A stretch of DNA of 64,000 nucleotides from an uncultured Fimbriimonadales bacterium (GTDB taxonomy: Bacteria; Armatimonadota; Fimbriimonadia; Fimbriimonadales; GBS-DC). The translations under genes were made by a program, and so were the position numbers. The notes under the pieces are model-generated. The model had not been told where the DNA came from. It saw nothing but the letters and a program-made list of their open reading frames with translations, and did not search any database. The stretch lies in the NCBI GenBank assembly GCA_964451985.1, contig CAYVKB010000002.1, positions 32,240 through 96,239 on the forward strand. The letters run 5' to 3'. Shown here piece after piece: positions 1 through 64,000 of the stretch (positions within the stretch are counted from its first letter, which is position 1; every line of letters begins with the position of its first letter).

Positions 1-649
1 CAAGCAGCGAGGTTGCCCCTGCACGGAAGAACTCATTAATAAACCGATACAGCCCGTGCAGCACTAGAAACGCTGCGAACAGCTGCCCCTCGAACTGACG
101 GCGCGACGCCCAATAGGATAGCCCTGCGAAGATGAGTAGGTTCATCAGCGTTGCGTAGAGTTGGGTTGGGTGGACGGCACGTTCATGCCCGGGAAACAGC
201 GCGCCCCACGGTAGGTCGGTGGGCGCGCCATAGCAGCAGCCTGCGCCGAAGCAGCCGATACGGGCAATCGCGTAGCCCAGCGCCAGCGACGGCGCGGCTA
301 AATCGCCCAGCTGCCAAATGGGTATCCGACGCTTGCGAATGAGGTAAATCGCCGTTGCAATCGCCAGCCCAAAGCCGCCAAAGTAGGACATTCCCCCTTC
401 CCACACACGGAAAATGCTCAGCGGGTCGGAGGCGTATTTTGACCAGTAGGTGATGACGAACGCCAGACGCCCGCCCACAATGCCCAGCGCAACGCTCCAG
501 AACGCCACATCCAGCACGTCGTCGGGCTTGACGCCGTAGCGCGGCGCGAGACGCAACGCCCGCCACACGGCAAGCCAGATACCTACCATCCACATGAAGC
601 CGTAGGTATACAGCGTGAACGGTCCGATTTTGATGAGTTCCGGTCTCAT
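1..649 (-). CDS. lgt: prolipoprotein diacylglyceryl transferase (3' end runs off the window)
   Basis: Own translation of the minus strand from ATG at 649: MRPELIKIGPFTLYTYGFMWMVGIWLA...GGRLAFV...WEGGMSYFGGFG...RIGCFGAGCCYG...HPTQLYA. Absent from the ORF track because there is no stop in the window. Its ATG overlaps the lspA stop (ATGA). Confidence 0.9.
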   Translation of the reverse strand, partial: MRPELIKIGPFTLYTYGFMWMVGIWLAVWRALRLAPRYGVKPDDVLDVAFWSVALGIVGGRLAFVITYWSKYASDPLSIFRVWEGGMSYFGGFGLAIATAIYLIRKRRIPIWQLGDLAAPSLALGYAIARIGCFGAGCCYGAPTDLPWGALFPGHERAVHPTQLYATLMNLLIFAGLSYWASRRQFEGQLFAAFLVLHGLYRFINEFFRAGATSLL

Positions 650-1113
650 CGCGGCGGTTCCTCAGTCGCGCTAACGGGTTCTGCCTCGCGCGCACCCCAA
701 AACTGCAACACCATTAGCCCAAGCAGCGAGCAGGTAATCGCCATGTCCGCCACATTAAACACGGGCCACACCACGAAATCGAACATATCCACCACGTACC
801 CCAATCGCACGCGGTCGATGAAGTTGCCCAGCGCGCCGCCCAGTAGTAGCCCCGTCAGTAATTGCACTGCTCGGGTAGGCTTGTGCTGATGGTGATACCA
901 AATCAGCCCGCCCGCTACCGCCAGCGTGAGCGGAATGGTCAGCCAGCCGCGCCCCTCCAGCATGCCGAACGCAATCCCCGTATTGTGCGTCAACGTGAGG
1001 TAGAAATAGGGAGGTAGCACAGGCAAAGACTGATCTACATTCAGGCTTGCCGCCGCCCAGAGCTTGGTGAGCTGGTCTATGATGAACACCGTAATCGCCA
1101 CGCGCCAGAACAT
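646..1113 (-). CDS. lspA: lipoprotein signal peptidase II
   Basis: 155-aa ORF: FIIDQLTKLW...HNTGIAFG...GGALGNFIDR...FNVADMAI, typical LspA motifs. Translationally coupled to lgt. Confidence 0.9.
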   Translation of the reverse strand: MFWRVAITVFIIDQLTKLWAAASLNVDQSLPVLPPYFYLTLTHNTGIAFGMLEGRGWLTIPLTLAVAGGLIWYHHQHKPTRAVQLLTGLLLGGALGNFIDRVRLGYVVDMFDFVVWPVFNVADMAITCSLLGLMVLQFWGAREAEPVSATEEPPR

Positions 1114-1174
1114 CTCGCTATAAGGATACCTGAGGAGGCAGGAATCGGGGCGTTGGGGGCATACTGTAGTTCAT

Positions 1175-3370
1175 GTGGCAGTGTCGGAGGTACGGGCGGA
1201 GGCGTCTGCGTCGCGCGGGTGGTTTGACGGGCTGATGTTTTGGGGGGTGATGTACCGTCGTGCGCCCGTGACCAAGCTACTGCTGGGCAGCTGGCTGTTC
1301 GCACTGGGCGCGGGTGTACTGGGCGTGCTGCTGATGCCGCTTTTGATCAACTACAAAGGAGGCGCGGGGCTGCACGCACTACTGGGCTGGCTTGCACTGA
1401 TACACTTGCTGGCGCGCGGCTGGGTGGAACGACGTCTGCCCGACCCATCGTTTGCCCACGACCTGCGCACGGGCAACTTCGAGCAGCTACGCCTGACGCC
1501 TCACACGGCGCACACGCTACTTATACAAAGAGGCTTGCCCGATTTGCTGTTCCGCGCCCTGATGATGATCCTATGGCTGCCCCTGTACACCCTTGTTGCC
1601 CGCGTGTTGGGGCTGACCCTCGGGGATGCGCTCACGCTGTGGACGCTGTTCAGCTTCGCGAACTACTTCGTGTTGGGATTGGTCTCACTGGCGTTGCTGG
1701 TGTCGGCGTGGGAGGGTGTTGTACTTGTGCTGGGGGTGGGGCTGCTCGGATATGCGTTTTTGCTGGACGGTGGGCGCACGCGCACAGCGATCTCTAATAG
1801 CGGACTATTCGGCGTGATGATTGCCCTGCCAATTCTGGGGCGCGTACTGATGCCGCAGCATCTGATTGCGGTGTTGCCCGACTTACGGGGCTTCGCACTG
1901 CTGTGGCTGCTGATAGAGGCATTGCGATTTGAACGCACCGCGCGCTGGGTGAACGCGTCGTCGGGCGCGTGGCGTGGGTTTTTCCTGCTGCCGAGCCTTG
2001 CACTGGCTGCACTGGGGGGGCTGATGGCGTTACGTGCAGGCGAGGCGCAGGGCTACTTCGGCGGGGCACTCACGCAGTATGGCGCAATCGGCGTGATGGC
2101 GTCGGTGAGCTTTGTGAGCATCCTGCTGCTCACGCTGCGCCGTCAGGCAGAGGCAGTAGTGCAGCCGTTGCGTGTGCATCTGATGGAGATGGGGCTGCTG
2201 CGCCTGTTAGGGCTGTTGATTCTCGGCGTTGCGATTGCTGGGTGGGGCTTGCCGACGGGTACTATGGCGTTTTGGGGCGTGTTGATGTGGATAAGCGCGG
2301 TGGAGTGGTTGGGCGGTGCGCTGTTTCGGCGGTTGATGCAGCGGGCGCACAGCCGCGCTCCTGCGTGGGCGTATGGCGGGCTGCTGTTGGGAATTGTGCC
2401 TGCACTGGTTTTCTACATCGCGCCGCAGTGGGCTACGCTGGGCGCACTGAGTCCGATCTTCGCGCTCACGATGGCGTCCGATGCGTGGAGTGCGACGCGG
2501 GTGTCGGTTCAGCCCCCGCTGTGGCTGTGTGCGGCGATGCCTGTCGTGCGGTATGGGGTGGTGTTGGGCGTGCTGGCGTTGGGGGCGACGGTAGGGCGTG
2601 CTGCGTTGCCTCGTCGTGCGCCTGTCACCCTGCGCTGGCTGGCGTTGCCGCTGCTCTATCCGATACTGGACTGGTTGGTGCAGCAACGCATGCAGAATCC
2701 TGTCGCACGCCTAACGACTTTTGAGCGTCAGCCGCCCTTCGCGCCAATCTTGGGCGTCGCTGCCTTCGCTCTCTTCGCGCTGGATAGTGCGGGCAGCGAC
2801 TGGCAGCTGTTTCTGCTGATACCAATGGGTATTTTCTTGTGGCTATGGGGGTACCATTCCACGGGCAAGCGTGTGCGCCGCTGGCTCGATTCGGGTGAAC
2901 TCAGCAGCGCATTTCTGGCGGGTCTGGCACCACAGCAGCTGTTCTGGGGCTGGGTGTATGGCGCGTGGCATCAGCAGGGGCGAGCGCTGCTGGCGGCGTT
3001 CAGTGGCGCGATGCTGGGTTGGCTGGTTCGCGCGGCGTTCTCGGCATCGTCGTTCAGTATGGGTATGGGCGTCGCTTGGCTAACCTTCGTGTTTGGCATT
3101 GGCGTTGGGCTTCAGATAGTCTATGTTGTGCTTTGGTCATGCGCGTGGCTGATTGCTGCGCCCGCTGCCATCCGTGACCAGCTAACCGCTCCGCAAGCCA
3201 CCGCGCCCCTGCTTACACCCCGCGCGGTGATTCAGTCGGCGTTCTTCAGCGTAGTCGCGTGCTGCGCGCCGCTTGCGCCATTCCTGCTAATTGGCTTGCC
3301 CATTTACGCCTCGCAAAGCATCATAGCCCTGCACAAACTCGCCCGTGCACCTGGGGAACTTAAACGCTGA
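1175..3370 (+). CDS. large polytopic membrane protein of unknown function (ABC-2-permease-like motif)
   Basis: 731-aa ORF with many hydrophobic segments. LRTGNFEQLRLTPHTAHTLLIQRG resembles the E-x-GT-x-E-x-L-x-TP signature of ABC-2 type permeases. No ATPase partner nearby. Start uncertain (GTG 1175 or ATG 1235). Confidence 0.55.
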   Translation: MAVSEVRAEASASRGWFDGLMFWGVMYRRAPVTKLLLGSWLFALGAGVLGVLLMPLLINYKGGAGLHALLGWLALIHLLARGWVERRLPDPSFAHDLRTGNFEQLRLTPHTAHTLLIQRGLPDLLFRALMMILWLPLYTLVARVLGLTLGDALTLWTLFSFANYFVLGLVSLALLVSAWEGVVLVLGVGLLGYAFLLDGGRTRTAISNSGLFGVMIALPILGRVLMPQHLIAVLPDLRGFALLWLLIEALRFERTARWVNASSGAWRGFFLLPSLALAALGGLMALRAGEAQGYFGGALTQYGAIGVMASVSFVSILLLTLRRQAEAVVQPLRVHLMEMGLLRLLGLLILGVAIAGWGLPTGTMAFWGVLMWISAVEWLGGALFRRLMQRAHSRAPAWAYGGLLLGIVPALVFYIAPQWATLGALSPIFALTMASDAWSATRVSVQPPLWLCAAMPVVRYGVVLGVLALGATVGRAALPRRAPVTLRWLALPLLYPILDWLVQQRMQNPVARLTTFERQPPFAPILGVAAFALFALDSAGSDWQLFLLIPMGIFLWLWGYHSTGKRVRRWLDSGELSSAFLAGLAPQQLFWGWVYGAWHQQGRALLAAFSGAMLGWLVRAAFSASSFSMGMGVAWLTFVFGIGVGLQIVYVVLWSCAWLIAAPAAIRDQLTAPQATAPLLTPRAVIQSAFFSVVACCAPLAPFLLIGLPIYASQSIIALHKLARAPGELKR

Positions 3371-3405
3371 TATGGAATATCTTATTATAAGAGGTGGTTC
3401 AGACG

Positions 3406-3957
3406 ATGCTCAACCGAGACCTATCGTTGCAGCAGCTGTTTGGGGATCTGGTGGAACGCGCATTCGCGCTTTCGTTGCGCTGGGATGACCGGCAGGTGAT
3501 GGGCTACTTGACGAACCTGCTGACCGAGTTCGCGCACATCGACAGCCTGTACCGCCTGCGCGATTTGAGTGGACGACCGCTGCAGGAGGTCGCCGAGATG
3601 CTCTATTACGCCGACATTCGGCTGGGCGCGCAGTCATTCTATCAGGAGCGCGAGGTACATCGACATATTGGGGACTTCACGCTGTTTTGGGCGGGCGTCT
3701 ATCCGGAGGCGCTGCCCAAGCTGCGCGCCTCGCTGCGCAAAGACCATCTGATCGACTATGTGAAGCAGGGCAAGGAGTCGTACCGCCTTGTGTCGCTGTT
3801 TGATATTGGCGAGTGGCGCGAGGAAGCCCCGATGTTCCGCCGCCTTTCGGAACACTTCGAGGTGGCGATGCAGGGGCTGCACGCTGTGCGCCACATGTGG
3901 GAGCAGATGGCACAGGAGAGTTTTCAGCGATTCCGCAAGGGCGTCGAGGGCTGGTAA
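3406..3957 (+). CDS. hypothetical soluble protein
   Basis: ORF track 3394..3957. The ATG at 3406 follows AAGAGGTGG by about 9 nt. No family recognised. Confidence 0.5.
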   Translation: MLNRDLSLQQLFGDLVERAFALSLRWDDRQVMGYLTNLLTEFAHIDSLYRLRDLSGRPLQEVAEMLYYADIRLGAQSFYQEREVHRHIGDFTLFWAGVYPEALPKLRASLRKDHLIDYVKQGKESYRLVSLFDIGEWREEAPMFRRLSEHFEVAMQGLHAVRHMWEQMAQESFQRFRKGVEGW

Positions 3958-4031
3958 GGAACGCCTTACAGAGATAAATCTTTCTCAAAACCCAATACCC
4001 CTGTTGTTTATGCTATAATAGGGGTGGAGAT

Positions 4032-4868
4032 ATGACTATGCGACAGCGCGGAGGATTTACCCTGATCGAACTCTTGGTTGTGATTGCAATCATCGCTATT
4101 CTGGCGGCGATTCTATTCCCTGTCTTTGCCCAGGCGCGTGAGAAGGCGCGCCAAACGACCTGTGTAAGCAATCTCAAACAGATAGGCACTGCATTTATGA
4201 TGTACGTCCAGGATTATGACGAAACTTATGCGCCGTGGACGGGTATGTGCCCCGATCCGAATCTACGATGGCAAGTGCGCTATATGTTTCCCGGACTGGT
4301 CGATCCATACATCAAGAACGGTGCGAATGTACAGACAGGCGAGCTGAAAGATGTGTGGGCATGCCCTTCTGCTAAAGCGGGATTGAGCGCGATTAGCAAC
4401 ACCTATGCCTACAACTTCTGGACGTTCGGCGGCTACAGCACTTGTATGTGTATCCCGACCCAGGCGGCGTGTACGCGCGATCCTGCCGCCTTTGCACAGT
4501 TTGCCAACTCTGCCTACAACACGCCCGCGCCGATTGCTTCGATTCAATACCCTGCAGAGACCATCATGCTTTCTGATGGAGCACAGCTGAGTCGCCCGCC
4601 CCAATTCGCGATTGGCTTCAACGGCGATATTTACTTTGTGGGTGTGTGGGGAGCGCACCAGCGTGGCAACGGCAACGTGAATACTACAGCGACCAGCAAT
4701 GCCTTTATTCGCACGCTGATTACAGGCCGCTTGACAAATGTGGTGTATGCTGATGGACATGTGAAAACCACTCCCACTACGCGATGGTACCACCGGAACT
4801 ACGCATCGACGGACGGTTCGTGGCGTGGCGAGGCGACTGATAATCGCTTCTGGGCGCGTGAGTGGTAA
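4032..4868 (+). CDS. prepilin-type N-terminal cleavage/methylation domain protein (DUF1559-like pseudopilin)
   Basis: N-terminus [37 protein letters not shown]-terminal VVYADGHVK motif. Confidence 0.8.
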
Positions 4869-4898
4869 AGTATCGGAGCCTTGTGCAGTTGCTTGCCT

Positions 4899-4925
4899 AC
4901 CCGCTCGATGCCCCATCGAGCGGGT
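4899..4925 (+). terminator. 11-bp stem hairpin after the pseudopilin gene, abutting a TATAAT box (4925-4930) upstream of murA
   Basis: ACCCGCTCGAT-gcccc-ATCGAGCGGGT read directly. The downstream tract is only moderately T-rich. Confidence 0.35.
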
Positions 4926-4977
4926 ATAATCGTTTGCAGTTGCAGGACGCATCTTTGGGCAAGGAGGACATACGCTG

Positions 4978-6279
4978 TTGGAGAGCTACAAAATCATCGG
5001 CGGAACACCGCTTACAGGCGCAGTGACGATTAGCGGGAGCAAAAATGCAGCGTTGGCACTGATGGCGGGCGCATTACTGATTGAAGGCGAGGTGATTCTG
5101 CACAACACGCCGCAGATTGAAGACGTGTTCACGATGGTCGCCCTGATGCAGGGGCTGGGTGTGCGGGCGGAATGGCGCGGCAATACCCTGTATCTAGATA
5201 CGCGCGAGCTGAGTCACGCGAAGCCGAACCCGCAGCTGGTGAACCGCATGCGCGCCTCGTTTTATATTTTTGGGCCGCTGCTCGCCCGACTGGGCTACGC
5301 GCGGATGCCCCATCCCGGTGGGTGCCAGATTGGCAGCCGACCCGTGAACTTCCACATCAATGGGCTGCGGGCACTGGGCGCACAGATTCATCAGAACGGC
5401 AACTGCTACACGGCGCAAACGCTGGGGCTGACAGGCGCGCGAATTTATCTGGATATGCCCAGCGCGGGTGCAACCCAGCAAATCATGACCGCTGCTGTGT
5501 ACGCTAATGGGCTGACCACCATTGAGAACGCTGCGATGGAACCTGAAGTGGTGAACCTCGCCGATTTCTTGAATGCGGCGGGCGCACGCATCGAGGGTGC
5601 AGGCACCAGCACGATTTATATCCAAGGCGTCTCTAAACTCACACCGCGTGCGGAGTTCTCCGTCATCCCCGACCGTCTGGAGGCAGGTACGTTCGCCTTA
5701 GCCGCCGCCATCACGCTGGGCGAGGTGACTTTGGAGAAAGTGCTGCCTGAACACCTGCACGCGTTGTTGGCGAAACTGCGCGAGGCGGGCGTGAGCATTA
5801 CCGAGCGCGAGACCAGTGTCACGATACGCGCCACAGAACGTCCCAAACCGCTCGACATCCGCACAATGCCCTATCCCGGCTTCCCTACCGATTTACAGCA
5901 GCCCATGTGCGCCCTGCTCGCCCTCGCCGACGGCGCATCGAAAGTGCTGGAGACCATCTACGAGAACCGCACGCAGCATGTGCCCGAATTGCAGAAGATG
6001 GGCGCAGACATCACCGCCGAGGGGCGCACTATCCTGATTCGCGGCGTGGAACGACTGAAAGGCGCGCGTGTGCGGGCGACCGACCTGCGCGGTGGGGCAG
6101 CCCTCGTTGTTGCCGCGCTCGCGGCGCACGGCGAGACCGAAATCGAGGAAATCAGCCATATCGACCGTGGTTACGAACTGTTGGAAGACAAACTGCGCGC
6201 GCTGGGCGCATCGATTCAACGCATCACACCCTACGCGCTTACCGCAACCCTGCACGAAGAGACAACACGCAAAACGTGA
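4978..6279 (+). CDS. murA: UDP-N-acetylglucosamine 1-carboxyvinyltransferase
   Basis: 433-aa ORF (TTG start, AAGGAGG upstream): GGTPLTGAVTISGSKNAAL...GGCQIGSRPV...RGGAALVVAALAA. Confidence 0.95.
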   Translation: MESYKIIGGTPLTGAVTISGSKNAALALMAGALLIEGEVILHNTPQIEDVFTMVALMQGLGVRAEWRGNTLYLDTRELSHAKPNPQLVNRMRASFYIFGPLLARLGYARMPHPGGCQIGSRPVNFHINGLRALGAQIHQNGNCYTAQTLGLTGARIYLDMPSAGATQQIMTAAVYANGLTTIENAAMEPEVVNLADFLNAAGARIEGAGTSTIYIQGVSKLTPRAEFSVIPDRLEAGTFALAAAITLGEVTLEKVLPEHLHALLAKLREAGVSITERETSVTIRATERPKPLDIRTMPYPGFPTDLQQPMCALLALADGASKVLETIYENRTQHVPELQKMGADITAEGRTILIRGVERLKGARVRATDLRGGAALVVAALAAHGETEIEEISHIDRGYELLEDKLRALGASIQRITPYALTATLHEETTRKT

Positions 6280-6281
6280 CT

Positions 6282-7289
6282 ATGTTCCGGCTGAACACTG
6301 AACTGGGCGTGGATTTGGGCACGGCGAACCTGCTGGTATACCAGCGAGGGCGTGGTATCGTGCTGCGTGAGCCGTCCGTGGTCGCCATCTCACAGCCCTC
6401 CGGCAAGGTGCTGGCGGTCGGCGAGGAAGCCCGCCTGATGTTGGGGCGCACGCCCGGTAACATCACCGCCGTCAAGCCTCTCGTGAACGGCGTGATAGCC
6501 GATTACACCATCACGCTGGAGATGTTGCGCTATGTGATTAATAAGATTCTCGGCAAGCGAAGGCTGTTCGCCCCGCGGATGCTGGTGTGCGTGCCTTCCA
6601 GTGCGACGGATGTGGAGCGCCGCGCTGTGCAACAAGCTGCCAAAGAGGCGGGCGCAGGCGAGGTGCATCTGATTGAAGAGCCGATGGCGGCGGCAATCGG
6701 CGCGGGACTGCCCATCAGCCAGCCGGGAGGCAACATGGTGGTGGACATCGGCGGTGGCACGACCGACATCGCTGTCATCTCGCTGGGCGGCATCGTGATT
6801 AGCCGCAGTATCCGCGTCGCGGGCAACAAGCTCGACGAGGCGATTATCCGCCACGTGCGCCACCGCTACAACTTGATGATTGGCGAGCGCACTGCGGAGG
6901 AAATCAAAATCCGCATCGGCTCAGCGTATCCGCTGCCGCAGGAACTCACGATGGAAGTGCGCGGGCGCGACCTGGTAGAAGGCTTACCTCGCACGGTGGT
7001 CATCCATTCGGAAGAGATTCGCGAGTCGCTGACGGAGCCGGTGAACCAGATTGTGGAGAAGGTACGCTCCGTGCTGGAAGAGACACCTCCCGAACTCGCT
7101 TCGGACATTATCGAGCGCGGAGTCGTGCTGACGGGCGGCGGCGCGCTGCTGCGTGGCTTTGATAAACTGCTTCAGCATGCGACGGGCATTCCCGTCTACA
7201 TCGCGGAAGACCCGCTCTCCTGCGTCGCGATTGGCACTGGGCGCGCCTTAGAAGAGATGGACGCGATTGTGAAAGCGGCACAGTATTAA
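6282..7289 (+). CDS. mreB: rod shape-determining protein MreB
   Basis: MFRLNTELGVDLGTANLLVY...DIGGGTTDIAVISLGG. The ORF-track entry 5907..7289 is an upstream extension that overlaps murA. The ATG at 6282 lies 2 nt after the murA stop. Confidence 0.95.
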   Translation: MFRLNTELGVDLGTANLLVYQRGRGIVLREPSVVAISQPSGKVLAVGEEARLMLGRTPGNITAVKPLVNGVIADYTITLEMLRYVINKILGKRRLFAPRMLVCVPSSATDVERRAVQQAAKEAGAGEVHLIEEPMAAAIGAGLPISQPGGNMVVDIGGGTTDIAVISLGGIVISRSIRVAGNKLDEAIIRHVRHRYNLMIGERTAEEIKIRIGSAYPLPQELTMEVRGRDLVEGLPRTVVIHSEEIRESLTEPVNQIVEKVRSVLEETPPELASDIIERGVVLTGGGALLRGFDKLLQHATGIPVYIAEDPLSCVAIGTGRALEEMDAIVKAAQY

Positions 7290-7336
7290 ACGCTTCCTAA
7301 ACCTCTCTGGGGATATGCTCAGGTACACTTAGCGGT

Positions 7337-8689
7337 ATGCGCATCCGAGTTCTCAAGTTTGGCGGCACGAGCGTGGACACTCCGGAACATCGCCATATGG
7401 CGGCGCGGAAGGTAATACAGTGTATCGAGTCGGGCGCGCGCCCTGTGTTGGTAGTCTCGGCGATCGGCAGGCGTGGCGCGCCCTACGCCACCGATACGCT
7501 GGTGGAGCTGCTGACGCAAATAGACCCCACCATCCCGCCTGCACCGCGCGAGCGTGACCTGATGATGGCGTGCGGCGAGATTATCTCCACTGTGATTATG
7601 GCGCAGACGCTGCGCACGCTGGGCTACGCGACCGTCGCCCTGACTGGCAATCAGGCGGGCATCATCACCGATAATGAGTTCGGCAACGCGCGGATTTTGG
7701 AGATTAACCCCGAACCGATTTTGCGCTGTTTGGAGCAGGGCTGGATTCCGATTGTGGCGGGGTTTCAGGGCGTGACTCGCTCCGACGCGATTTTCCAGCG
7801 CGGTTCGATTACCACACTGGGGCGCGGAGGCAGCGACACCACCGCCGCTGCGCTGGGCGCAGCCCTGAGGGCGGAAGCCGTTGAAATCTACACCGATGTG
7901 AATGGCGTCAAAACCGCCGATCCCGATTTCGTGCCCGACGCCATTACCCTGCCTGAAGTGAGCTACGAGGAGGTGGCGGAGATTGCCCACCAAGGCGCGC
8001 GCGTGCTGCACCCCCGCGCCGCCGAAATCGCGATGGACTACGGCATCCCGTTGTGGGTGAAATGTACCTTTACCGACGAAGCGGGTACGCGCGTCGCCGC
8101 CCATGCCAACGGGCAACGGCGCATCACAGGCGTCACCCACACGGGCAAACTGGCGTATTTGAGCTTCTATATCCCCTACCCGGAACACAAAGCACAACTG
8201 GAGCTGGAGATTTATCGTCTGATGGCGCAGGTAGGCGTGAACCTGCAGGGCGTAGGCGTGGACGAGGAGGGGCTGGGCTTCGCTTTTCCCCGCGAACATT
8301 GGCATACCGTGCGCACGGCGTTAGATGGGCTGGTCGTACCCCTGGGCGAGCCGAGCGCGTTCTACCTGTTCCAGTTCGGCGAGGTGCCCAGCCAGCTGTG
8401 CCAGATTCAGCGCGATATGCTGCATAAGGCGGGGCTATCCGAATGTGTGCGCACGATTACAATCGCCATCGCCGAGGGCTGCACGATGGTCTCACTGATT
8501 GCCGACGGCTATAGCCGCCAACCGGGTGTATTCGCCGAGCTGCACCAAACACTGATCGAGGCGGGCATCCCCATCTGGCAAACCGCCGACTCGGAGCTGT
8601 CGTTATCGTGCATCATTCCCGAAAGCGAAGTGAATAAGGCGGTGAAGTTAATCCATGACCGATTCGCACTGGACGCCGTCGCCCGATGA
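7337..8689 (+). CDS. lysC: aspartate kinase
   Basis: MRIRVLKFGGTSV...VVSAIG...TTLGRGGSDTTAAALG, followed by a C-terminal ACT-like region. Confidence 0.9.
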   Translation: MRIRVLKFGGTSVDTPEHRHMAARKVIQCIESGARPVLVVSAIGRRGAPYATDTLVELLTQIDPTIPPAPRERDLMMACGEIISTVIMAQTLRTLGYATVALTGNQAGIITDNEFGNARILEINPEPILRCLEQGWIPIVAGFQGVTRSDAIFQRGSITTLGRGGSDTTAAALGAALRAEAVEIYTDVNGVKTADPDFVPDAITLPEVSYEEVAEIAHQGARVLHPRAAEIAMDYGIPLWVKCTFTDEAGTRVAAHANGQRRITGVTHTGKLAYLSFYIPYPEHKAQLELEIYRLMAQVGVNLQGVGVDEEGLGFAFPREHWHTVRTALDGLVVPLGEPSAFYLFQFGEVPSQLCQIQRDMLHKAGLSECVRTITIAIAEGCTMVSLIADGYSRQPGVFAELHQTLIEAGIPIWQTADSELSLSCIIPESEVNKAVKLIHDRFALDAVAR

Positions 8690-9017
8690 GTCGGAGGAGG
8701 TTCGCCCGCCCGACCTACCCCCGACGCCCCCGCTGCCGGAGCCACCGAAGGTTGAGTTTCAGCGTCCCACTCTACCAGGCAGTCAGCCGTCGCCCACGTT
8801 CCAGCGCAACACCCGCGCGGTAAGCCTTGCGTTCTCCATCGGTTTCGCGCTGGCGGGTCCTGTGATTTTGGGCGCACTGGTCGGCTACTGGCTGGATGGT
8901 CGGTTCGCCACATCCCCCACCTGGACGATGATTCTCACGCTGCTGGGCATGGGCGCGGGGCTGACGCAGCTGATTCGCATCGTAAACAAGCTGAACCAAA
9001 TGGAGGATAAGCCGTGA
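8655..9017 (+). CDS. AtpZ/AtpI-family small membrane protein with a Pro-rich N-terminus
   Basis: C-terminal half FSIGFALAGPVILGALVGYWLDGRF...TLLGMGAGLTQLI resembles the AtpZ (putative F0F1-ATPase subunit) family. Overlaps the lysC 3' end by 35 nt. Confidence 0.6.
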   Translation: MTDSHWTPSPDESEEVRPPDLPPTPPLPEPPKVEFQRPTLPGSQPSPTFQRNTRAVSLAFSIGFALAGPVILGALVGYWLDGRFATSPTWTMILTLLGMGAGLTQLIRIVNKLNQMEDKP

Positions 9018-9394
9018 GCGTGATGGAGAACCCCACGCTGCTGTGGCGTTCGGTAGGCAAGTGGACGGCGATTCTCACAGCAGTTGGCGTGGGGGCGAGC
9101 CTTGCGTTGGGCGCGTGGCGATTGGGCGTGGGCATGCTGCTGGGCGTGGGTGCGTTGGGCTGGGCAATGGGTTTCTTTGTGCTAATCACGCGCTTCTTCG
9201 CCCCGCAGCAAAACCCTCTATTCCCTCGCCTCCTGATGCTCAGCAACCCGCTCAAGTACCCCATGCTGCTTGTGTTCGCCTACCTTGCCGTGCGCGGAGG
9301 CGAGGTGATGACAATAGGCTTTGCAATCGGCGTCGCGCTGCCCTTAGCCGTGATTACAGGGCTTGCCATCCGCGAAGCGTTCACCACGCGATAA
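9014..9394 (+). CDS. ATP synthase protein I-like membrane protein
   Basis: 126 aa, four hydrophobic helices, GTGA start/stop overlap with the preceding AtpZ-like gene. The family call is tentative. Confidence 0.45.
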   Translation: MSVMENPTLLWRSVGKWTAILTAVGVGASLALGAWRLGVGMLLGVGALGWAMGFFVLITRFFAPQQNPLFPRLLMLSNPLKYPMLLVFAYLAVRGGEVMTIGFAIGVALPLAVITGLAIREAFTTR

Positions 9395-9692
9395 AACTAC
9401 TCACTACCGCACCCCCCAACCAAAGCGTGAGGTACGCCGTGAACCCAAACCGCAGCCAACGCTTCACAAACACAGGATTCTGACGCCGGTACCACTCCGC
9501 AAGCCCCACCGCCATCCCCAGCGTGAGGAACTTCACCACGAAAAACGCCCCCCAACTAAGCTGAATGAACCAGTTCATAATTGGATTGAACTCGGTTGCA
9601 TACCCGCGTGTAATCAACCAGTAGGTACTCATTGAATCGGCAAGCACCAGCAGAATCAGTCCCCATGTTTCCTTGTGGCGCATGGTGGGCAT
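9381..9692 (-). CDS. small membrane protein (DUF5658-like)
   Basis: 103 aa: LADSMSTYWLITRGYATEFNPIMNW pattern and 3-4 TM helices. Confidence 0.5.
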   Translation of the reverse strand: MPTMRHKETWGLILLVLADSMSTYWLITRGYATEFNPIMNWFIQLSWGAFFVVKFLTLGMAVGLAEWYRRQNPVFVKRWLRFGFTAYLTLWLGGAVVSSFIAW

Positions 9693-9708
9693 TCCAGCAA
9701 CTTTCGTA

Positions 9709-9726
9709 CCACAAGGTATAATCGCC
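9709..9726 (+). repeat. left copy of exact 18-bp direct repeat CCACAAGGTATAATCGCC (contains TATAAT 9717-9722)
   Basis: Read directly. Identical to 11703-11720. Confidence 0.9.
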
Positions 9727-9736
9727 GCGAGACTGT

Positions 9737-10645
9737 ATGCGGAATAGCAAAGCGGCGAAAACCAGAAAACTCATCGCCTTCGGCTGGTACGGCGGCAAGT
9801 TCAGCCATCTGCAGTGGTTACTGCCGTTGCTTCCGCCCACTTATCACTACTGCGAGCCATTCGGCGGCTCAGCGGCAGTGTTGCTAAATCGCATTCCCGC
9901 CCCTGTGGAGACTTACAACGACCTCGACGGAGAAGTGGCGAACTTTTTCCGTGTGCTACGCGACGCCCCTGACGAGCTCATTCGCCGAATCGCACTAACC
10001 CCCTTCTCGCGTGAGGAGCTGCGCCTTGCGTGTAGCGCGGAAAAGTCTAACGACCCCATAGAGCGAGCGCGACGATTTTATGTACGCGCCCGTCAAACGC
10101 GCACGGGGCTTGCTCAGACGGCGACGCCTGGCAGATGGGCATACTGCGTAGGAACCAGCCGCGCGGGTGTTGCAGGCGCGGTCTCTCGCTGGTTCGGCGG
10201 AGTGGAGGCACTGTTCCATATCGCCGACCGATTGCTCGGCGTGCAGATTGAAAGCCTCGACGCTCTGGAAGTGATACGGAAATATGATAGCCCCGACACA
10301 CTGTTTTATTGCGACCCTCCGTATGTGCATGGGGCGCGTGGCGATGTGCATGCCTACGCTTACGAGATGAGCGACGCCGACCATCGGAGGCTGGCAGAGC
10401 TGCTACACACTGTGCAGGGCAAAGTGGCGTTGTCAGGCTATCGCTGTGAGCTAATGGATAGCCTTTACTTGGACTGGTATCGCACTGACGCGCCGCCGCG
10501 CATCTGCCACTCCGTCAAACAAATCCGACAGGAGGTGTTATGGACGAACTACGACCCACAGGAAGCTCTCCAGCAGAACCAGAAAGCCCAGAAGCTATCC
10601 TCGAACGGTGCTACCGCGACGCTGCCGCTCGAGTTGAGCCACTGA
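9737..10645 (+). CDS. Dam-family (D12 class) N6-adenine DNA methyltransferase
   Basis: FGWYGGKFSHLQWLLPLLP, EPFGGSAAVLL, YNDLDGEVANFFRVLRD, FYCDPPYVH. Confidence 0.9.
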   Translation: MRNSKAAKTRKLIAFGWYGGKFSHLQWLLPLLPPTYHYCEPFGGSAAVLLNRIPAPVETYNDLDGEVANFFRVLRDAPDELIRRIALTPFSREELRLACSAEKSNDPIERARRFYVRARQTRTGLAQTATPGRWAYCVGTSRAGVAGAVSRWFGGVEALFHIADRLLGVQIESLDALEVIRKYDSPDTLFYCDPPYVHGARGDVHAYAYEMSDADHRRLAELLHTVQGKVALSGYRCELMDSLYLDWYRTDAPPRICHSVKQIRQEVLWTNYDPQEALQQNQKAQKLSSNGATATLPLELSH

Positions 10646-11691
10646 TTGAAGATGAGCGGCTCAATCTGATTTGCTGCTACCTCACCAATCGTGCCCCCGC
10701 GCGGTTTCTCCTTGCCTGCCTGCTCGCAAAAGTGCATCAACCAACAGTTGACATCCGCAATCCATTCACTGAAATCGGAACAGACGACTGCTACTCAGGT
10801 CGTACTTACGATGAGCGGTATTTGCAAGTGTTTATTATGGAGCATAGTCTGCCACTCAACCGCACAACCGCATTTCTGACTCCTGCCTTTCGCACTTTCA
10901 ACCAACCTCTGCTTGTAGAGACAAAGCTGTCTGGGAAGCCTACCGTACTGTATGCCAGCCTGATTAGCCTGCTCCAAGATATTCAGAAAGGCGTGCATCC
11001 ACCGGAAGATTACCTGAAGGAAGCCTTGAGATTGCTCATCCAGATCCGTGATACCCAACAGCAAGCGATACAGGAGCGCCTTAGCCGCCTTGAGGGTGTT
11101 CACAAAGAACTTGGCACTCAACAAATTTTGGAAATCATATCGAAGCACCTGAAAATGCCACGTTCCAGTCGTCTACCTGTGTTGGTCATTGCCGCAGCTT
11201 ACGACACAACAAAAGAGTCGCTAAGTAAACACTACATGCGCTTACTGCCTCACACTGCTGCTGATAAACCTACTGATGTACTGGGCGACCTTGAAATAGA
11301 ACTATCAGGGCAAGGAATCCCATATATCGTGTACGAAGTCAAGGACAGAGTGATTACTCAGAGCGATATTCAGAATGCGCTTCTCAAGCTAAGCGAGCGC
11401 ACGGAACTACCTGCACAATATGCCTTCGTTGCTACCAAGCCGATACCATCCGCAGTCTATGAATACATCGAATCGATTAATCGCCAGCGGCTCGGTACAG
11501 AACTTCAAGCGTATGACTGTCTGGAATTCCTGAAGTATTTTTTACATTTATTTCACGAAAAGCGAACGCGGTTTCTTGACAGATATAAAGAGTTAGTACT
11601 CAATGAGCCAGCGAGTGCAGTAGCTCAGTCGTTGAAAGAGAAGCTGCTGGAGTTGATTGAGGAAGAGTTAACAGATGTCTCCTCCACTTAG
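10540..11691 (+). CDS. putative type II restriction endonuclease (uncharacterised, PD-(D/E)xK-like)
   Basis: 383-aa ORF directly coupled to the methylase. GGAGG lies 6 nt before ATG 10540. Candidate catalytic motif GDLEIEL...(14 aa)...YEVKD. Visibly AT-richer than its flanks. Confidence 0.5.
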   Translation: MDELRPTGSSPAEPESPEAILERCYRDAAARVEPLIEDERLNLICCYLTNRAPARFLLACLLAKVHQPTVDIRNPFTEIGTDDCYSGRTYDERYLQVFIMEHSLPLNRTTAFLTPAFRTFNQPLLVETKLSGKPTVLYASLISLLQDIQKGVHPPEDYLKEALRLLIQIRDTQQQAIQERLSRLEGVHKELGTQQILEIISKHLKMPRSSRLPVLVIAAAYDTTKESLSKHYMRLLPHTAADKPTDVLGDLEIELSGQGIPYIVYEVKDRVITQSDIQNALLKLSERTELPAQYAFVATKPIPSAVYEYIESINRQRLGTELQAYDCLEFLKYFLHLFHEKRTRFLDRYKELVLNEPASAVAQSLKEKLLELIEEELTDVSST

Positions 11692-11702
11692 TGATTGCTT
11701 TG

Positions 11703-11720
11703 CCACAAGGTATAATCGCC
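11703..11720 (+). repeat. right copy of exact 18-bp direct repeat CCACAAGGTATAATCGCC (contains TATAAT 11711-11716)
   Basis: Read directly. Identical to 9709-9726. Confidence 0.9.
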
Positions 11721-11726
11721 TCCGCT

Positions 11727-13235
11727 ATGGACGCCCGAACAATCTACCAGCACTTGGAGAACTGGCAGAAAGAGACTGCGTTATTAGGTTCTATTGCAGG
11801 CGTATTGGGCTGGGATCAGCGCGTTATGATGCCCGCCAAAGCCGCGCCCCATCGCGCGAACCAGCTAGCGCTGCTGTCGGGGATGATTCACCAGCGCGCC
11901 ACCGACCCGCGCATCGGCGAGTGGCTGCTCGAGCTGGAACAAAGCGACCTGACCCAGCCAGTGGATAGCGTGACCGCTGTGAACATCCGTCAGTGGCGAC
12001 GCGAATATGACAAACTGACCAAACTGCCCACCGAACTGGTGATAGAGTTCACGCGCGTCACCAGCCTCGCCGAAAAGGTGTGGGAGGAAGCACGCGAGGA
12101 GTCGGACTTCAGTCTATTCCAGCCTCATCTGGAGAAGATTGTGAGCCTTGTGCGCGAGATTGCTGAACGGCTGGGGTATGCAACCGAACCTTACGATGCA
12201 CTGTTGGACGAATATGAGCAGGGCATGACCGCGCAGGAGGTGGAGCGGCTCTTCGAGCCGTTGCGCCGCCACACGCCCGAACTGGTCGCGCAGATTCAGA
12301 GCGCCCCGCGCAAGCCGCATACCAGCATCCTGCGCCAACACTACCCTCGCGCCGCGCAGGAAGCCTTCTGCCGCCTCATCGCCGAGTCCATCGGATTCGA
12401 CTGGCAGCGCGGACGGTTGGACCCCACGGTGCATCCGTTCGCTACACGCCTTGCGCCGGGTGATGTGCGCATCACCACGCGCTACTATGAAGATTTCCTG
12501 AACCCGTCGCTGTTCGGCACGATTCACGAGCTGGGGCATGCACTGTACGAGATGGGGCTGCCCGAAGAGCACTGGGGAACTCCGATGGGTGCGTCGACCT
12601 CGCTGGGGATGCACGAGTCGCAATCGCGCATGTGGGAGAACTTCGTGGGGCGCAGCCGCGCGTTTTGGGAGTATTTCTATCCCATCGCGCAGCAGCACTT
12701 CGACACCCTCAAAGACATCTCGCTGGACGACTTTGTGTTTGCTGTGAACGCAGTGCAGCCCTCCACCATTCGCGTGGAAGCCGACGAGGTGACCTATAAC
12801 CTGCACATCATGCTGCGCTTTGAGCTGGAGCTGGCGTTGCTGCGGGGGGAGCTGCAAGTCGCCGACCTGCCCAGCGCGTGGAACGAGCGGTTCAAAGCCT
12901 ATATGGGCTTCACCCCGCCTAACGACGCTGAGGGCGTGCTACAGGATGTTCACTGGTCGGGCGGGATGATTGGCTACTTCCCGACCTATAGTTTAGGCAA
13001 CATCTACGCGGCGCAGCTGTACGAGGCGGCCGAGCGCGACTTGGGCGACCTACACGCGCAGTTCCGTAAGGGCGAGTTTATGCCGTTGCTGGAGTGGCTG
13101 CGTGAGAAGATCCATCAGCAGGGGCAACGCTACTCGGCAAAGGAATTGATTCAGCGCATCACGGGCAACCCGCCCAGTGCTGAGCCGCTGATTGCCTACT
13201 TCCAGCGAAAATTCATGCCCCTGTACGGGCTGTAA
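11727..13235 (+). CDS. carboxypeptidase Taq-type metallopeptidase (M32)
   Basis: HELGHALYE zinc motif, HESQSR, and typical M32 length. Start set at ATG 11727 (MDARTIYQHLENW). Confidence 0.9.
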   Translation: MDARTIYQHLENWQKETALLGSIAGVLGWDQRVMMPAKAAPHRANQLALLSGMIHQRATDPRIGEWLLELEQSDLTQPVDSVTAVNIRQWRREYDKLTKLPTELVIEFTRVTSLAEKVWEEAREESDFSLFQPHLEKIVSLVREIAERLGYATEPYDALLDEYEQGMTAQEVERLFEPLRRHTPELVAQIQSAPRKPHTSILRQHYPRAAQEAFCRLIAESIGFDWQRGRLDPTVHPFATRLAPGDVRITTRYYEDFLNPSLFGTIHELGHALYEMGLPEEHWGTPMGASTSLGMHESQSRMWENFVGRSRAFWEYFYPIAQQHFDTLKDISLDDFVFAVNAVQPSTIRVEADEVTYNLHIMLRFELELALLRGELQVADLPSAWNERFKAYMGFTPPNDAEGVLQDVHWSGGMIGYFPTYSLGNIYAAQLYEAAERDLGDLHAQFRKGEFMPLLEWLREKIHQQGQRYSAKELIQRITGNPPSAEPLIAYFQRKFMPLYGL

Positions 13236-13268
13236 TTACCAATTCCGCGTATAATCGTGTATAATATG

Positions 13269-13364
13269 GGTTGGCGAGGAGGTCCAGAACAGGCTCCTTT
13301 CCGGGCGACTTTCCTCACCAACCCCACCACACACGGGAGGCGCGGATACCCCGCCCGCGCCTCC
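13269..13364 (+). other. structured intergenic region (two GC-rich hairpins) downstream of tandem TATAAT boxes
   Basis: TATAAT at 13250-13255 and 13260-13265. Hairpin 1: GGTTGG.GAGGA...TCCTC.CCAACC (13269-13323). Hairpin 2: GGAGGCGCGG-9 nt-CCGCGCCTCC (13336-13364). Confidence 0.25.
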
Positions 13365-13455
13365 TGAAAAAACCATCGAGCGAGGCGTTTACCCTTAGGA
13401 CTGCCTTGAGAGTGCACAGGTTCCCACGCAAAACCGCTTCAGGTAAAATTTTCGC

Positions 13456-13809
13456 ATGGCGCACCCTCGCATCGTGGGGATGGATCCGTACATCGAAGCG
13501 CAAATCACGCCTGAGCGGATGACTTCCACAGTGATACCTCGCATCGTGGGGATGGATCCGTACATCGAGGCGCAAGCGTGGCGTGATTGCCACGCAGAGA
13601 TGATTTCAGGGATACGCGCATCGCTGACAACCCGGTTCGCGCCCAAGTACATTGCACGCATCGAGGAACAAATCTACATCGACGAAGGATATCACGACGC
13701 ACAAATGCGCGACCCTGACATCGCCCTCGAGAGGGTACGCCCCGGTACATCCCACACAGGTGGCGAAGTTGCTCTTGCTATTAAGCCGATTGAACCAGCC
13801 GCTGCCTGA
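13456..13809 (+). pseudogene. truncated DUF4058-family gene with an internal in-frame duplication
   Basis: PRIVGMDPYIEAQ...WRDCHAEMISGIR...PKYIARIEEQIYI...PDIAL matches the DUF4058 N-terminal pattern (GMDPYLE..W.D.H). Only 117 aa. A 39-nt segment is repeated at 13465-13503 and 13537-13575. Confidence 0.6.
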
Positions 13810-13821
13810 ACCTTTATCACG

Positions 13822-15045
13822 ATGAGCCGTCATACTCCACCACTGGCGCGTTGCTTAAGAATCGATTTTGACCGCGAGCGCTATGCCGTCGGCTTGATGG
13901 CAGGCACTTCGCTGGATGGGATTGACGCGGCACTGGTGCGCATCAAAGGCTCTGGCGACGCAATACAACTACAGACGCTGAGCACTCATCACAGCCCCTA
14001 CACGCCTGAGGAACGCAACGGGCTACTGCAACTAATCCATTTCGGCACAGTTGGCGACTTGTGCACGTGGGATGCTTATCTGGGGGAGCGGTTCGCGCAG
14101 GCGGCTTCGGAAGTAATCAATCTATATAGACACAACTCTCGTCATTCTGCGCGAAGCGAGGAATTGCTCACAGTTCACTTTATCGGTTCACACGGGCAGA
14201 CGGTGTGGCATGCACCCGACGGTAAATTGTTCAACCTACCCGCCCGCAACACGCTACAGATAGGGCAGCCCGACGTGATTGCCGCACGGCTGGGCGTGCC
14301 GGTGGTCGCCGACTTTCGCACGCGGGATATCGTGCATGGCGGGCAGGGCGCACCGCTCGTGCCTATCGTCGACTGGCTGTTGCTGCGCCATCCCGCAGAA
14401 CACCGCGTTGCACTGAACATCGGGGGAATGGCGAATGTAACTGTGCTGCCCGCTGGCGGCGCATCCGAAACGATTCTGGCCTTCGACACCGGACCCGGCA
14501 ACGCGCTTATCGACCGCGCTGTCCAGATTTACACGCAGGGAAAACAGACCTACGACAGAGACGGTAAGTACGCCGCAGAGGGCGAAGCAAACCCAATCGC
14601 TCTCGAACAGATGTTGAGTCATCCCTACTTCGAGCAATCGCCGCCGAAATCCACAGGGCGTGAGATGTTTGGGGAGGAGTATCTGAAGGCGATTATTGTG
14701 GCGTTCGAGATGGAACTCCGCCCTCTCGTGGCGACCCTGACCGAGTTCACAGCGCGCACCATCGCTGATGGGCTGAAACGGTTCGTGCTGCCCGAATATC
14801 CGATTCAGCGCATCATCGTATCAGGTGGCGGGGTGCATAACCGCACGCTGATGGCGCGCCTGCAAGCCCACCTGCCCAACATCGCCGTTGAGCTCTCGGC
14901 GCAGTACGGTATCGATCCCGATTTCAAAGAAGCGATTGCGTTCGCCGCACTGGCGGATAGGTTCCTGCAGGGCTTGCCTACTACCTATCCCAACACGACG
15001 GGCGTATGCAAGCCGTGCACGGCAGGCAAGTTGGCGTTGCCGTAG
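13822..15045 (+). CDS. anmK: anhydro-N-acetylmuramic acid kinase
   Basis: GLMAGTSLDGIDAALV...GSHGQTVWH...GGQGAPLVP...NIGGMANV...DTGPGN...PKSTGRE. Confidence 0.9.
   Translation: MSRHTPPLARCLRIDFDRERYAVGLMAGTSLDGIDAALVRIKGSGDAIQLQTLSTHHSPYTPEERNGLLQLIHFGTVGDLCTWDAYLGERFAQAASEVINLYRHNSRHSARSEELLTVHFIGSHGQTVWHAPDGKLFNLPARNTLQIGQPDVIAARLGVPVVADFRTRDIVHGGQGAPLVPIVDWLLLRHPAEHRVALNIGGMANVTVLPAGGASETILAFDTGPGNALIDRAVQIYTQGKQTYDRDGKYAAEGEANPIALEQMLSHPYFEQSPPKSTGREMFGEEYLKAIIVAFEMELRPLVATLTEFTARTIADGLKRFVLPEYPIQRIIVSGGGVHNRTLMARLQAHLPNIAVELSAQYGIDPDFKEAIAFAALADRFLQGLPTTYPNTTGVCKPCTAGKLALP
14141..14167 (+). repeat. short dispersed element GTCATTCTGCGCGAAGCGAGGAATTGC, in frame inside anmK
   Basis: Related copies at 29008-29030, 34656-34680, 50638-50656 (inverted) and 50681-50715. 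Confidence 0.45.
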
Positions 15046-15139
15046 GTGAGCGCTTCAGCAACCTTGCCCGAAGGCGCAGTGTTCGCATTCAAACGGCTCG
15101 CCGCGCCACAGCACCGGCTTTATCTCTGATATACAAATA

Positions 15140-15164
15140 GCCCCCAGCCTATGCAGCTGGGGGC
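15140..15164 (-). terminator. intrinsic terminator candidate for the PEP-CTERM gene
   Basis: 9-bp stem GCCCCCAGC/GCTGGGGGC with a 7-nt loop. On the minus strand it is followed by TATTTGTATAT. It lies 32 nt after the stop at 15196. Confidence 0.5.
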
Positions 15165-15195
15165 ATGTTCGACGGGAGGTGAGGATGATGCAATA

Positions 15196-15945
15196 TCAAG
15201 CCTTGCGGCGACGTAGTCCCATCAAGCCCGCCAAGCCCGCGCCCAACGCCAACAGGCTTGCAGGCTCTGGAATGACCTGCATGTTGTCGAAAATGAAGTC
15301 CTGGAAGCCACCTGAGTTGAAGTTATTAAAGCCGAACGCCGAGACCGACACTCCGCTGCCCCAGTTGCCCGTGGCGGTGCCTGTCTCTGTGCCGTCCAGG
15401 TGGTTTACGGTCAGCGTGAAGTTGCCGAGATTATCCCAGCCGAGGAAATACTTCAGTCGCCTGCCACGCAGGTCTAAGCTACCCATACTAATCGAACCAG
15501 TGGTCGATCCATAGGCGAAGTAGACTGCGTTGTTGTTAGAAGGATTCATACCGAAGCGCAGTTTCTCCGCCGAACCGTCGTAGATGGTGACGCCTGTGAA
15601 GCCGGACGCGTTGTTCACGTTATGGCGCGCCAGTACGGTGAACTGTCCTGCGGGCAGTGTGGTCAGCAGTGGGCGTCCGATGGCGTAGTTGCCATTGCCT
15701 GAAAACAGCCCCCACGATCGAGAACCGTCCAGCACTTGGAACGACGCTGTCGCAATAAACCGTCCACCCCCGCCTGTAGAAATGTCGTACCAGTTGCCAA
15801 AGCCCGTGCCGCCGTTATTGGTCAGAGCCCAGCCAAGGTCGTAGGCGGAATCGTCGGCATCGTCATTTGCACTGAACGAAGCCCACACAAAGGTCATACT
15901 CAGCGTAATCGCTGTTGCAACAAAGCCTTTCAGAAAAGTTCTCAT
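15196..15945 (-). CDS. PEP-CTERM sorting-domain secreted protein
   Basis: N-terminal signal peptide. C-terminus VIPEPASLLALGAGLAGLMGLRRRKA (PEP motif, TM helix, basic tail). GGAGG RBS. Confidence 0.85.
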   Translation of the reverse strand: MRTFLKGFVATAITLSMTFVWASFSANDDADDSAYDLGWALTNNGGTGFGNWYDISTGGGGRFIATASFQVLDGSRSWGLFSGNGNYAIGRPLLTTLPAGQFTVLARHNVNNASGFTGVTIYDGSAEKLRFGMNPSNNNAVYFAYGSTTGSISMGSLDLRGRRLKYFLGWDNLGNFTLTVNHLDGTETGTATGNWGSGVSVSAFGFNNFNSGGFQDFIFDNMQVIPEPASLLALGAGLAGLMGLRRRKA

Positions 15946-16091
15946 AGTTAGCCTCCACGATGAGTATTGTAGAGGGCGAGACCACTCGCCCTCGAACGGC
16001 GAGAAATCGTATTCTCGCCTCGCGCCCCCATGTTGGGGGCTGGGTACAACAGGGCAAATGATAGATTCAGCGGCAAATGATCCTCGCCTCT

Positions 16092-16119
16092 ATTATAGCA
16101 CATTTTATGCCAAATGCAA
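16092..16119 (-). promoter_or_regulatory. sigma70-like promoter TTGCAT-16-TATAAT facing the PEP-CTERM gene
   Basis: Minus-strand TTGCAT (16114-16119) and TGcTATAAT (16092-16097). It would give a roughly 140-nt leader containing hairpins AGGGCGAG..CTCGCCCT and GCCCCCA..TGGGGGC. Confidence 0.35.
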
Positions 16120-16210
16120 GGAGGCGTGGATAAAACTGGTAATTTTAGGGGGAATGAACCGCTCGAAAGAGATTCGGCGCAACTTGGTATGATTCGGGAC
16201 GCGACTGACG

Positions 16211-17737
16211 ATGGTTCTGGCACTCGATTTAGGCACAACGGCGATTAAGTCGGCGGTGGTCTCGGCGCGGGGCGAGCTGTTGGTGTGGGCGATGGAGGAA
16301 CAGCCGCTTATTTTCACCCCCGACGGAGGCGTGGAGCAAGACCCGCGCGTCTGGTGGAACACGCTCACCCGCGCCGTGCATCGCCTGTGGAGCGATGCAC
16401 CTGAACTGCGAGACGCGGTTCAGGCTATCTGCTGCACGGCGCAGTGGTCGGGCACGGTGGCGGTGGACGCGAGAGGCGAGCCGCTGGGCAACGCGATTAT
16501 CTGGATGGACACGCGCGGCGCGCCCGATGTGGAGACACTTATAGGCGGCTTCCCCAGCGTGATGGGCTACGACCTGTTCAAGCTGCGCGATTGGCTACGC
16601 CTGACAGGGGGCGCGCCCACCCGCTCGGGCAAGGACTCGCTGGCGCATATTCTATACTTGCGCCGTGCTGACCCCGCTCGCTATCGGGCCGCCCACAAGT
16701 TTTTGGAGCCGAAAGACTACCTGAACCTGCGCCTCACAGGGCGATTCGCCAGCTCGCACGAGACGCTTGCCCTGCATTGGATTACCGATAATCGCGACAT
16801 TCGGCGTATCGACTATCACCCGACGCTGTTGCGGTATGCGGGGCTGCTGCGCGAGCAGTTGCCCGATTTGTACCCCAGTACAACAATCTTAGGCGAGCTG
16901 CTGCCTGCTGTTGTCGACGAATGGGAAGTACCGAAGGGCGTACGGGTCGTCTTAGGCACGCCCGATTTGCATGCCACAGCGATTGGCTCTGGTGGTATCG
17001 TCGATTTTCAGGCGCATATGGCGCTCAGTACCTCCGCATGGATTACCTGCCATGTGCCGTTCAAGCGCACGGATTTACTGCGCAACATCGCGACGCTGCC
17101 CGCAGGTATACCAGGACGCTATTTTATTGCAAACGAACAGGAGACGGCAGGCGCGTGTCTGAACTGGCTCAGCAGACTGTTCTGGGGCGAGTGTCCACCT
17201 GCGGACGCCTACACGCAGTTAGACGCGCTGGCGGCACAGGTCGGCGTGGGCGCGGATGGTGTGCGGTTCACCCCGTGGCTGGCGGGTGAGCGCACACCTA
17301 TTGAGAATCCCCACATCCGCGCAGGTTTCTATGGCTTGAGCTTGCAGCATGGTAGGGCGCATCTGGCGCGCGCCGTGCTGGAAGGCGTCGCGCTAAATGC
17401 CCGCTGGCTGCTAAAAGCTGTCGAGCGGATTGCCGGCAGGCGGCTGAACCCCATACGGCTCATCGGTGGTGGAGCGCGCTCGGAACTCTGGGCGCAAATC
17501 CTTGCGGATGTGTTAAACCGCGATATTTATCAGATGGTGCAGCCCCAGATGGCGACTGTGCGCGGCGCAGGCATGCTCGGCGCAGTCGCGATGGGCTGGA
17601 CAAGCTGGGCAGAACTGGAGCAACACGCCCCTGTACAGGCGCGCTTCGTGCCCGAACCCGACCGCACGCGCCAGTACGACGCCCTGTATCGCGAGTTTCG
17701 CACGCGCTATCAGGTAGAGTCTCGGCGGAAACGATGA
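16211..17737 (+). CDS. FGGY-family carbohydrate kinase (xylulokinase-like)
   Basis: MVLALDLGTTAIKSAVV...GTPDLHATAIGSG...GGGARS. Length 508 aa. Confidence 0.85.
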   Translation: MVLALDLGTTAIKSAVVSARGELLVWAMEEQPLIFTPDGGVEQDPRVWWNTLTRAVHRLWSDAPELRDAVQAICCTAQWSGTVAVDARGEPLGNAIIWMDTRGAPDVETLIGGFPSVMGYDLFKLRDWLRLTGGAPTRSGKDSLAHILYLRRADPARYRAAHKFLEPKDYLNLRLTGRFASSHETLALHWITDNRDIRRIDYHPTLLRYAGLLREQLPDLYPSTTILGELLPAVVDEWEVPKGVRVVLGTPDLHATAIGSGGIVDFQAHMALSTSAWITCHVPFKRTDLLRNIATLPAGIPGRYFIANEQETAGACLNWLSRLFWGECPPADAYTQLDALAAQVGVGADGVRFTPWLAGERTPIENPHIRAGFYGLSLQHGRAHLARAVLEGVALNARWLLKAVERIAGRRLNPIRLIGGGARSELWAQILADVLNRDIYQMVQPQMATVRGAGMLGAVAMGWTSWAELEQHAPVQARFVPEPDRTRQYDALYREFRTRYQVESRRKR

Positions 17738-18801
17738 GAATCGTTATCGCAGGCTACTATGGCTACCGCAATTGGGGCGACGAAGGCTCGCTGGCAACAC
17801 TGCTCAGCGGCTTGGACGTTCCTGTCCGTACACTGATTACTGTCCTCTCAGGCGACCCTGCGTTCACCGAACGAACCTACGGCGTGTGCGCCCTGCCGCG
17901 CATGGATTTAAGAGCCGTTCGGCATGCGATACGCCGCTCGGACGCGCTTATTTTGGGCGGGGGCAGCCTGCTACAAGACGTCACCAGCCTGCGCTCGCTG
18001 CTCTATTACCTTGTGCTGATACGCTGGGGCTTCGGCGCGCACGGTCGAGTGCTATTGGTTGGTCAGGGCGTGGGACCGCTACGACGCTTTATCAGTCGCC
18101 AGTTCGTGCGGGCGACCCTGCGCCAGGTTCCGTTCTTGAGCGTGCGCGATGCGGAGTCGGCGGTGCTGCTTCGCGCGATAGGCGTCTCACACGCTACGGT
18201 AGATGCCGACCTTACCTGGGCGTTAGCGGCGCAGCCCCCGCATGTGGAGCTAGATGCCGACGCCCGGTGGATTGGGCTTGCCCCACGCGCCTGGCGCGAT
18301 GCACCAGTGAAAGAGGCATTCACTGCTTTGTGCCGCCAAATTCAAGCGGACGGTTATCGCCCGTTGCTGATGCCGATGCAGGAGTCGCAAGACCGCGCCC
18401 TGTGCGAAACGATTGCCGCCGCAAGTAATTCGCGTGTGCTGCCGCCCCCTACACACCCTGCGCAACTGCTCGGCGTGATGCCACATCTGCACGGTATGGT
18501 CGCAATGCGCCTGCACGGCGCAATTTTCGCCGCTGCGCAGGGAACGCCCGTGCTGTGCATCTCTTACGACCCCAAAGTGGATGCCCTTGCAAACCAGCTA
18601 CGCGCGCCGCACCTCGAGCTTGCAAAACTGGGAACCGAGCGGTTGCAGGCGTGGCAGGCATTTCACACGCAGCGCGAGGCTCTGCAGGAGCAGCTTCGAG
18701 TCCACGCCGCGCCCCTGCACGAAGCGGCAACAACGCTGCTGAATCGAGTAAGCCACTTTCTGCATGCGTCCTTCCCAACGGACGCCGATTGTAGTACTTG
18801 A
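17734..18801 (+). CDS. csaB: polysaccharide pyruvyl transferase (CsaB-like)
   Basis: MRIVIAGYYGYRNWGDEGSL...GGGSLLQDVTS...GQGVGP...MRLHGAIFA. ATGA overlap with the kinase. Confidence 0.75.
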   Translation: MRIVIAGYYGYRNWGDEGSLATLLSGLDVPVRTLITVLSGDPAFTERTYGVCALPRMDLRAVRHAIRRSDALILGGGSLLQDVTSLRSLLYYLVLIRWGFGAHGRVLLVGQGVGPLRRFISRQFVRATLRQVPFLSVRDAESAVLLRAIGVSHATVDADLTWALAAQPPHVELDADARWIGLAPRAWRDAPVKEAFTALCRQIQADGYRPLLMPMQESQDRALCETIAAASNSRVLPPPTHPAQLLGVMPHLHGMVAMRLHGAIFAAAQGTPVLCISYDPKVDALANQLRAPHLELAKLGTERLQAWQAFHTQREALQEQLRVHAAPLHEAATTLLNRVSHFLHASFPTDADCST

Positions 18802-18882
18802 AACCTCAGCAGGGAAGCGCATCCTGCGAAAACACCGCAGAAATGCAACAAGAATCGCACAGGAATCTCGTTTCTGTAAATC

Positions 18883-20127
18883 TCACGCCCCAAACTTCTC
18901 CTGTACACCCATGAGTTGAGTGAGAATGTTGACCAAATCGCCCCCGCGCAGGCGTCCGAGCGCCCCTTTGGCGCAGGCGTATTCGTGGAAACGCAGTACC
19001 TCGTCGCCGCGCAGGTCAGGTCCGTGCAGCAGCACGGGCACAGGGTCACCCGAATGGTCGCCCACCGAGCAGGGCGTCGAGTGGTCGCCCGTGACCATGA
19101 GATAGAACGGCTCGGTATACTGCTCCAGCAGGCGGGCGATGAGGGCGTCGATTTTCTCGATGACCTGCGTCTTGAGCATGGGGTTGCGGTCGTGCCCGCA
19201 CAGGTCGGGTGCTTTCACATTACACAACACGAAGTCGTACTGGCGCAGAGCGTTAGCAAGTGTGTCGGCGATGCTGTCATAATCGGTATCGATCCCGCCG
19301 GTTGCGCCGGGCGAGTCGAGCGTGTCCATGCCCACGAAGCGCGCGATGCCGCGGATTAGTCCCGTCTCTACGACAGCGACGGCAGTCATACCGTGTTTTT
19401 GAGGGAACGGGTCTAAATGCGGCGCGATACCCGCCCCGCGCGGCAGGATAATGTTCGCAGGGGGCAGACCCCTTGCCCTGCGCTCGCGGTTCACAGGATG
19501 GTCATTCAGCCGCTCGTAGGAGAGTTTCACAAAAGCGTTCACGATTTGCGCAGTGTGGGCAGCGGCTGCGTCGTTAAGATCCAGTGGCTGCGCCGAGTGT
19601 ATCAACTCGCCGTCGGTGTGCGGGTCGACATCGGTGATATGGGGGCTTAGCCCCTCACCGCGCAGCACCAGCGCACCCCGATGCGCCACCGATTCTTTGA
19701 AATAGCACTGTACGCCCTCAATCTCCACACCATTCACCGCCTGCGCCAGCTCCGCCGTGCCCTCCGTGATGCGTCCTGCGCGACGATCCAGCACGCGCAT
19801 CTCTGCATCCACCGTGCTGAAATTGCAGCGAAGCGCGACGTCGCCCCCGCGCACCTCCATCCCAATCCCCAACGCCTCAAACGGACCGCGCCCCTGATAC
19901 ACTTTGTAGGGATCGTAGCCCAGTATGGCCAGATGCGCTGTATCCGATCCGGCGCGGATGCCCGGCGCAATCGGATCCATCAGTCCGCACTCGCCCTCGC
20001 GTGCCAGCCTGTCCAACGTCGGTGTAGAAGCGTACTCCAGCGGGGTCTTGTGTCCCATCGAAGCCACAGGGCGGTCGCCCAAACCGTCGGCAATCAGCAG
20101 TAAACCCTTGTACAACGCACGCGCCAT
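18883..20127 (-). CDS. apgM: 2,3-bisphosphoglycerate-independent phosphoglycerate mutase, archaeal type
   Basis: LLIADGLGDRPV...TPTLDRLAREGECGLMDP...GSDTAHLAILGYDP...TGDHSTP. Start set at ATG 20127. Confidence 0.9.
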   Translation of the reverse strand: MARALYKGLLLIADGLGDRPVASMGHKTPLEYASTPTLDRLAREGECGLMDPIAPGIRAGSDTAHLAILGYDPYKVYQGRGPFEALGIGMEVRGGDVALRCNFSTVDAEMRVLDRRAGRITEGTAELAQAVNGVEIEGVQCYFKESVAHRGALVLRGEGLSPHITDVDPHTDGELIHSAQPLDLNDAAAAHTAQIVNAFVKLSYERLNDHPVNRERRARGLPPANIILPRGAGIAPHLDPFPQKHGMTAVAVVETGLIRGIARFVGMDTLDSPGATGGIDTDYDSIADTLANALRQYDFVLCNVKAPDLCGHDRNPMLKTQVIEKIDALIARLLEQYTEPFYLMVTGDHSTPCSVGDHSGDPVPVLLHGPDLRGDEVLRFHEYACAKGALGRLRGGDLVNILTQLMGVQEKFGA

Positions 20128-20143
20128 AGCAGTTCGAGTATAC

Positions 20144-20800
20144 CTACACGCCCAACAGCAACCGCACAAAGAACTCGCGCAGCGGAATCAAGATATAGCT
20201 TAGCGGGTTCGGAAGCCGAATCAACGGTAAGATGAGAATGGAACCGAACAGGATTATGGGACCATACACCGTTTGAAAGTTCCAGTAGCGCGGGTCGAAC
20301 ACATCCCTTAGAAAGCCTGAAAGCACTTTGGAGCCGTCCAGCGGGTGCAGCGGAATCAAATTAAAAATAGCCAGCCCGATATTTACCAGCACCAGCGCGA
20401 GCAAGAAGTCCACATACACATTATCGGGCAGCGGCTGACCCGACGCCAGTAGAAAGCGCAACGGTATCGCAAATATAATCGCTAAGATGACATTCGACAA
20501 CGGTCCCCAGAATGCGCACATTACCCAGTCGCGTCGCATGTTGCGGAAGTAGCCAGGGTTCACGGGCACGGGCTTGCCCCAGCCAATACCAAAACCAGAA
20601 ATCGCCGTGAAGATAATCAGAATCGTGCCCAGTGGGTCTAAATGGGCGATGGGATTGAGCGTCACGCGCCCTTGACGACGGGGCGTAGGGTCGCCTGCCC
20701 AGTCCGCATACTTTGCGTGCGCGTATTCGTGTACCGTTAGGCTAAGCAGGATGGCAAGAATCCACAATATGGTCTGTATCAGGTTGTCTATGCTCAACAT
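20144..20800 (-). CDS. site-2 protease family (M50) membrane metalloprotease
   Basis: HEYAHAKYA zinc motif, LNPIAHLDPLGT, multiple TM helices. Start set at ATG 20800 (MLSIDNL), preceded by GGTATACT. Confidence 0.85.
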   Translation of the reverse strand: MLSIDNLIQTILWILAILLSLTVHEYAHAKYADWAGDPTPRRQGRVTLNPIAHLDPLGTILIIFTAISGFGIGWGKPVPVNPGYFRNMRRDWVMCAFWGPLSNVILAIIFAIPLRFLLASGQPLPDNVYVDFLLALVLVNIGLAIFNLIPLHPLDGSKVLSGFLRDVFDPRYWNFQTVYGPIILFGSILILPLIRLPNPLSYILIPLREFFVRLLLGV

Positions 20801-20857
20801 CGGGCGAGAGTATACCCGTCGGAACTCACCCAATGGGTCGTCAGGTATCTTATAGGT

Positions 20858-22666
20858 ATGTACCGCATGTGCATAATAGGGTTGCTGGGGATGCTGCTGC
20901 TGAGCGTCGTTTCGGCGCAGCTGCGGCAGATTCAGTTCAAGACGGAGGTAATCCTAGAACGCGTCGCTTACGCGCCCGGCTCGACCATAAACGGCATTGT
21001 GGTGATGCAGGTGGATAAGCCCTATCATGTGAACGCCAATCCCGCTTCGGAGGACTACCTAATACCAACCGAGCTGCGCATCGAGGCAGGTAGGGGCTAT
21101 AAGGTGGGTAAGATTGAGTATCCGAAGCCCAAAGAGAAAGCCTTCGCCTTCTCAGAAGGCAAGCCCCTCAAGATTTACGAAGGGCGCGTGCCCATCAGGT
21201 TTCAGATTGCGCTGGACAAAGCTGCGTCCAAAGGTACGTTGACCCTCAAGGCGACGCTGCGCTATCAGGCGTGCGATGACAACGCTTGCTATCCCCCGCG
21301 TACCGCACCGATTGAAATCAAGATTCCCGTCGCCGACAAAGACGGCGCGGTGAATCCGCAGTATCAGGAGGCAATCAAAGGCAGCGAGTCTGCCTTGAAC
21401 GACACGGTTGGTGTAAGCGGGCTGGTAGAATACAGCAGAGGTTCGGGCGGTTTGGTGGGACGGCTGGAAGAATCGTTCCGCACGGGGCAGTGGGTGTGGT
21501 TCACGCTGATTTTGTTTGTGGGGGGGCTGGCGTTGAACCTGACGCCGTGTGTGTTGCCCCTGATACCCATCACGCTGGGCTTTTTCAGCATGCAGTCGCG
21601 TGGGCAAGCGGGTCAGCGTGTGGGCTTGAGTGCACTGTACGCGCTGAGCATGGCGGCGATGTACGCAGTGCTGGGAACGGCGGCGTCGCTGGCGGGCAAG
21701 GCGTTCGGCTTCCAGTTTCAGAACCCATGGGTGCTGGGCACGCTGATTGCACTGATAGTGCTGTTCGCGCTTGCGCTGTTCGGGGTGTATAAGTTTCAGG
21801 TACCACCTGCGCTGATGCGGTATGTGGGAGCGCGTCAGGGCTGGGTTGGCGCGATTCTGATGGGGGTGTTGGCGGGCGTGGCGGCGGCGCCGTGTATCGG
21901 TCCTGTGATTGCCGCGCTGATTCCGATAGTGGCGGCAGCGGCGAACCCGATGGTAGGGTTTCTATTCTTCCTTGCGTTGGGATTGGGGCTGGGCGCGCCC
22001 TATTTTGTGGCGGGACTGTTTTACGAGCGTGTGCAAAAGCGCATCCCCCGCTCCGGCGAGTGGACAATCCTGGTAGAGCGCATCTTTGGCGTGATGCTAT
22101 TAGCCGTTGCGCTTTTTTTCGCCAGCAGCCTGATGAGTCCCCAAGTGTACGGCTGGGCGTGGATAGGGTTTCTGGGACTGACCGCGCTCTATTTCCTGTT
22201 TGGCGAGCGCAAGGAGATTACGCAGCCCCGCGTGGTGCGCCTCAAGCAGGTGTTGGGCGTCTTGTTCGTCGCGGTGATGGTGAACAACGCCCTCTCGATG
22301 ATGCGCCCGAAGGTAGAAATTGCGTGGCAGCCCTACAGCGTCGCGCTGATAGAGCAAGCCAAAGCAGAAGGCAAGCCTGTGCTAATCGACTTCACCGCCA
22401 CATGGTGTCAGGCATGCGGCGAGCTAAAGCACTACACCTTCACTGACTCTGCCGTCGTGCGCGAGTCGGAGCGGTTCGTGCGCCTCGTGTTGGACGCTAC
22501 CACTGAGAGCGACCCGACGGTGCAAGAGGCACTCAAACGCCACGAGGTGGTGGGGCTGCCGACAGTAATTTTCATCGATTCGCAAGGCAACGAGCGTCGC
22601 GACCTGCGCCTGACGGGGTTCGAACGCGCGAATAAGTTTCTGGAGCGCATGCAGCAGGTACGTTAG
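20858..22666 (+). CDS. dsbD: thiol:disulfide interchange protein DsbD-like
   Basis: Signal peptide, N-terminal domain with YQACDDNACYPP, a CcdA-type TM core (LTPCVLPLIP), and a C-terminal thioredoxin fold with WCQAC. Confidence 0.85.
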   Translation: MYRMCIIGLLGMLLLSVVSAQLRQIQFKTEVILERVAYAPGSTINGIVVMQVDKPYHVNANPASEDYLIPTELRIEAGRGYKVGKIEYPKPKEKAFAFSEGKPLKIYEGRVPIRFQIALDKAASKGTLTLKATLRYQACDDNACYPPRTAPIEIKIPVADKDGAVNPQYQEAIKGSESALNDTVGVSGLVEYSRGSGGLVGRLEESFRTGQWVWFTLILFVGGLALNLTPCVLPLIPITLGFFSMQSRGQAGQRVGLSALYALSMAAMYAVLGTAASLAGKAFGFQFQNPWVLGTLIALIVLFALALFGVYKFQVPPALMRYVGARQGWVGAILMGVLAGVAAAPCIGPVIAALIPIVAAAANPMVGFLFFLALGLGLGAPYFVAGLFYERVQKRIPRSGEWTILVERIFGVMLLAVALFFASSLMSPQVYGWAWIGFLGLTALYFLFGERKEITQPRVVRLKQVLGVLFVAVMVNNALSMMRPKVEIAWQPYSVALIEQAKAEGKPVLIDFTATWCQACGELKHYTFTDSAVVRESERFVRLVLDATTESDPTVQEALKRHEVVGLPTVIFIDSQGNERRDLRLTGFERANKFLERMQQVR

Positions 22667-23277
22667 CGATAGAGTTCAGGGGTGAACGCTTCGGGCGGCG
22701 TCTCGGCTCGGAGGCGTCGCACCGCGCCGTTTAGAGTCAGTACCAGCACCCAGCCCCGCGCGCCCGATACGCGGTCAGTTTGCCATTGCGGGTTGAACTG
22801 CTGCGCCCAGTGCCAGTGGCACTCGGCAAGCGGGGTCAGTTCCTCCCACTTACCTGCGCCGTAGGGCGGTCCGGGCTGCCACCAGCCCAGCTGCCGCGCA
22901 ATCGCCCAGTTCGGCACGTAGGTATAGCTTACGCCGCTGGGCAAGTAGAAATCTCCCTCCAGCCGAAATGCACTGCCCAGCGTATCGCGCACCTGATGTT
23001 TGCCCTCCAGCGGGTCGACAGGACATACAAAGACACGCGGGGCCCTCACATAAGCGCGCGTCGCTGAGAGATAGGGTGGCAGCTCTTGATAGTCCTCGCG
23101 GTACATCCGCACCGCAAGCCCAATCTGGCGCAGGTTCGAGATACATGCCGTGCGCTGCGCTCCACGTCGCGCACTGAGCAAAGCCGGCAGCAGTATCGCC
23201 GTCAACAGCGCAATCAGTGCCATCACGACCAACAACTCGATTAGAGTGAAGCCCCGAAGCCGTCCCCAGCAGTACAT
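22663..23277 (-). CDS. prepilin-type N-terminal cleavage/methylation domain protein
   Basis: [44 protein letters not shown]. Start uncertain (ATG 23277 or TTG 23301). Confidence 0.7.
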   Translation of the reverse strand: MYCWGRLRGFTLIELLVVMALIALLTAILLPALLSARRGAQRTACISNLRQIGLAVRMYREDYQELPPYLSATRAYVRAPRVFVCPVDPLEGKHQVRDTLGSAFRLEGDFYLPSGVSYTYVPNWAIARQLGWWQPGPPYGAGKWEELTPLAECHWHWAQQFNPQWQTDRVSGARGWVLVLTLNGAVRRLRAETPPEAFTPELYR

Positions 23278-23384
23278 ACATACCGTTAGACGCAGGCGCA
23301 AATGCGGGGTTTCAGTGGGGCGTGTCCGTTTTTTGGAGGCGATTGAGTCTTATAGGGTGGAGAGTACCTTCCTTCCTTACAAAA

Positions 23385-23411
23385 ATCCCCCTGCCCGACG
23401 GGCAGGGGGAT
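23385..23411. terminator. bidirectional intrinsic terminator (serves the minus-strand OMP gene)
   Basis: AAAAA-ATCCCCCTGCCC-gac-GGGCAGGGGGAT-TTTTT. 12-bp GC-rich stem flanked by an A run and a T run, 31 nt after the stop at 23442. Confidence 0.75.
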
Positions 23412-23441
23412 TTTTTGCGTAGCGTGTGGAACGAGACAGCC

Positions 23442-23966
23442 TCAGAACTGGAACATCACGCCAACCGTGAAACCGTTGACGTTGTTACGGGAGATACCCG
23501 CGTAGCCTGCCGTGAGGGCAATCGGGGTCTGTCCGCCTGTGCTGAAGTTGTAGCCCAGTTCGATGGAGTAGGAGAACGAGGCGTCGTCGGCGGTGAACAC
23601 GCTCCCTTTCTTGGGGAAGCCGACGCCCGCACCCGCGCGGTAGAAGAACTGCTCGTTCACATAGCCCGTGAAGGTGACATGCAGCGGAATGTAGTAGTTA
23701 TTGCCCGCTCCACGGTAGCCCACCGACGCGCCCAGGTCATAGTAATAGCCTGTATCGGTCGGCTCGCTGGTTTGGAGCTTGTAGCCCAGGTCGATGCTGA
23801 ACCACACGTCCTCCGAAGCACGGCGCACGCCCTTCTGGCTGGGTAGAAACACACCCGCGTTCAGTGTGAACCCCTGCAGTTCCGTCTCTTGCGCAGAGGC
23901 AGGCGCAGTCAGCGCGAGTGTCCCAATCAGCGCCGCCGTCGCTAAGCACAATAGTCCCTTGTGCAT
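23442..23966 (-). CDS. small outer-membrane beta-barrel protein
   Basis: Signal peptide MHKGLLCLATAALIGTLALTAPASAQE, alternating beta-strand pattern, C-terminal aromatic residue (..MFQF). AAGGAGGG RBS before ATG 23966. Confidence 0.7.
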   Translation of the reverse strand: MHKGLLCLATAALIGTLALTAPASAQETELQGFTLNAGVFLPSQKGVRRASEDVWFSIDLGYKLQTSEPTDTGYYYDLGASVGYRGAGNNYYIPLHVTFTGYVNEQFFYRAGAGVGFPKKGSVFTADDASFSYSIELGYNFSTGGQTPIALTAGYAGISRNNVNGFTVGVMFQF

Positions 23967-24065
23967 GATACATAACCCTCCTTGTAATGTAGTGTACGTT
24001 GCCCAAGACCACTTGGGCAACGCACCTAAATTATACCTAATCGATTTTCTATGGGTTCAAAATCG

Positions 24066-24968
24066 TTACCAGCAGATGGGGGTCGTGGTGGAGCCGCAGG
24101 TGCGCTCACACACGTTCACCACCGGCGTATCGGGAATGCCGAAGTAGTCGCCGAAGCACTGCCCGTGTGGATTGACAGTGTTGAACTCGCCTTCATTCTT
24201 AGGCGTGCGACCGTTCCACCCCGGCGGGTAGTTGAAGAAGTAGTAGGTGTTCGTATTGCGTTGAGCGCAGACACCCGAGAAGGTCTGTCGCCATGCAGGC
24301 GGAATCTCACCGCCGCGCGGCACGCCCAAGTGGTGCGACCACTTCACATGTCCATCCAGATAGGCGATGTTGCTTCCCAAATGATGGCGCGGCCAGATAT
24401 CATACTTGAACCAATACTCAAACCAGTACGTTCCTGCGTTGTAATACCAGTAGCCGTCTACAAGAGCGATGGTTTCGGCAGGTCGCGGTACAAACGCTTC
24501 GCTGACCACTTTACCTTCGTTGCGGTAGCCGATGGTAGAAATCCGACAGGTGAACAGGCTGAACACGCCGTAGTTTGGCACGACAGCGAAGTAGCGGAAC
24601 GTACCCACGCTGCGGTTGGAGCTGTTGCGGAATCGCAGGCGCGCGGGCCAATCCATCCCACCATTCTCATTCGGATAGGAAGGACAGGTCAATATCTCCG
24701 CGCTTTTGCGGTAGGGATGCAAAAGATCGAACAGATACACAATCAGCGTGCCCTCGCCGCTGATACCACGCGGGTACAGTGCGTCGTAATCGTTCGTGTA
24801 CATTAAAACCGACTGAATATTTTGTCTTAGATTAGACAAGCACTGCGTCTGACGCGCCTTTTCTCTCGCCTGCGCAAACACAGGGAACAGAATCGCCGCC
24901 AAAATCGCAATAATGGCTATGACAACCAGTAGCTCGATAAGGGTAAACCCTTGGAATCGCGTTCGCAT
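24066..24968 (-). CDS. prepilin-type N-terminal domain / DUF1559 (H-X9-DG) protein
   Basis: [44 protein letters not shown] and [16 protein letters not shown]. Confidence 0.85.
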
Positions 24969-24985
24969 GACGTACCTCCTGCGGT

Positions 24986-25014
24986 ATTATACACTATTCC
25001 TACCTTTTTTGCAA
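24986..25014 (-). promoter_or_regulatory. sigma70-like promoter TTGCAA-17-TATAAT for the DUF1559 gene
   Basis: Minus-strand TTGCAA (25009-25014), 17-nt spacer, TATAAT (24986-24991). GGAGG and ATG 24968 lie downstream. Confidence 0.45.
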
Positions 25015-25073
25015 GCCCCGTGAATCGTTTCTTGCTCTACTCGCCTCTAACCCCTGTGGAGGTATCCGTAGGG

Positions 25074-25628
25074 ATGATTACAGAGCGTGTAGAGGTACGG
25101 TCTCAGGCGGCGAGTGAGGCGGACGCACCGTCGCGTGCGGCGTTGCCGCCCTGGCTGATTTGGGGCGGGATGATTGGCTTGGTACAGATTTTCGCCATCG
25201 CGACGGTGCAGCCGCTGGGCGTCTCCACCGCCTATCCACAACTGGTTGGTTGGTTCGTCGATAAGATTGTGCCAGGCTTTGCTGAGTCGCAGCCGTATTT
25301 GCAAAAAATCGGCGCGAAAATCGGCTGGGAAGTGATGCTGATTACCGGTTTGGTGCTGGGGGCGTTCCTCTCCAGCATTCTGCCGGGTGGTCGCAGCACG
25401 GCGGCGTGCGATTTGCCCAATGTGTTCCGCTCCTCTTGGGGGCGTGGGCTGGCGGCGTTCGTCGGCGGGTTTTTGATTCTGTTTGGCGCACGTCTGGCGG
25501 GTGGCTGCACTTCGGGGCACATGCTCAGCGGGATTGCGCAGCTGGCGCTGAGTGGGTTCCTGTTCGGCGCGGCGGCGTTTGCTACAGGCGTGCTGACAGC
25601 GACTTTGCTCTTGAAGCGAGCGAGGTAA
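25074..25628 (+). CDS. YeeE/YedE family sulfur-compound transporter subunit
   Basis: GARLAGGCTSGHMLSG motif, four TM helices. Start set at ATG 25074. Confidence 0.8.
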   Translation: MITERVEVRSQAASEADAPSRAALPPWLIWGGMIGLVQIFAIATVQPLGVSTAYPQLVGWFVDKIVPGFAESQPYLQKIGAKIGWEVMLITGLVLGAFLSSILPGGRSTAACDLPNVFRSSWGRGLAAFVGGFLILFGARLAGGCTSGHMLSGIAQLALSGFLFGAAAFATGVLTATLLLKRAR

Positions 25629-25638
25629 GGAGGCAAAT

Positions 25639-26190
25639 ATGGAAACTGTTCAGATTTTGGGGCTGATTACAGGGCTGATGTTTGGCTTCGCGTTGCACCG
25701 TGCCGGGTTCAGCCGTTGCGGGCTGGTGATGCGTGGGCTGGCGTTCCGCGACTTCACGATGCTGAAGGTGATGCTCACAGCAATTGCGGTGGGCATGGTG
25801 GGCGCGGCGGCGCTGGCGACCTTCGCGCCCGAGTATGCGCACCTGAAGGTGAAGTCGCTCTATGTGTGGGGCGTTCTCGTGGGCGGGTTAATCTTCGGTG
25901 TTGGGATGGCGATTGCAGGCTACTGTCCGGGCACCGCGCTGATTGGCTTGGGCGGCGGCGTGCGCGATGGCTTGCTCGCCGTGATGGGTGGGCTGCTGGG
26001 CGCGTTTGCCTTTATCCTCGCTTATCCCGCACTGGAGCCGGTGCTGATGAAGCCACTGGATTTGGGCAAGCTCACCCTGCACGAGGCGCTGCACCTGCCC
26101 TACTTGCCCACCGCGCTGGTCGTGGCTGCGATGTTGGGCGGTATCGTGTTCTGGCTGAACAAGCTGGAAGCAAAGGCGCAGGCGCGTTAG
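25639..26190 (+). CDS. YeeE/YedE family membrane protein (second half-transporter)
   Basis: LITGLMFGFALHRAGFSRCG...GMAIAGYCPGT. Adjacent to its paralogue. Confidence 0.8.
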   Translation: METVQILGLITGLMFGFALHRAGFSRCGLVMRGLAFRDFTMLKVMLTAIAVGMVGAAALATFAPEYAHLKVKSLYVWGVLVGGLIFGVGMAIAGYCPGTALIGLGGGVRDGLLAVMGGLLGAFAFILAYPALEPVLMKPLDLGKLTLHEALHLPYLPTALVVAAMLGGIVFWLNKLEAKAQAR

Positions 26191-26253
26191 AGTAAGAGAC
26201 TATTGAGGATACAGGGCATAGGGTTCCTCAAGAGATAGCGCCCGAATATGCCT

Positions 26254-26350
26254 CTGGGGGGCGAGGTGCCCGCTGAGCCTCCAGCCTATACCTTCGCGAA
26301 GTATCTACCATAGTCGGAAGCGGTTCGGCAGGCGTCTCGCCCTCCAGGAG
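26254..26350. repeat. inverted pair of the GC-rich core GG(C/T)TCGGCAGGCG(C/T)CTCGCCCTCCAG
   Basis: CTGGGGGGCGAGGTGCCCGCTGAGCC (26254-26279, inverted) and GGTTCGGCAGGCGTCTCGCCCTCCAG (26322-26347). Same core as the array at 44596-44940. Confidence 0.5.
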
Positions 26351-26425
26351 GTGCGTTTCAGTGGCAAACCCTCATCAGCGATGCTCACGCCTGCAATTGT
26401 AAAATAGCACCTTTAGTGTCTTTCC

Positions 26426-28945
26426 TCAGCAGCCGGTACCAAAGTTAAACAATACCACCAACAAGTCTGCATCGTCGACCACGCCATCGCGGTTCACATC
26501 GGCTTGAGGATTGTTTGAGCCGAAGGCGAACAGCACCAGCAGCAAGTCAGCATCGTCGATTACACCATCCTGATTCAGGTCGCCCGCGTTCATTGTGAAG
26601 TTCAGGGTGGTAATGTTGTTGAGCATGGTGTTGGTCTGAGTGCAGAGCCATACGCCACTGGGGGTGGTAAGACGCACATTGGCTGCGCCTGAAAGTTGCG
26701 TATCGAAGGCGAAGCTGCCGTTCGCACCAAGCGTTGTATTTATCGTCTCCTGCTGACTGCCTGCTTGCAGCACGAAGCGCACAGCCGTTCCTTGCGGGTT
26801 GGAGACGCCCTGGAGCGTGACCTGCCCCTGCACACGCACGGGCTGCACAGTGAGCGTGTTCGTGGAGAACGAGGCGGCGTAGGTACTGTCGCCTTCGAAC
26901 TCGGCGCGTACAGTCTGGTTGCCCAGCGGCATGTTTAGAGGGAGGGTGTAGTTCAGCGTCGCGACACCTGACATGTTGGTAACGGCATTACCCACAACGG
27001 CGTCGTTCACCTTAAAGGTTATCGTGCGTCCGCTAAGTGGGGCGTTGTCTAAGCTCTGGCGTAGGGTGGCTTGGAGCGCAACGGTCTGCCCCCGCCTGCC
27101 GCTGACTGCTGGTACGCTAACTGAAGTTGCGAGGCGCACCTGCATCACCCCCGCGAATATGCGGTCGTCTACCTGAAAGTCGCCCGTGTTGATCGTATTG
27201 CTGTTATTGCGGTCGAACCAGAGTGCGGTCAGCACATCGTAGGTTCCTGCAGCGGCGTCATTCGGAATAAGGAAGAAGCGCGAGCGACTGTTCGTTCCCT
27301 CCACAAGGCTCACTTTCAAGTCGCGCGATGGGTCGGAAATCCAGTTGCCCGTACCAAGCCGAATGGACGCGCCCAAAATCACCTGAAAGTCGTGCGTGGC
27401 GTTGATAGTGAAGCCTAGCGTCGCTTGCATGCCTGTGCGTACAGGGTTGGGGCTGACCGAAAGGTTCTGAATTGTGGCGACGCCACCTTGCACCAGCTGA
27501 TAGCCCCCCGGCGCGTAGTAGTGGCTCAGAATCTGTTGCCAGTTTTTGGTGCCGTAGCCGTGCAAAGGCGCGCTGCTGGTACAAGCCTGACTACTGGAAA
27601 GTCGCCTGCCCGTCGCCCAGCGCGCAGAGCCCCACTGACATAGTCCACGCCCATGCCCGTTTAGTGCAAAACCTGTGCAGACGGGGTCAGAAATGCAGGG
27701 CCAACTGCTACCCGTGCCTGAAAAGCCATCGCCACAGCCCGCGTTGTTGTTCTCCGCTGAGTATTCCGAACGCGCGAGGTTGCCTGAGCTGGTGAGTAGC
27801 ACATAGCGCGTGGTGGCGTCCACCGCCGCGTTCCCGTTGCTGCTCTGGTTGCCCGTGAACACTTGACACGAGGTGGAGTCGCAGATGTCGTAGCTACTGT
27901 TGATGGGCGTGTATACAAAAGACACGCCATAGCTGCGCACAGCGACTGCACCCGCCCTGAGCGACTCCATGCCCGCGGGCGGGTTCTCGCTACCGAAGCG
28001 CACGTTGCCCCAGCAGGCGTACCACTCGCTGGTTATTACGCCCTTGCAGTAGGTATCGATTGTATACACTTCCACGCCGCCGGGGCAGTTGGTACGCGAA
28101 GTGCAGTTGCGACCCACCTTAATGTACTTGGGCAGCACAATCGGTGCAGGCGCAGCGGGGAAGAAGTCGCCTTCGTCCGAGTGAGTTTGCCTCGTAGTGT
28201 CAGGCGGCGCGACTTCAATTTGTTTTTCGCAATCCGTGCAGGGTAGTGCAGGTTCCTCTTCGCGGTGGCGGGGCGAGCGCATATCGCGCGTCTCAACACC
28301 TGTCCCTGCTTGCATCGTAAGCCGATAAATCCAGTCGCCCTCGCTCCACAGGCGCACCTTCTCCAGCAGCAGGGTGCGGTAGCCAGGCAACTCCAGCGCG
28401 AGCGTCGCGTAGGGCTGCAGCTTGTCCTGCAAGTCGCGAATCGGGAACTGTAGGTAAAACAGCCCGCGCGAGTCGGTATACGCTTCACCTGCGTGGTTCA
28501 GCGGGCGCACGCGCACCTTCTCCAGGGGCTGCCCTGTCTGCTCGTCCATAACAAAACCCACCACAATCATCTGGTTCAGCTTGCGCTGCGCCCACAGATA
28601 CCGCCAGTCGGTCTCCTGCGGCGGCTCAAGCGGATCCAGGTAAAACCGATGTGGCGGCGTGTTGGGATCGACTCTCAGAGTGATTGCCATAGGTTGGTAG
28701 CCATCTACCGAGGCGTGCAACACATAGTCGCCCTCAGGCAGTTGCGCGGCGAGCTGTCCATCCGGTAGAGAACGGAAAGCGTAGGATTGTCCAGTGTTTT
28801 GCTCAGTCAATGAGACTTCTGCGCTTAGCGCGCGCCCCGAAACCGAGTCGTGGAACCGCAAATCCAGCCACTGCTGCGCTGATACGCTCTGTACTGCCAG
28901 CAACAGTAAACCCAACCATGCCCAGCCTTCCGTCCAAAGTCGCAT
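26426..28945 (-). CDS. secreted multidomain protein: SpoIID/LytB-like domain, Ig-like repeats, C-terminal dockerin-like pair
   Basis: Signal peptide MRLWTEGWAWLGLLLLAVQSVSAQQ. LRAGAVAVRSYG...YDICDSTSCQVFTG resembles SpoIID/LytB. C-terminus DLNQDGVIDDADLLLVLFAFG...DVNRDGVVDDADLLVVLFNFGTGC. Start set at ATG 28945. Confidence 0.75.
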   Translation of the reverse strand: MRLWTEGWAWLGLLLLAVQSVSAQQWLDLRFHDSVSGRALSAEVSLTEQNTGQSYAFRSLPDGQLAAQLPEGDYVLHASVDGYQPMAITLRVDPNTPPHRFYLDPLEPPQETDWRYLWAQRKLNQMIVVGFVMDEQTGQPLEKVRVRPLNHAGEAYTDSRGLFYLQFPIRDLQDKLQPYATLALELPGYRTLLLEKVRLWSEGDWIYRLTMQAGTGVETRDMRSPRHREEEPALPCTDCEKQIEVAPPDTTRQTHSDEGDFFPAAPAPIVLPKYIKVGRNCTSRTNCPGGVEVYTIDTYCKGVITSEWYACWGNVRFGSENPPAGMESLRAGAVAVRSYGVSFVYTPINSSYDICDSTSCQVFTGNQSSNGNAAVDATTRYVLLTSSGNLARSEYSAENNNAGCGDGFSGTGSSWPCISDPVCTGFALNGHGRGLCQWGSARWATGRRLSSSQACTSSAPLHGYGTKNWQQILSHYYAPGGYQLVQGGVATIQNLSVSPNPVRTGMQATLGFTINATHDFQVILGASIRLGTGNWISDPSRDLKVSLVEGTNSRSRFFLIPNDAAAGTYDVLTALWFDRNNSNTINTGDFQVDDRIFAGVMQVRLATSVSVPAVSGRRGQTVALQATLRQSLDNAPLSGRTITFKVNDAVVGNAVTNMSGVATLNYTLPLNMPLGNQTVRAEFEGDSTYAASFSTNTLTVQPVRVQGQVTLQGVSNPQGTAVRFVLQAGSQQETINTTLGANGSFAFDTQLSGAANVRLTTPSGVWLCTQTNTMLNNITTLNFTMNAGDLNQDGVIDDADLLLVLFAFGSNNPQADVNRDGVVDDADLLVVLFNFGTGC

Positions 28946-28951
28946 ACCTCC

Positions 28952-28978
28952 ATTATAGCCTATTTCAGGGAGTGTCAA
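28952..28978 (-). promoter_or_regulatory. near-consensus promoter TTGACA-15-TATAAT, with the -10 box only 6 nt from the ATG
   Basis: Minus-strand TTGACA (28973-28978), TATAAT (28952-28957), then GGAGGT and ATG 28945. Confidence 0.5.
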
Positions 28979-29007
28979 GGTGTACTTAAGGCAGGGGATA
29001 GTACGGT

Positions 29008-29030
29008 ATCATTCTGAGCAAAGCGTTAAC
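29008..29030 (+). repeat. copy of the short CATTCTGAGCAAAGCG element; supplies the last codons and stop of the formimidoyltransferase ORF
   Basis: ATCATTCTGAGCAAAGCGTTAAC. On the minus strand it reads ..LTLCSE-stop. Confidence 0.4.
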
Positions 29031-29914
29031 ACAATCTGTCGCGCTTCAATCTGTTGGAGCTTCAAAGCCGATTGCAACGCTCGTGCCGCGTCGTCCGCCG
29101 ATAGCACGCCAACCAGCTCGGTCTCGACGACCTCCGCGCCCAACGCATGCGCCCTGTGTTTCACGGCTTCCGTGACGCGAAATAGGTCGGTTTGCTGGGT
29201 TCGTGTGATATTCAGTGACACTTGGGCGACGCCGCGGGTGGGCAGCCACAGCCCCAGCGCACGCACGCCCTGAAGCACAGGGTTCTGCTCACGCTCCTGA
29301 CGAATCCAGCGCACGATTTGCTGGGCGAGGGCGACGTCAGGCGGATGGATATTCAGATTGAACGCAATCAGCGGGTCGCGCACGCCCATAATCGTTGCAC
29401 CAGCAGTGGGGTGAAGCCGTTTGGGACCGAAGTCAGGCTCGCGTTCACCCGTGAGCCGCTTGCCGAGCCAGCCTTCGAAACCGCCCTTGCGCAGAGTGGG
29501 CAAATCGCGGATGCGTCCCGCGCTGGCGGAATGCTCGTACAGATACACCGGCACCCGCAGTCGCCGCGCGAAACTTTTCGCCACGCGATACGAGAACGCC
29601 ACTGCCTGCTCGCGCGTCAGCCCTGACAGCGGCACGAACGGAACCACATCCACTGCCCCGATGCGCGGATGCGCCCCCTGATGGCACGTGAGATCGATTC
29701 GCTCGATGGCTACCCCGGCTGCTCGCAACACCGCCCGCTGCACCTGCCGAGGTGTCCCTGAAAACCCCAGCACCATCCGATGGTGGTCGTAGTCCCACGA
29801 GAGGTGGTGCATTTGCACGCCTGCGCTTGCCGCCGCGTCCGCAATTGCGTGAATCGTCGCCTCGTCGCGCCCCTCCGAGAAGTTGGGGATACATAACACT
29901 CGCGCTCTGTCCAT
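29009..29914 (-). CDS. glutamate formimidoyltransferase
   Basis: LCIPNFSEGRD...HHRMV...HPRIGAVDVVPFVPL. Confidence 0.85.
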   Translation of the reverse strand: MDRARVLCIPNFSEGRDEATIHAIADAAASAGVQMHHLSWDYDHHRMVLGFSGTPRQVQRAVLRAAGVAIERIDLTCHQGAHPRIGAVDVVPFVPLSGLTREQAVAFSYRVAKSFARRLRVPVYLYEHSASAGRIRDLPTLRKGGFEGWLGKRLTGEREPDFGPKRLHPTAGATIMGVRDPLIAFNLNIHPPDVALAQQIVRWIRQEREQNPVLQGVRALGLWLPTRGVAQVSLNITRTQQTDLFRVTEAVKHRAHALGAEVVETELVGVLSADDAARALQSALKLQQIEARQIVLTLCSE

Positions 29915-29922
29915 ATCCCCGA

Positions 29923-29948
29923 ATTATACTGAGCACAGCAGGTATACT
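29923..29948. promoter_or_regulatory. back-to-back divergent -10 boxes in a 41-nt intergenic gap
   Basis: Minus-strand TATAAT (29923-29928) lies 8 nt from ATG 29914. Plus-strand TATACT (29943-29948) lies 7 nt from ATG 29956. Neither has an SD sequence. Confidence 0.45.
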
Positions 29949-29955
29949 CGCCCGC

Positions 29956-31341
29956 ATGAGCATCACGCTCACATTTTTGGGAGCAGCAGGTGTCGTCACG
30001 GGCAGCAAGTACCTACTCACTATCGAAGATAAACATTATCTGGTCGATTGCGGGCTGTTTCAAGGCGCGCGCGAATGGAAAGCCCTCAACTGGGAAACGC
30101 TCCCGATTCAACCAAGTGACATTCGCGCAGTGTTGTTGACCCACGCGCATATCGATCATTCGGGCTACCTGCCGCGCTTAACGGCTCAGGGATTTCGCGG
30201 TGCGGTCTACGCGACGCCCGCCACCTGCGCCCTGCTGGAGATTATGCTGCTGGATTCGGCGAAGCTGCAAGAGCAAGACGCCGAGTACGCCAATCGCGAG
30301 GGCTACAGTCGCCACCAGCCCGCTCTGCCGCTCTACGCCACCGAAGACGCCGAAGCCAGTTTAGAACACCTGCGCGCCACGCCGTTCCACACAATGCTGA
30401 CCCTCGACTCGTTGCAGGTGTTCTTCTATCCGATGGGGCATATCTTAGGCTCCGCCGCGATTGAAATCCAGCTGCCCAACAACCGACGCTTGCTCTTTTC
30501 TGGCGACATCGGACGCTACGAAGACCCGATTATGCGCCCGCCGACGGAGTTTCCCGGTGGCGCAGACTATATCGTGATGGAGTCCACCTACGGCGACCGC
30601 CTCCACAAACCAGACACTGTGGAGACCCTGTTGATTGAGGCGATTGAGCATATCCACAGCACGCAGGGGGTTCTGTTAGTACCTGCGTTTGCGGTGGGGC
30701 GAGCGCAGTTGCTGTTGTATCATATCCGTCGGTTGCAGGAAGCGGGTCGCATTCCGCCGATGCGCGTCTATGTAGATAGTCCGATGGCGCAAAACGCCAC
30801 GCGCCTCTACTGCCATTTCAGCGACGACTTGAATCTGGAGACCAGCCCCGGCGGCGAGTGCGAGGGGCAACTACCGCTGTATTGCTATCACACACAGTTT
30901 GTGCAAACCGTTTCGCAATCGAAGTCCCTGAACGTGCAGTCGGGTCCGATGCTGATTATCTCCGCCAGCGGGATGTGTACGGGGGGGCGGATTCTGCATC
31001 ATCTGAAGGCGCGCCTGCCCGACCCACGCAACGCAGTGCTGTTCGTGGGTTATCAGGCAGAGGGGACGCGTGGGCGCATGCTGCTGGACGGCGCATCCGA
31101 AATCACCATTCATGGCGAACCTGTACAGGTACGGGCGCGTATTTTTCAAACCTCCGCGCTGTCAGCGCACGCGGACCGGGCGGAACTACTCCGCTGGGTG
31201 AACGCGATACAGGTTGTACCGCAGCAGTTGCTGCTCACACACGGCGAGCCGCACGCACGCGAGACTCTCCGCACGCTGGTTGTAGACCAGCGTGGCTGGA
31301 ATGTGCACTTGCCCCAGCATGGCGAGACAATTTCGTTATAG
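29956..31341 (+). CDS. MBL-fold beta-CASP family RNA-metabolising hydrolase
   Basis: MSITLTFLGAAGVVTGSKYLL...DCGLFQG...LTHAHIDHSGYLP...ESTYGDR...HADRAELL. The track ORF 29752.. is an upstream extension. Confidence 0.85.
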   Translation: MSITLTFLGAAGVVTGSKYLLTIEDKHYLVDCGLFQGAREWKALNWETLPIQPSDIRAVLLTHAHIDHSGYLPRLTAQGFRGAVYATPATCALLEIMLLDSAKLQEQDAEYANREGYSRHQPALPLYATEDAEASLEHLRATPFHTMLTLDSLQVFFYPMGHILGSAAIEIQLPNNRRLLFSGDIGRYEDPIMRPPTEFPGGADYIVMESTYGDRLHKPDTVETLLIEAIEHIHSTQGVLLVPAFAVGRAQLLLYHIRRLQEAGRIPPMRVYVDSPMAQNATRLYCHFSDDLNLETSPGGECEGQLPLYCYHTQFVQTVSQSKSLNVQSGPMLIISASGMCTGGRILHHLKARLPDPRNAVLFVGYQAEGTRGRMLLDGASEITIHGEPVQVRARIFQTSALSAHADRAELLRWVNAIQVVPQQLLLTHGEPHARETLRTLVVDQRGWNVHLPQHGETISL

Positions 31342-31397
31342 CGTAGAACTGGTGTATAATAAAGGCAGGCAAATCTGCCGAAAGGAGGCTTACGACG

Positions 31398-32744
31398 ATG
31401 CGCAAACGCATGCTATGGTCAATTGTGACGACGAGCGCGTTGCTGACGCTGGCAAACGCTCAGATGAACCATCAGGAACAGGGCGACGCAGGCGACCTGC
31501 CCGAAACCGCCCAGGCGACTGGAACCGATACGAGTACGCAATTAGCAGCAATTCGCGGCACGCTGGGCGCAAGCGATGTGGATATGTATGTGATTTACAT
31601 CGCTGATCCTGCAAACTTTGTTGCGACAACTGTGAACAACAATACTAACTTCGACACGCAGCTCTGGCTGTTCGACTCCGAGGGCAAGGGTGTGGCGTTC
31701 AACGACGATGTTGGGGGCGATACGCCAGGACGCTCGAGAATTGACAACTCTTCGGAGCTATTGACGAATCGCAGTGCGGGGATTTATTATGTGGCGATTT
31801 CGCGCTACGATAGGGACGCGATTGGCTGTGGTGATCGTCTGATGTGGCTGAACACACCGTTCACAGGTGTGCGCGCGCCGAACGGTCCGGATGCGGCGAC
31901 CCGCGTGGCGGGCTGGTTGAACACAACAAGTGCAGCAGGCAACTACGAAATCACGTTCACGAATGCGTTCACGGCACCGGCGCAAGCCAATATTCCGCCC
32001 TGTCCACCGTTCGACGGCTGGGATGAGACAGGTAACGGCGGCGGTGATGCGGGCGACCTCCCTGGCAGTGCGCAGCTGATTCAAAGCCCCGAGGCACAGG
32101 CTTGCCAGACCCCTGTGCAGCGTGTGCGCGGGCGCATGGGCGCGGACGATGTGGATATGTATGTCATCTGCATTACGAACCCTGCCCAATTCTCTGCCAG
32201 CACAGTGGGCACCACCACATGGGATACACAGCTGTGGCTGTTCAAATGTGACGGCTTAGGCGTGGTGTTCAACGATGATAACCCAGACGCTACAACCGGT
32301 TTACAATCGCGTATTGACAATCGCACAAACTGCATATCGCAAGCGGGCGTGTACCTGTTAGCGATTAGTCGCTACAACCGCGACGCCGTGGCGCAAGATG
32401 GGCAGCCCATCTGGAATCCCACAGGTGCAGGACGCGGCGTGCGCTGCCCTGATGGCATTCGCGCGGATCAGCCTGTAGCAGGTTGGGCAGGCGCGACAAT
32501 GGCGGAGCTGCAGCGCTACGTTATTCAGCTCACGGGCGCATTCTTCGTGAGCGCGGGCGGCTGTTGCATCACGGCGGGCGGCGATGTGAACCTCGACGGC
32601 TGCATCGACGACGCCGACCTGCTGGCAATTCTGTTCGCCTTCGGACAGACCGGGCAGTTCCTGCCCGAGGACGTCACCTGCGATGGCGTAGTGGACGATG
32701 CCGACCTACTGACGGTGCTGTTCGGTTTCGGACAGGGGTGTTAA
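31398..32744 (+). CDS. secreted protein with two PPC-like (DVDMYVI) modules and a C-terminal dockerin-like pair
   Basis: Signal peptide. Internal duplication GDAGDLP..AQ...DVDMYVI...DTQLWLF...FNDD...SRIDN...AISRY.RDA occurs twice. C-terminus DVNLDGCIDDADLLAILFAFG...DVTCDGVVDDADLLTVLFGFGQGC. Confidence 0.7.
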   Translation: MRKRMLWSIVTTSALLTLANAQMNHQEQGDAGDLPETAQATGTDTSTQLAAIRGTLGASDVDMYVIYIADPANFVATTVNNNTNFDTQLWLFDSEGKGVAFNDDVGGDTPGRSRIDNSSELLTNRSAGIYYVAISRYDRDAIGCGDRLMWLNTPFTGVRAPNGPDAATRVAGWLNTTSAAGNYEITFTNAFTAPAQANIPPCPPFDGWDETGNGGGDAGDLPGSAQLIQSPEAQACQTPVQRVRGRMGADDVDMYVICITNPAQFSASTVGTTTWDTQLWLFKCDGLGVVFNDDNPDATTGLQSRIDNRTNCISQAGVYLLAISRYNRDAVAQDGQPIWNPTGAGRGVRCPDGIRADQPVAGWAGATMAELQRYVIQLTGAFFVSAGGCCITAGGDVNLDGCIDDADLLAILFAFGQTGQFLPEDVTCDGVVDDADLLTVLFGFGQGC

Positions 32745-32856
32745 TAGGCAGACACGGAGCAGGTGGAGCGTGAATGCAAGGGCGCGGAGGTCTTTTCCGC
32801 GCCCTCTGCGTTATTTGGAGTTGTGAGATGTTTTACTCCGCTCGGTACGAGAAAGT

Positions 32857-34542
32857 CTACAGCCTTAGCTCCACGCGCACAACACCCGCGCGATCGTGTT
32901 TAGCGGTGAGGCGCACAGTTCCGCCTAGCGGAGCGTGTATGACCCATTCCACTTTGGCGCGGTCGTCGGTCGGATCAGTATTCCACACGCTGGCGGCGCT
33001 GGGCTTGTAGGCGCGTCCTTCCAGCTGCCCTAACTCTTCGCGTGGCTTGCCCGAACGCAAGGTTGCTCCCTCAGGTAGTTCGATCTCAGCAATCACGCCG
33101 CGCACCACCTTTTTCTCCAACGCCTTTTTGGTGATGTAGGTGGGTAGCCAGCCTGTGTTCTGCACGACAAGGCGCACTTTGTAGATGCCCTCGCCAAGCG
33201 AATCTGCCTGCGCCTCGTAAATCTCCAGCTTCGGCGAAATCAGTAGATGCCACACCAGCCAGTCGGGGAACAGCGCGACCTCTTTTTCTAGAAACTCGGG
33301 TGGTGGGTTGCGCCACGCATAGAGCGCGTTCCAGCCCCCTAACTCCACCTTGCCCAGCTGCGGATGCTCAAACTCGTGCCAGTCCACATAGCCTTTGCCG
33401 CCCAGAACCTCGTCGCTCCACTTGAGCAGTTTCAGGTCATCTTCTACAGGATGCTCACGGTACCAGTCGATAAACTTATACTCGGTGATGCCCGCCTGAC
33501 GCTGTGGACTCCAAATCTCCACTGTCCACGCGAACACACCCATGTGGTCGTACATCCAGTCGTCGAACACGCCCGAAATGTACTCCTTGGGGTGATATTT
33601 GAAGTCATGGTACACCGAGATATTCGGGTAGCCCGTGATTGCGGTGCCTTTCGCGCCGATTTTCTGATAAGTCCAGAGGTCTTCGGCAGGGAAGCTGTCG
33701 TCGGGCTGGTGGCTGTAGGGGCGCAGCAGCACGCCGCTCCAAGTATGAAATGTGATCCCGCCCGTGATGTTAGGGTGCTTGGCGATGAAGTCCACAATCG
33801 CGCGCACTTCAGGTTCGGAGGTGGGGTACGGACCTGCGCCGTGTTGTTCATATTCCTGCCGCCAGTTGCTGGGGAAGTTGCGATTGAGGTCCAAGCCCTC
33901 TTTTTTCGGCTGGATGGTCAGAATTGCAGGGTCGAACGGCTCATCGAACCTGCCTTCGGGCAAGATGCGGTAGTATTCGCCGCCCACCTCGTCGGGTTCC
34001 CGACGAATCATCAGGCGTGGCTCGTCGGGATGTTTCTTCCAGTTCCCGTTCGGGTCGGGAATGCGCATCATGAGCATCCGTCCGTCACCATCGATGTCCT
34101 CGGTCACCAGTCCGCCGATGGGTTCTTCGTCGTAGGGGTAGGGGCGTGTGCTAGAACGGACGATTTTGGGCTTGTCGGCAAGCGCCCACTCCGCGCCGTC
34201 GGGATTCACACGCGGGCAGATGTAAAATGTGCGCGTATCCAGACAGCGTGTGATTTTGTCATCCTTGCCATACTCGCCTGTGAGTCGGTGCAAGAGATAC
34301 AGGCACGCGCTGGAGGGAGATACCTCGCTGGCGTGAATGTTGCCGTCCACCCACAGCGCGGGCTTCTCTTCGGCGGAACCTGTGGCGAAATTGGTCACGG
34401 TCAGCAGCCAAATGTCGCGCCCCTCATAACTCTTGCCGATGCCCTGAATGCGCACGAGGTTAGGAAACTCTTCAGCGTAAGCGTGTAAAATCTGTGTCAG
34501 CTCGTCGTAGCGATAGTAGGTATCGAAACGCACCTGCGGCAT
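32857..34542 (-). CDS. M14-family zinc carboxypeptidase
   Basis: YYRYDELTQILHAYAEEFPNLVRIQGIGKSYEGRDIWLLTVTN...GNIHASE. Start set at ATG 34542 with a GGAGGA RBS. Confidence 0.85.
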   Translation of the reverse strand: MPQVRFDTYYRYDELTQILHAYAEEFPNLVRIQGIGKSYEGRDIWLLTVTNFATGSAEEKPALWVDGNIHASEVSPSSACLYLLHRLTGEYGKDDKITRCLDTRTFYICPRVNPDGAEWALADKPKIVRSSTRPYPYDEEPIGGLVTEDIDGDGRMLMMRIPDPNGNWKKHPDEPRLMIRREPDEVGGEYYRILPEGRFDEPFDPAILTIQPKKEGLDLNRNFPSNWRQEYEQHGAGPYPTSEPEVRAIVDFIAKHPNITGGITFHTWSGVLLRPYSHQPDDSFPAEDLWTYQKIGAKGTAITGYPNISVYHDFKYHPKEYISGVFDDWMYDHMGVFAWTVEIWSPQRQAGITEYKFIDWYREHPVEDDLKLLKWSDEVLGGKGYVDWHEFEHPQLGKVELGGWNALYAWRNPPPEFLEKEVALFPDWLVWHLLISPKLEIYEAQADSLGEGIYKVRLVVQNTGWLPTYITKKALEKKVVRGVIAEIELPEGATLRSGKPREELGQLEGRAYKPSAASVWNTDPTDDRAKVEWVIHAPLGGTVRLTAKHDRAGVVRVELRL

Positions 34543-34620
34543 AGGTATCCTCCGAAGGGCACATTCGTCGAATTGAGTGGTTTCCCTGCTGATTTTGAGC
34601 ATGCCAGAAGCCTCGTTCCA

Positions 34621-34680
34621 TTCGGAGTGACAAACGGTCTTTGTCCAAAATCTTTGTTATTCCGAGCAAAGCGACGCATC
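34621..34680. repeat. short inverted-repeat element (TTCGGAGTGAC ... GTTATTCCGAGCAAAGCGACGCATC)
   Basis: The arms flank an inner hairpin GACAAA-cggtc-TTTGTC. Related to the element at 50638-50715. Confidence 0.4.
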
Positions 34681-34735
34681 GCCCTCTGCGCTGGTTCGGA
34701 TAGAAGGAGCCTCCTTCGAGTACAATCTACCCGCG

Positions 34736-35482
34736 ATGAGTCTGGCGCAAACCTATTTCGAGCGCGTCCGTGCGCAGATAACTGAACTGGAGCGACGGTC
34801 GCTAACTGCCATCGAGCAAGCTGCTGACCAGTGCTCTGAATGCCTGCTGCAGGGTGGCGTGATTCATGTGTACGACACAGGGCACTTAGTCTCGCGCGAA
34901 CTGATTAACCGCGCGGGTGGCTTGGCGGCGTTCAGCTCGCTAAGTTTCGATTTGCAAGTGACCAACACGAACCCCTACCGCGAGGCGCATGGCGTCGGTG
35001 CGCAAACCACGCCCGAAACCGTGCGCTGCATCGTCCACGCCGCTTTAGACCGAAGCCGAGTCGCCCCTAACGATGTGCTCATTATCGGCAGCGTGTCAGG
35101 CAAGACGCCTTTCCCTGTGGAACTGGCAATTCAGGCAAAGGCACGTGGCGTGTTCACGATTGGACTTACGGCGATTGACTACTCGTCCGAGCTCCAATCC
35201 GAACACGAATCGGGCAAGCGGCTGTTCGAGGTGGTGGATTTAGTGATTGACAACGCTGCACCCTATGGCGACGCGATGCTGAGTTTAGAGGGTGTGGAGA
35301 CGGCGTTCTGCCCCGCATCGGGCGTCGGCGCGGCAGTCGCGCTGTGGGCGTTGGTCGCGGGCATCGTGGAGCGCATGGCGGCGCAGGGCAAGCCCCCCAC
35401 TCTCTTAGCCAGTATCAACCGTCCCAACGGTATGGAGCATTACAAGCAAACCATCGAGCAGTATAAGCAGCGGGGCTACTGA
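34736..35482 (+). CDS. SIS-domain protein (UPF0309-like)
   Basis: 248 aa: GGVIHVYDTGH...IIGSVSGKT, a sugar-isomerase-domain pattern. Confidence 0.7.
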   Translation: MSLAQTYFERVRAQITELERRSLTAIEQAADQCSECLLQGGVIHVYDTGHLVSRELINRAGGLAAFSSLSFDLQVTNTNPYREAHGVGAQTTPETVRCIVHAALDRSRVAPNDVLIIGSVSGKTPFPVELAIQAKARGVFTIGLTAIDYSSELQSEHESGKRLFEVVDLVIDNAAPYGDAMLSLEGVETAFCPASGVGAAVALWALVAGIVERMAAQGKPPTLLASINRPNGMEHYKQTIEQYKQRGY

Positions 35483-35483
35483 A

Positions 35484-35903
35484 ATGGCGACGGAACCGAA
35501 GTTGGTGCTTTTTGTGTGCGTGGGCAACTCGTGTCGCAGCCAGATGGCGGAGGGCTTCGGCAACCATTACGGTCAGGGCAAAGTGGTAGCTTTTAGCGCG
35601 GGTATCGCCCCGTCGGGCAGAGTCCACCCACTTGCCACTGAAGCCATGCGCGAGGTCGGCATCGACATCACGCGCCAGACCTCCAAAAGCGTGGATGAGT
35701 TCGATATCACCCAGTTCGACGCCGTCGTGAGCCTGTGCGATGTCCCCACCGATGAACTCTGCCCCGCGACCTATACGGGCATCCAGGAACACTGGAACAT
35801 CCCTGACCCCATCGGGCTGCCAATAGACGAGTTCCGTCGTGTGCGCGCAATGATTGAAGAACGCGTGAAAGAGTTAGTGCAACGCCTTGCCGACGATGCG
35901 TGA
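35484..35903 (+). CDS. arsC: arsenate reductase, thioredoxin-coupled LMW-PTPase family
   Basis: LFVCVGNSCRSQMAEG (CX5R loop) plus a downstream Cys pair in SLCDVPTDELCPA. Confidence 0.85.
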   Translation: MATEPKLVLFVCVGNSCRSQMAEGFGNHYGQGKVVAFSAGIAPSGRVHPLATEAMREVGIDITRQTSKSVDEFDITQFDAVVSLCDVPTDELCPATYTGIQEHWNIPDPIGLPIDEFRRVRAMIEERVKELVQRLADDA

Positions 35904-35907
35904 ACCT

Positions 35908-36534
35908 ATGATTATCGTGATTGCAAGCCACAACCGTTCCAAGTCGCGCGAGATCGAGCAACTCCTGCGGGCGGGGCTAAACGACTTGCCTGTGGAAGTG
36001 CGTCTGCTGGCGGACTACCCCAACGCCCCCGAGCCGCCCGATGAGAATGCCGACACCTATGTGGGCAACGCTGTAATCAAGGCGCGCGCTTGTGCTGCGT
36101 TCACGGGCACTATCAGCTTTGCCGACGATGCCGGGCTGGAAATCGACGCGCTGGGAGGCAAGCCCGGTCTCTACTCCCGCCGATTTGCAGGCGAGGAGAC
36201 CCCCTTCAGCGAGAAGATGGGCATCATTCTGGAAATGCTCAAAGACACGCCCTCCGAACGGCGTACCGCGCGGTTCCGCTGCGCCGTCGCCATCGCCCTA
36301 CCCAGCGGCGAAGTCTACACCTTCGAAGACACGCTGGAGGGGCGCATCGCTGATGCTCCACGCGGTCAGGCAGGCTTCGGCTACGACCCAATTTTCTATG
36401 TGCCCAGTCTCGGCTGCACCCTCGCCGAATTGCCCAGCGAATTCAAAAACCGCATCAGCCACCGCGCCCGAGTAATGCGCCAAGCGATCCCGAAGTTAAG
36501 GGAACTTTTGTGTCAAGTCGAACTCCACTCCTGA
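35908..36534 (+). CDS. rdgB: dITP/XTP pyrophosphatase (RdgB/HAM1)
   Basis: MIIVIASHNRSKSREI...FADDAGLEIDALGGKPGLYSRRF...GFGYDPIF...NRISHRA. Confidence 0.9.
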   Translation: MIIVIASHNRSKSREIEQLLRAGLNDLPVEVRLLADYPNAPEPPDENADTYVGNAVIKARACAAFTGTISFADDAGLEIDALGGKPGLYSRRFAGEETPFSEKMGIILEMLKDTPSERRTARFRCAVAIALPSGEVYTFEDTLEGRIADAPRGQAGFGYDPIFYVPSLGCTLAELPSEFKNRISHRARVMRQAIPKLRELLCQVELHS

Positions 36535-36560
36535 CAGGGCAGTAGGTATACTTTTCGCCA

Positions 36561-37808
36561 ATGAACCTGCATCAGACCACCTTGAGCAACGGCGTTCGCG
36601 TTGTGGCGGAGGCAATCCCCACCGTGCAGTCGCTGACCGTGAGCATCTGGATTCGCGCGGGATCGCGCGACGAGCTACCCCACCAGCACGGCATCGCCCA
36701 CTTTTTGGAGCATATGCTGTTCAAGGGCACGTACACTCGTACCGCCGCCCAGATTGCCCAAGAAATTGAAGGACGCGGCGGCGTGCTGAATGCCTCCACA
36801 GGCAAAGAACTCACTTTCTACTATGCCCGCATGCTTGCCGAGCATATGCCCGTCGCCGTCGAAGTGCTGAGCGACCTTTTTCTGAACGCCCGCTTAGCCC
36901 CCGACGATATCGAGCTCGAAAAAGGCGTAATCTTGGAAGAGATGCGCATGATTGAAGACACGCCCGACGAGATTCTGCACGATCGCGTGTCAGAGGTACA
37001 TTGGGGCGACCACCCGCTGGCGCGACGCATCATCGGCACGCCCGATACCGTGAGCGCGTTCACTCGTGAGATGCTACTGGAGTTCACCCGCACCCACTAT
37101 CGCCCCGAGCGTGTGGTGGTGGCGGCAGCAGGCAACTTAGACCCTGACGCGCTGTTTGCGGAAGTGGATCGTTGGCTGGGACGCTGGAACCCTGAACCGC
37201 CCGCTGCCGACGCGCCCGCACAGCCTATCCCGTCGCGCTACCCGAACGCCCCGCCACACCATATCGAAACCCGCGATGTGGAGCAGACTCACTTCGCCCT
37301 CGTGATGGACGGCGTGTCGTTTTTCGACGAGCGGCGCTACGCCCAGGCGGTGCTGAACACCCTGCTGGGCGGTAGCATGTTCAGCCGACTATGGCAGGAG
37401 GTGCGTGAGAAACGCGGACTTGCCTACGAAATCGGCAGCTACGCGATGCCGATGTCCGACGGCGGGCTATTCGTAATTTACAGCGGCGTTGCGCCCAGCG
37501 CGTTTGAGCAAGCCGTGCAGGTCATCGATACCGAACTGGGCAAGCTACTTACCGAGCCGCCCAGTGATGACGAGGTGGCGAGTGCACGGAACCTGCTTAA
37601 GGGCAACCGCGTGCTGGCGCTGGAGTCGACGCAGGCGCGCACGGAACTCATCGGCAGCGAGACCCTGATGCGTGGCTACGTGACCCCGATGGAGGAGATT
37701 ATCGCCCACATCGACGCCGTCACGCCCCAGAGCATCCACGCGCTCACCCAGCAACTGCTGACCCCCGAACGGCGTACCCTCGTTGCAATCACGCCAGAAG
37801 AGGTATAA
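36561..37808 (+). CDS. M16-family (pitrilysin/insulinase-like) zinc peptidase
   Basis: GIAHFLEHMLFKGT inverted zinc motif (HxxEH). 415 aa. Confidence 0.9.
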   Translation: MNLHQTTLSNGVRVVAEAIPTVQSLTVSIWIRAGSRDELPHQHGIAHFLEHMLFKGTYTRTAAQIAQEIEGRGGVLNASTGKELTFYYARMLAEHMPVAVEVLSDLFLNARLAPDDIELEKGVILEEMRMIEDTPDEILHDRVSEVHWGDHPLARRIIGTPDTVSAFTREMLLEFTRTHYRPERVVVAAAGNLDPDALFAEVDRWLGRWNPEPPAADAPAQPIPSRYPNAPPHHIETRDVEQTHFALVMDGVSFFDERRYAQAVLNTLLGGSMFSRLWQEVREKRGLAYEIGSYAMPMSDGGLFVIYSGVAPSAFEQAVQVIDTELGKLLTEPPSDDEVASARNLLKGNRVLALESTQARTELIGSETLMRGYVTPMEEIIAHIDAVTPQSIHALTQQLLTPERRTLVAITPEEV

Positions 37809-37847
37809 TGAGTGCACGCGGGGCAATCCCCGCGGAGGCGAAAACTT

Positions 37848-38078
37848 ATGTTCGGGAGCATCGGCTTTAGCGAAATCATGGTCTTGTTCGTGATTGCGCT
37901 GCTGATTTTCGGTCCGCGCAAGCTGCCCGAAATCGCGCGCTCCGTCGGACAAGCCATGCGCGAATTCAAAAAAGCAGGCGAGGAAGTCACACGCTCGCTC
38001 GAAGAGCCTGTGGACGACCTACGCGACCGCATTCAGCAGACAATCGAGTTTGAAGAGGAGCGACGATGGAGATCCTGA
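37848..38078 (+). CDS. tatA: twin-arginine translocase subunit TatA/E
   Basis: MFGSIGFSEIMVLFVIALLIFGPRKLPEIARSVGQAMREFKKA. Confidence 0.9.
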   Translation: MFGSIGFSEIMVLFVIALLIFGPRKLPEIARSVGQAMREFKKAGEEVTRSLEEPVDDLRDRIQQTIEFEEERRWRS

Positions 38079-38296
38079 AAATCATTCTGACCTGGGTAGA
38101 CATGATTATCATGGTGCTGTTCATCGGGCTGGTGGCTATCCAGACCTCGCGTTCGGAGGGGATTTTCAGTCCTGGCGCGGCGGACAGTATGTTCGGCAAA
38201 GCCAAGCCCGGCTTCGATGACAACCTGTCGCGCCTCACGCTGATTCTGGCGGTCGCGATGTTCGCCCTCACCGCGATTGTGACCTACATGCCCTGA
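38066..38296 (+). CDS. secG: preprotein translocase subunit SecG
   Basis: 76 aa, two TM helices. ...LFIGLVAIQTSRSEGIFS...FGKAKPGFDDNLSRLT pattern. Confidence 0.75.
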   Translation: MEILKIILTWVDMIIMVLFIGLVAIQTSRSEGIFSPGAADSMFGKAKPGFDDNLSRLTLILAVAMFALTAIVTYMP

Positions 38297-38937
38297 TGGT
38301 ACACATCGAGAAACTGCCGCTGGGCGTGCTACAGGCGAACTGCTATATCGTACAGTGCCCTGCCACGCGCGCAACTGCGATTATCGACCCCGGACTGGAG
38401 CCTGAGCGAATAATTGAACGCCTGCGCGCCCTGGGCGACCCGCCTGTCGTTGCGTTATTAGCTACGCACGGACACTTTGACCATGTGGTGGGCGTGCGCA
38501 CCCTCAAACAATACACGAACGCCCCCTTCTGGATTTCTCAGGAAGAGTGGGAACTCTGGGCACAGTACGCGCACGAGCATCCTGTCTATCTGAACTTACC
38601 CCCAACAGAACCCGTGCCCCAGCCCGACCGATACCTGCGCGAGGGCGAGCAATTTGCGATAGGCGCGCTGCACTTTGAAGTGCTGGCGCTGCGCGGGCAC
38701 GCGCCCGACCACATCGGATTCCTGCTGAAAAACACGCAGCCCATGCGCCTGTTCTGTGGGGACGCCATCTTTGCCGGCAGCGTCGGACGCACGGACATCC
38801 CACACGCCGACTTCGAGACCTTGCATCATCACCTGCATACCCGCGTCCTGAACCTGCCCGACGACACCATCCTGCATCCGGGACACGGACCCGACACCAC
38901 CGTCGGCATAGAGAGGGCGACTAACCCGTATCTGTAA
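38296..38937 (+). CDS. MBL-fold metallo-hydrolase (glyoxalase II-like)
   Basis: LLATHGHFDHVVG...GDAIFAGSVGRTD...HPGHGPDTT. Confidence 0.85.
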   Translation: MVHIEKLPLGVLQANCYIVQCPATRATAIIDPGLEPERIIERLRALGDPPVVALLATHGHFDHVVGVRTLKQYTNAPFWISQEEWELWAQYAHEHPVYLNLPPTEPVPQPDRYLREGEQFAIGALHFEVLALRGHAPDHIGFLLKNTQPMRLFCGDAIFAGSVGRTDIPHADFETLHHHLHTRVLNLPDDTILHPGHGPDTTVGIERATNPYL

Positions 38938-38962
38938 AGCACTCGGAGGTATACTCTCCTAG

Positions 38963-39326
38963 ATGATCGGCGTGCGAAGCACACTCCCGCCGCCCGATAT
39001 CGAGTATCCCGACACGGACGGAGAACCGATGGCGAACAACACGATACAGGCGCAAATGATGATGACCTTCCAAGAGAACCTGGAGGCGATGTTCCGCCAC
39101 TACGACGAAGTGTTTATCGCCATCGATCTGTTTTGGTATCCCGTCAATGGTAACAACATGGAGCGTACCCCCCCGATATGATGGTGGTCTTCGACGCCCG
39201 AAGGACACCGACGCTCCTACAAGCAGTGGGAAGAAGGTCAGGAAGAACACGAACGTGCCCAACAAATGGCGCAACGCCTCCCAAGCACCGGAAGCTGAAC
39301 TCAAAGGGCTGAAAGGCGAGGCATAA
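38963..39326 (+). pseudogene. Uma2-family (DUF820) endonuclease remnant
   Basis: IEYPDTDGEPMANNTIQ...DLFWYPVNG, then a stop. The continuation PDMMVVF..R(S)YKQWEE is seen only after frame changes. The nuclease core is missing. Confidence 0.6.
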
Positions 39327-39358
39327 AAAACAAACCCTTGTGCCCACAGGAGAAAACC

Positions 39359-40114
39359 ATGCCAAACATCGGACTGCAACTGTATACGCTGCGCGACGAC
39401 CTGAAAACGGACTTCGCGGGCACTATCCGCGCCGTCGCGCAAATGGGCTACGATTACATCGAGACCACAGGCTTTATGGGCGAACACAGCCCTGTGATGC
39501 AGCAACTGCTCGACGAGACGGGGCTGAAAATCGCAGGGCTGGGCTTCGACCTGCACGCGCTGGAGACTGAACCCCAAGCAGCTATAGACGCCTGCAAGCA
39601 GTGGAATGCCCACTACGCTGTGACCTTCTGGATACATGACGCCGAACGGCAAAGCGCAGACGACTGGCGGCGCATCGCGGAACGGTTCAATCGCATCGGC
39701 GAATCGCTGGCGCAGGGGAATGTACCTTTTCTATACCACATTCACGGCTACGAGTTCACTGAATACGACGGCAAACGCGCCATCGACCTCCTGATGGAGA
39801 ACACCGACCCGCACTACTTCAGCTTAGAAGTGGATACTTACTGGGCGGAGTTCGGCGGCGTGAACGCGTTGGAGTTCTGCGCCCAGTACGCCGACCGAAT
39901 CTGCGCCCTGCACCTGAAAGACTACATCAGCAAGCCCGAAATGCACGATATCGAAGTCGGCGAGGGCGCGATTGACATGCACGGCGTGCTGAAACTGGCA
40001 GTCCAACACGGCTGGGAGTGGCTGATTATCGAGCAGGAACGCTATATTCGCACGCCCCTCGAAAGTGCGGCGCGATGCCTGCATAATGTGGAACGGATGC
40101 TGAGAACCCTGTAG
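39359..40114 (+). CDS. sugar phosphate isomerase/epimerase (xylose isomerase-like TIM barrel)
   Basis: MPNIGLQLYTLRDDL...GYDYIETTG...HLKD...EQE. AGGAGA RBS. Confidence 0.85.
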   Translation: MPNIGLQLYTLRDDLKTDFAGTIRAVAQMGYDYIETTGFMGEHSPVMQQLLDETGLKIAGLGFDLHALETEPQAAIDACKQWNAHYAVTFWIHDAERQSADDWRRIAERFNRIGESLAQGNVPFLYHIHGYEFTEYDGKRAIDLLMENTDPHYFSLEVDTYWAEFGGVNALEFCAQYADRICALHLKDYISKPEMHDIEVGEGAIDMHGVLKLAVQHGWEWLIIEQERYIRTPLESAARCLHNVERMLRTL

Positions 40115-40174
40115 CAGGAAATCAAACCGCGAGAGCGAATCTGCCGTATGGAATAATCAAGAGGGATGATTTCT

Positions 40175-40525
40175 ATGTTTGCGCTGAACTTCTATACGGA
40201 TTTGTACGAGGATATGCTGCGTACCCTGCGCAAGACGGCGACGATTCGGCTCGGCGATAAGTCGCGTAAATACAGTGCAGGGCAGATTGTGTGGATCACT
40301 GTGGGACCGCGCTTCGGCAAACGCAAGCGACTGTTCACAGCGATCCTGGATCGCGTGGAGGTCAAGCCGATTGCCGACCTCAGCCCGCGCGACATCGAAC
40401 GCGAGAACCCTGAGTTTCGCACGGTGGAGGATGTTATCGCGCTGCTGGAGCGCATCTACGACCGCCCGGTGTCGATGGACGATTTAGTGACGGTCATCTA
40501 CTTCTCGCCTGTCGACGAGGGTTAA
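40175..40525 (+). CDS. ASCH (PUA-like) domain protein
   Basis: GRKTATIRLGDKS-type pattern (LRKTATIRLGDKSRKYSAGQIV). Start at ATG 40175 or 40166. Confidence 0.65.
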   Translation: MFALNFYTDLYEDMLRTLRKTATIRLGDKSRKYSAGQIVWITVGPRFGKRKRLFTAILDRVEVKPIADLSPRDIERENPEFRTVEDVIALLERIYDRPVSMDDLVTVIYFSPVDEG

Positions 40526-40566
40526 TCCCCTCCGCGCCGCGCCTGTAGCAGGTACACTTGAAGTGT

Positions 40567-41460
40567 ATGATTAAGTTCTCCAACGGCGAGCAGGTGGAGT
40601 TTTTCACGGGCAGTGGCGCGTTGGGCTTCGACGGGCGCGGGTGGTGGTGGGAGTACCCCCTGCGTTGGATGGGTGTTTTGAATCCCCACGATTTCGCGAT
40701 TGTGGTGAAGACTCTCACGCTGCGCCCGCGTCGGGGCAACCTGCGCTGGTACGCCCCGTGGCGCTGCGTGCGCCTGATACGCGGCGGCACGGTGAACGCT
40801 GTTGGCTTGACCAACCCCGGGATCGATTGGTGGCTGCGCGCCTGCTACCCCCGGATGCGCCGCATGGGGCTGCAGATTGTGGTCTCGGTGTACCCCGAAA
40901 GCCTTGAGGAGGCGCAGGCGTTCGCCGAGAAGCTGCGTCCGCTGCAAATCACAGCGATCGAGCTGAACGCCTCCTGCCCGAATGTGGAACACTGCGAGGT
41001 GGACGCCGTGAACCATGTGCGCACAATCGCCCAAACCTTAGCCGACACGGGGCATCCCCTGATTGTCAAGGTGGGCTATGACCAGCCCTATGTAGCAATT
41101 GCACAGGCGTTGGAGGGCGTCGCGGAGGCAATCCATGCGATTAACGCCGTGCCATGGCGCATGGTGTACCCGAATCAGCCGTCACCCCTGGCGAAACTGG
41201 GCGGGGGCGGCGTGTCAGGCGAGCCGATACGACCGTATGTGCGCGAGGCAATCCAGCGTCTCACGCAAGCCACCATACTACCTATTATCGCAGGGGGCGG
41301 AATCTACACGCTATCGGACATGCAGGAACTTTGGGAGTTAGGTGCGCGGGCGTTCAGCATCGGCACGCTGTTCCTGCGCGCTCCGTGGATGCCGAACCGT
41401 CTTGTCCGCGCGTGGCGCGAGGCGCAAGCCTATGCCTACCACCTACGCGAATCTCACTGA
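40567..41460 (+). CDS. dihydroorotate dehydrogenase-family protein (class 1-like)
   Basis: NAVGLTNPGIDWW...IELNASCPNV...GGGVSGEPIRP...IIAGGGI. Leaderless-type ATG at 40567. Confidence 0.7.
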   Translation: MIKFSNGEQVEFFTGSGALGFDGRGWWWEYPLRWMGVLNPHDFAIVVKTLTLRPRRGNLRWYAPWRCVRLIRGGTVNAVGLTNPGIDWWLRACYPRMRRMGLQIVVSVYPESLEEAQAFAEKLRPLQITAIELNASCPNVEHCEVDAVNHVRTIAQTLADTGHPLIVKVGYDQPYVAIAQALEGVAEAIHAINAVPWRMVYPNQPSPLAKLGGGGVSGEPIRPYVREAIQRLTQATILPIIAGGGIYTLSDMQELWELGARAFSIGTLFLRAPWMPNRLVRAWREAQAYAYHLRESH

Positions 41461-42616
41461 GATTATCCACGCCTTCGGCGCGCGTCCTGCAACGACCGAA
41501 GCCGAGTCGCGCCTGCGGGCGTACCTGATGCGCCGCCTACAGGAGCATGGGCTAAAGGTGTTCGAGCAGCCGTTTCAGAGTGTGCCCTCGCTTGCACCGA
41601 TGTGGCTGGTGGTCTCCACGCTGTTTGTACTGTCGGCTGCACTGGCATGGGGGAACACAAGTGGGGCATGGCTGTTCAGTGCGATTGCCAGCGTTGTGGC
41701 GATGCTGATGTTTTGGGGCTTGGTCAGCGGGCGCTGGGATGTCTCGCGCTTCTTTCCGCAACGCCCCAGTGCAAACCTGATTGCCGTCGCGCCCGCCCAG
41801 CATGCGCCGCGCCGCACAGTTGTGCTGATGGCGCATATCGACACTCAGCGTGCCACACTAATGTGGCATCCCAAGCATGTGCGGGCGTTTGGGCGCAACT
41901 TCCAGCTGCAGGCAGGCTTGCTGATTCTGCACTCGCTGCTGGCGATTGCGCTTGCGCTGTCGCCGTTGTGGGGGCAGGCGTGGCTGGTGGGAGTGGCGCG
42001 AGGTGTGATGACGCTGGGCGGTCTGGTCGCACTGTATGGGATGGGTGTGCTGCTGCATCGTGAAATTGCCCTACCTTATGTGCAAGGTGCAAACGACAAC
42101 GGTTCTGGAACCGCTGCCCTACTGACAATTCTGGAGCGCCTCGCCGAGAACCCACTGCCTGATACGGAAGTGTGGGGCGTGTTCACAGCCTGTGAGGAGG
42201 TGGGCAGACCAAGCGGCGCATTCGCGTTTGAGCGCGAATACGGCTACCAACTGCACGACGCCGAATTTCTGATTATCGATCACATCGGCTTGGGCGAGCC
42301 GCGCTATCTAACGGTGGAGGCGATGCTGCCCCGCGCCCGCGCTCACTCCGAAATGGTTCAGCAGATGGAGCAGCTCGCCGCCGCACACCCGGAGTTCCAC
42401 CTCAAGCCCAGTGCCGTACCTCACGGCGCCTACACCGATGCGCTGCCGTTCTACTTGGGAGGCTACAAAGCCATCGCCTTGTGGTGCGAGCTGGAGCCTA
42501 ACCTGCCCCCCAACTGGCACTGGATAACTGATACGCTGGAAAACATAAACGAAGCCGACCTAGAGCGGGCTGTTGCGGTAGTGGAGGGGTTTCTTGAGTT
42601 AGGTGGATGTCGCTGA
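41432..42616 (+). CDS. M28-family aminopeptidase with an internal TM segment region
   Basis: MAHIDTQ...GANDNGSGTAALLTI...ACEEVG. Start set at ATG 41432, overlapping the upstream gene by 29 nt. Confidence 0.7.
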   Translation: MPTTYANLTEIIHAFGARPATTEAESRLRAYLMRRLQEHGLKVFEQPFQSVPSLAPMWLVVSTLFVLSAALAWGNTSGAWLFSAIASVVAMLMFWGLVSGRWDVSRFFPQRPSANLIAVAPAQHAPRRTVVLMAHIDTQRATLMWHPKHVRAFGRNFQLQAGLLILHSLLAIALALSPLWGQAWLVGVARGVMTLGGLVALYGMGVLLHREIALPYVQGANDNGSGTAALLTILERLAENPLPDTEVWGVFTACEEVGRPSGAFAFEREYGYQLHDAEFLIIDHIGLGEPRYLTVEAMLPRARAHSEMVQQMEQLAAAHPEFHLKPSAVPHGAYTDALPFYLGGYKAIALWCELEPNLPPNWHWITDTLENINEADLERAVAVVEGFLELGGCR

Positions 42617-42653
42617 AAGGGTATACGCCTCTGCTTCAATCTCAGAGACTGTA

Positions 42654-43553
42654 CTACACATCCAGCGAGGCAGAGGCAGGCACAATCTTCCCATGCTCGC
42701 GCGTAAGAAAATGCACTTCGCGGATGCCGTTGCGCAGTAGGTGTTCACGCGCCTCGTCCAAGCCGAAACCGACTTGAGTTGGGCGGTGGCTGTCGTCGCC
42801 GATGCAGAACATCACGCCCATTCGCGCACCCAGTCGCACTATCCAGTCGGCGGGGTAGGGCTGGTCTAAGCCTTTGCGCAAGGCGGAGGTGTTCACCTCC
42901 ACGCGCGCGCCTACGCTGCGAATCGCCTCCAACGCATATTCGGCGGCGCGGCGCACGCGCTCCGTTGATATCTGCTCCAGCATGCCCAAGCGCGCGGCTT
43001 TCAGGCGCACCAAATCCAGATGCCCAATCACCTCCGGGCGCACTGCTTGTGCCATCTCCGCCACCTTGTGATAATACCGTACAGCAACCTCCTCCATCCC
43101 ACCCACCTGTGCCATCATGTCGAGAAAGTTCTTATCAGAGTAGCCATCGATAGAGGCATCATGCAGGTAATGCACCGAACCGACCATATAGTCAAATTGA
43201 TACTTCTGGCGGTAGTGTTGCACCAGCTCCGCATAGCGGTCTTGCGGCACTACTTCGATTTCGAAACCGCGCAGAACGGTCAGTCGGTCGGCGAATTCGT
43301 CGGCGAGTTGACTAATCGTGTGCGCGTAGCGGTCGAAGATTTCATCTAAGGTCTGTGGCGTCCAGCCCCACTCAATCTCTTTAGGGTAGAGGAACTTGGC
43401 TTCTACACGGGGCATATGCTCCGCCACACCGAACACATGATAACCTGCCTGATGTGCCGCTTCCAGAATCTCGCGCAGGCTGCCCTCAGCGTGCTCACAG
43501 AACTCGCCGCTGTGCCCGCCATGCAGCGAGATCTTCCACTCCGCCTTTTGCAT
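42654..43553 (-). CDS. histidinol-phosphatase, PHP family (HisJ/HisK type)
   Basis: ISLHGGHSGEFCEHA...GVAEHMPR...GSVHYL...IGHLDL...DDSH. Confidence 0.85.
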   Translation of the reverse strand: MQKAEWKISLHGGHSGEFCEHAEGSLREILEAAHQAGYHVFGVAEHMPRVEAKFLYPKEIEWGWTPQTLDEIFDRYAHTISQLADEFADRLTVLRGFEIEVVPQDRYAELVQHYRQKYQFDYMVGSVHYLHDASIDGYSDKNFLDMMAQVGGMEEVAVRYYHKVAEMAQAVRPEVIGHLDLVRLKAARLGMLEQISTERVRRAAEYALEAIRSVGARVEVNTSALRKGLDQPYPADWIVRLGARMGVMFCIGDDSHRPTQVGFGLDEAREHLLRNGIREVHFLTREHGKIVPASASLDV

Positions 43554-43771
43554 AGCAGCGAAGAGTATACCCCGCCACCACTTCGAGCCAATTCCGCCAA
43601 ATTCCCGAATTCCCTGTCCGGTTTTGGACGAGTTTTGAGTCTATATGGGGTGGAATGCCTTGCGAAGGCGTTCCACAGGGCGAATTAGATAGAAATCAGC
43701 GGCGCTGGGCTTTGATCCTCCTTTCGACAGCGTCGCTTATTTTTCGAGTGGCTGGTGTATACTTATTCCTG

Positions 43772-44497
43772 ATGGACACAACAAAGCCTCTCATCGGCAT
43801 TACGGCGAACTGGAAGTTGGTGGACGAGATTAGCGGCAAAGTGAGTATGAACGATGGTTATGCGCGTTCGGTGGCTCGTGCGGGGGGCGTGGCGGTGCTG
43901 ATACCGCCCGGTGCGGATGCAGAGGCGTTGGCGGAACATCTGGACGGATTGCTAATTCCCGGCGGTGCGGATATTGACCCCAAATATTACGGTGAGGAGC
44001 AGCACCCAGAGGCGAAAATTGTGAACGCTCCGCGCTTTGAGGAGGAGTGGGCGTTGCTGCAGGCGTTCGAGGCGCGGCGTAAGCCGATTTTGGGCATCTG
44101 CTACGGCTGCCAGTTGCTGAATGTGTGGCGGGGCGGCGCGCTGTATCAGCACCTGCCCGATTTGCCTACTGTGACCCTCAAACACCAGCGCACCAGCTCC
44201 GACGAGCCGTTCCCGCGCCACTTTGTGGAGGTCGCCACCGATTCGAAGTTGGCGCAGATTGAGGGGCAAACGCGCTTCGAGACCGTGAGCGCGCACCATC
44301 AGGCAATACGCACGCTGGGCAAGGACTTAGTGATTACCGCCTACTCGCCCGACGGCGTGATAGAGGCGATTGAAGACCCTACACACCCGTTCTTTATCGG
44401 CGTGCAGTGGCATCCGGAACGCGACCCTGACGCTCCCGCCACGCGTCGCTTGTTCGAGGCTTTCGTTCAGGCGTGTGGGACACATCGGAGCGGCTAA
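43772..44497 (+). CDS. class I glutamine amidotransferase / peptidase C26 (gamma-glutamyl-GABA hydrolase-like)
   Basis: PLIGITAN...IPGGADIDPKYYGEE...GICYGCQLLNV...SAHHQAI...GVQWHPE. Confidence 0.85.
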   Translation: MDTTKPLIGITANWKLVDEISGKVSMNDGYARSVARAGGVAVLIPPGADAEALAEHLDGLLIPGGADIDPKYYGEEQHPEAKIVNAPRFEEEWALLQAFEARRKPILGICYGCQLLNVWRGGALYQHLPDLPTVTLKHQRTSSDEPFPRHFVEVATDSKLAQIEGQTRFETVSAHHQAIRTLGKDLVITAYSPDGVIEAIEDPTHPFFIGVQWHPERDPDAPATRRLFEAFVQACGTHRSG

Positions 44498-44595
44498 CGG
44501 CTGGGCTGTGCTGCCGTCGACTTGAGGTGCCGCACTCGCAGGGGTGACACGAGGAAAAGTGTCGGGGAACGAGTTTGGCAGCATTTGCTACATCG

Positions 44596-44940
44596 CTACT
44601 GGAGGGCGAGGCTCCCGTCGAGCCAACCCGTTCTTCGGTCTCACCGCGCGGCTTTCGGCACAACAGATGGCTCGGCAGGCGCCTCGCCCTCCAGCAGTGG
44701 TAAGGTTGCGCGATACGAGACAATAGGTTGGCTCGGCGGGAGCCTCTCCCTCCAGCAGTAGTAAGTTCGCGCGATAAGAGAAAATAGGTTGGCTCGGCAG
44801 GCGCCTCGCCCTCCAGCAGTAGTAAGGTCGCGCGATGTGAGAAAATAGGTTGGCTCGGCAGGCGCCTCGCCCTCCAGCAGTGGTAAGGTCGCGCGATGTG
44901 AGGAAATAGGTTGGCTTGGCGGGAGCCTTGCCCTCCATGG
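44596..44940. repeat. 61-nt tandem array (about 4.5 units) preceded by one inverted copy of its GC-rich core
   Basis: GGCTCGG starts at 44669, 44730, 44791, 44852 and 44913, an exact 61-nt period. Unit: GGTTGGCTCGGCAGGCGCCTCGCCCTCCAGCAGTAGTAAGGTCGCGCGATGTGAGAAAATA. Inverted core at 44596-44628. Confidence 0.9.
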
Positions 44941-45050
44941 GCTGTTGTGTGCTTTGAGGTGATTCTGGGGGAAACCTGTATTTTCGCTGTGAGGCGTGCG
45001 CAGACCTCTGCCGAAATATCCTTTACAACCCACAAGGGGAGGTGGTACAC

Positions 45051-45140
45051 ATGTTCTCGGCGATTGCCATCGCGCTTGCCGTCGCCTGCATAGTGGGAGC
45101 TTATAGCCTACTGCGCGATGCGCTTGATGAAGTATGGTAA
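45051..45140 (+). CDS. candidate 29-aa hydrophobic peptide
   Basis: MFSAIAIALAVACIVGAYSLLRDALDEVW, preceded by AAGGGGAGGTGG about 6 nt upstream. Below the ORF-track size cutoff. Confidence 0.25.
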   Translation: MFSAIAIALAVACIVGAYSLLRDALDEVW

Positions 45141-45178
45141 AGTGGCACGGGCAATCTTGTCTGTGCGTGATTGCTACG

Positions 45179-45457
45179 CTAAAGCGGTTCAACAAAAATC
45201 AGCCCTGCCAGCTGCGCGTCGAGGGCGACGGTAGACATGCCAATTCGCACGGCATACGCGGGGAAGCGTTGCTGCACGTAGACTGTTGCTCCGGGCATGA
45301 TGCCCAGCACACTCAGCTTGCGCCAGTGCCCATCGTGGTCATGGACGACCCGTACGATGCGTGCCTGTGCGCCCTTTGGTAGCTGCGTCAGCGGGACGGC
45401 TTGTGCGCCGTCTCCTGACGCTTGCGCCGTGCCCAGTTCACAAGGCTTTGTATCCAT
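45179..45457 (-). CDS. feoA: FeoA-family protein
   Basis: VPLTQLPKGAQARIVRV...LGIMPGATVYVQQRFP...VRIGMSTVALD, an SH3-like FeoA pattern. Confidence 0.8.
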   Translation of the reverse strand: MDTKPCELGTAQASGDGAQAVPLTQLPKGAQARIVRVVHDHDGHWRKLSVLGIMPGATVYVQQRFPAYAVRIGMSTVALDAQLAGLIFVEPL

Positions 45458-45594
45458 TTCGGCTCCTGCGGTTGCTCATAGCCACAGCGCGGGCACTTCA
45501 CGAGTCGGCAGCCCCCAAACGCGGCGCAACCGCGACAGGCTTTCTGGATGCCCTCCTCAGTCAGTTCGTGCCCGCAGAAACTGCAACGTATCAC
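45388..45594 (-). CDS. Cys-rich zinc-ribbon protein in the feo operon
   Basis: Own reading: GTG at 45594 overlaps the feoB stop (GTGA). (M)IRCSFCGHELTEEGIQKACRGCAAFGGCRLVKCPRCGYEQP, i.e. three CxxC pairs plus one extra Cys. Overlaps feoA by 70 nt out of frame. Confidence 0.5.
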   Translation of the reverse strand: MIRCSFCGHELTEEGIQKACRGCAAFGGCRLVKCPRCGYEQPQEPKWIQSLVNWARRKRQETAHKPSR

Positions 45595-47048
45595 AACTGT
45601 ACCCCCCACGCGCTCAGCAGTCGGCTTAGTGCGAAGCCCACCCCAAACGCCGTTGTCATCGCAATCACGAACATCGCCAACGCCGTCTTCCAGCCTCGCT
45701 CCTTGATTGTCACCAGAAACTGTGCCACGCACGGCACAAACAGCGTTAGCACCACCGCAACCACCAGAATATCGTTGCCCGTTAGTAAGCCCTTCTCCTG
45801 CAGGTCGTACAGCCCCGCAGCACCGTAGTCGCGTCGGAAGAAGCCGAATAGGAACGCCACGCTTGCCTCGCTTGGCAGCCCCAGTAGCTGGGTTAGTGGC
45901 GCAAGCGCACGCAACGCCCAATCGAACAGCCCCACGAGCTGCCCTATCCAGATTAGCACGCTGGCAATAAGGAACAGCGGCAGCACCTCCATAAAGTACC
46001 ACTGCAATCGTGCCAGCGTTTTGATAAGCACGTTGCTTAGGCTAGGCAAGCGCATCGGTGGGATTTCCATGTAGAAGGGCATGGCGCGTCCGGGCAGCAC
46101 CTGTGCCGCCAGCCAACCCGACACCAAAAATACACCCGCAATCACGCCCGCCCAGATGCCCAGCCCCAGCGGATACTGCGCCAACAACGCCAGTACCACG
46201 CCCAACTGCGCCGAGCAGGGGATAGTCAGCGTCAGCAGAAAAGTGGTGATAATGCGCTCGCGGCGGGTTTCTAAAACGCGCGTGACCACTGTCGCCATCG
46301 TGTCGCAGCCGAACCCCAGCACAATCGGAATCACCGCCCGCCCGTTCAGCCCCATCGCCTTAAACACGCGGTCTATCAGCATCGCGAGGCGCGGTAGGTA
46401 CCCTGTATCCTCCAGAATCGCGAACACCAGAAAGAAGAAGGTCACAATCGGCAGAATCAGCGCAATCGCGTAGGTCACACCCAGCGTCCACACACCGTAC
46501 TCGCCCACCAGCAGCTCCTGAATCGACTGCCACGGGACGATACGGCGCACGAGGCTCTCCACGAACGGGTTGATGGTCTCGCCGAACAGGTTCTCTTCAA
46601 TCAGCCCGACCACTGTGCCCGCGCCGAACACGCCCACGAACTGATACAGCCCGAAATACAGCACCAGCGCAAGGATGGGGAAGCCCGTCCACGGGTTCAT
46701 GCTCAGCCAGCCTGCCCACTCCGCGAGGGTCTGCGGGCGTGGAGACTTGGTGGTATGGGTTACCTGCGCGGCGATTTGCTGACTCCAGAGTTGTCGCTGC
46801 TGCTCGATTTGCCATGCCAGTGGGGTCTCGCCGGCGCGTTCGAGTTGCTCTTTGATGTGGCGGATTTGCTCCAGCGTATACGCGCTTTCTTGCGCCTGCA
46901 CTTCGTCCCAGATTTCGGCATCGTCTTGCAGCAGCAGCAGGGCGATGGTGCGGGGGCTGAGGGCATAGTCGCCGCGCAGTCGCTCGCCGATTTGCTCAAG
47001 GGCTTGCTCAATCGCGATGGGGTAGGTCGGTGTCGGCGAGGCGGTCAT
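45591..47048 (-). CDS. feoB: ferrous iron transporter FeoB, helical plus membrane part
   Basis: 485 aa: YPIAIEQALEQI...LEDTGYLPRLA...GFGCDTMA...FVPCVAQF. Lacks a G domain. Confidence 0.9.
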   Translation of the reverse strand: MTASPTPTYPIAIEQALEQIGERLRGDYALSPRTIALLLLQDDAEIWDEVQAQESAYTLEQIRHIKEQLERAGETPLAWQIEQQRQLWSQQIAAQVTHTTKSPRPQTLAEWAGWLSMNPWTGFPILALVLYFGLYQFVGVFGAGTVVGLIEENLFGETINPFVESLVRRIVPWQSIQELLVGEYGVWTLGVTYAIALILPIVTFFFLVFAILEDTGYLPRLAMLIDRVFKAMGLNGRAVIPIVLGFGCDTMATVVTRVLETRRERIITTFLLTLTIPCSAQLGVVLALLAQYPLGLGIWAGVIAGVFLVSGWLAAQVLPGRAMPFYMEIPPMRLPSLSNVLIKTLARLQWYFMEVLPLFLIASVLIWIGQLVGLFDWALRALAPLTQLLGLPSEASVAFLFGFFRRDYGAAGLYDLQEKGLLTGNDILVVAVVLTLFVPCVAQFLVTIKERGWKTALAMFVIAMTTAFGVGFALSRLLSAWGVQL

Positions 47049-47577
47049 AAATCAGCTCCTTCAGGGCATCGATTCCTTGTCCCGACAGCCCTATCGTCGG
47101 CAGCACGGGCGCGCCCAACTGCTGCTGCAGCGCATCAATCTGGATATTCAGCCCTGCACGCTCCAGCTCGTCCATCATGTTCAGCACCAGCACAACAGGC
47201 GCACCCGTCTCCATCAGCTGCGCGGTAAGAGGCAACATCCGCGCGAGGTTCTTGGCGTCAATTACATGCAACACCAAATTGGGACGGTCGCGCAACAGGA
47301 TGCGCCGCGCCACGCGCTCCTCGTCGGTAATCGGCGAAAGCGAATACATGCCCGGCGAGTCGATAATCACAAACTCGCGCCCGCGATAGCGCATCAGCCC
47401 GCGTGAAACCTCGACCGTCGTACCCGGATAGTTGGAGACCGTGACATAGCGTCCTGTGAGTTTATGGAACAGCACGCTTTTGCCCACGTTCGGGCTGCCC
47501 ACAATCAGCACGGTCGGTTTCGCGTCGGCGCGCGCCTGCCTGCGCATGGATTCCTCAGCAGTGGCAACAGTTGGCAT
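47008..47577 (-). CDS. feoB: FeoB N-terminal GTPase domain as a separate ORF
   Basis: GSPNVGKS (G1), NYPGTTVE (G2), DSPGMYS (G3), LNMMD (G4). Ends 41 nt after the start of the membrane ORF, in a different frame. Confidence 0.9.
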   Translation of the reverse strand: MPTVATAEESMRRQARADAKPTVLIVGSPNVGKSVLFHKLTGRYVTVSNYPGTTVEVSRGLMRYRGREFVIIDSPGMYSLSPITDEERVARRILLRDRPNLVLHVIDAKNLARMLPLTAQLMETGAPVVLVLNMMDELERAGLNIQIDALQQQLGAPVLPTIGLSGQGIDALKELIYDRLADTDLPHRD

Positions 47578-47585
47578 TTTCCATA

Positions 47586-47615
47586 AATATACCCTTTAGC
47601 GTGGCTAAATATCAA
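47586..47615 (-). promoter_or_regulatory. feo promoter candidate TTGATA-18-TATATT, with the -10 box 8 nt from the ATG
   Basis: Minus-strand TTGATA (47610-47615) and TATATT (47586-47591). ATG at 47577. No SD sequence. Confidence 0.45.
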
Positions 47616-47644
47616 GGGGGGGGGTTGACACCCCACACCTTGAT
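47611..47644. promoter_or_regulatory. imperfect 34-bp palindrome with a G9 tract, overlapping both divergent -35 boxes
   Basis: ATCAAGG-ggg-GGGG-TTGACA-CCCC-aca-CCTTGAT. The G run spans 47616-47624. Confidence 0.4.
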
Positions 47645-47655
47645 TGGAGTATAAT
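47625..47655 (+). promoter_or_regulatory. fur-family gene promoter candidate TTGACA-19-TATAAT
   Basis: TTGACA 47625-47630, TATAAT 47650-47655, AGGAG RBS before ATG 47692. The spacer is long. Confidence 0.4.
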
Positions 47656-47691
47656 TCGCTTTAGAGATTTATTTTCCATAGGAGCGAGACG

Positions 47692-48126
47692 ATGAACCGA
47701 CTGACCATCGGACTGAAACAAGCAGGGCTGCGCCTCACCCCGCAGCGCGTGGCAATTTGCAAGATACTGGCGGAAAGCAAAGACCACCCAACCGCGATGA
47801 TGATTTATCACCAACTACTACCTCAGTTTCCCACGCTGAGCTTAGCGACGGTGTATAAGACGCTGAATGTGTTGAAATCGATGGGGCTGGTGCATACACT
47901 GGGCGACGCGGGCGACGGCGCGGAACATTTCGACGCCGACCTAACACCGCACATTAACCTGGTATGCACCAAGTGCCACAGCGTTATGGATTTTGATGAG
48001 CACCTGATTTATTCGGTGCAGCAGGCGGTGGCGGAGCGGTCGGGCTACGAGATTCAAGGCGCGCGGATTGTGTACTACGGCTTGTGTCCGCAATGCCGCG
48101 CCTTGAGCGCGAAGGAGAGCGCGTGA
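47692..48126 (+). CDS. Fur-family metalloregulator
   Basis: LRLTPQRVAICKILAESKDHPTA...ATVYKTLN...HINLVCTKCHSV...GLCPQC (two CxxC pairs). Confidence 0.85.
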   Translation: MNRLTIGLKQAGLRLTPQRVAICKILAESKDHPTAMMIYHQLLPQFPTLSLATVYKTLNVLKSMGLVHTLGDAGDGAEHFDADLTPHINLVCTKCHSVMDFDEHLIYSVQQAVAERSGYEIQGARIVYYGLCPQCRALSAKESA

Positions 48127-50423
48127 TGGGTGTGATGCGCTACTTGCGGAAACGCAGGGCGGAAGCCGACTCGTGCGCGGACGAGATGGCGAAAGTCGCA
48201 ATCGCCACACGCGGGCTACAGCGCGTGCGCTACCGCTACAAGGAAGACTCCGTGGAGTTGGAGTATGATCCCCACACGCTGAGTGCGGAGGACGCCCAGC
48301 GCGCTGCCGAGCCGCTGCTGCGCGAGTTGGGAGTGCGTATCCCCACGTGTGGACTGCGCAACCCCGAATCGGGCGTGTGCGAGGCGTGCCCCAGCGTGGC
48401 GCAGCACGGCAAACGCTGGCACATAAACGGCGTTGCCTACCGCGCGAGTTTCGACGGCGAAACACTGACGATTGAACAGGAAGGCGCGCCTCCAGAGCCG
48501 ACTGACCGCATCCTGCGCCGCGTGAAAGCGATCGAGCGTCCTGCGCCGTTGTGGCAGAGCCGCGCGTTTTGGGAACCGATACTCGCGGCGCTGACCCTGC
48601 TGATGATAATAGTGGGCGGGCTGTTGCGCTGGCAAGGTCTCACAGGCGCGGCGAACGGGGCGTATGCGATTGCCTACTTGGCAGGGGGTTACTTCGGCGT
48701 AGTCGACGGCTATCAGACCCTGCGCGAGCGACGGCTGGATGTGAACTTCCTAATGATTGCTGCTGCGATTGGCGCAGCAATTGTCGGCGAAGCCCCCGAA
48801 GGCGCGACGCTGCTGTTCCTGTTCTCGCTGTCCAACACGCTGCAAAACTACGCCCTTGCCCGCAGCCGTCGCGCTGTGCGTGCGCTAATGGCGTTGCAGC
48901 CTGAAGTCGCCACGCGCCTCACGCCCGCTGGCACGGAGACTGTGCCTGTAGAGGAACTGCAAGTAGGCGACTGCGTGCTGACCCGCCCCGGCGAACGTAT
49001 CCCCACCGACGGCGTCGTGCTGCAAGGCGATTCGCACGTCGACCAGTCGCCGATTACAGGTGAAAGCGCACCTGTGCACAAAACCGTCGGCGACTCTGTG
49101 TTCGCGGGCACAGTAAACGGCAACGGCGTGCTGGAGATTGAAGTGCGCGCGCCCGCCTCTGAGACGCTGCTGCAGCGGATTATGCAACTGGTAGAGCAAG
49201 CGCAGGAGCAGAAAGCGCGCACGCAACGCTGGCTGGAGCGGTTCGAGCAGCGGTATGCACTTGCAGTGATTGGCGGCGCGGCGGCGGTCGCGCTGGGGCT
49301 GCCCCTCGTCGGCTGGAGCTTCCCCGACGCTTTCTATCGTGCTATGACGCTGCTGGTGGTCGCCTCGCCCTGCGCGCTGGTGATTAGCACGCCCGCTACC
49401 CTGCTGAGCGCAATCGCCAACGCCGCCCGACGCGGCGTGCTGTTCAAAGGTGGCGAGCCGATGGAGCGACTGGCGACCATTCAATCTGTCGCCATCGACA
49501 AAACAGGCACGCTGACCGAAGGCAAGCTGGAGTTCACGGATATGGTATCACTGCCCGACGCTTCGGAATCGGAGGCGTGGCAGATGATTATCGATGTGGA
49601 GTCGCGTTCAGAGCATCCGCTGGCGCAGGCGTTGGTGCAGGCGGCGCAAGCGCGTGGCTACGAAGCCCGCCCCGTCGAGCGCGTGGAAGCTGTGCCAGGC
49701 AAAGGCGTGATTGCGACCCTGCCTGACGGCGTAGAAGCGCGCATCGGCAACCTTCGCCTATTTGAGGATGTGGGCGTGCCTGAATCGGTGCAGCAGACCG
49801 TGCAGGCGTTGCGCGAGGCGGGCAAGACGGCGATGATTGTGTGGGCAGGTGGGCGGTATCTGGCGGTTGCCGCCGCCGCCGACAAGTTGCGCCCTGAAGC
49901 CCCGCGTGCAGTAGCGCAACTGCACGCGCTGGGCATTCCCTGCGTGGCGATGCTTACAGGTGATGCGGAGCCTATTGCTCGCGCCGTCGCCCAGCAAACG
50001 GGTGTTGACCGTGTATACGCTGACCTGTTGCCCCACGAGAAGCTGGAGGTGCTGGGCAAACTGAGTGCAGAATGCGGCGTCACGGCGATGGTAGGCGACG
50101 GTGTGAACGATGCCCCCGCCCTCGCCGCCGCCGAAGTCGGAATCGCGATGGGTGCAGGTACCGACGTTGCCTTAGAAACCGCCGACGTCGCCCTCGTGGG
50201 CAACGACCTCACGAACCTGCCCTATGCGATTGCCCTCAGCCGCCACGCGATGCACGTACTCAAGCAGAACCTCATCTTCGCAACAGGCGTGATTGTGGTG
50301 CTGGTCATCCTCACCTTCGTAGCGAACCTGCGCCTGCCGCTGGGTGTCGTGGGGCACGAGGGCAGCACACTGATTGTCGTGATGAACGGACTGCGCCTGC
50401 TGTGGTATCGCCCGCGCGAGTAG
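48126..50423 (+). CDS. P1B-4-type heavy-metal (Co/Fe/Zn-class) transporting ATPase
   Basis: SPC in TM6 (VVASPCALVISTP), HEGSTLIVVMNGLRLL in the last TM, DKTGTLT, GDGVNDAPAL. ATG 48126 overlaps the fur-family stop (TGATG). Confidence 0.9.
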   Translation: MGVMRYLRKRRAEADSCADEMAKVAIATRGLQRVRYRYKEDSVELEYDPHTLSAEDAQRAAEPLLRELGVRIPTCGLRNPESGVCEACPSVAQHGKRWHINGVAYRASFDGETLTIEQEGAPPEPTDRILRRVKAIERPAPLWQSRAFWEPILAALTLLMIIVGGLLRWQGLTGAANGAYAIAYLAGGYFGVVDGYQTLRERRLDVNFLMIAAAIGAAIVGEAPEGATLLFLFSLSNTLQNYALARSRRAVRALMALQPEVATRLTPAGTETVPVEELQVGDCVLTRPGERIPTDGVVLQGDSHVDQSPITGESAPVHKTVGDSVFAGTVNGNGVLEIEVRAPASETLLQRIMQLVEQAQEQKARTQRWLERFEQRYALAVIGGAAAVALGLPLVGWSFPDAFYRAMTLLVVASPCALVISTPATLLSAIANAARRGVLFKGGEPMERLATIQSVAIDKTGTLTEGKLEFTDMVSLPDASESEAWQMIIDVESRSEHPLAQALVQAAQARGYEARPVERVEAVPGKGVIATLPDGVEARIGNLRLFEDVGVPESVQQTVQALREAGKTAMIVWAGGRYLAVAAAADKLRPEAPRAVAQLHALGIPCVAMLTGDAEPIARAVAQQTGVDRVYADLLPHEKLEVLGKLSAECGVTAMVGDGVNDAPALAAAEVGIAMGAGTDVALETADVALVGNDLTNLPYAIALSRHAMHVLKQNLIFATGVIVVLVILTFVANLRLPLGVVGHEGSTLIVVMNGLRLLWYRPRE

Positions 50424-50441
50424 GCGGTAGAATCAGGGTAT

Positions 50442-50623
50442 ATGGTTCAACATCGGATTGTGAGGATGGATCCGCACACTGAGGCGCAAGCGTGGCGCGA
50501 TTTCCACGCCAGCTTTTGATACCCGTGCCTCTGCTGCGCGGCGACCCCGATGTGCCCATCAACCTGCAAGCGGTGTACAGAGCGTCTACGCTCGCGTCCG
50601 CTGCCGTTCGTTCCCACGAATAG
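50442..50623 (+). pseudogene. heavily deleted DUF4058-family remnant
   Basis: MVQHRIVRMDPHTEAQAWRDFHASF, then a stop. A C-terminal-like segment IPVPLLRGDPDVPINLQAVY lies in another frame. Nucleotide-level similarity to 13537-13600. Confidence 0.5.
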
Positions 50624-50637
50624 CGCTTGAGGTTACT

Positions 50638-50715
50638 CGCCTCGGCTCGGAATGACAGGCACTCTTCGTGTAAGAGCCATATCATTCCGAACAAAGCGAA
50701 AAATAAGGACGCATC
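50638..50715. repeat. short inverted-repeat element (CGCCTCGGCTCGGAATGAC ... ATCATTCCGAACAAAGCGAAAAATAAGGACGCATC)
   Basis: Arms TCGGAATGA/TCATTCCGA are separated by about 25 nt. Same family as 14141, 29008 and 34656. The right end reaches the GH5 stop codon. Confidence 0.45.
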
Positions 50716-51724
50716 ACATCTCCCGCAGCAGCTCCAACATCGCCCTGTCCAGCTTGTACCCACGCCAATTTTCGTAGGGCACATCGGCGCGGTCGCTCTC
50801 GAGGACGCCGAACGATCCGCGGAAGTTCCACAGCGCCCAGCCCCAGCCCGCCTGCTTCCAGAGTTCGAGCAGGTCGCGCATCCATGCCAGCACAACGGCG
50901 TGGGGCGTATGCTTGTATGCGCCGAACTCGCCCACCATCACGCCCACGCCTTTTTGCTCGAGCGCTTTCCAGCGGGCGTAATAGGCGTCCCACAGGCGTT
51001 GCTTGTCCCAGACTACATCGCCCTCGCGCAGGGGATACTCTGTAGGCGGCTGCCAGCGGTCTGCACCTTGCACCCACTCGGCGCGATAGTGCGTTAATCG
51101 GAATGGCTGATACCCGCGCGTCGCTTGCGCCACATTCAGAGGGAGCAGCTCCTCGCTGGGGGTGCCGCCCCAATCGCGCCCGTCGCACACAATCAGCCGC
51201 TTCGAGTCCTCTTTGCGAATCGCCTCCACCACACGCTCCACGACCTTGCGATGCGACTCGGCGTCCACATTCGCCGGCTCGTTGAAGAGGTTGAAACTCA
51301 GTTGGCGGTTCGAGATGCCCTTATAACGCTTGGTGAACTGTGTCCAGTGGTGAACGCAGATTTTCTGCGCTTCCTCGTCCTTCCACAGGTTCAGCCGTTC
51401 AGGGGGCGACGCCACCGTGTAGCCAGGCGCGCGATGGAAGTTGAGTTGAACGTGCAGTTTGTATTGCTCCCCGAAGCGCACGGCGCGGTCAATTTCGCGC
51501 AGTTCCTCCTCGCGCAGGCGGTAGGGATTGTCGGTGTCCGTCCAGATGCGGTAGTCCATCGGTAGGCGCACGAAGTTGAATCCCAGCTCAGCAATCCACT
51601 CGAAGTCCCGCTCGTCGAATCGCGTGTTGCTCCACTCCAGCCCGAATTTATTGAGCAGGTTGAATCCGCGCCAGCGGGGCAGCTTGCGTGGCGTCGGCTC
51701 TGGCAAACTCGCGCGTTGTGGCAT
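50714..51724 (-). CDS. glycoside hydrolase family 5
   Basis: NFVRLPMDY...LNFHRAPGY...FNLFNEPA (catalytic NEP)...GEFG. Confidence 0.85.
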   Translation of the reverse strand: MPQRASLPEPTPRKLPRWRGFNLLNKFGLEWSNTRFDERDFEWIAELGFNFVRLPMDYRIWTDTDNPYRLREEELREIDRAVRFGEQYKLHVQLNFHRAPGYTVASPPERLNLWKDEEAQKICVHHWTQFTKRYKGISNRQLSFNLFNEPANVDAESHRKVVERVVEAIRKEDSKRLIVCDGRDWGGTPSEELLPLNVAQATRGYQPFRLTHYRAEWVQGADRWQPPTEYPLREGDVVWDKQRLWDAYYARWKALEQKGVGVMVGEFGAYKHTPHAVVLAWMRDLLELWKQAGWGWALWNFRGSFGVLESDRADVPYENWRGYKLDRAMLELLREM

Positions 51725-51765
51725 AGTGGAGAGATTCTACCCCCATCAGGTATCCTTTCCGCTCG

Positions 51766-53424
51766 ATGCGTCGGTTCTGGTGTTGGTTCGTTCTGGCGGG
51801 TCTGCTTGCAGGCGCGTTTCCGCAGTCGTTGCCGCCGTCGGTTGCGCTCACGCGCCGCATGGGGCTGGAAGGGCGCGTAATGTGGGTCGACGCCACCGCA
51901 AACCTCAGCTGGCTGATTGACCGCGCCCAGATACGTGATTTCGTGCGCAAGTGCCGCGAGGTGGGCATCAACTGCATCGTGCTGGACGTGAAGCCCATCA
52001 GCGGACATGTGCTCTACAACAGCCAGATTGCCCCCAAACTCACCGAGTGGCGCGGCGTGCAGGTTCCACCTGACTTGGACGTGCTGCAAGTGTTTCTGGA
52101 AGAGGCACACGCGATTGGGCTGGAGGTGCATGCGAATATTAATGTACTTTCCGAGGGGCACAAGATGTTCAGCGCGGGTCCCGCCTACGAGAATGTGGAC
52201 TGGCAGATGGTGGCGTACTCGCGCCGACGCACGCTGGTGTTGCCCGACGGCTCGCGCTATGACCTGAATCGGTTCGACACCACGCCCCCGCCTGATGGAA
52301 TCTCTGCCTATCGGCGCAACCCTGCGCCCATGCCGCCCGCCGGACGCAGTTGGGCGTATGCGGTTCTGACCGACGATTTGCGCGTGCAGGCAGTGATTGA
52401 CGGAATGTTTGTCACTCGCCCGCTCACGCCTCCTGAAAACGGCTGGATTCTGGTGGCGGACGGTCAGGCGGCGCAGAACTTAGAACGGCTCAGCACACTC
52501 GGAACCCCGCTGACCCTGCAAACACAGCCTATTCTGCAGCCAATCGCCGAGTCGGACACGGAGGGCATCGCCGTGTTCGTAAACCCGATGCACCCCGTAG
52601 TGCGCGAGCGACTGCTGAGTATTATCCGCGAGATTTGCCAGAACTACCCGATTGACGGCTTCGTGTTAGACCGCATGCGCTGGGCGAATGTGTATACCGA
52701 TTTTTCTGAGCGCACGCGGGCGGCGTTCGAGGCGCAGTTCGGACATGTGAGCAATTGGCCCGACGACATCGTGCGCCCTCCCACACTGCCCCGCGAGGGC
52801 TACGAGCGTGGTCCACGCTTTGCGCAGTGGGCGGAGTTCCGCGCAGGTGTGATTCGCAACCTGCTGCGCGACATCCGCCGCACTATCGAGTCCGTACGAC
52901 CGATGCCCATCGGCGCGTATGTGGGTAGCTGGTACCCCATCTACTTTGAACTCGGCGTGAACTGGGGCAGCGACGCCTTAGCCCGACCCTACGGCTTTGT
53001 CAGCCCCGAATATCGGCTCACCTCCTATCTGTACGATATGGACTACCTGATGCCGGGCGTCTATTACCCCGTGCCGTTTATGAACGAAGCTCCTCTGTAC
53101 GACGCCGATGAGATCCGTACGGTGGAAGGCATGACACGCCGTGTGATGGAGTGGACGAACGGCGATTTGTTCGTCTACTCAGGTATCTACGCGCTGGACT
53201 ATCGAGGCGACCCGTCGGGCTTCGAGCGGGCGATACGCGCCGCACGACTAAACTCGCACGGCGTGATGATTTTCGACGCCTCGCATATCGTGCAGTGGGA
53301 CTGGTGGGAGGCGATTCGGCGCGGCTTAGGCACGCCCGATGGCTTGGCAACTGACTCCGTACCCCTTGCGCCCCATCAGCTGCCCTCGCTGCTGCCCAGC
53401 TTGCGGAACGGCGGCGGGGGATAG
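51766..53424 (+). CDS. glycosyl hydrolase-like 10 (GHL10/YngK-like) family protein
   Basis: Signal peptide. RVMWVDATANL...GINCIVLDVKPISGHVLYNS...GLEVHANINV. The family call is from motif memory. Confidence 0.6.
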   Translation: MRRFWCWFVLAGLLAGAFPQSLPPSVALTRRMGLEGRVMWVDATANLSWLIDRAQIRDFVRKCREVGINCIVLDVKPISGHVLYNSQIAPKLTEWRGVQVPPDLDVLQVFLEEAHAIGLEVHANINVLSEGHKMFSAGPAYENVDWQMVAYSRRRTLVLPDGSRYDLNRFDTTPPPDGISAYRRNPAPMPPAGRSWAYAVLTDDLRVQAVIDGMFVTRPLTPPENGWILVADGQAAQNLERLSTLGTPLTLQTQPILQPIAESDTEGIAVFVNPMHPVVRERLLSIIREICQNYPIDGFVLDRMRWANVYTDFSERTRAAFEAQFGHVSNWPDDIVRPPTLPREGYERGPRFAQWAEFRAGVIRNLLRDIRRTIESVRPMPIGAYVGSWYPIYFELGVNWGSDALARPYGFVSPEYRLTSYLYDMDYLMPGVYYPVPFMNEAPLYDADEIRTVEGMTRRVMEWTNGDLFVYSGIYALDYRGDPSGFERAIRAARLNSHGVMIFDASHIVQWDWWEAIRRGLGTPDGLATDSVPLAPHQLPSLLPSLRNGGGG

Positions 53425-53496
53425 AAGGAGAGAGCCTCCCTTCCTCGTCAATTTTCACTCGTACATGGCAGGAATCGGCAGGAGAAAGGTGTAACT

Positions 53497-53562
53497 AAAA
53501 AAGGGGACGATAGGCAAAGGAGAGCAAAACCTATCGCCCCCAAGAGAGGTGTGTAGTTGCTT
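53497..53562 (-). ncRNA. candidate small RNA ending in an intrinsic terminator
   Basis: On the minus strand: TATACT (53569-53574), then about 25 nt, then the hairpin GGGGCGATAGG-15 nt-CCTATCG(T)CCCC, then TTTTTT (53497-53502). No minus-strand CDS lies nearby. Confidence 0.2.
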
Positions 53563-53602
53563 GCTATTAGTATAGACGCAATTTCGCGCCGGAAAGTTCC
53601 CG

Positions 53603-54610
53603 ATGTCGGGTACAATTCGGCGCGAAATGCGTTCGCGAGACACTTTCCGACGCGCCGCCGCGCTAATTGCGAAGGCGGAGTCGTTCCTGATTGTCCCACA
53701 CCTGCATCCCGACGGGGACGCGCTGGGCAGCGCGCTGGGACTGTATCACGCGCTGAAGCAGATGGGCAAGCCTGTTGTGACCGTTGTAAGCCACGATAGC
53801 GTGCCCGAAATCTATCGGTTTCTACCCGACTGGGAGCAGATTCTGCTGGAGCATCCGCACCATACCACCTACGACCTTGCGATTGTGGTCGATCAGAGCC
53901 AACTAAACCGTGCTGGCAAACACGAAAAACTTGCCCGTGCGGCACGGAAGCTCTTGCAGATTGACCACCATGTGCCGCTGGAGCAGTTCGCCGATGTACG
54001 GATTGTGGACACTGACGCGGCGGCGACGGCGGAGCTGGTGTATCGCCTGCTGCACTCAATGCGCCTGCCCCTCACGCCCGAAATCGCGACATGCCTGTTG
54101 ACGGGCATCGTCACCGACACCTTTTCATTCAAGTTCCCGAACACCACCCCGCGCACGCTGCGCATCGCTGCTGCGTTGCAACAGGCAGGGGCAAACCTGA
54201 GCTCCATCAGCGAGCAGGTTTTTGAGACGCGCTCGTTCTCGGCGGTGAAACTGCTGGGGCTTGCGCTCTCCACCCTGCAGCGCACCAGCGATGGTGCAAT
54301 CGCATGGGTCACTGTGCCCCGCTGTGCCTTCGAGGAGGCGCACGCTCACGAGGAAGAGACTGAAGGCATCGTGAACTTCGTGCGTTCCATTCGCGGCGTG
54401 GAGGTGGCGATGATGATTCGCGAATCGCCCAACGGCAAGATTCGGGCAAGCCTGCGCAGCCGCGGCAAGGTGAATGTGGCGAAACTCGCGCAGCAGTTCG
54501 GTGGTGGCGGACACGAAAACGCCGCCGGCTGTACCTTAGAGACTAGCCTCGCGGAAGCGGAGATGATTTTAGTGCGAGAGGCGCAACGATGGATGGAGTC
54601 CTCAACGTAA
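53603..54610 (+). CDS. nrnA: DHH-family oligoribonuclease / pAp phosphatase NrnA
   Basis: LIVPHLHPDGDALGSALG...IDHH...GGGHENAAG. Confidence 0.85.
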   Translation: MSGTIRREMRSRDTFRRAAALIAKAESFLIVPHLHPDGDALGSALGLYHALKQMGKPVVTVVSHDSVPEIYRFLPDWEQILLEHPHHTTYDLAIVVDQSQLNRAGKHEKLARAARKLLQIDHHVPLEQFADVRIVDTDAAATAELVYRLLHSMRLPLTPEIATCLLTGIVTDTFSFKFPNTTPRTLRIAAALQQAGANLSSISEQVFETRSFSAVKLLGLALSTLQRTSDGAIAWVTVPRCAFEEAHAHEEETEGIVNFVRSIRGVEVAMMIRESPNGKIRASLRSRGKVNVAKLAQQFGGGGHENAAGCTLETSLAEAEMILVREAQRWMESST

Positions 54611-55470
54611 ACAAGCCGGGCGAGTTGACCTCCCACGATGTGGTGGATGCCCTGCGCCGCGCGACAGGGCAGAAGGAGGTCGGACACGCGGGCACGCTCG
54701 ACCCACAGGCGACGGGCGTGCTGCTATGCTTGCTCGGACGCGCTACGCGCCTCACGCCCTACCTACAAGACTTGCCCAAAGCCTATCGCGGTGTGATTCA
54801 GTTCGGAATCCGCACGAACACTCAAGACGCTGAAGGTGAGGTGTTTTACCAGAAGTCCGCGCCGCACCTAACAATTGAGCAAGTGCGCGCCGTCGCCGAG
54901 CGATTCAAAGGGCGCATCATGCAAATCCCGCCGATGTTCTCCGCGCTGAAACTGGAGGGCAAAAAGCTCCACGAGCTGGCGCGCAAGGGGCAGGAGGTAC
55001 TGCGCGAACCCCGCCCGGTGGACATCTACCGACTGGAGATTCTGAGTTTTGAGCCGAGCGAATACCCCACCGCTACATTCGAGGTGGAATGTTCCAAAGG
55101 CACCTATGTCCGTACGCTGGCTTCCGATATTGGCGACGCACTGGGTGTAGGGGCGCACCTCAAGCAACTCACGCGCACAGCGGTTGGGCACTTTCGGCTG
55201 GAGGACGCCTGTGAACTGTCGGCGTTGAGAGATGCGGAGAGTGTGCTGGCGCGTATGATTCCGATTGCCGACGCGCTGAGGCACTTGCCACGCTGGTCGC
55301 CCACGCCCGCCGTTCTGGAACGGCTCAAGCACGGTAACTATGTGCAGGCGGAGCATCCGCTGTGGACGCCGGGTGGGCATGTGGTGGTGCTGAATGCAGA
55401 GGGCAACGTTGCGCTGATTGCACGGTGGCTGCCACCGCTGCTACGCCCCGTGCGCGTGATTCAAGGATGA
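54589..55470 (+). CDS. truB: tRNA pseudouridine(55) synthase
   Basis: MDGVLNVNKPGELTSHDVV...GHAGTLDPQATGVL. Confidence 0.95.
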   Translation: MDGVLNVNKPGELTSHDVVDALRRATGQKEVGHAGTLDPQATGVLLCLLGRATRLTPYLQDLPKAYRGVIQFGIRTNTQDAEGEVFYQKSAPHLTIEQVRAVAERFKGRIMQIPPMFSALKLEGKKLHELARKGQEVLREPRPVDIYRLEILSFEPSEYPTATFEVECSKGTYVRTLASDIGDALGVGAHLKQLTRTAVGHFRLEDACELSALRDAESVLARMIPIADALRHLPRWSPTPAVLERLKHGNYVQAEHPLWTPGGHVVVLNAEGNVALIARWLPPLLRPVRVIQG

Positions 55471-56450
55471 ACTGGACTATCGGTGTTGAGGGACTGGTGA
55501 GGGCGTTCCCCGACGGCTGCGCAGTCACGCTGGGCGTGTTTGATGGTGTCCATCGCGGGCACCGTGCGCTGCTGCAAACGACAGCGGATTGGGCAAAAGC
55601 GCATGGCGTGCCTGCCGTCGCGCTGAGTTTCCATCCGCACCCCGCTGCCGTACTTGCGCCCGACCGCACGCCCCCAATGATTTGCACCCTCGCGCACCGC
55701 GTAGAACGCCTGCACGCGCTTGGGACTGACTGCGTGGTGATTCAGCCCTTCACACGCGAGTTCGCCCAACTCAGCGCAGAGGCGTTTATCGAGCAAATAC
55801 TCCTCAAAGGTTTGAACGCCCGCGCGGTGATTGTGGGTGATGATTTTCGGTTCGGACGCGAGCGTACGGGCGATGTGGGCGTTTTACAACGCACAGGCGC
55901 GTTCGAGGTGATTACCGTCGGCGGAGTGCTGGACGAATCGGGCGCACGCATCTCGTCCACGCGCATTCGGGATCTGGTGGTGTCGGGCGATTTGGAGCAG
56001 GCGAACGCACTGCTGGGCGAGCCGTTGCACTGGGCTGGTGTGGCGACGCGCGGCGACGGGCGCGGACGCGCCTTCGGCTACCCCACGGCTAACTTAGTCC
56101 CGCTGGAGCCACTGATTACCCCGCTGGAAGGCGTGTATGCGTGCGTTGCTTACCTCATCTCCCCGTCACCCCTCTCCCTGAACAAAGAGGCGGTTGACGT
56201 TCGTGCAGTCTATCCCGCCGCCGTTAGCGTTGGCAAGCCGCCGATGTTCGAAAACGCCCGCGGGCGCATCGAAGCCTACCTGATCGATTTCCCCGACCAA
56301 GACCTGTACGGATGCGTCCTCACACTCCAGTTTCTGAAGCGCCTACGCCCACAGCAGAAATTCGAGAGTGTGGATGCTTTGCTGAAGCAAATGGCGCAGG
56401 ATGTTCAGGAGGCGCGTCACGTGGCGCAGGAGGTAGAATCGCCCCGATGA
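55467..56450 (+). CDS. ribF: bifunctional riboflavin kinase / FMN adenylyltransferase
   Basis: [16 protein letters not shown]...GDDFRFG...ISSTRIR...GYPTANL. ATGA overlap with truB. Confidence 0.9.
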
Positions 56451-57166
56451 CGATACGCGCTGAGAACCTAAAACGCGCTTACCGCAAACGGCTGGTGGTG
56501 CGCGATGTGTCGTTCGAGGTGGGGCAGGGCGAGGTTGTCGGGTTGCTGGGACCCAATGGCGCAGGTAAAACCACTACCTTCTACATGGTGGTGGGGCTAA
56601 TCCGCCCGCATGGGGGGCGCGTGTTCTTGGGTGAGCAGGAGATTACCCGCAAGCCGATGTACCAGCGCGCCCGACTGGGACTGGGCTACCTGCCCCAGGA
56701 AGCCTCTGTGTTCCGCCAACTGACGGTGGAGCAGAATCTCCTGTTGGTGATGGAAATGCGCGGCATCCCTGCCCAAGAGCGGCGCGAACGCGCCGAGCGA
56801 CTGATGGAGGAGTTCCACATCGACCACCTGCGCCATAGTAAAGGTTATGCGCTATCGGGCGGCGAGCGTAGGCGCGTGGAAATCGCCCGCGCACTTGCCC
56901 TGCAACCCGCTTTCCTGCTGCTCGACGAGCCGTTCACAGGAATCGACCCGAAAACCATCGAGGAATTACAGGAAATTATTCTCGGTTTGCGCAAGCGCAA
57001 CATCGGCGTGCTGATTACCGACCATAATGTGAGCGCAACCTTGCGCATCACTGACCGCAGCTACATTCTGGCAGACGGCGTGATTGTGGCGCAAGGTGCG
57101 CCCGAAGAGGTGATAACTGACCCCTTAGCACGGAAATATTATTTCGGCGAGAGTTTCGAGTTATAA
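56447..57166 (+). CDS. lptB: LPS export ABC transporter ATP-binding protein
   Basis: [16 protein letters not shown]...[17 protein letters not shown]...[15 protein letters not shown]...LLLDEPF. ATGA overlap with ribF. Confidence 0.85.
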
Positions 57167-57193
57167 TTAGGATCGAATCGAAAGGATCGATTT

Positions 57194-60100
57194 ATGGCAC
57201 ACGAACCGATATGGTATCTGCAGTTCTTTGGGGGGTTCGAGGCGCGTTGCGGCGCGTTTCGGATTAATCGCCTGCGCACGGCGAAGACGACCGCGCTGCT
57301 GGCGTATTTGGCGGCTCATCCACCGCATTGGTTCTCACGCGATGTGTTGGCGGATCTGTTCTGGGGCGACATGGAGATTGAGCGGTCTCGGAACAACCTC
57401 AGCGTCGCGCTGAACGCCTTGCGCTATACCTTCCACAGTGGTCACGCACCTCCCCTGCTTCAGTCCGACGCATCCTCGATAGGGCTGATTCCAGAGCGGT
57501 TCATGGCGGATGTGCTGGAGTTCGAACATGTGCTGGAGGTGGCGCGGCGGGCGTCTGACTCCGCGCTGCGCTATGAACAACTGAGCCGCGCGGCGCACCT
57601 GTATCAGGGCGACTTTTTGCCGGGCATTTACGACGAGTGGGTGATTCAGAAAGCCTCTGTGTTTCAGGGGGAATGCCTGGCGGTGTTGGAGCAACTGACG
57701 GCGATTGATCTTGAGCGTGGAGATACCCTTCAGGCGCAGCAGTGGCTACACAAGATGCTTGCAATTAACCCTGACGACGGAGATGCCCTGTATCGCTTGG
57801 CAGGGCTGTACTTAGAGGCGCGTCAGTACCAGGCGGTGGTGCAGGTCTGCCATACCTGGCTGGCGCAACACGCGGAACAGGGCGACGCGATGCTTACGAA
57901 GCGCATCACCACGCTACTGGAGGAGGCACAGCGGGGCGCACGGTACATGGCGCGTCGGACGCAACCCCCACCCGATACGCGCCCTGACAAACCCACGCTT
58001 ACGGTCACCCCAATGCTGCCCTTAGTTGCCGCAACCGAACGTGCCACGCTACCCACACCACGCACTCAGTTTTTTGGACGCGAGACGGAAATCTCCCAGC
58101 TAATGATGCTGTTGCAAGACCCTGCCAACGCCTGCATCACGCTTACGGGGCTGGGTGGCATCGGAAAAACACGCCTTGCTCTCGAACTCGCCCGACGACT
58201 CCAGTCCGGAGGTGAGATGGAGGTGTTCTGGATTGGGCTGCAGTCGATATTGGATCCTGAGCAGGTTCTGGCCACGATTGTGGAAGCGTTGGGACTGCCT
58301 GTCACCGCCGAGCCGCTTCATTCCTTCAAAGCGTTCTGCGAAGCGCGTGAGACAGTTGTGCTGTTTCTGGACAACTTCGAGCAGCTGCTGCCTGAGGGGG
58401 CGCCCCTGGTAGCAACCATGCTGGAGCAAGTGTCGAACCTGCGCTGTGTGATTACTACGCGCTTGCCGGTGCGGATAGGCGCGGAGCTGGTCTATCCGCT
58501 TGCGCCGCTGAGCTGCTTGCCTGCGCCCGAATGTCCCGCGTTGCAGCTGTTTGTGGATCGGGCACATCGGCTGGTCCACGATTTTCGGCTCACCGAGCAG
58601 AATCGCCCGCTGCTGCACGCGCTCTGTGAACAGTTAGAGGGCGTACCACTGGCGCTGGAGCTTGCGGCGGCGCGCCTAAACACACTCTCGCCTAAGCGGA
58701 TGCTGGAGCGTATCGAGGCGAAGCTGGAGTGGCTGCGCGCTCGCCGAGCCGACTTGCCTGAACGCCACCGCTCGCTGCAAGGCGTGTTGGATGCCACTGT
58801 CGAACTGTTGCCCAAGCCTGCCCGCGATGCCTTCGCACGGCTCAGCCTAGTCCAAGGCGACTGGAGCTTTGAGCAAGCCCTCGCGATTGCGTTCCCCCAT
58901 ACGCCCCCTGAAGCGGCGCATGCGCTGATGGAGAGCCTTATCGAGGCACAACTGATTCTGCACACCCCCGCCGAACGGTACCGGATGCTGGAGGTAGTGC
59001 GTGAGTACGCCCAAACCCTGCTCACGCCCACACAGCGACGCACCACACAGGAGCGACTGTGCGCATGGACGCTACACGAGGCGACCGCGCGCGCTCCACA
59101 AGCACACACCGCCGAGCTGCCTCACTGGCTCGCGTTCTGGGACAGCGTGCGCCCCGTGCTACTGCAAACGCTCACCCTGCTGGAAGCGCAGGGGGCGCAC
59201 CATCAGTGCCTGCGCTTGATGCACGACACCTTGCGATACTGGCTCTTGCGCCCGATGCACGCTGACGCACTGCAACGGCTCGCACGCCTGGTGGAGTCGG
59301 GCAAACTCTCCGCTCGCGCTCGGGTTCAGGCGCAGTTGATACGCGTGCGCCTGCTGTGTAAAATCGAAATGTTTCAGACCGCGCTCCCGCTCGCACTGGA
59401 GCTGAGTACATTAGACCGCCGTCATTCGCAACGCGGCAGCGCGCTTTACTGGATTGTGCAAACCGCCTTCACCATTCGCGATATGTCGCTGGTGGACCGC
59501 TACTGGAATGCGCTACAAGCCTACTACCCGTGCGAACATGACCCGGAACTGCACCACGCCATCCATTATCTGAAGGGCTACCTCTCGTCGGTGGGCGATT
59601 TCCTGGAGTGGCGCGAGGCGGAGTATCAGTTTGCGCGTTCCACAGGCGACCCTGTGCTGCAAATCAACGCGCTAAACTCGCTCACGGAAGCTTTGGCATT
59701 CTACGGCGATTACGCGAGGCTGATGCGCCTGCTGAGCGAGTTGCGCGGTCTCTGTGAGCAGCTGGGCGACTACATCCAGTTGCTCTCCACGATGCACGGA
59801 CAGGCATATGGCTATCTCCAGCAGGGGCTACTGGACGAGGCGCAAATGGAGATCGATGCAATCGCGGTGCTTGAACGCGAGCGGGGTCTGACGTCTAGCT
59901 ATACCTACTGGCTGCAGGCGTTGGTTTATCGCTGGCGGGGCGAGCCAGAGCGCGGGTTGCAGCTCCTTCTGCCGCAGGTTGCCCCGATGGAGCTGCAGTC
60001 CAACTGGCATGCAGCTGCCACCATGCTCGATGGCGCTGCCCTTTGCAGCTATGAAATGGGGAATTTAGCCGACGCCCTGCGCTACAGCGAGGACGCGCTG

Positions 60101-60430
60101 CGCCTGCGCCGCCGCGAAATCGACGCTGTGCGCTTGCACTACACCCGCACCCACCACGCCTTTTACCGCGCTATGCAGGGCGCACCCAACACGCTGGAGG
60201 AGCTGGAAGAGTGCCTCCAATACTGGCGAAAGCTCCGTTGGCGTCCCTGGCAAGCGAACACCCTCTACTATCTGGGTGAGGTGTACGCCCATCAGGGCGA
60301 CTTCGAGCGCGCCCGCACCTGCCTCCAAGAAGCGATGACCCTCAACCAGCAGATGGGGCGTTCGCTCTCACTTCAGCGTTGTCAGGCGGTGCTCCACCGA
60401 CTCCCCTCTTGCAATTTCCGTAGTCCATAA
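57194..60430 (+). CDS. SARP/BTAD - NB-ARC (STAND ATPase) - TPR regulator
   Basis: N-terminal winged-helix plus BTAD (LLAYLAAHP...RDVLADLFW...YQGDFLPG), Walker A GLGGIGKTRLALELA, Walker B VVLFLDNFEQ, long TPR-like C-terminus. 1078 aa. Confidence 0.8.
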   Translation: MAHEPIWYLQFFGGFEARCGAFRINRLRTAKTTALLAYLAAHPPHWFSRDVLADLFWGDMEIERSRNNLSVALNALRYTFHSGHAPPLLQSDASSIGLIPERFMADVLEFEHVLEVARRASDSALRYEQLSRAAHLYQGDFLPGIYDEWVIQKASVFQGECLAVLEQLTAIDLERGDTLQAQQWLHKMLAINPDDGDALYRLAGLYLEARQYQAVVQVCHTWLAQHAEQGDAMLTKRITTLLEEAQRGARYMARRTQPPPDTRPDKPTLTVTPMLPLVAATERATLPTPRTQFFGRETEISQLMMLLQDPANACITLTGLGGIGKTRLALELARRLQSGGEMEVFWIGLQSILDPEQVLATIVEALGLPVTAEPLHSFKAFCEARETVVLFLDNFEQLLPEGAPLVATMLEQVSNLRCVITTRLPVRIGAELVYPLAPLSCLPAPECPALQLFVDRAHRLVHDFRLTEQNRPLLHALCEQLEGVPLALELAAARLNTLSPKRMLERIEAKLEWLRARRADLPERHRSLQGVLDATVELLPKPARDAFARLSLVQGDWSFEQALAIAFPHTPPEAAHALMESLIEAQLILHTPAERYRMLEVVREYAQTLLTPTQRRTTQERLCAWTLHEATARAPQAHTAELPHWLAFWDSVRPVLLQTLTLLEAQGAHHQCLRLMHDTLRYWLLRPMHADALQRLARLVESGKLSARARVQAQLIRVRLLCKIEMFQTALPLALELSTLDRRHSQRGSALYWIVQTAFTIRDMSLVDRYWNALQAYYPCEHDPELHHAIHYLKGYLSSVGDFLEWREAEYQFARSTGDPVLQINALNSLTEALAFYGDYARLMRLLSELRGLCEQLGDYIQLLSTMHGQAYGYLQQGLLDEAQMEIDAIAVLERERGLTSSYTYWLQALVYRWRGEPERGLQLLLPQVAPMELQSNWHAAATMLDGAALCSYEMGNLADALRYSEDALRLRRREIDAVRLHYTRTHHAFYRAMQGAPNTLEELEECLQYWRKLRWRPWQANTLYYLGEVYAHQGDFERARTCLQEAMTLNQQMGRSLSLQRCQAVLHRLPSCNFRSP

Positions 60431-60449
60431 GGTAAAATAGAATCGTTGC

Positions 60450-60525
60450 GCGTCCGTAGCTCAGAGGATAGAGCGCAAGGTTGCGGACCTTGAGGTCGGG
60501 GGTTCGACTCCCTCCGGACGCGCCA
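60450..60525 (+). tRNA. tRNA-Arg (anticodon GCG), CCA encoded
   Basis: Hand-folded cloverleaf: acceptor GCGTCCG/CGGACGC, anticodon stem CAAGG/CCTTG, loop TTGCGGA, T-loop TTCGACT, 3' GCCA. Confidence 0.85.
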
Positions 60526-60538
60526 TTCTTTCTTCCCC

Positions 60539-60614
60539 GCCCTCGTAGCTCAGTGGATAGAGCGCCTCCGTCCTAAGGAGGGCGTCGGGGGTTCGAATCC
60601 CTCCGAGGGCGCCA
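60539..60614 (+). tRNA. tRNA-Arg (anticodon CCT), CCA encoded
   Basis: Acceptor GCCCTCG/CGAGGGC, anticodon stem CCTCC/GGAGG, loop GTCCTAA, T-loop TTCGAAT. Confidence 0.85.
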
Positions 60615-60621
60615 TCAACGC

Positions 60622-60716
<95 letters not shown>

Positions 60717-60724
60717 GAGAGACT

Positions 60725-61489
60725 ATGCGCTGGACCGACACACACTGCCACCTGAACCACCCCGATTTATACGCCGAATGGCAAGCCGTTTTGTATCGTG
60801 CGCAGCAATCGGGCGTGCAACGGCTGATACTGATTGGCTACGACTTGGAGAGCAGCCGCCGCGCTGTAGAACTCTCTGAGCAGTCCCACATGCTGTACGC
60901 TGCTGTGGGCATTCATCCGCATGACGCGGCCCAGTACAACTCGGAATCGCTCCCAACTCTGTGTGAATTAGCAGCCCATCCGCGTGTGGTTGCGATTGGC
61001 GAGATTGGGCTGGATTTCTATCGGAACCTGTCGCCACGCGAGGCGCAGTACGAAGCGTTCCACGCGCAGATGCAGCTTGCACTGTCGCTGAATCTGCCTG
61101 TTGTGATTCATTGCCGTGAAGCGTATGAAGAAGTGCTGAGTGTACTATCGCGGTATCCCGATGTGCGGGGCGTGCTACACTGCTTTTCGGGCACAGCAGA
61201 GCAGGCGCAGCGCGGACTGGAGTTGGGCTACTACTTGGGAATTGGCGGTGTGGTGTCGTTCAAAAGCGCGGACTTACTGCGGGCGATTGTGCAGGGTATG
61301 CCGCGCGACCGTCTGCTGCTGGAGACTGACGCCCCCTACCTCGCACCGCATCCATATCGGGGCAAGCGCAACGAGCCTGCTTATCTGCCTCTGATTGCCC
61401 AACAGGTCGCCGCGTTGTGGAATGCGCCATTGGAGCAGCTCTCCGAAATCACGGAAGCCAACGCGCAGCGGCTATTTCAACGCCTCTAA
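60725..61489 (+). CDS. tatD: TatD-family metal-dependent hydrolase
   Basis: WTDTHCHLN...AVGIHPH...GEIGLDFY...VIHCREA...HCFSG...ETDAPYL. Confidence 0.9.
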   Translation: MRWTDTHCHLNHPDLYAEWQAVLYRAQQSGVQRLILIGYDLESSRRAVELSEQSHMLYAAVGIHPHDAAQYNSESLPTLCELAAHPRVVAIGEIGLDFYRNLSPREAQYEAFHAQMQLALSLNLPVVIHCREAYEEVLSVLSRYPDVRGVLHCFSGTAEQAQRGLELGYYLGIGGVVSFKSADLLRAIVQGMPRDRLLLETDAPYLAPHPYRGKRNEPAYLPLIAQQVAALWNAPLEQLSEITEANAQRLFQRL

Positions 61490-62374
61490 CGCCGCCTCCA
61501 CGAACGGGCGAATCACATTCGCCCAATCGGCAGGGGCGCGCCCTACCACCGTAATCGCCTTCTCTTGCAGTGTGGGTGCGGAGAACACATACGCATCGGG
61601 CTGCTCAGCGGCGCGAATAGTCAGGAACGGCATCTCTATCTCACGGGCGAAGTCGCACATCAAGCGGTCGCGCTCGCTCGTCTGCTCATTCGATACATGC
61701 GCGTTATGCAGGTTCAGGTTAATCGGTAGCAGCACCACGCCGTCCGCGTTGACGCTGGAGCTGACCAGCAGCACCACATCGACGGCGGAGCGAGCAATCT
61801 GCGGAGGCATCTGCGCGCGATAGCCCGTCACGAAGCCAAACGGCATCTGGTGGTGGCACTCGATGGGATACTGCGACACCAGAATGTCCAGCGCCTCGCG
61901 CAGCAGGCGTTCGTGGAAGCTTTGGATAAGGCGCCCCTGCGGAATGTATTGCCTGTCCACGCGCTCCTGCACGAATGATAGAGGCGCACGCAACGCCGCA
62001 CCCAGCTGCGTAATCGAGCATGTCAGTTCCATCCGAATGCCTGCGTTCTCGCTGTAAAGGTGAATGCCCGCAGGACCCTCGAAAATCTCCAACCACAGGA
62101 TCTCGCACTCGCGATACGATTGGCGCAACGCCTCGCTGAGTTGCGAGTCGGTCTCAATCACCAGTAAGGGGCGTTTCTCGCGGTCGTCGCGCAAGCACAG
62201 CACTCCGAAACAGGGCTTGTTGAACTCCGGCACATACGCGCTGGGACGATACAAGTTATGGAACAGGAATCGCCGCGCCGGGCGCAGCAGCAGCTCGTAA
62301 GATTCCCAGTTTTTTATCAACTCTACTATATATTTATTCACTGGATTGGTAAGTAGCCGATTTGGCTGATACAT
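61472..62374 (-). CDS. hypothetical protein (possible tandem degenerate nuclease-fold domains)
   Basis: 300 aa, GAGGAGG RBS 7 nt before the ATG, AT-rich 5' end. Segments GVLCLRDD..PLLVIETD and VDVVLLV..VVLLPINLN..RDRLMCDFAREIEMPFLTI loosely recall DUF2726-type endonuclease-like folds. Confidence 0.45.
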   Translation of the reverse strand: MYQPNRLLTNPVNKYIVELIKNWESYELLLRPARRFLFHNLYRPSAYVPEFNKPCFGVLCLRDDREKRPLLVIETDSQLSEALRQSYRECEILWLEIFEGPAGIHLYSENAGIRMELTCSITQLGAALRAPLSFVQERVDRQYIPQGRLIQSFHERLLREALDILVSQYPIECHHQMPFGFVTGYRAQMPPQIARSAVDVVLLVSSSVNADGVVLLPINLNLHNAHVSNEQTSERDRLMCDFAREIEMPFLTIRAAEQPDAYVFSAPTLQEKAITVVGRAPADWANVIRPFVEAALEALK

Positions 62375-62488
62375 TATACGACCTCCTCTATAAACAAGGC
62401 GTTCGCGCGGACATGGGTCATCCTAGCGTATTCCAAGCCGTCTTTATAAATACGCTCTTCACGCCGATAATTCCTGCAGGAGTGTACC

Positions 62489-64000
62489 ATGTACGGTGTT
62501 AAACGATTGGGCGAATGGCTATTGCAGCAGGGCAAGATTACGCCGCAGCAGTTGGAGGAGGCGTTGGCGACTCAGCGGATTACGGGCAAGCGGCTGGGCG
62601 AGACGCTGATTGAGTTGGGGTTTATCACGCCTGATGACTACCATGAGGCGCAGGCGGCGCAGTGGGAGTGCCCCTACGAGCCGCTGAACGAGGCAACGCT
62701 GACGCGCGCCGCCGCCTTACGCCACTGGGTTAGCCTGCAAGACGCCACGCGGTTCATGGTCGTGCCCCTGCGCGAGGAAGCCAACGCGTTGTGGGTTGCC
62801 ACACCCGACCCGAACAACGTGGAGATGCTCGACTTCCTACGCCAGAGCACGGGACGGTTCATTAAAGTCGCCTACAGCCCACCAGAGCACGTGCTGCAGG
62901 CAATTGCCCGCCTGTACGGCGTCCACGAGGCACACGCCACCTCCTCTGAAGAGAACCTTGAAATCGAAGAGTCACCGATTGAGCAGCTCGAGGATGTAGG
63001 TCAGCTGGAGCAGACCGTGAACCAAGCCCCTGTGATACGGATGGTGAACGGGATTCTGCTGGAGGCGGTGGAGCGTGGGGCGAGCGACATCCACTTCGAG
63101 CCGATGGAGAACCGTCTGCAGGTGCGCCTGCGCATCGACGGAGTGCTGTACCCCGTGCGCAACATTCCGCGTTGTTTGCAGGGGGCGGTGCTGGCGCGTG
63201 TGAAACTGATGGGCGAGATGGACATCGCCGACCGACGCCGCCCTCAAGACGGACGATTCACGTTCAAATCGGGCGAGCGCAAAATCGATGCCCGCGTGTC
63301 ATCGCTACCCACCGTGTTCGGTGAGCGCGTGGTGGTACGCCTGCTGAACCGTGAAGACGCTTTGAAGCCGCTCAACCAACTGGGCATGCCCCCGCAGGTG
63401 GAGCAGAGCTTAGTCGAACTCGCGAGCCGACCGTGGGGCATGATATTAGTCACAGGTCCCACTGGTTCAGGGAAGAGCACAACCCTGTATGCACTGTTGC
63501 AGCAAGTGAAGTCCGACCGTCGCAACATTCTCACCTGTGAAGACCCAGTGGAGTTCACGATTGAGGGGATCGGACAGTCCCAGGTGAATGAGCGAGCAGG
63601 ACTGACGTTCGCCAGCCAACTACGGGCGATTTTGCGTCAAGACCCGGATGTGGTGTTGGTAGGTGAGGTGCGCGACGCAGAGACCGCCGAAATCGCCTGT
63701 CGCGCGGCGATGACGGGGCACTTGGTACTGGCAACCTTGCACACGAACGATGCAACCAGCGCGCCCGCTCGCATGGTTGACATGGGTATTCCGCCGTTTC
63801 TGATTAACTCCGCGCTGGTTGGCGTACTGGCGCAACGGCTGGTGCGTCGCCTATGCGACCGATGTAAACAGCTCACGACCATAACCGACCCCACGATTAC
63901 CAATCTCTGTGCGGGTGAGCCAATCTCAGCATATGAACCTGTGGGCTGCAGCGCATGCAACGACATCGGCTACAAGGGGCGCGTAGGGCTGTATGAGCTG
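62489..64000 (+). CDS. type II secretion / type IV pilus assembly ATPase (GspE/PilB family), 3' end off the window
   Basis: Own translation from ATG 62489 (AGGAG RBS): T2SSE N-domain, ...GASDIHFEP...GPTGSGKSTTLY...LRQDPDV..VGEVRD...GHLVLATLHTND...C..C..C..C. Not in the ORF track because there is no stop. Confidence 0.9.
   Translation, partial: MYGVKRLGEWLLQQGKITPQQLEEALATQRITGKRLGETLIELGFITPDDYHEAQAAQWECPYEPLNEATLTRAAALRHWVSLQDATRFMVVPLREEANALWVATPDPNNVEMLDFLRQSTGRFIKVAYSPPEHVLQAIARLYGVHEAHATSSEENLEIEESPIEQLEDVGQLEQTVNQAPVIRMVNGILLEAVERGASDIHFEPMENRLQVRLRIDGVLYPVRNIPRCLQGAVLARVKLMGEMDIADRRRPQDGRFTFKSGERKIDARVSSLPTVFGERVVVRLLNREDALKPLNQLGMPPQVEQSLVELASRPWGMILVTGPTGSGKSTTLYALLQQVKSDRRNILTCEDPVEFTIEGIGQSQVNERAGLTFASQLRAILRQDPDVVLVGEVRDAETAEIACRAAMTGHLVLATLHTNDATSAPARMVDMGIPPFLINSALVGVLAQRLVRRLCDRCKQLTTITDPTITNLCAGEPISAYEPVGCSACNDIGYKGRVGLYEL

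Follow-up and report, generated by a model that had tools for sequence, protein, structure and literature searches.

A conserved PerR-like regulator and P1B-4 metal-efflux pump cassette, probably a self-repressed operon, in Armatimonadota and Chloroflexota

P1B-4 ATPases that export Fe2+ have been placed under the control of Fur and/or PerR (PMC7762939), with H2O2 derepressing PfeT through PerR (PMC9993123) and PmtA exporting both Fe2+ and Co2+ (PMC7012047). This ATPase subgroup is defined by an SPC motif in M4 and an HEGxT motif in M6, has sCoaT from Sulfitobacter sp. NAS14-1 (PDB 7qbz/7qc0) as its structural archetype, and includes members with extended N-termini (PMC8880997). In Synechocystis, Slr1738, a PerR-like regulator of the Fur family that represses itself, is encoded next to its principal target, the peroxiredoxin gene sll1621 (PMC3293774). 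In the searched literature, we found no example of a PerR-like Fur-family regulator in the same operon as a P1B-4 pump. Here, we analysed such a pair in a 64,000-nt stretch of DNA (hereafter, the window) from a thermophilic Fimbriimonadales (Armatimonadota) genome. Its sequence suggests a self-contained operon of a PerR-type repressor and a P1B-4 pump that would be derepressed by peroxide, a reading that we hold with moderate confidence.

The first gene of the pair (47692..48126, plus strand, 144 aa) encodes a Fur-family regulator, as first described, with a Pfam FUR match (PF01475) at E 1.6e-28 that spans residues 11-129 of the protein and 2-121 of the 121 profile positions, and with 26 solved Fur-family relatives in the PDB at E up to 1e-3. 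Its stop codon (TGA, 48124-48126) lies over the start codon (ATG, 48126-48128) of the ATPase gene (48126..50423, 765 aa), and we confirmed the previously noted TGATG overlap at 48124-48128; an in-frame GTG at 48123 provides an alternative ATPase start with a GTGA overlap. This junction (48112..48128, plus strand) also includes the ATPase ribosome-binding site, AAGGAG at 48112-48117, located 8 nt 5' of the ATG and within the last regulator codons (K-E-S-A), a geometry suggesting that the translation of regulator and ATPase is coupled. The co-translation of sensor and pump had been thought uncommon; in a comparison of 80 species-level genomes from Armatimonadota and Chloroflexota, 61 had the pair. 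Stop and start overlap in 33 of these loci and are separated by 0-27 nt in 20 and by 28-130 nt in five, while a methyltransferase gene is inserted in the remaining three. A tight junction (NTGA, TGATG, or a gap of at most 27 nt) that recurs in 53 of the 61 species-level loci is not due to chance, and sensor-pump coupling is the conserved state of this cassette in two phyla rather than an oddity of one locus.

The preliminary description left the position of the regulator among Fur, Zur, PerR, and Nur proteins to phylogenetic analysis; profiles, PDB matches, individual residues, and a neighbour-joining tree all point towards a PerR-like protein. The top NCBIfam match is clostridial PerR (NF052545, 135.8 bits), followed by a second PerR model (NF047406, 96.4 bits), and both rank above Fur (81.7 bits) and Zur (48 bits), although the regulator stays under every NCBIfam PerR equivalog cut-off (180 and 200 for these two models). 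Similarly, the highest PDB matches are PerR of B. subtilis (2fe3, 91.6 bits) and S. pyogenes (4i7h, 89.5 bits), with Fur structures at 70.3 bits or below. Across 30 homologues, the two pairs C92-x2-C95 and C132-x2-C135 are invariant and line up with C96/C99 and C136/C139 in the B. subtilis protein, consistent with a predicted structural Zn site. Four of the five regulatory ligands of B. subtilis PerR (H37, D85, H91, H93, and D104) have counterparts in H32, D81, H87, and D100, of which D81 is conserved in at least 90% of these homologues and the other three are invariant. D100 sits within an MDFDE motif, and its equivalence to D104, the position at which Asp separates PerR/Irr from Fur/Zur/Mur/Nur (PMC8638967), is backed by the alignment with 2fe3. 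The fifth ligand, H93, is replaced by N89 (at least 90% conserved), and the identical Asn is found in S. pyogenes PerR 4i7h (HVNVVC in the regulator, HINLVC in S. pyogenes). Two further His residues, H79 and H96, are invariant and specific to the clade of the regulator, and either might supply the fifth ligand. The recognition-helix Asn of B. subtilis PerR (N61) is absent from the window regulator, which has K56 instead.

These departures from the B. subtilis PerR metal site (N89 for H93, and the clade-specific H79 and H96) could also be read as those of a metal-excess sensor built on a Fur scaffold with inverted logic, in which repression would come from the apo-protein and end on binding of Fe2+, Co2+, or Zn2+, so that the pump would be induced by its own substrate. 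A sensor and pump in one operon is the usual layout of substrate-inducible efflux, with nmtR-ctpJ and coaR-coaT as examples, and the cassette is indeed kept as a stand-alone unit in many genomes. However, Fur-family proteins normally bind DNA in their metal-loaded form, Asp100, H32, and H87 are hallmarks of PerR (PMC8638967), and the PerR of S. pyogenes is a genuine peroxide sensor despite the same Asn. The genomic context of orthologues from the same clade also argues against substrate induction: of 14 loci that lack the pump, 12 have a 1-Cys peroxiredoxin or rubrerythrin gene downstream of the orthologous regulator, with an additional upstream rubrerythrin gene in two of the peroxiredoxin loci and an additional KatG gene in one rubrerythrin locus, and such orthologues use classical PerR boxes. 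In the neighbour-joining tree, regulators linked to peroxiredoxin or rubrerythrin interleave with those linked to the pump. Taken together, the residues of the regulator and the neighbours of its sister orthologues in other genomes suggest peroxide as the signal, and make a peroxide sensor more likely than an iron-excess sensor, while we consider the inverted, substrate-induced scheme quite unlikely. The peroxide reading is also preferred because a metal-loaded repressor placed over an efflux pump would be paradoxical if the signal were metal excess.

A sigma-70-type promoter of the regulator-ATPase operon was found at 47625..47655 (plus strand), with a -35 element TTGACA at 47625-47630 and a -10 element TATAAT at 47650-47655, separated by 19 nt in the window and by 18 nt in relatives. 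It was missed by a consensus promoter scan that allowed spacers of 16-18 nt only, and emerged as a phylogenetic footprint, being kept in 28 Armatimonadota loci with unrelated DNA further upstream. Two candidate operators of the 7-1-7 Fur-family type overlie this promoter. Box A (GGAGTATAATTCGCT, 47646..47660) overlaps the -10 element, immediately before which TGGAG is nearly invariant in the 28-locus footprint. Box B (AGAGATT-T-ATTTTCC, 47663..47677) covers the likely transcription start, has the clade consensus GGAAAAy-n-rTTTTCC, and is supported by footprint, weight matrix, and covariation alike. Box B scores 22.2 bits with the weight matrix, no other site in the 64-kb window exceeds 12.2 bits (maximum of 17.4 bits in 20 shuffles), and the same scan revealed no further operator in the window and only one weaker, intragenic match in 250 kb of related loci. 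In most Armatimonadota loci, box A ranks second among the 7-1-7 matches and lies 17 bp upstream of box B, and Anaerolineae loci likewise have a tandem operator pair 17 bp apart. The regulator ribosome-binding site, AGGAG, follows at 47680..47684 (plus strand), with GGAG kept at this position in related loci. The window operator departs from the classical PerR box (TTATAATnATTATAA) in its GGAAAAT-like half-site, and half-site type covaries with the residue at the B. subtilis PerR N61 position: orthologues with Lys always have GGAxAAT half-sites (28 Armatimonadota and nine Thermoflexus loci), and those with Asn always have TTAtAAT or TTAgAAT half-sites, including perfect classical PerR boxes over the -10 element in Anaerolineae. 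The position of the boxes suggests repression rather than activation, and the two-gene operon is probably self-repressed.

Upstream, the cassette is divergent from feo genes, as previously noted, but the supposed feoAB corresponds to four ORFs. These encode a FeoB G-domain (47008..47577, minus strand; 189 aa from 47577; Pfam FeoB_N, E 8.2e-57; TIGR00437 positions 1-152), a FeoB membrane domain (45591..47048, minus strand; 485 aa; Pfam FeoB_Cyto, Gate, and FeoB_C), a 68-aa Cys-rich protein, and FeoA (45179..45457, minus strand; 92 aa; Pfam FeoA, E 5.4e-15). By domains, the Feo set is complete (FeoB G-domain, membrane domain with Gate and FeoB_C, and FeoA), and neither feoB ORF alone attains the TIGR00437 cut-off because FeoB is split between two ORFs that overlap by 41 nt, a split kept in two related loci (L006 and L015). 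The likely true start of feoB is Met11 at 47547, which is preceded by a GAGGA ribosome-binding site, yields a 179-aa protein, and is where gene callers begin; 179-aa G-domain genes are also called in L001 and L006. The regulator-feoB intergenic region, originally given as 114 nt, therefore measures 114 or 144 nt, depending on the choice of feoB start. The feoB promoter (47576..47615, minus strand; 10 of 12 positions in the promoter scan) consists of a -35 element TTGATA at 47615-47610, an 18-nt spacer, and a -10 element TATATT at 47591-47586, followed by a GGAAAAT half-site at 47582-47576, and, irrespective of whether the regulator is its neighbour, this module is kept in L006, L015, and L016 as well as in the window.

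From this divergent arrangement, it had been proposed that one metalloregulator, acting in the shared region, responds to iron status by switching feo and the ATPase in opposite directions. Such dual action has a precedent in B. subtilis Fur, which represses uptake and activates pfeT (PMC9993123), and some features of the region would fit: the two -35 hexamers stand back to back, 9 bp apart, the 10-mer ATTTTCCATA, which holds the operator half-site, occurs twice (47576-47585 and 47671-47680), and the GGAAAAT of the feoB strand lies directly 3' of the -10 element, like box B, in four of four feo-linked loci. However, the operator matrix gives a score above 0 bits to none of the 17-mers around the feoB promoter, where only half a site is present, and boxes A and B fall at about -65 to -100 from the feoB start, which is no position for a repressor. 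Moreover, one holo-repressor on both promoters would act in the same direction, co-repressing uptake and efflux, and the sole obvious palindrome of the intergenic region (47611-47644), which spans both -35 elements, is unconserved. The adjacency to feo is itself rare, being seen in two of the 80 scanned species (L015 and L016) and in two extra loci (L001 and L006), all of them closest relatives. Among these relatives, a 1.5-kb repeat array (L006) or a 4.5-kb island (L016/L017) separates the feoB and regulator promoters, and because both promoters are intact despite these insertions of 1.5 and 4.5 kb, they behave as independent modules. The feo neighbourhood of the cassette is thus a local accident; the feo operon has a promoter of its own and most probably lies outside the control of the PerR-like repressor, and reciprocal control by iron status appears unlikely.

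Downstream of the regulator, the ATPase is a P1B-4 metal-efflux pump of the PfeT/PmtA/CoaT class by sequence, in line with the initial assignment. Its core (48570..50423, plus strand) begins with MA from about residue 149 and includes a GG kink (187-188), E225, TGES (311), SPC (414-416; 49365-49373), DKTGT (458), GDGVNDAP (657), and HEGST (744-748; 50355-50369). Among solved structures, the closest is sCoaT 7qbz, whose residues 45-675 align with 152-762 of the ATPase (E 4.6e-136, 458 bits; ZntA, 1e-102, 348 bits). SPC, HEGST, E225, and DKTGT all align with 7qbz, and the core motifs are invariant in 18 homologues. A crude hydropathy scan recovered six hydrophobic stretches, so that the count of eight helices, from MA, rests on the sCoaT alignment. 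The ATPase also scores above the TIGR01525 and TIGR01512 cut-offs, and the latter model represents the "cadmium family" subfamily. Together with homologue annotations such as "Cd2+/Zn2+-exporting ATPase" and "Zinc-transporting ATPase", and with the in vitro movement of Zn2+ and Cd2+ by sCoaT (PMC8880997), this would be compatible with a Zn/Cd/Co exporter under a Zur- or Nur-like regulator. These annotation names are, however, generic orthology-group labels, and whereas Zn pumps are marked by CPC, Lys, and Asp, this pump has SPC and HEGST and is closer to sCoaT than to ZntA by the scores above. The regulator, for its part, reaches 48 bits against Zur and 136 against PerR, and its residue at the discriminating position is Asp instead of Glu, which makes a Zur- or Nur-like system very improbable. 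We know of no sequence signature that separates Fe from Co specificity in P1B-4 pumps. Since members of the subgroup collectively carry Co, Zn, Fe, Ni, or Cd (PMC8880997), the cargo proposed here, Fe2+ and possibly Co2+ or Zn2+, follows by analogy with characterised P1B-4 pumps that PerR controls.

The core is preceded by a cytoplasmic N-terminal region of about 148 aa (48126..48569, plus strand), delineated from an alignment of 56 sequences and an AlphaFold model (pLDDT 81.7). Within it, residues 5-70 make up a degenerate HMA-like repeat, and the remainder comprises a Cys loop and a beta-rich half. The extended N-terminus with a Cys cluster that was first described is present, the cluster CGLRNPESGVCEACP occupying ATPase residues 75-89 (48348-48392), and C17, C75, C85, and C88 are invariant in the alignment. 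The HMA-like character, also proposed at the outset, was recovered but is weak: hhalign matched residues 5-70 to CopZ 4-69 at E 1.5e-4 with a probability of 51%, and the second half to CopZ at E 0.03, while no Pfam HMA match was obtained at E up to 1 and no Foldseek match in the PDB at E up to 1e-3. The first half of the region thus appears weakly HMA-like, and the four invariant Cys probably bind a metal, in either a structural or a regulatory role.

Based on the gene identities, junction, cassette conservation, conserved operators, and covariation with the DNA-reading residue observed here, we propose the following scheme for peroxide derepression. Transcription would start from the sigma-70-type promoter (-35 at 47625-47630, -10 at 47650-47655), of which the -10 element and transcription start would be covered by the tandem 7-1-7 operators (47646-47660 and 47663-47677). 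Reduced repressor, carrying Fe2+ or Mn2+ in addition to structural Zn at both CxxC pairs, would bind these boxes as dimers and hold both genes low, amounting to negative autoregulation. Peroxide would oxidise H32 and H87 (corresponding to B. subtilis PerR H37 and H91) and take the repressor off the DNA, and loss of the regulatory metal would have an equal effect. A single mRNA would then yield regulator and pump, the latter translated from a ribosome-binding site inside the last regulator codons and an ATG over the stop, and the pump would export cytoplasmic Fe2+ (possibly Co2+ or Zn2+), leaving less Fenton chemistry. A more elaborate version, which we regard as speculative and improbable, is a two-layer peroxide/iron safety valve. 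In this version, a repressor re-specified by Lys56 to read GG would gate transcription, the clade-specific N-terminus with C17, C75, C85, and C88 on a degenerate double-HMA scaffold would serve as a post-translational metal/redox sensor that releases autoinhibition, and, in the lineage linked to feo, the conserved half-site at the start of feoB transcription would place import under weak repressor control. If true, this would represent an undescribed form of two-layer control, acting on transcription and then on pump activity.

Compared with known systems, the cassette links the same two protein classes, a PerR-type repressor and an SPC/HEGxT P1B-4 ATPase, as PerR/Fur-PfeT in B. subtilis, PerR-PmtA in Streptococcus, and Fur/PerR-FrvA in Listeria. 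To our knowledge, regulator and pump genes are unlinked in these Firmicute systems (PfeT, PmtA, and FrvA), whereas in the window the two share a single operon in which the stop of one overlaps the start of the other, a layout conserved in two phyla. The Firmicute pumps also lack, as far as we know, the 148-aa N-terminal region with four invariant Cys found here. A 7-1-7 box at the promoter is common to both, but the half-site in the cassette is GGAAAAT instead of TTATAAT, and Lys takes the place of the recognition-helix Asn; S. pyogenes PerR, on the other hand, shares the H-x-N-x-x-C motif with the window regulator. P1B-4 pumps beside their own dedicated regulator, as in the window, also occur as NmtR-CtpJ and CoaR-CoaT, in which the sensors belong to the ArsR/SmtB or MerR families and respond to the transported metal. 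The Slr1738-sll1621 pair closely parallels the sister loci in which an orthologous regulator precedes a 1-Cys peroxiredoxin gene, except that Synechocystis has a divergent gene pair with a peroxiredoxin as the target, while the window target is a co-directional, overlapping metal pump gene. With sCoaT, the window pump shares MA and MB with the GG kink, E120 (E225 here), SPC in M4, D369 (D458 here), and HEGST in M6 including the counter-ion His (H744 here) (PMC8880997). It differs in its 148-aa N-terminus, where sCoaT has a tail of only about 47 residues and no heavy-metal-binding domain, and this places it in the "extended N-terminus" P1B-4 group, mentioned but uncharacterised in PMC8880997. 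The physiology expected of the cassette is that of the Firmicute PerR-P1B-4 systems, namely iron export under peroxide stress (PMC7762939, PMC9993123, PMC7012047), and the cassette arranges a known regulatory link in a new genetic layout without being a new kind of system.

Scanning one genome per species, we identified 80 loci encoding relatives of the regulator, distributed across Armatimonadota and Chloroflexota (Anaerolineae and Thermoflexus), and in 61 of these a homologue of the window pump is found downstream on the same strand. Spacing between the two genes is typically minimal: the pump start overlaps or precedes the regulator stop in 33 of the 61 loci, and a gap of 0-27 nt separates the genes in another 20. 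Wider arrangements comprise five loci with a gap of 28-130 nt and three with a DNA methyltransferase gene in between, while 14 of the 80 loci lack the pump and five are uninformative (contig end). The same Fur-then-ATPase pair was also present next to four homologues (57-91% identity) looked up independently, in neighbourhoods that were otherwise unrelated. Hence the coupling of sensor and pump, considered uncommon in the preliminary description, is instead the norm for the clade. What is conserved is the regulator-pump pair, and the feo neighbourhood is local. Some 60 species, in two little-studied phyla, carry this cassette, many of them known from metagenome-assembled genomes only; the source organism itself (Fimbriimonadales, Armatimonadota; window 59.6% G+C) is known from metagenome assemblies. 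The cassette borders are also preferred sites of insertion, as seen with a three-gene island in L016 and L017 and with the methyltransferase (N6/N4 type, with a RAMA domain) located between regulator and ATPase in three species (L030, L032, and L034, at about 5400-6590).

In the window, the regulator ORF (47692-48126, plus strand, 144 aa; Pfam FUR E 1.6e-28) and the pump ORF (48126-50423, plus strand, 765 aa) share a single base, with the regulator stop TGA at 48124-48126 and the pump ATG at 48126-48128. An alternative GTGA overlap is possible, given a GTG in frame at 48123. A candidate ribosome-binding sequence, AAGGAG (48112-48117), lies within the last regulator codons, 8 nt 5' of the pump ATG. 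Re-reading of the sequence found the coordinates previously given for both genes to be accurate. No terminator was detected 3' of the pump by consensus scan, and the sole match in an Rfam scan of positions 43500-51000 was a spurious microRNA on a tandem repeat.

Profile and structure searches both ranked PerR first for the regulator. NCBIfam PerR models scored 135.8 and 96.4 bits, compared to 81.7 for Fur and 48 for Zur, with the regulator below all equivalog cut-offs, i.e. outside curated PerR family membership, and a PDB search yielded 91.6 and 89.5 bits for PerR vs. at most 70.3 for Fur. Nine residues (H32, H79, H87, C92, C95, H96, D100, C132, and C135) are invariant in 30 regulator homologues, while D81 and N89 show conservation of 90% or more. 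Alignment with B. subtilis PerR equates H32, D81, H87, and D100 with H37, D85, H91, and D104, and the set includes both peroxide-oxidised histidines and the PerR/Irr-type aspartate. An Asp at the D104 position sets PerR/Irr apart from Fur/Zur/Mur/Nur (PMC8638967). Asn occupies the place of B. subtilis PerR H93, as it does in S. pyogenes PerR (HVNVVC vs. HINLVC). Gene context points in the same direction: among the 14 pump-less loci, whose regulators interleave with pump-linked ones in a neighbour-joining tree, 10 encode a 1-Cys peroxiredoxin downstream of the regulator (two of them also with an upstream rubrerythrin), and two others encode a downstream rubrerythrin, one of these with KatG upstream as well. 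Based on these searches, residues, and gene context, the original assignment to the Fur family holds and can be refined, and we treat the regulator as PerR-like.

The pump scored above the TIGR01525 and TIGR01512 cut-offs, which identifies it as a P1B-type ATPase, and carries the motifs TGES (residue 311), SPC (414-416), DKTGT (458), GDGVNDAP (657), and HEGST (744-748). Among solved structures, it is closest to sCoaT (7qbz), which aligns with residues 152-762 at E 4.6e-136 (vs. 1e-102 for ZntA) and is the structural archetype of the P1B-4 subclass as defined by SPC, HEGST, E120, and a GG kink (PMC8880997). All four of these positions are matched in the pump alignment, and the earlier P1B-4 assignment, made from SPC and HEGST, is thereby borne out.

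Upstream of helix MA, the pump has an N-terminal region of 148 residues, which is absent from the Thermoflexus orthologues. Four cysteines in this region (C17, C75, C85, and C88) are invariant in 56 pump homologues. The region has no Pfam match, including to the HMA model at E up to 1, and an exhaustive phmmer search of the 148 residues against 1.8 billion representatives returned six matches, most of them fragments, since sequence divergence in the region is too rapid for a single-sequence search. An AlphaFold model (pLDDT 81.7, pTM 0.72) shows a helix-strand-strand-helix unit (17-75) followed by a Cys loop, a short helix, and four strands, for which Foldseek retrieved nothing significant from the PDB. 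When residues 5-70 were aligned by hhalign to the whole of B. subtilis CopZ, a match was obtained (E 1.5e-4, probability 51%), in which C17 coincides with the second cysteine of the CxxC motif and the YDP motif is matched. The second half (66-140), which has C85-x2-C88, aligned weakly to the same CopZ sequence (E 0.03, probability 1.7%), and the comparison of the two halves gave E 0.0021; both results are suggestive only. In P0246, a 161-aa homologue, the second half is clearer as an HMA-like repeat with CxxC. The N-terminal region thus likely consists of two degenerate HMA-like repeats with a common four-Cys putative metal site. The CopZ alignment and the invariant cysteines make the previous description of this region, an HMA-like segment without CxxC plus a Cys cluster, a reasonable one. 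Such a four-invariant-Cys region in "extended N-terminus" P1B-4 pumps has been left open by the structural literature, and is directly testable. In one Chloroflexota locus (L081), a 174-aa ORF (5442-5966) downstream of the regulator corresponds to the Cys-bearing N-terminal region alone, with the pump core absent within 5 kb; either the domain exists there as a separate protein or the gene is disrupted.

To locate candidate operators, we aligned the 150 nt 5' of the regulator from 28 Armatimonadota loci; DNA further upstream is unrelated. This phylogenetic footprint reads, in order, TTGACA, 18 nt, TGGAGTATAAT, TCGCTTc, GGAAAAy-n-rTTTTCC, a, GGAG, and ATG. The palindrome is a Fur-family-type 7-1-7 site (two 7-nt half-sites around 1 nt) directly 3' of the -10 element. 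A weaker 7-1-7 site, GGAGTAT-A-ATTCGCT, is found 17 bp 5' of the palindrome, where it overlaps the -10 element; its presence accounts for TGGAG being nearly invariant. The two candidate operators in the window are box A (47646-47660) and box B (47663-47677). When the 64 kb were scored with a matrix derived from the 28 sites, box B reached 22.2 bits and was the sole match above 12.2 bits, against a maximum of 17.4 bits in 20 shuffles. No further operator was found in the 64-kb window, where the next best match, at 12.2 bits, is within shuffle range, and 250 kb of related loci contained a single 15.7-bit match, inside an ORF.

Anaerolineae likewise have two boxes 17 bp apart, which are classical PerR boxes over the -10 element, several being perfect TTATAATnATTATAA. 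The regulator residue equivalent to B. subtilis PerR N61 differs accordingly: it is Lys in all 28 Armatimonadota and nine Thermoflexus loci, whose half-sites begin with GG, and Asn in Anaerolineae, whose half-sites begin with TT. This covariation is the strongest non-experimental support for the prediction that each regulator binds the boxes before its own gene. Repression is the expected outcome of binding, given that both the -10 element and the likely transcription start are covered by the boxes. An Asn/Arg rule describes the residue separating PerR boxes from Fur boxes, and the tracking of a two-base half-site change (GG/TT) by a recognition-helix Lys/Asn extends it, yielding regulator-operator pairs that are predicted from sequence and directly testable. 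Another palindrome, at 47611-47644 (ATCAAGGGGGGGGGT / ACCCCACACCTTGAT), was rejected as an operator, as no arm pairing is kept in L006, L015, and L016. Its arms correspond to the feoB -35 element and to a stretch of the regulator-promoter spacer, and it is an accident of promoter juxtaposition, absent from relatives. The two back-to-back -35 hexamers are separated precisely by a run of nine G (47616-47624); the run has eight G in contig L003 and nine in L001 and L005, and contigs L002 and L004 break off within it, reflecting either length polymorphism or homopolymer sequencing error.

The divergent feo genes, all on the minus strand, begin with a feoB G-domain ORF (47577 or 47547 to 47008; 189 or 179 aa, respectively). 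Gene callers place its start at Met11 (47547), with a GAGGA ribosome-binding site, so that the intergenic region measures 114 or 144 nt depending on the start. The preliminary description had proposed that one metalloregulator could reciprocally control feo and the pump, yet an intergenic region common with feo does not imply common regulation. The feoB promoter (TTGATA, 18 nt, TATATT, then tATGGAAAATGCC) includes one perfect GGAAAAT half-site straight after the -10 element, and this explains the two copies of the 10-mer ATTTTCCATA in the intergenic region. No second half-site was found at this promoter, nor any 17-mer scoring above zero with the operator matrix. feoB is near the regulator in the closest relatives only (L001, L006, L015, and L016), at 114 nt in the window, 272 nt in L015, and beyond a 1.5-kb tandem-repeat array in L006 or a 4.5-kb three-gene island in L016/L017. 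The feoB promoter is kept as a block in the window, L006, L015, and L016, with the regulator promoter 9 bp to 4.5 kb away. This comparison with relatives shows that the feoB and regulator promoters are independent modules with an insertion hot spot between them. With a half-site only, adjacency limited to the closest relatives, and promoters kept apart, reciprocal control is not borne out, and regulation of feoB by this regulator, although possible, is unsupported and in our judgement improbable.

Several features of the feo region were recorded alongside. The feoB G-domain and membrane (47048-45591, 485 aa) ORFs overlap by 41 nt in different frames (45591-47577 overall), a split also conserved in L001, L006, and L015 and hence not an assembly error; the two parts may be produced as separate proteins or be joined by frameshifting. 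A small Cys-rich ORF (45388-45594, minus strand, 68 aa; CSFC...CRGC...C...CPRC) follows, its GTG start overlapping the feoB stop (GTGA), and extends 70 nt into the annotated feoA (45457-45179). Missed by public gene calls, it has counterparts in L006 and L015 with 87-88% protein identity and may encode an accessory protein of Feo with a zinc ribbon. Between a peptidase C26 gene and feoA, positions 44668-44937 contain a tandem repeat with a 61-bp unit (4.4 copies, 90% matches). In L006, the repeat array between the feoB and regulator promoters (5440-6970) is open in all six frames, and an apparent "489-aa gene" there was discarded as part of it. The L016 island (850-4950) contains ORFs that are HerA-, NurA-, and DndC/PAPS-reductase-like by eye. 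The sequence TTTCGAACACCCTC occurs 5-12 nt upstream of the -35 element of regulator and feoB promoters in L006, L015, L018, L033, L034, L036, and L038, with no match in the window (up to one mismatch allowed); it may be an end mark of repeat arrays or a binding site.

Taken together, a negatively autoregulated perR-like/P1B-4 operon is the best-supported reading of the cassette, and the preliminary description had its parts right, with the regulator better called PerR-like and reciprocal feo control set aside. Metal-loaded repressor would occupy the -10 element and transcription start, repressing the operon, until removed by peroxide or by metal loss; regulator and pump would then be made from one mRNA, and the pump would export Fe2+, possibly Co2+ or Zn2+. 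The compact operon is probably both self-repressed and translationally coupled. We found no description of a perR-P1B-4 operon in the literature searched, which is not proof of absence. PerR is known to control P1B-4 iron-efflux pumps in a few Firmicutes, whose regulator and pump are, as far as is known, separate genes. Among P1B-4 iron exporters, the characterised ones are under Fur and/or PerR control (PMC7762939), with PfeT derepressed by H2O2 via PerR (PMC9993123) and PmtA exporting Fe2+ and Co2+ (PMC7012047). The regulatory logic proposed for the cassette is the same as that of PfeT, PmtA, and FrvA, whereas the cassette differs in its phyla, in a regulator encoded in cis in a probably translationally coupled layout, in an altered operator and reading-head pair, and in a pump N-terminal region with four invariant Cys. 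Current concepts are unchanged and extended to new lineages, a tidy, testable extension that holds no surprise for the specialist, in which the known PerR-pump pairing would be fixed as a compact operon.
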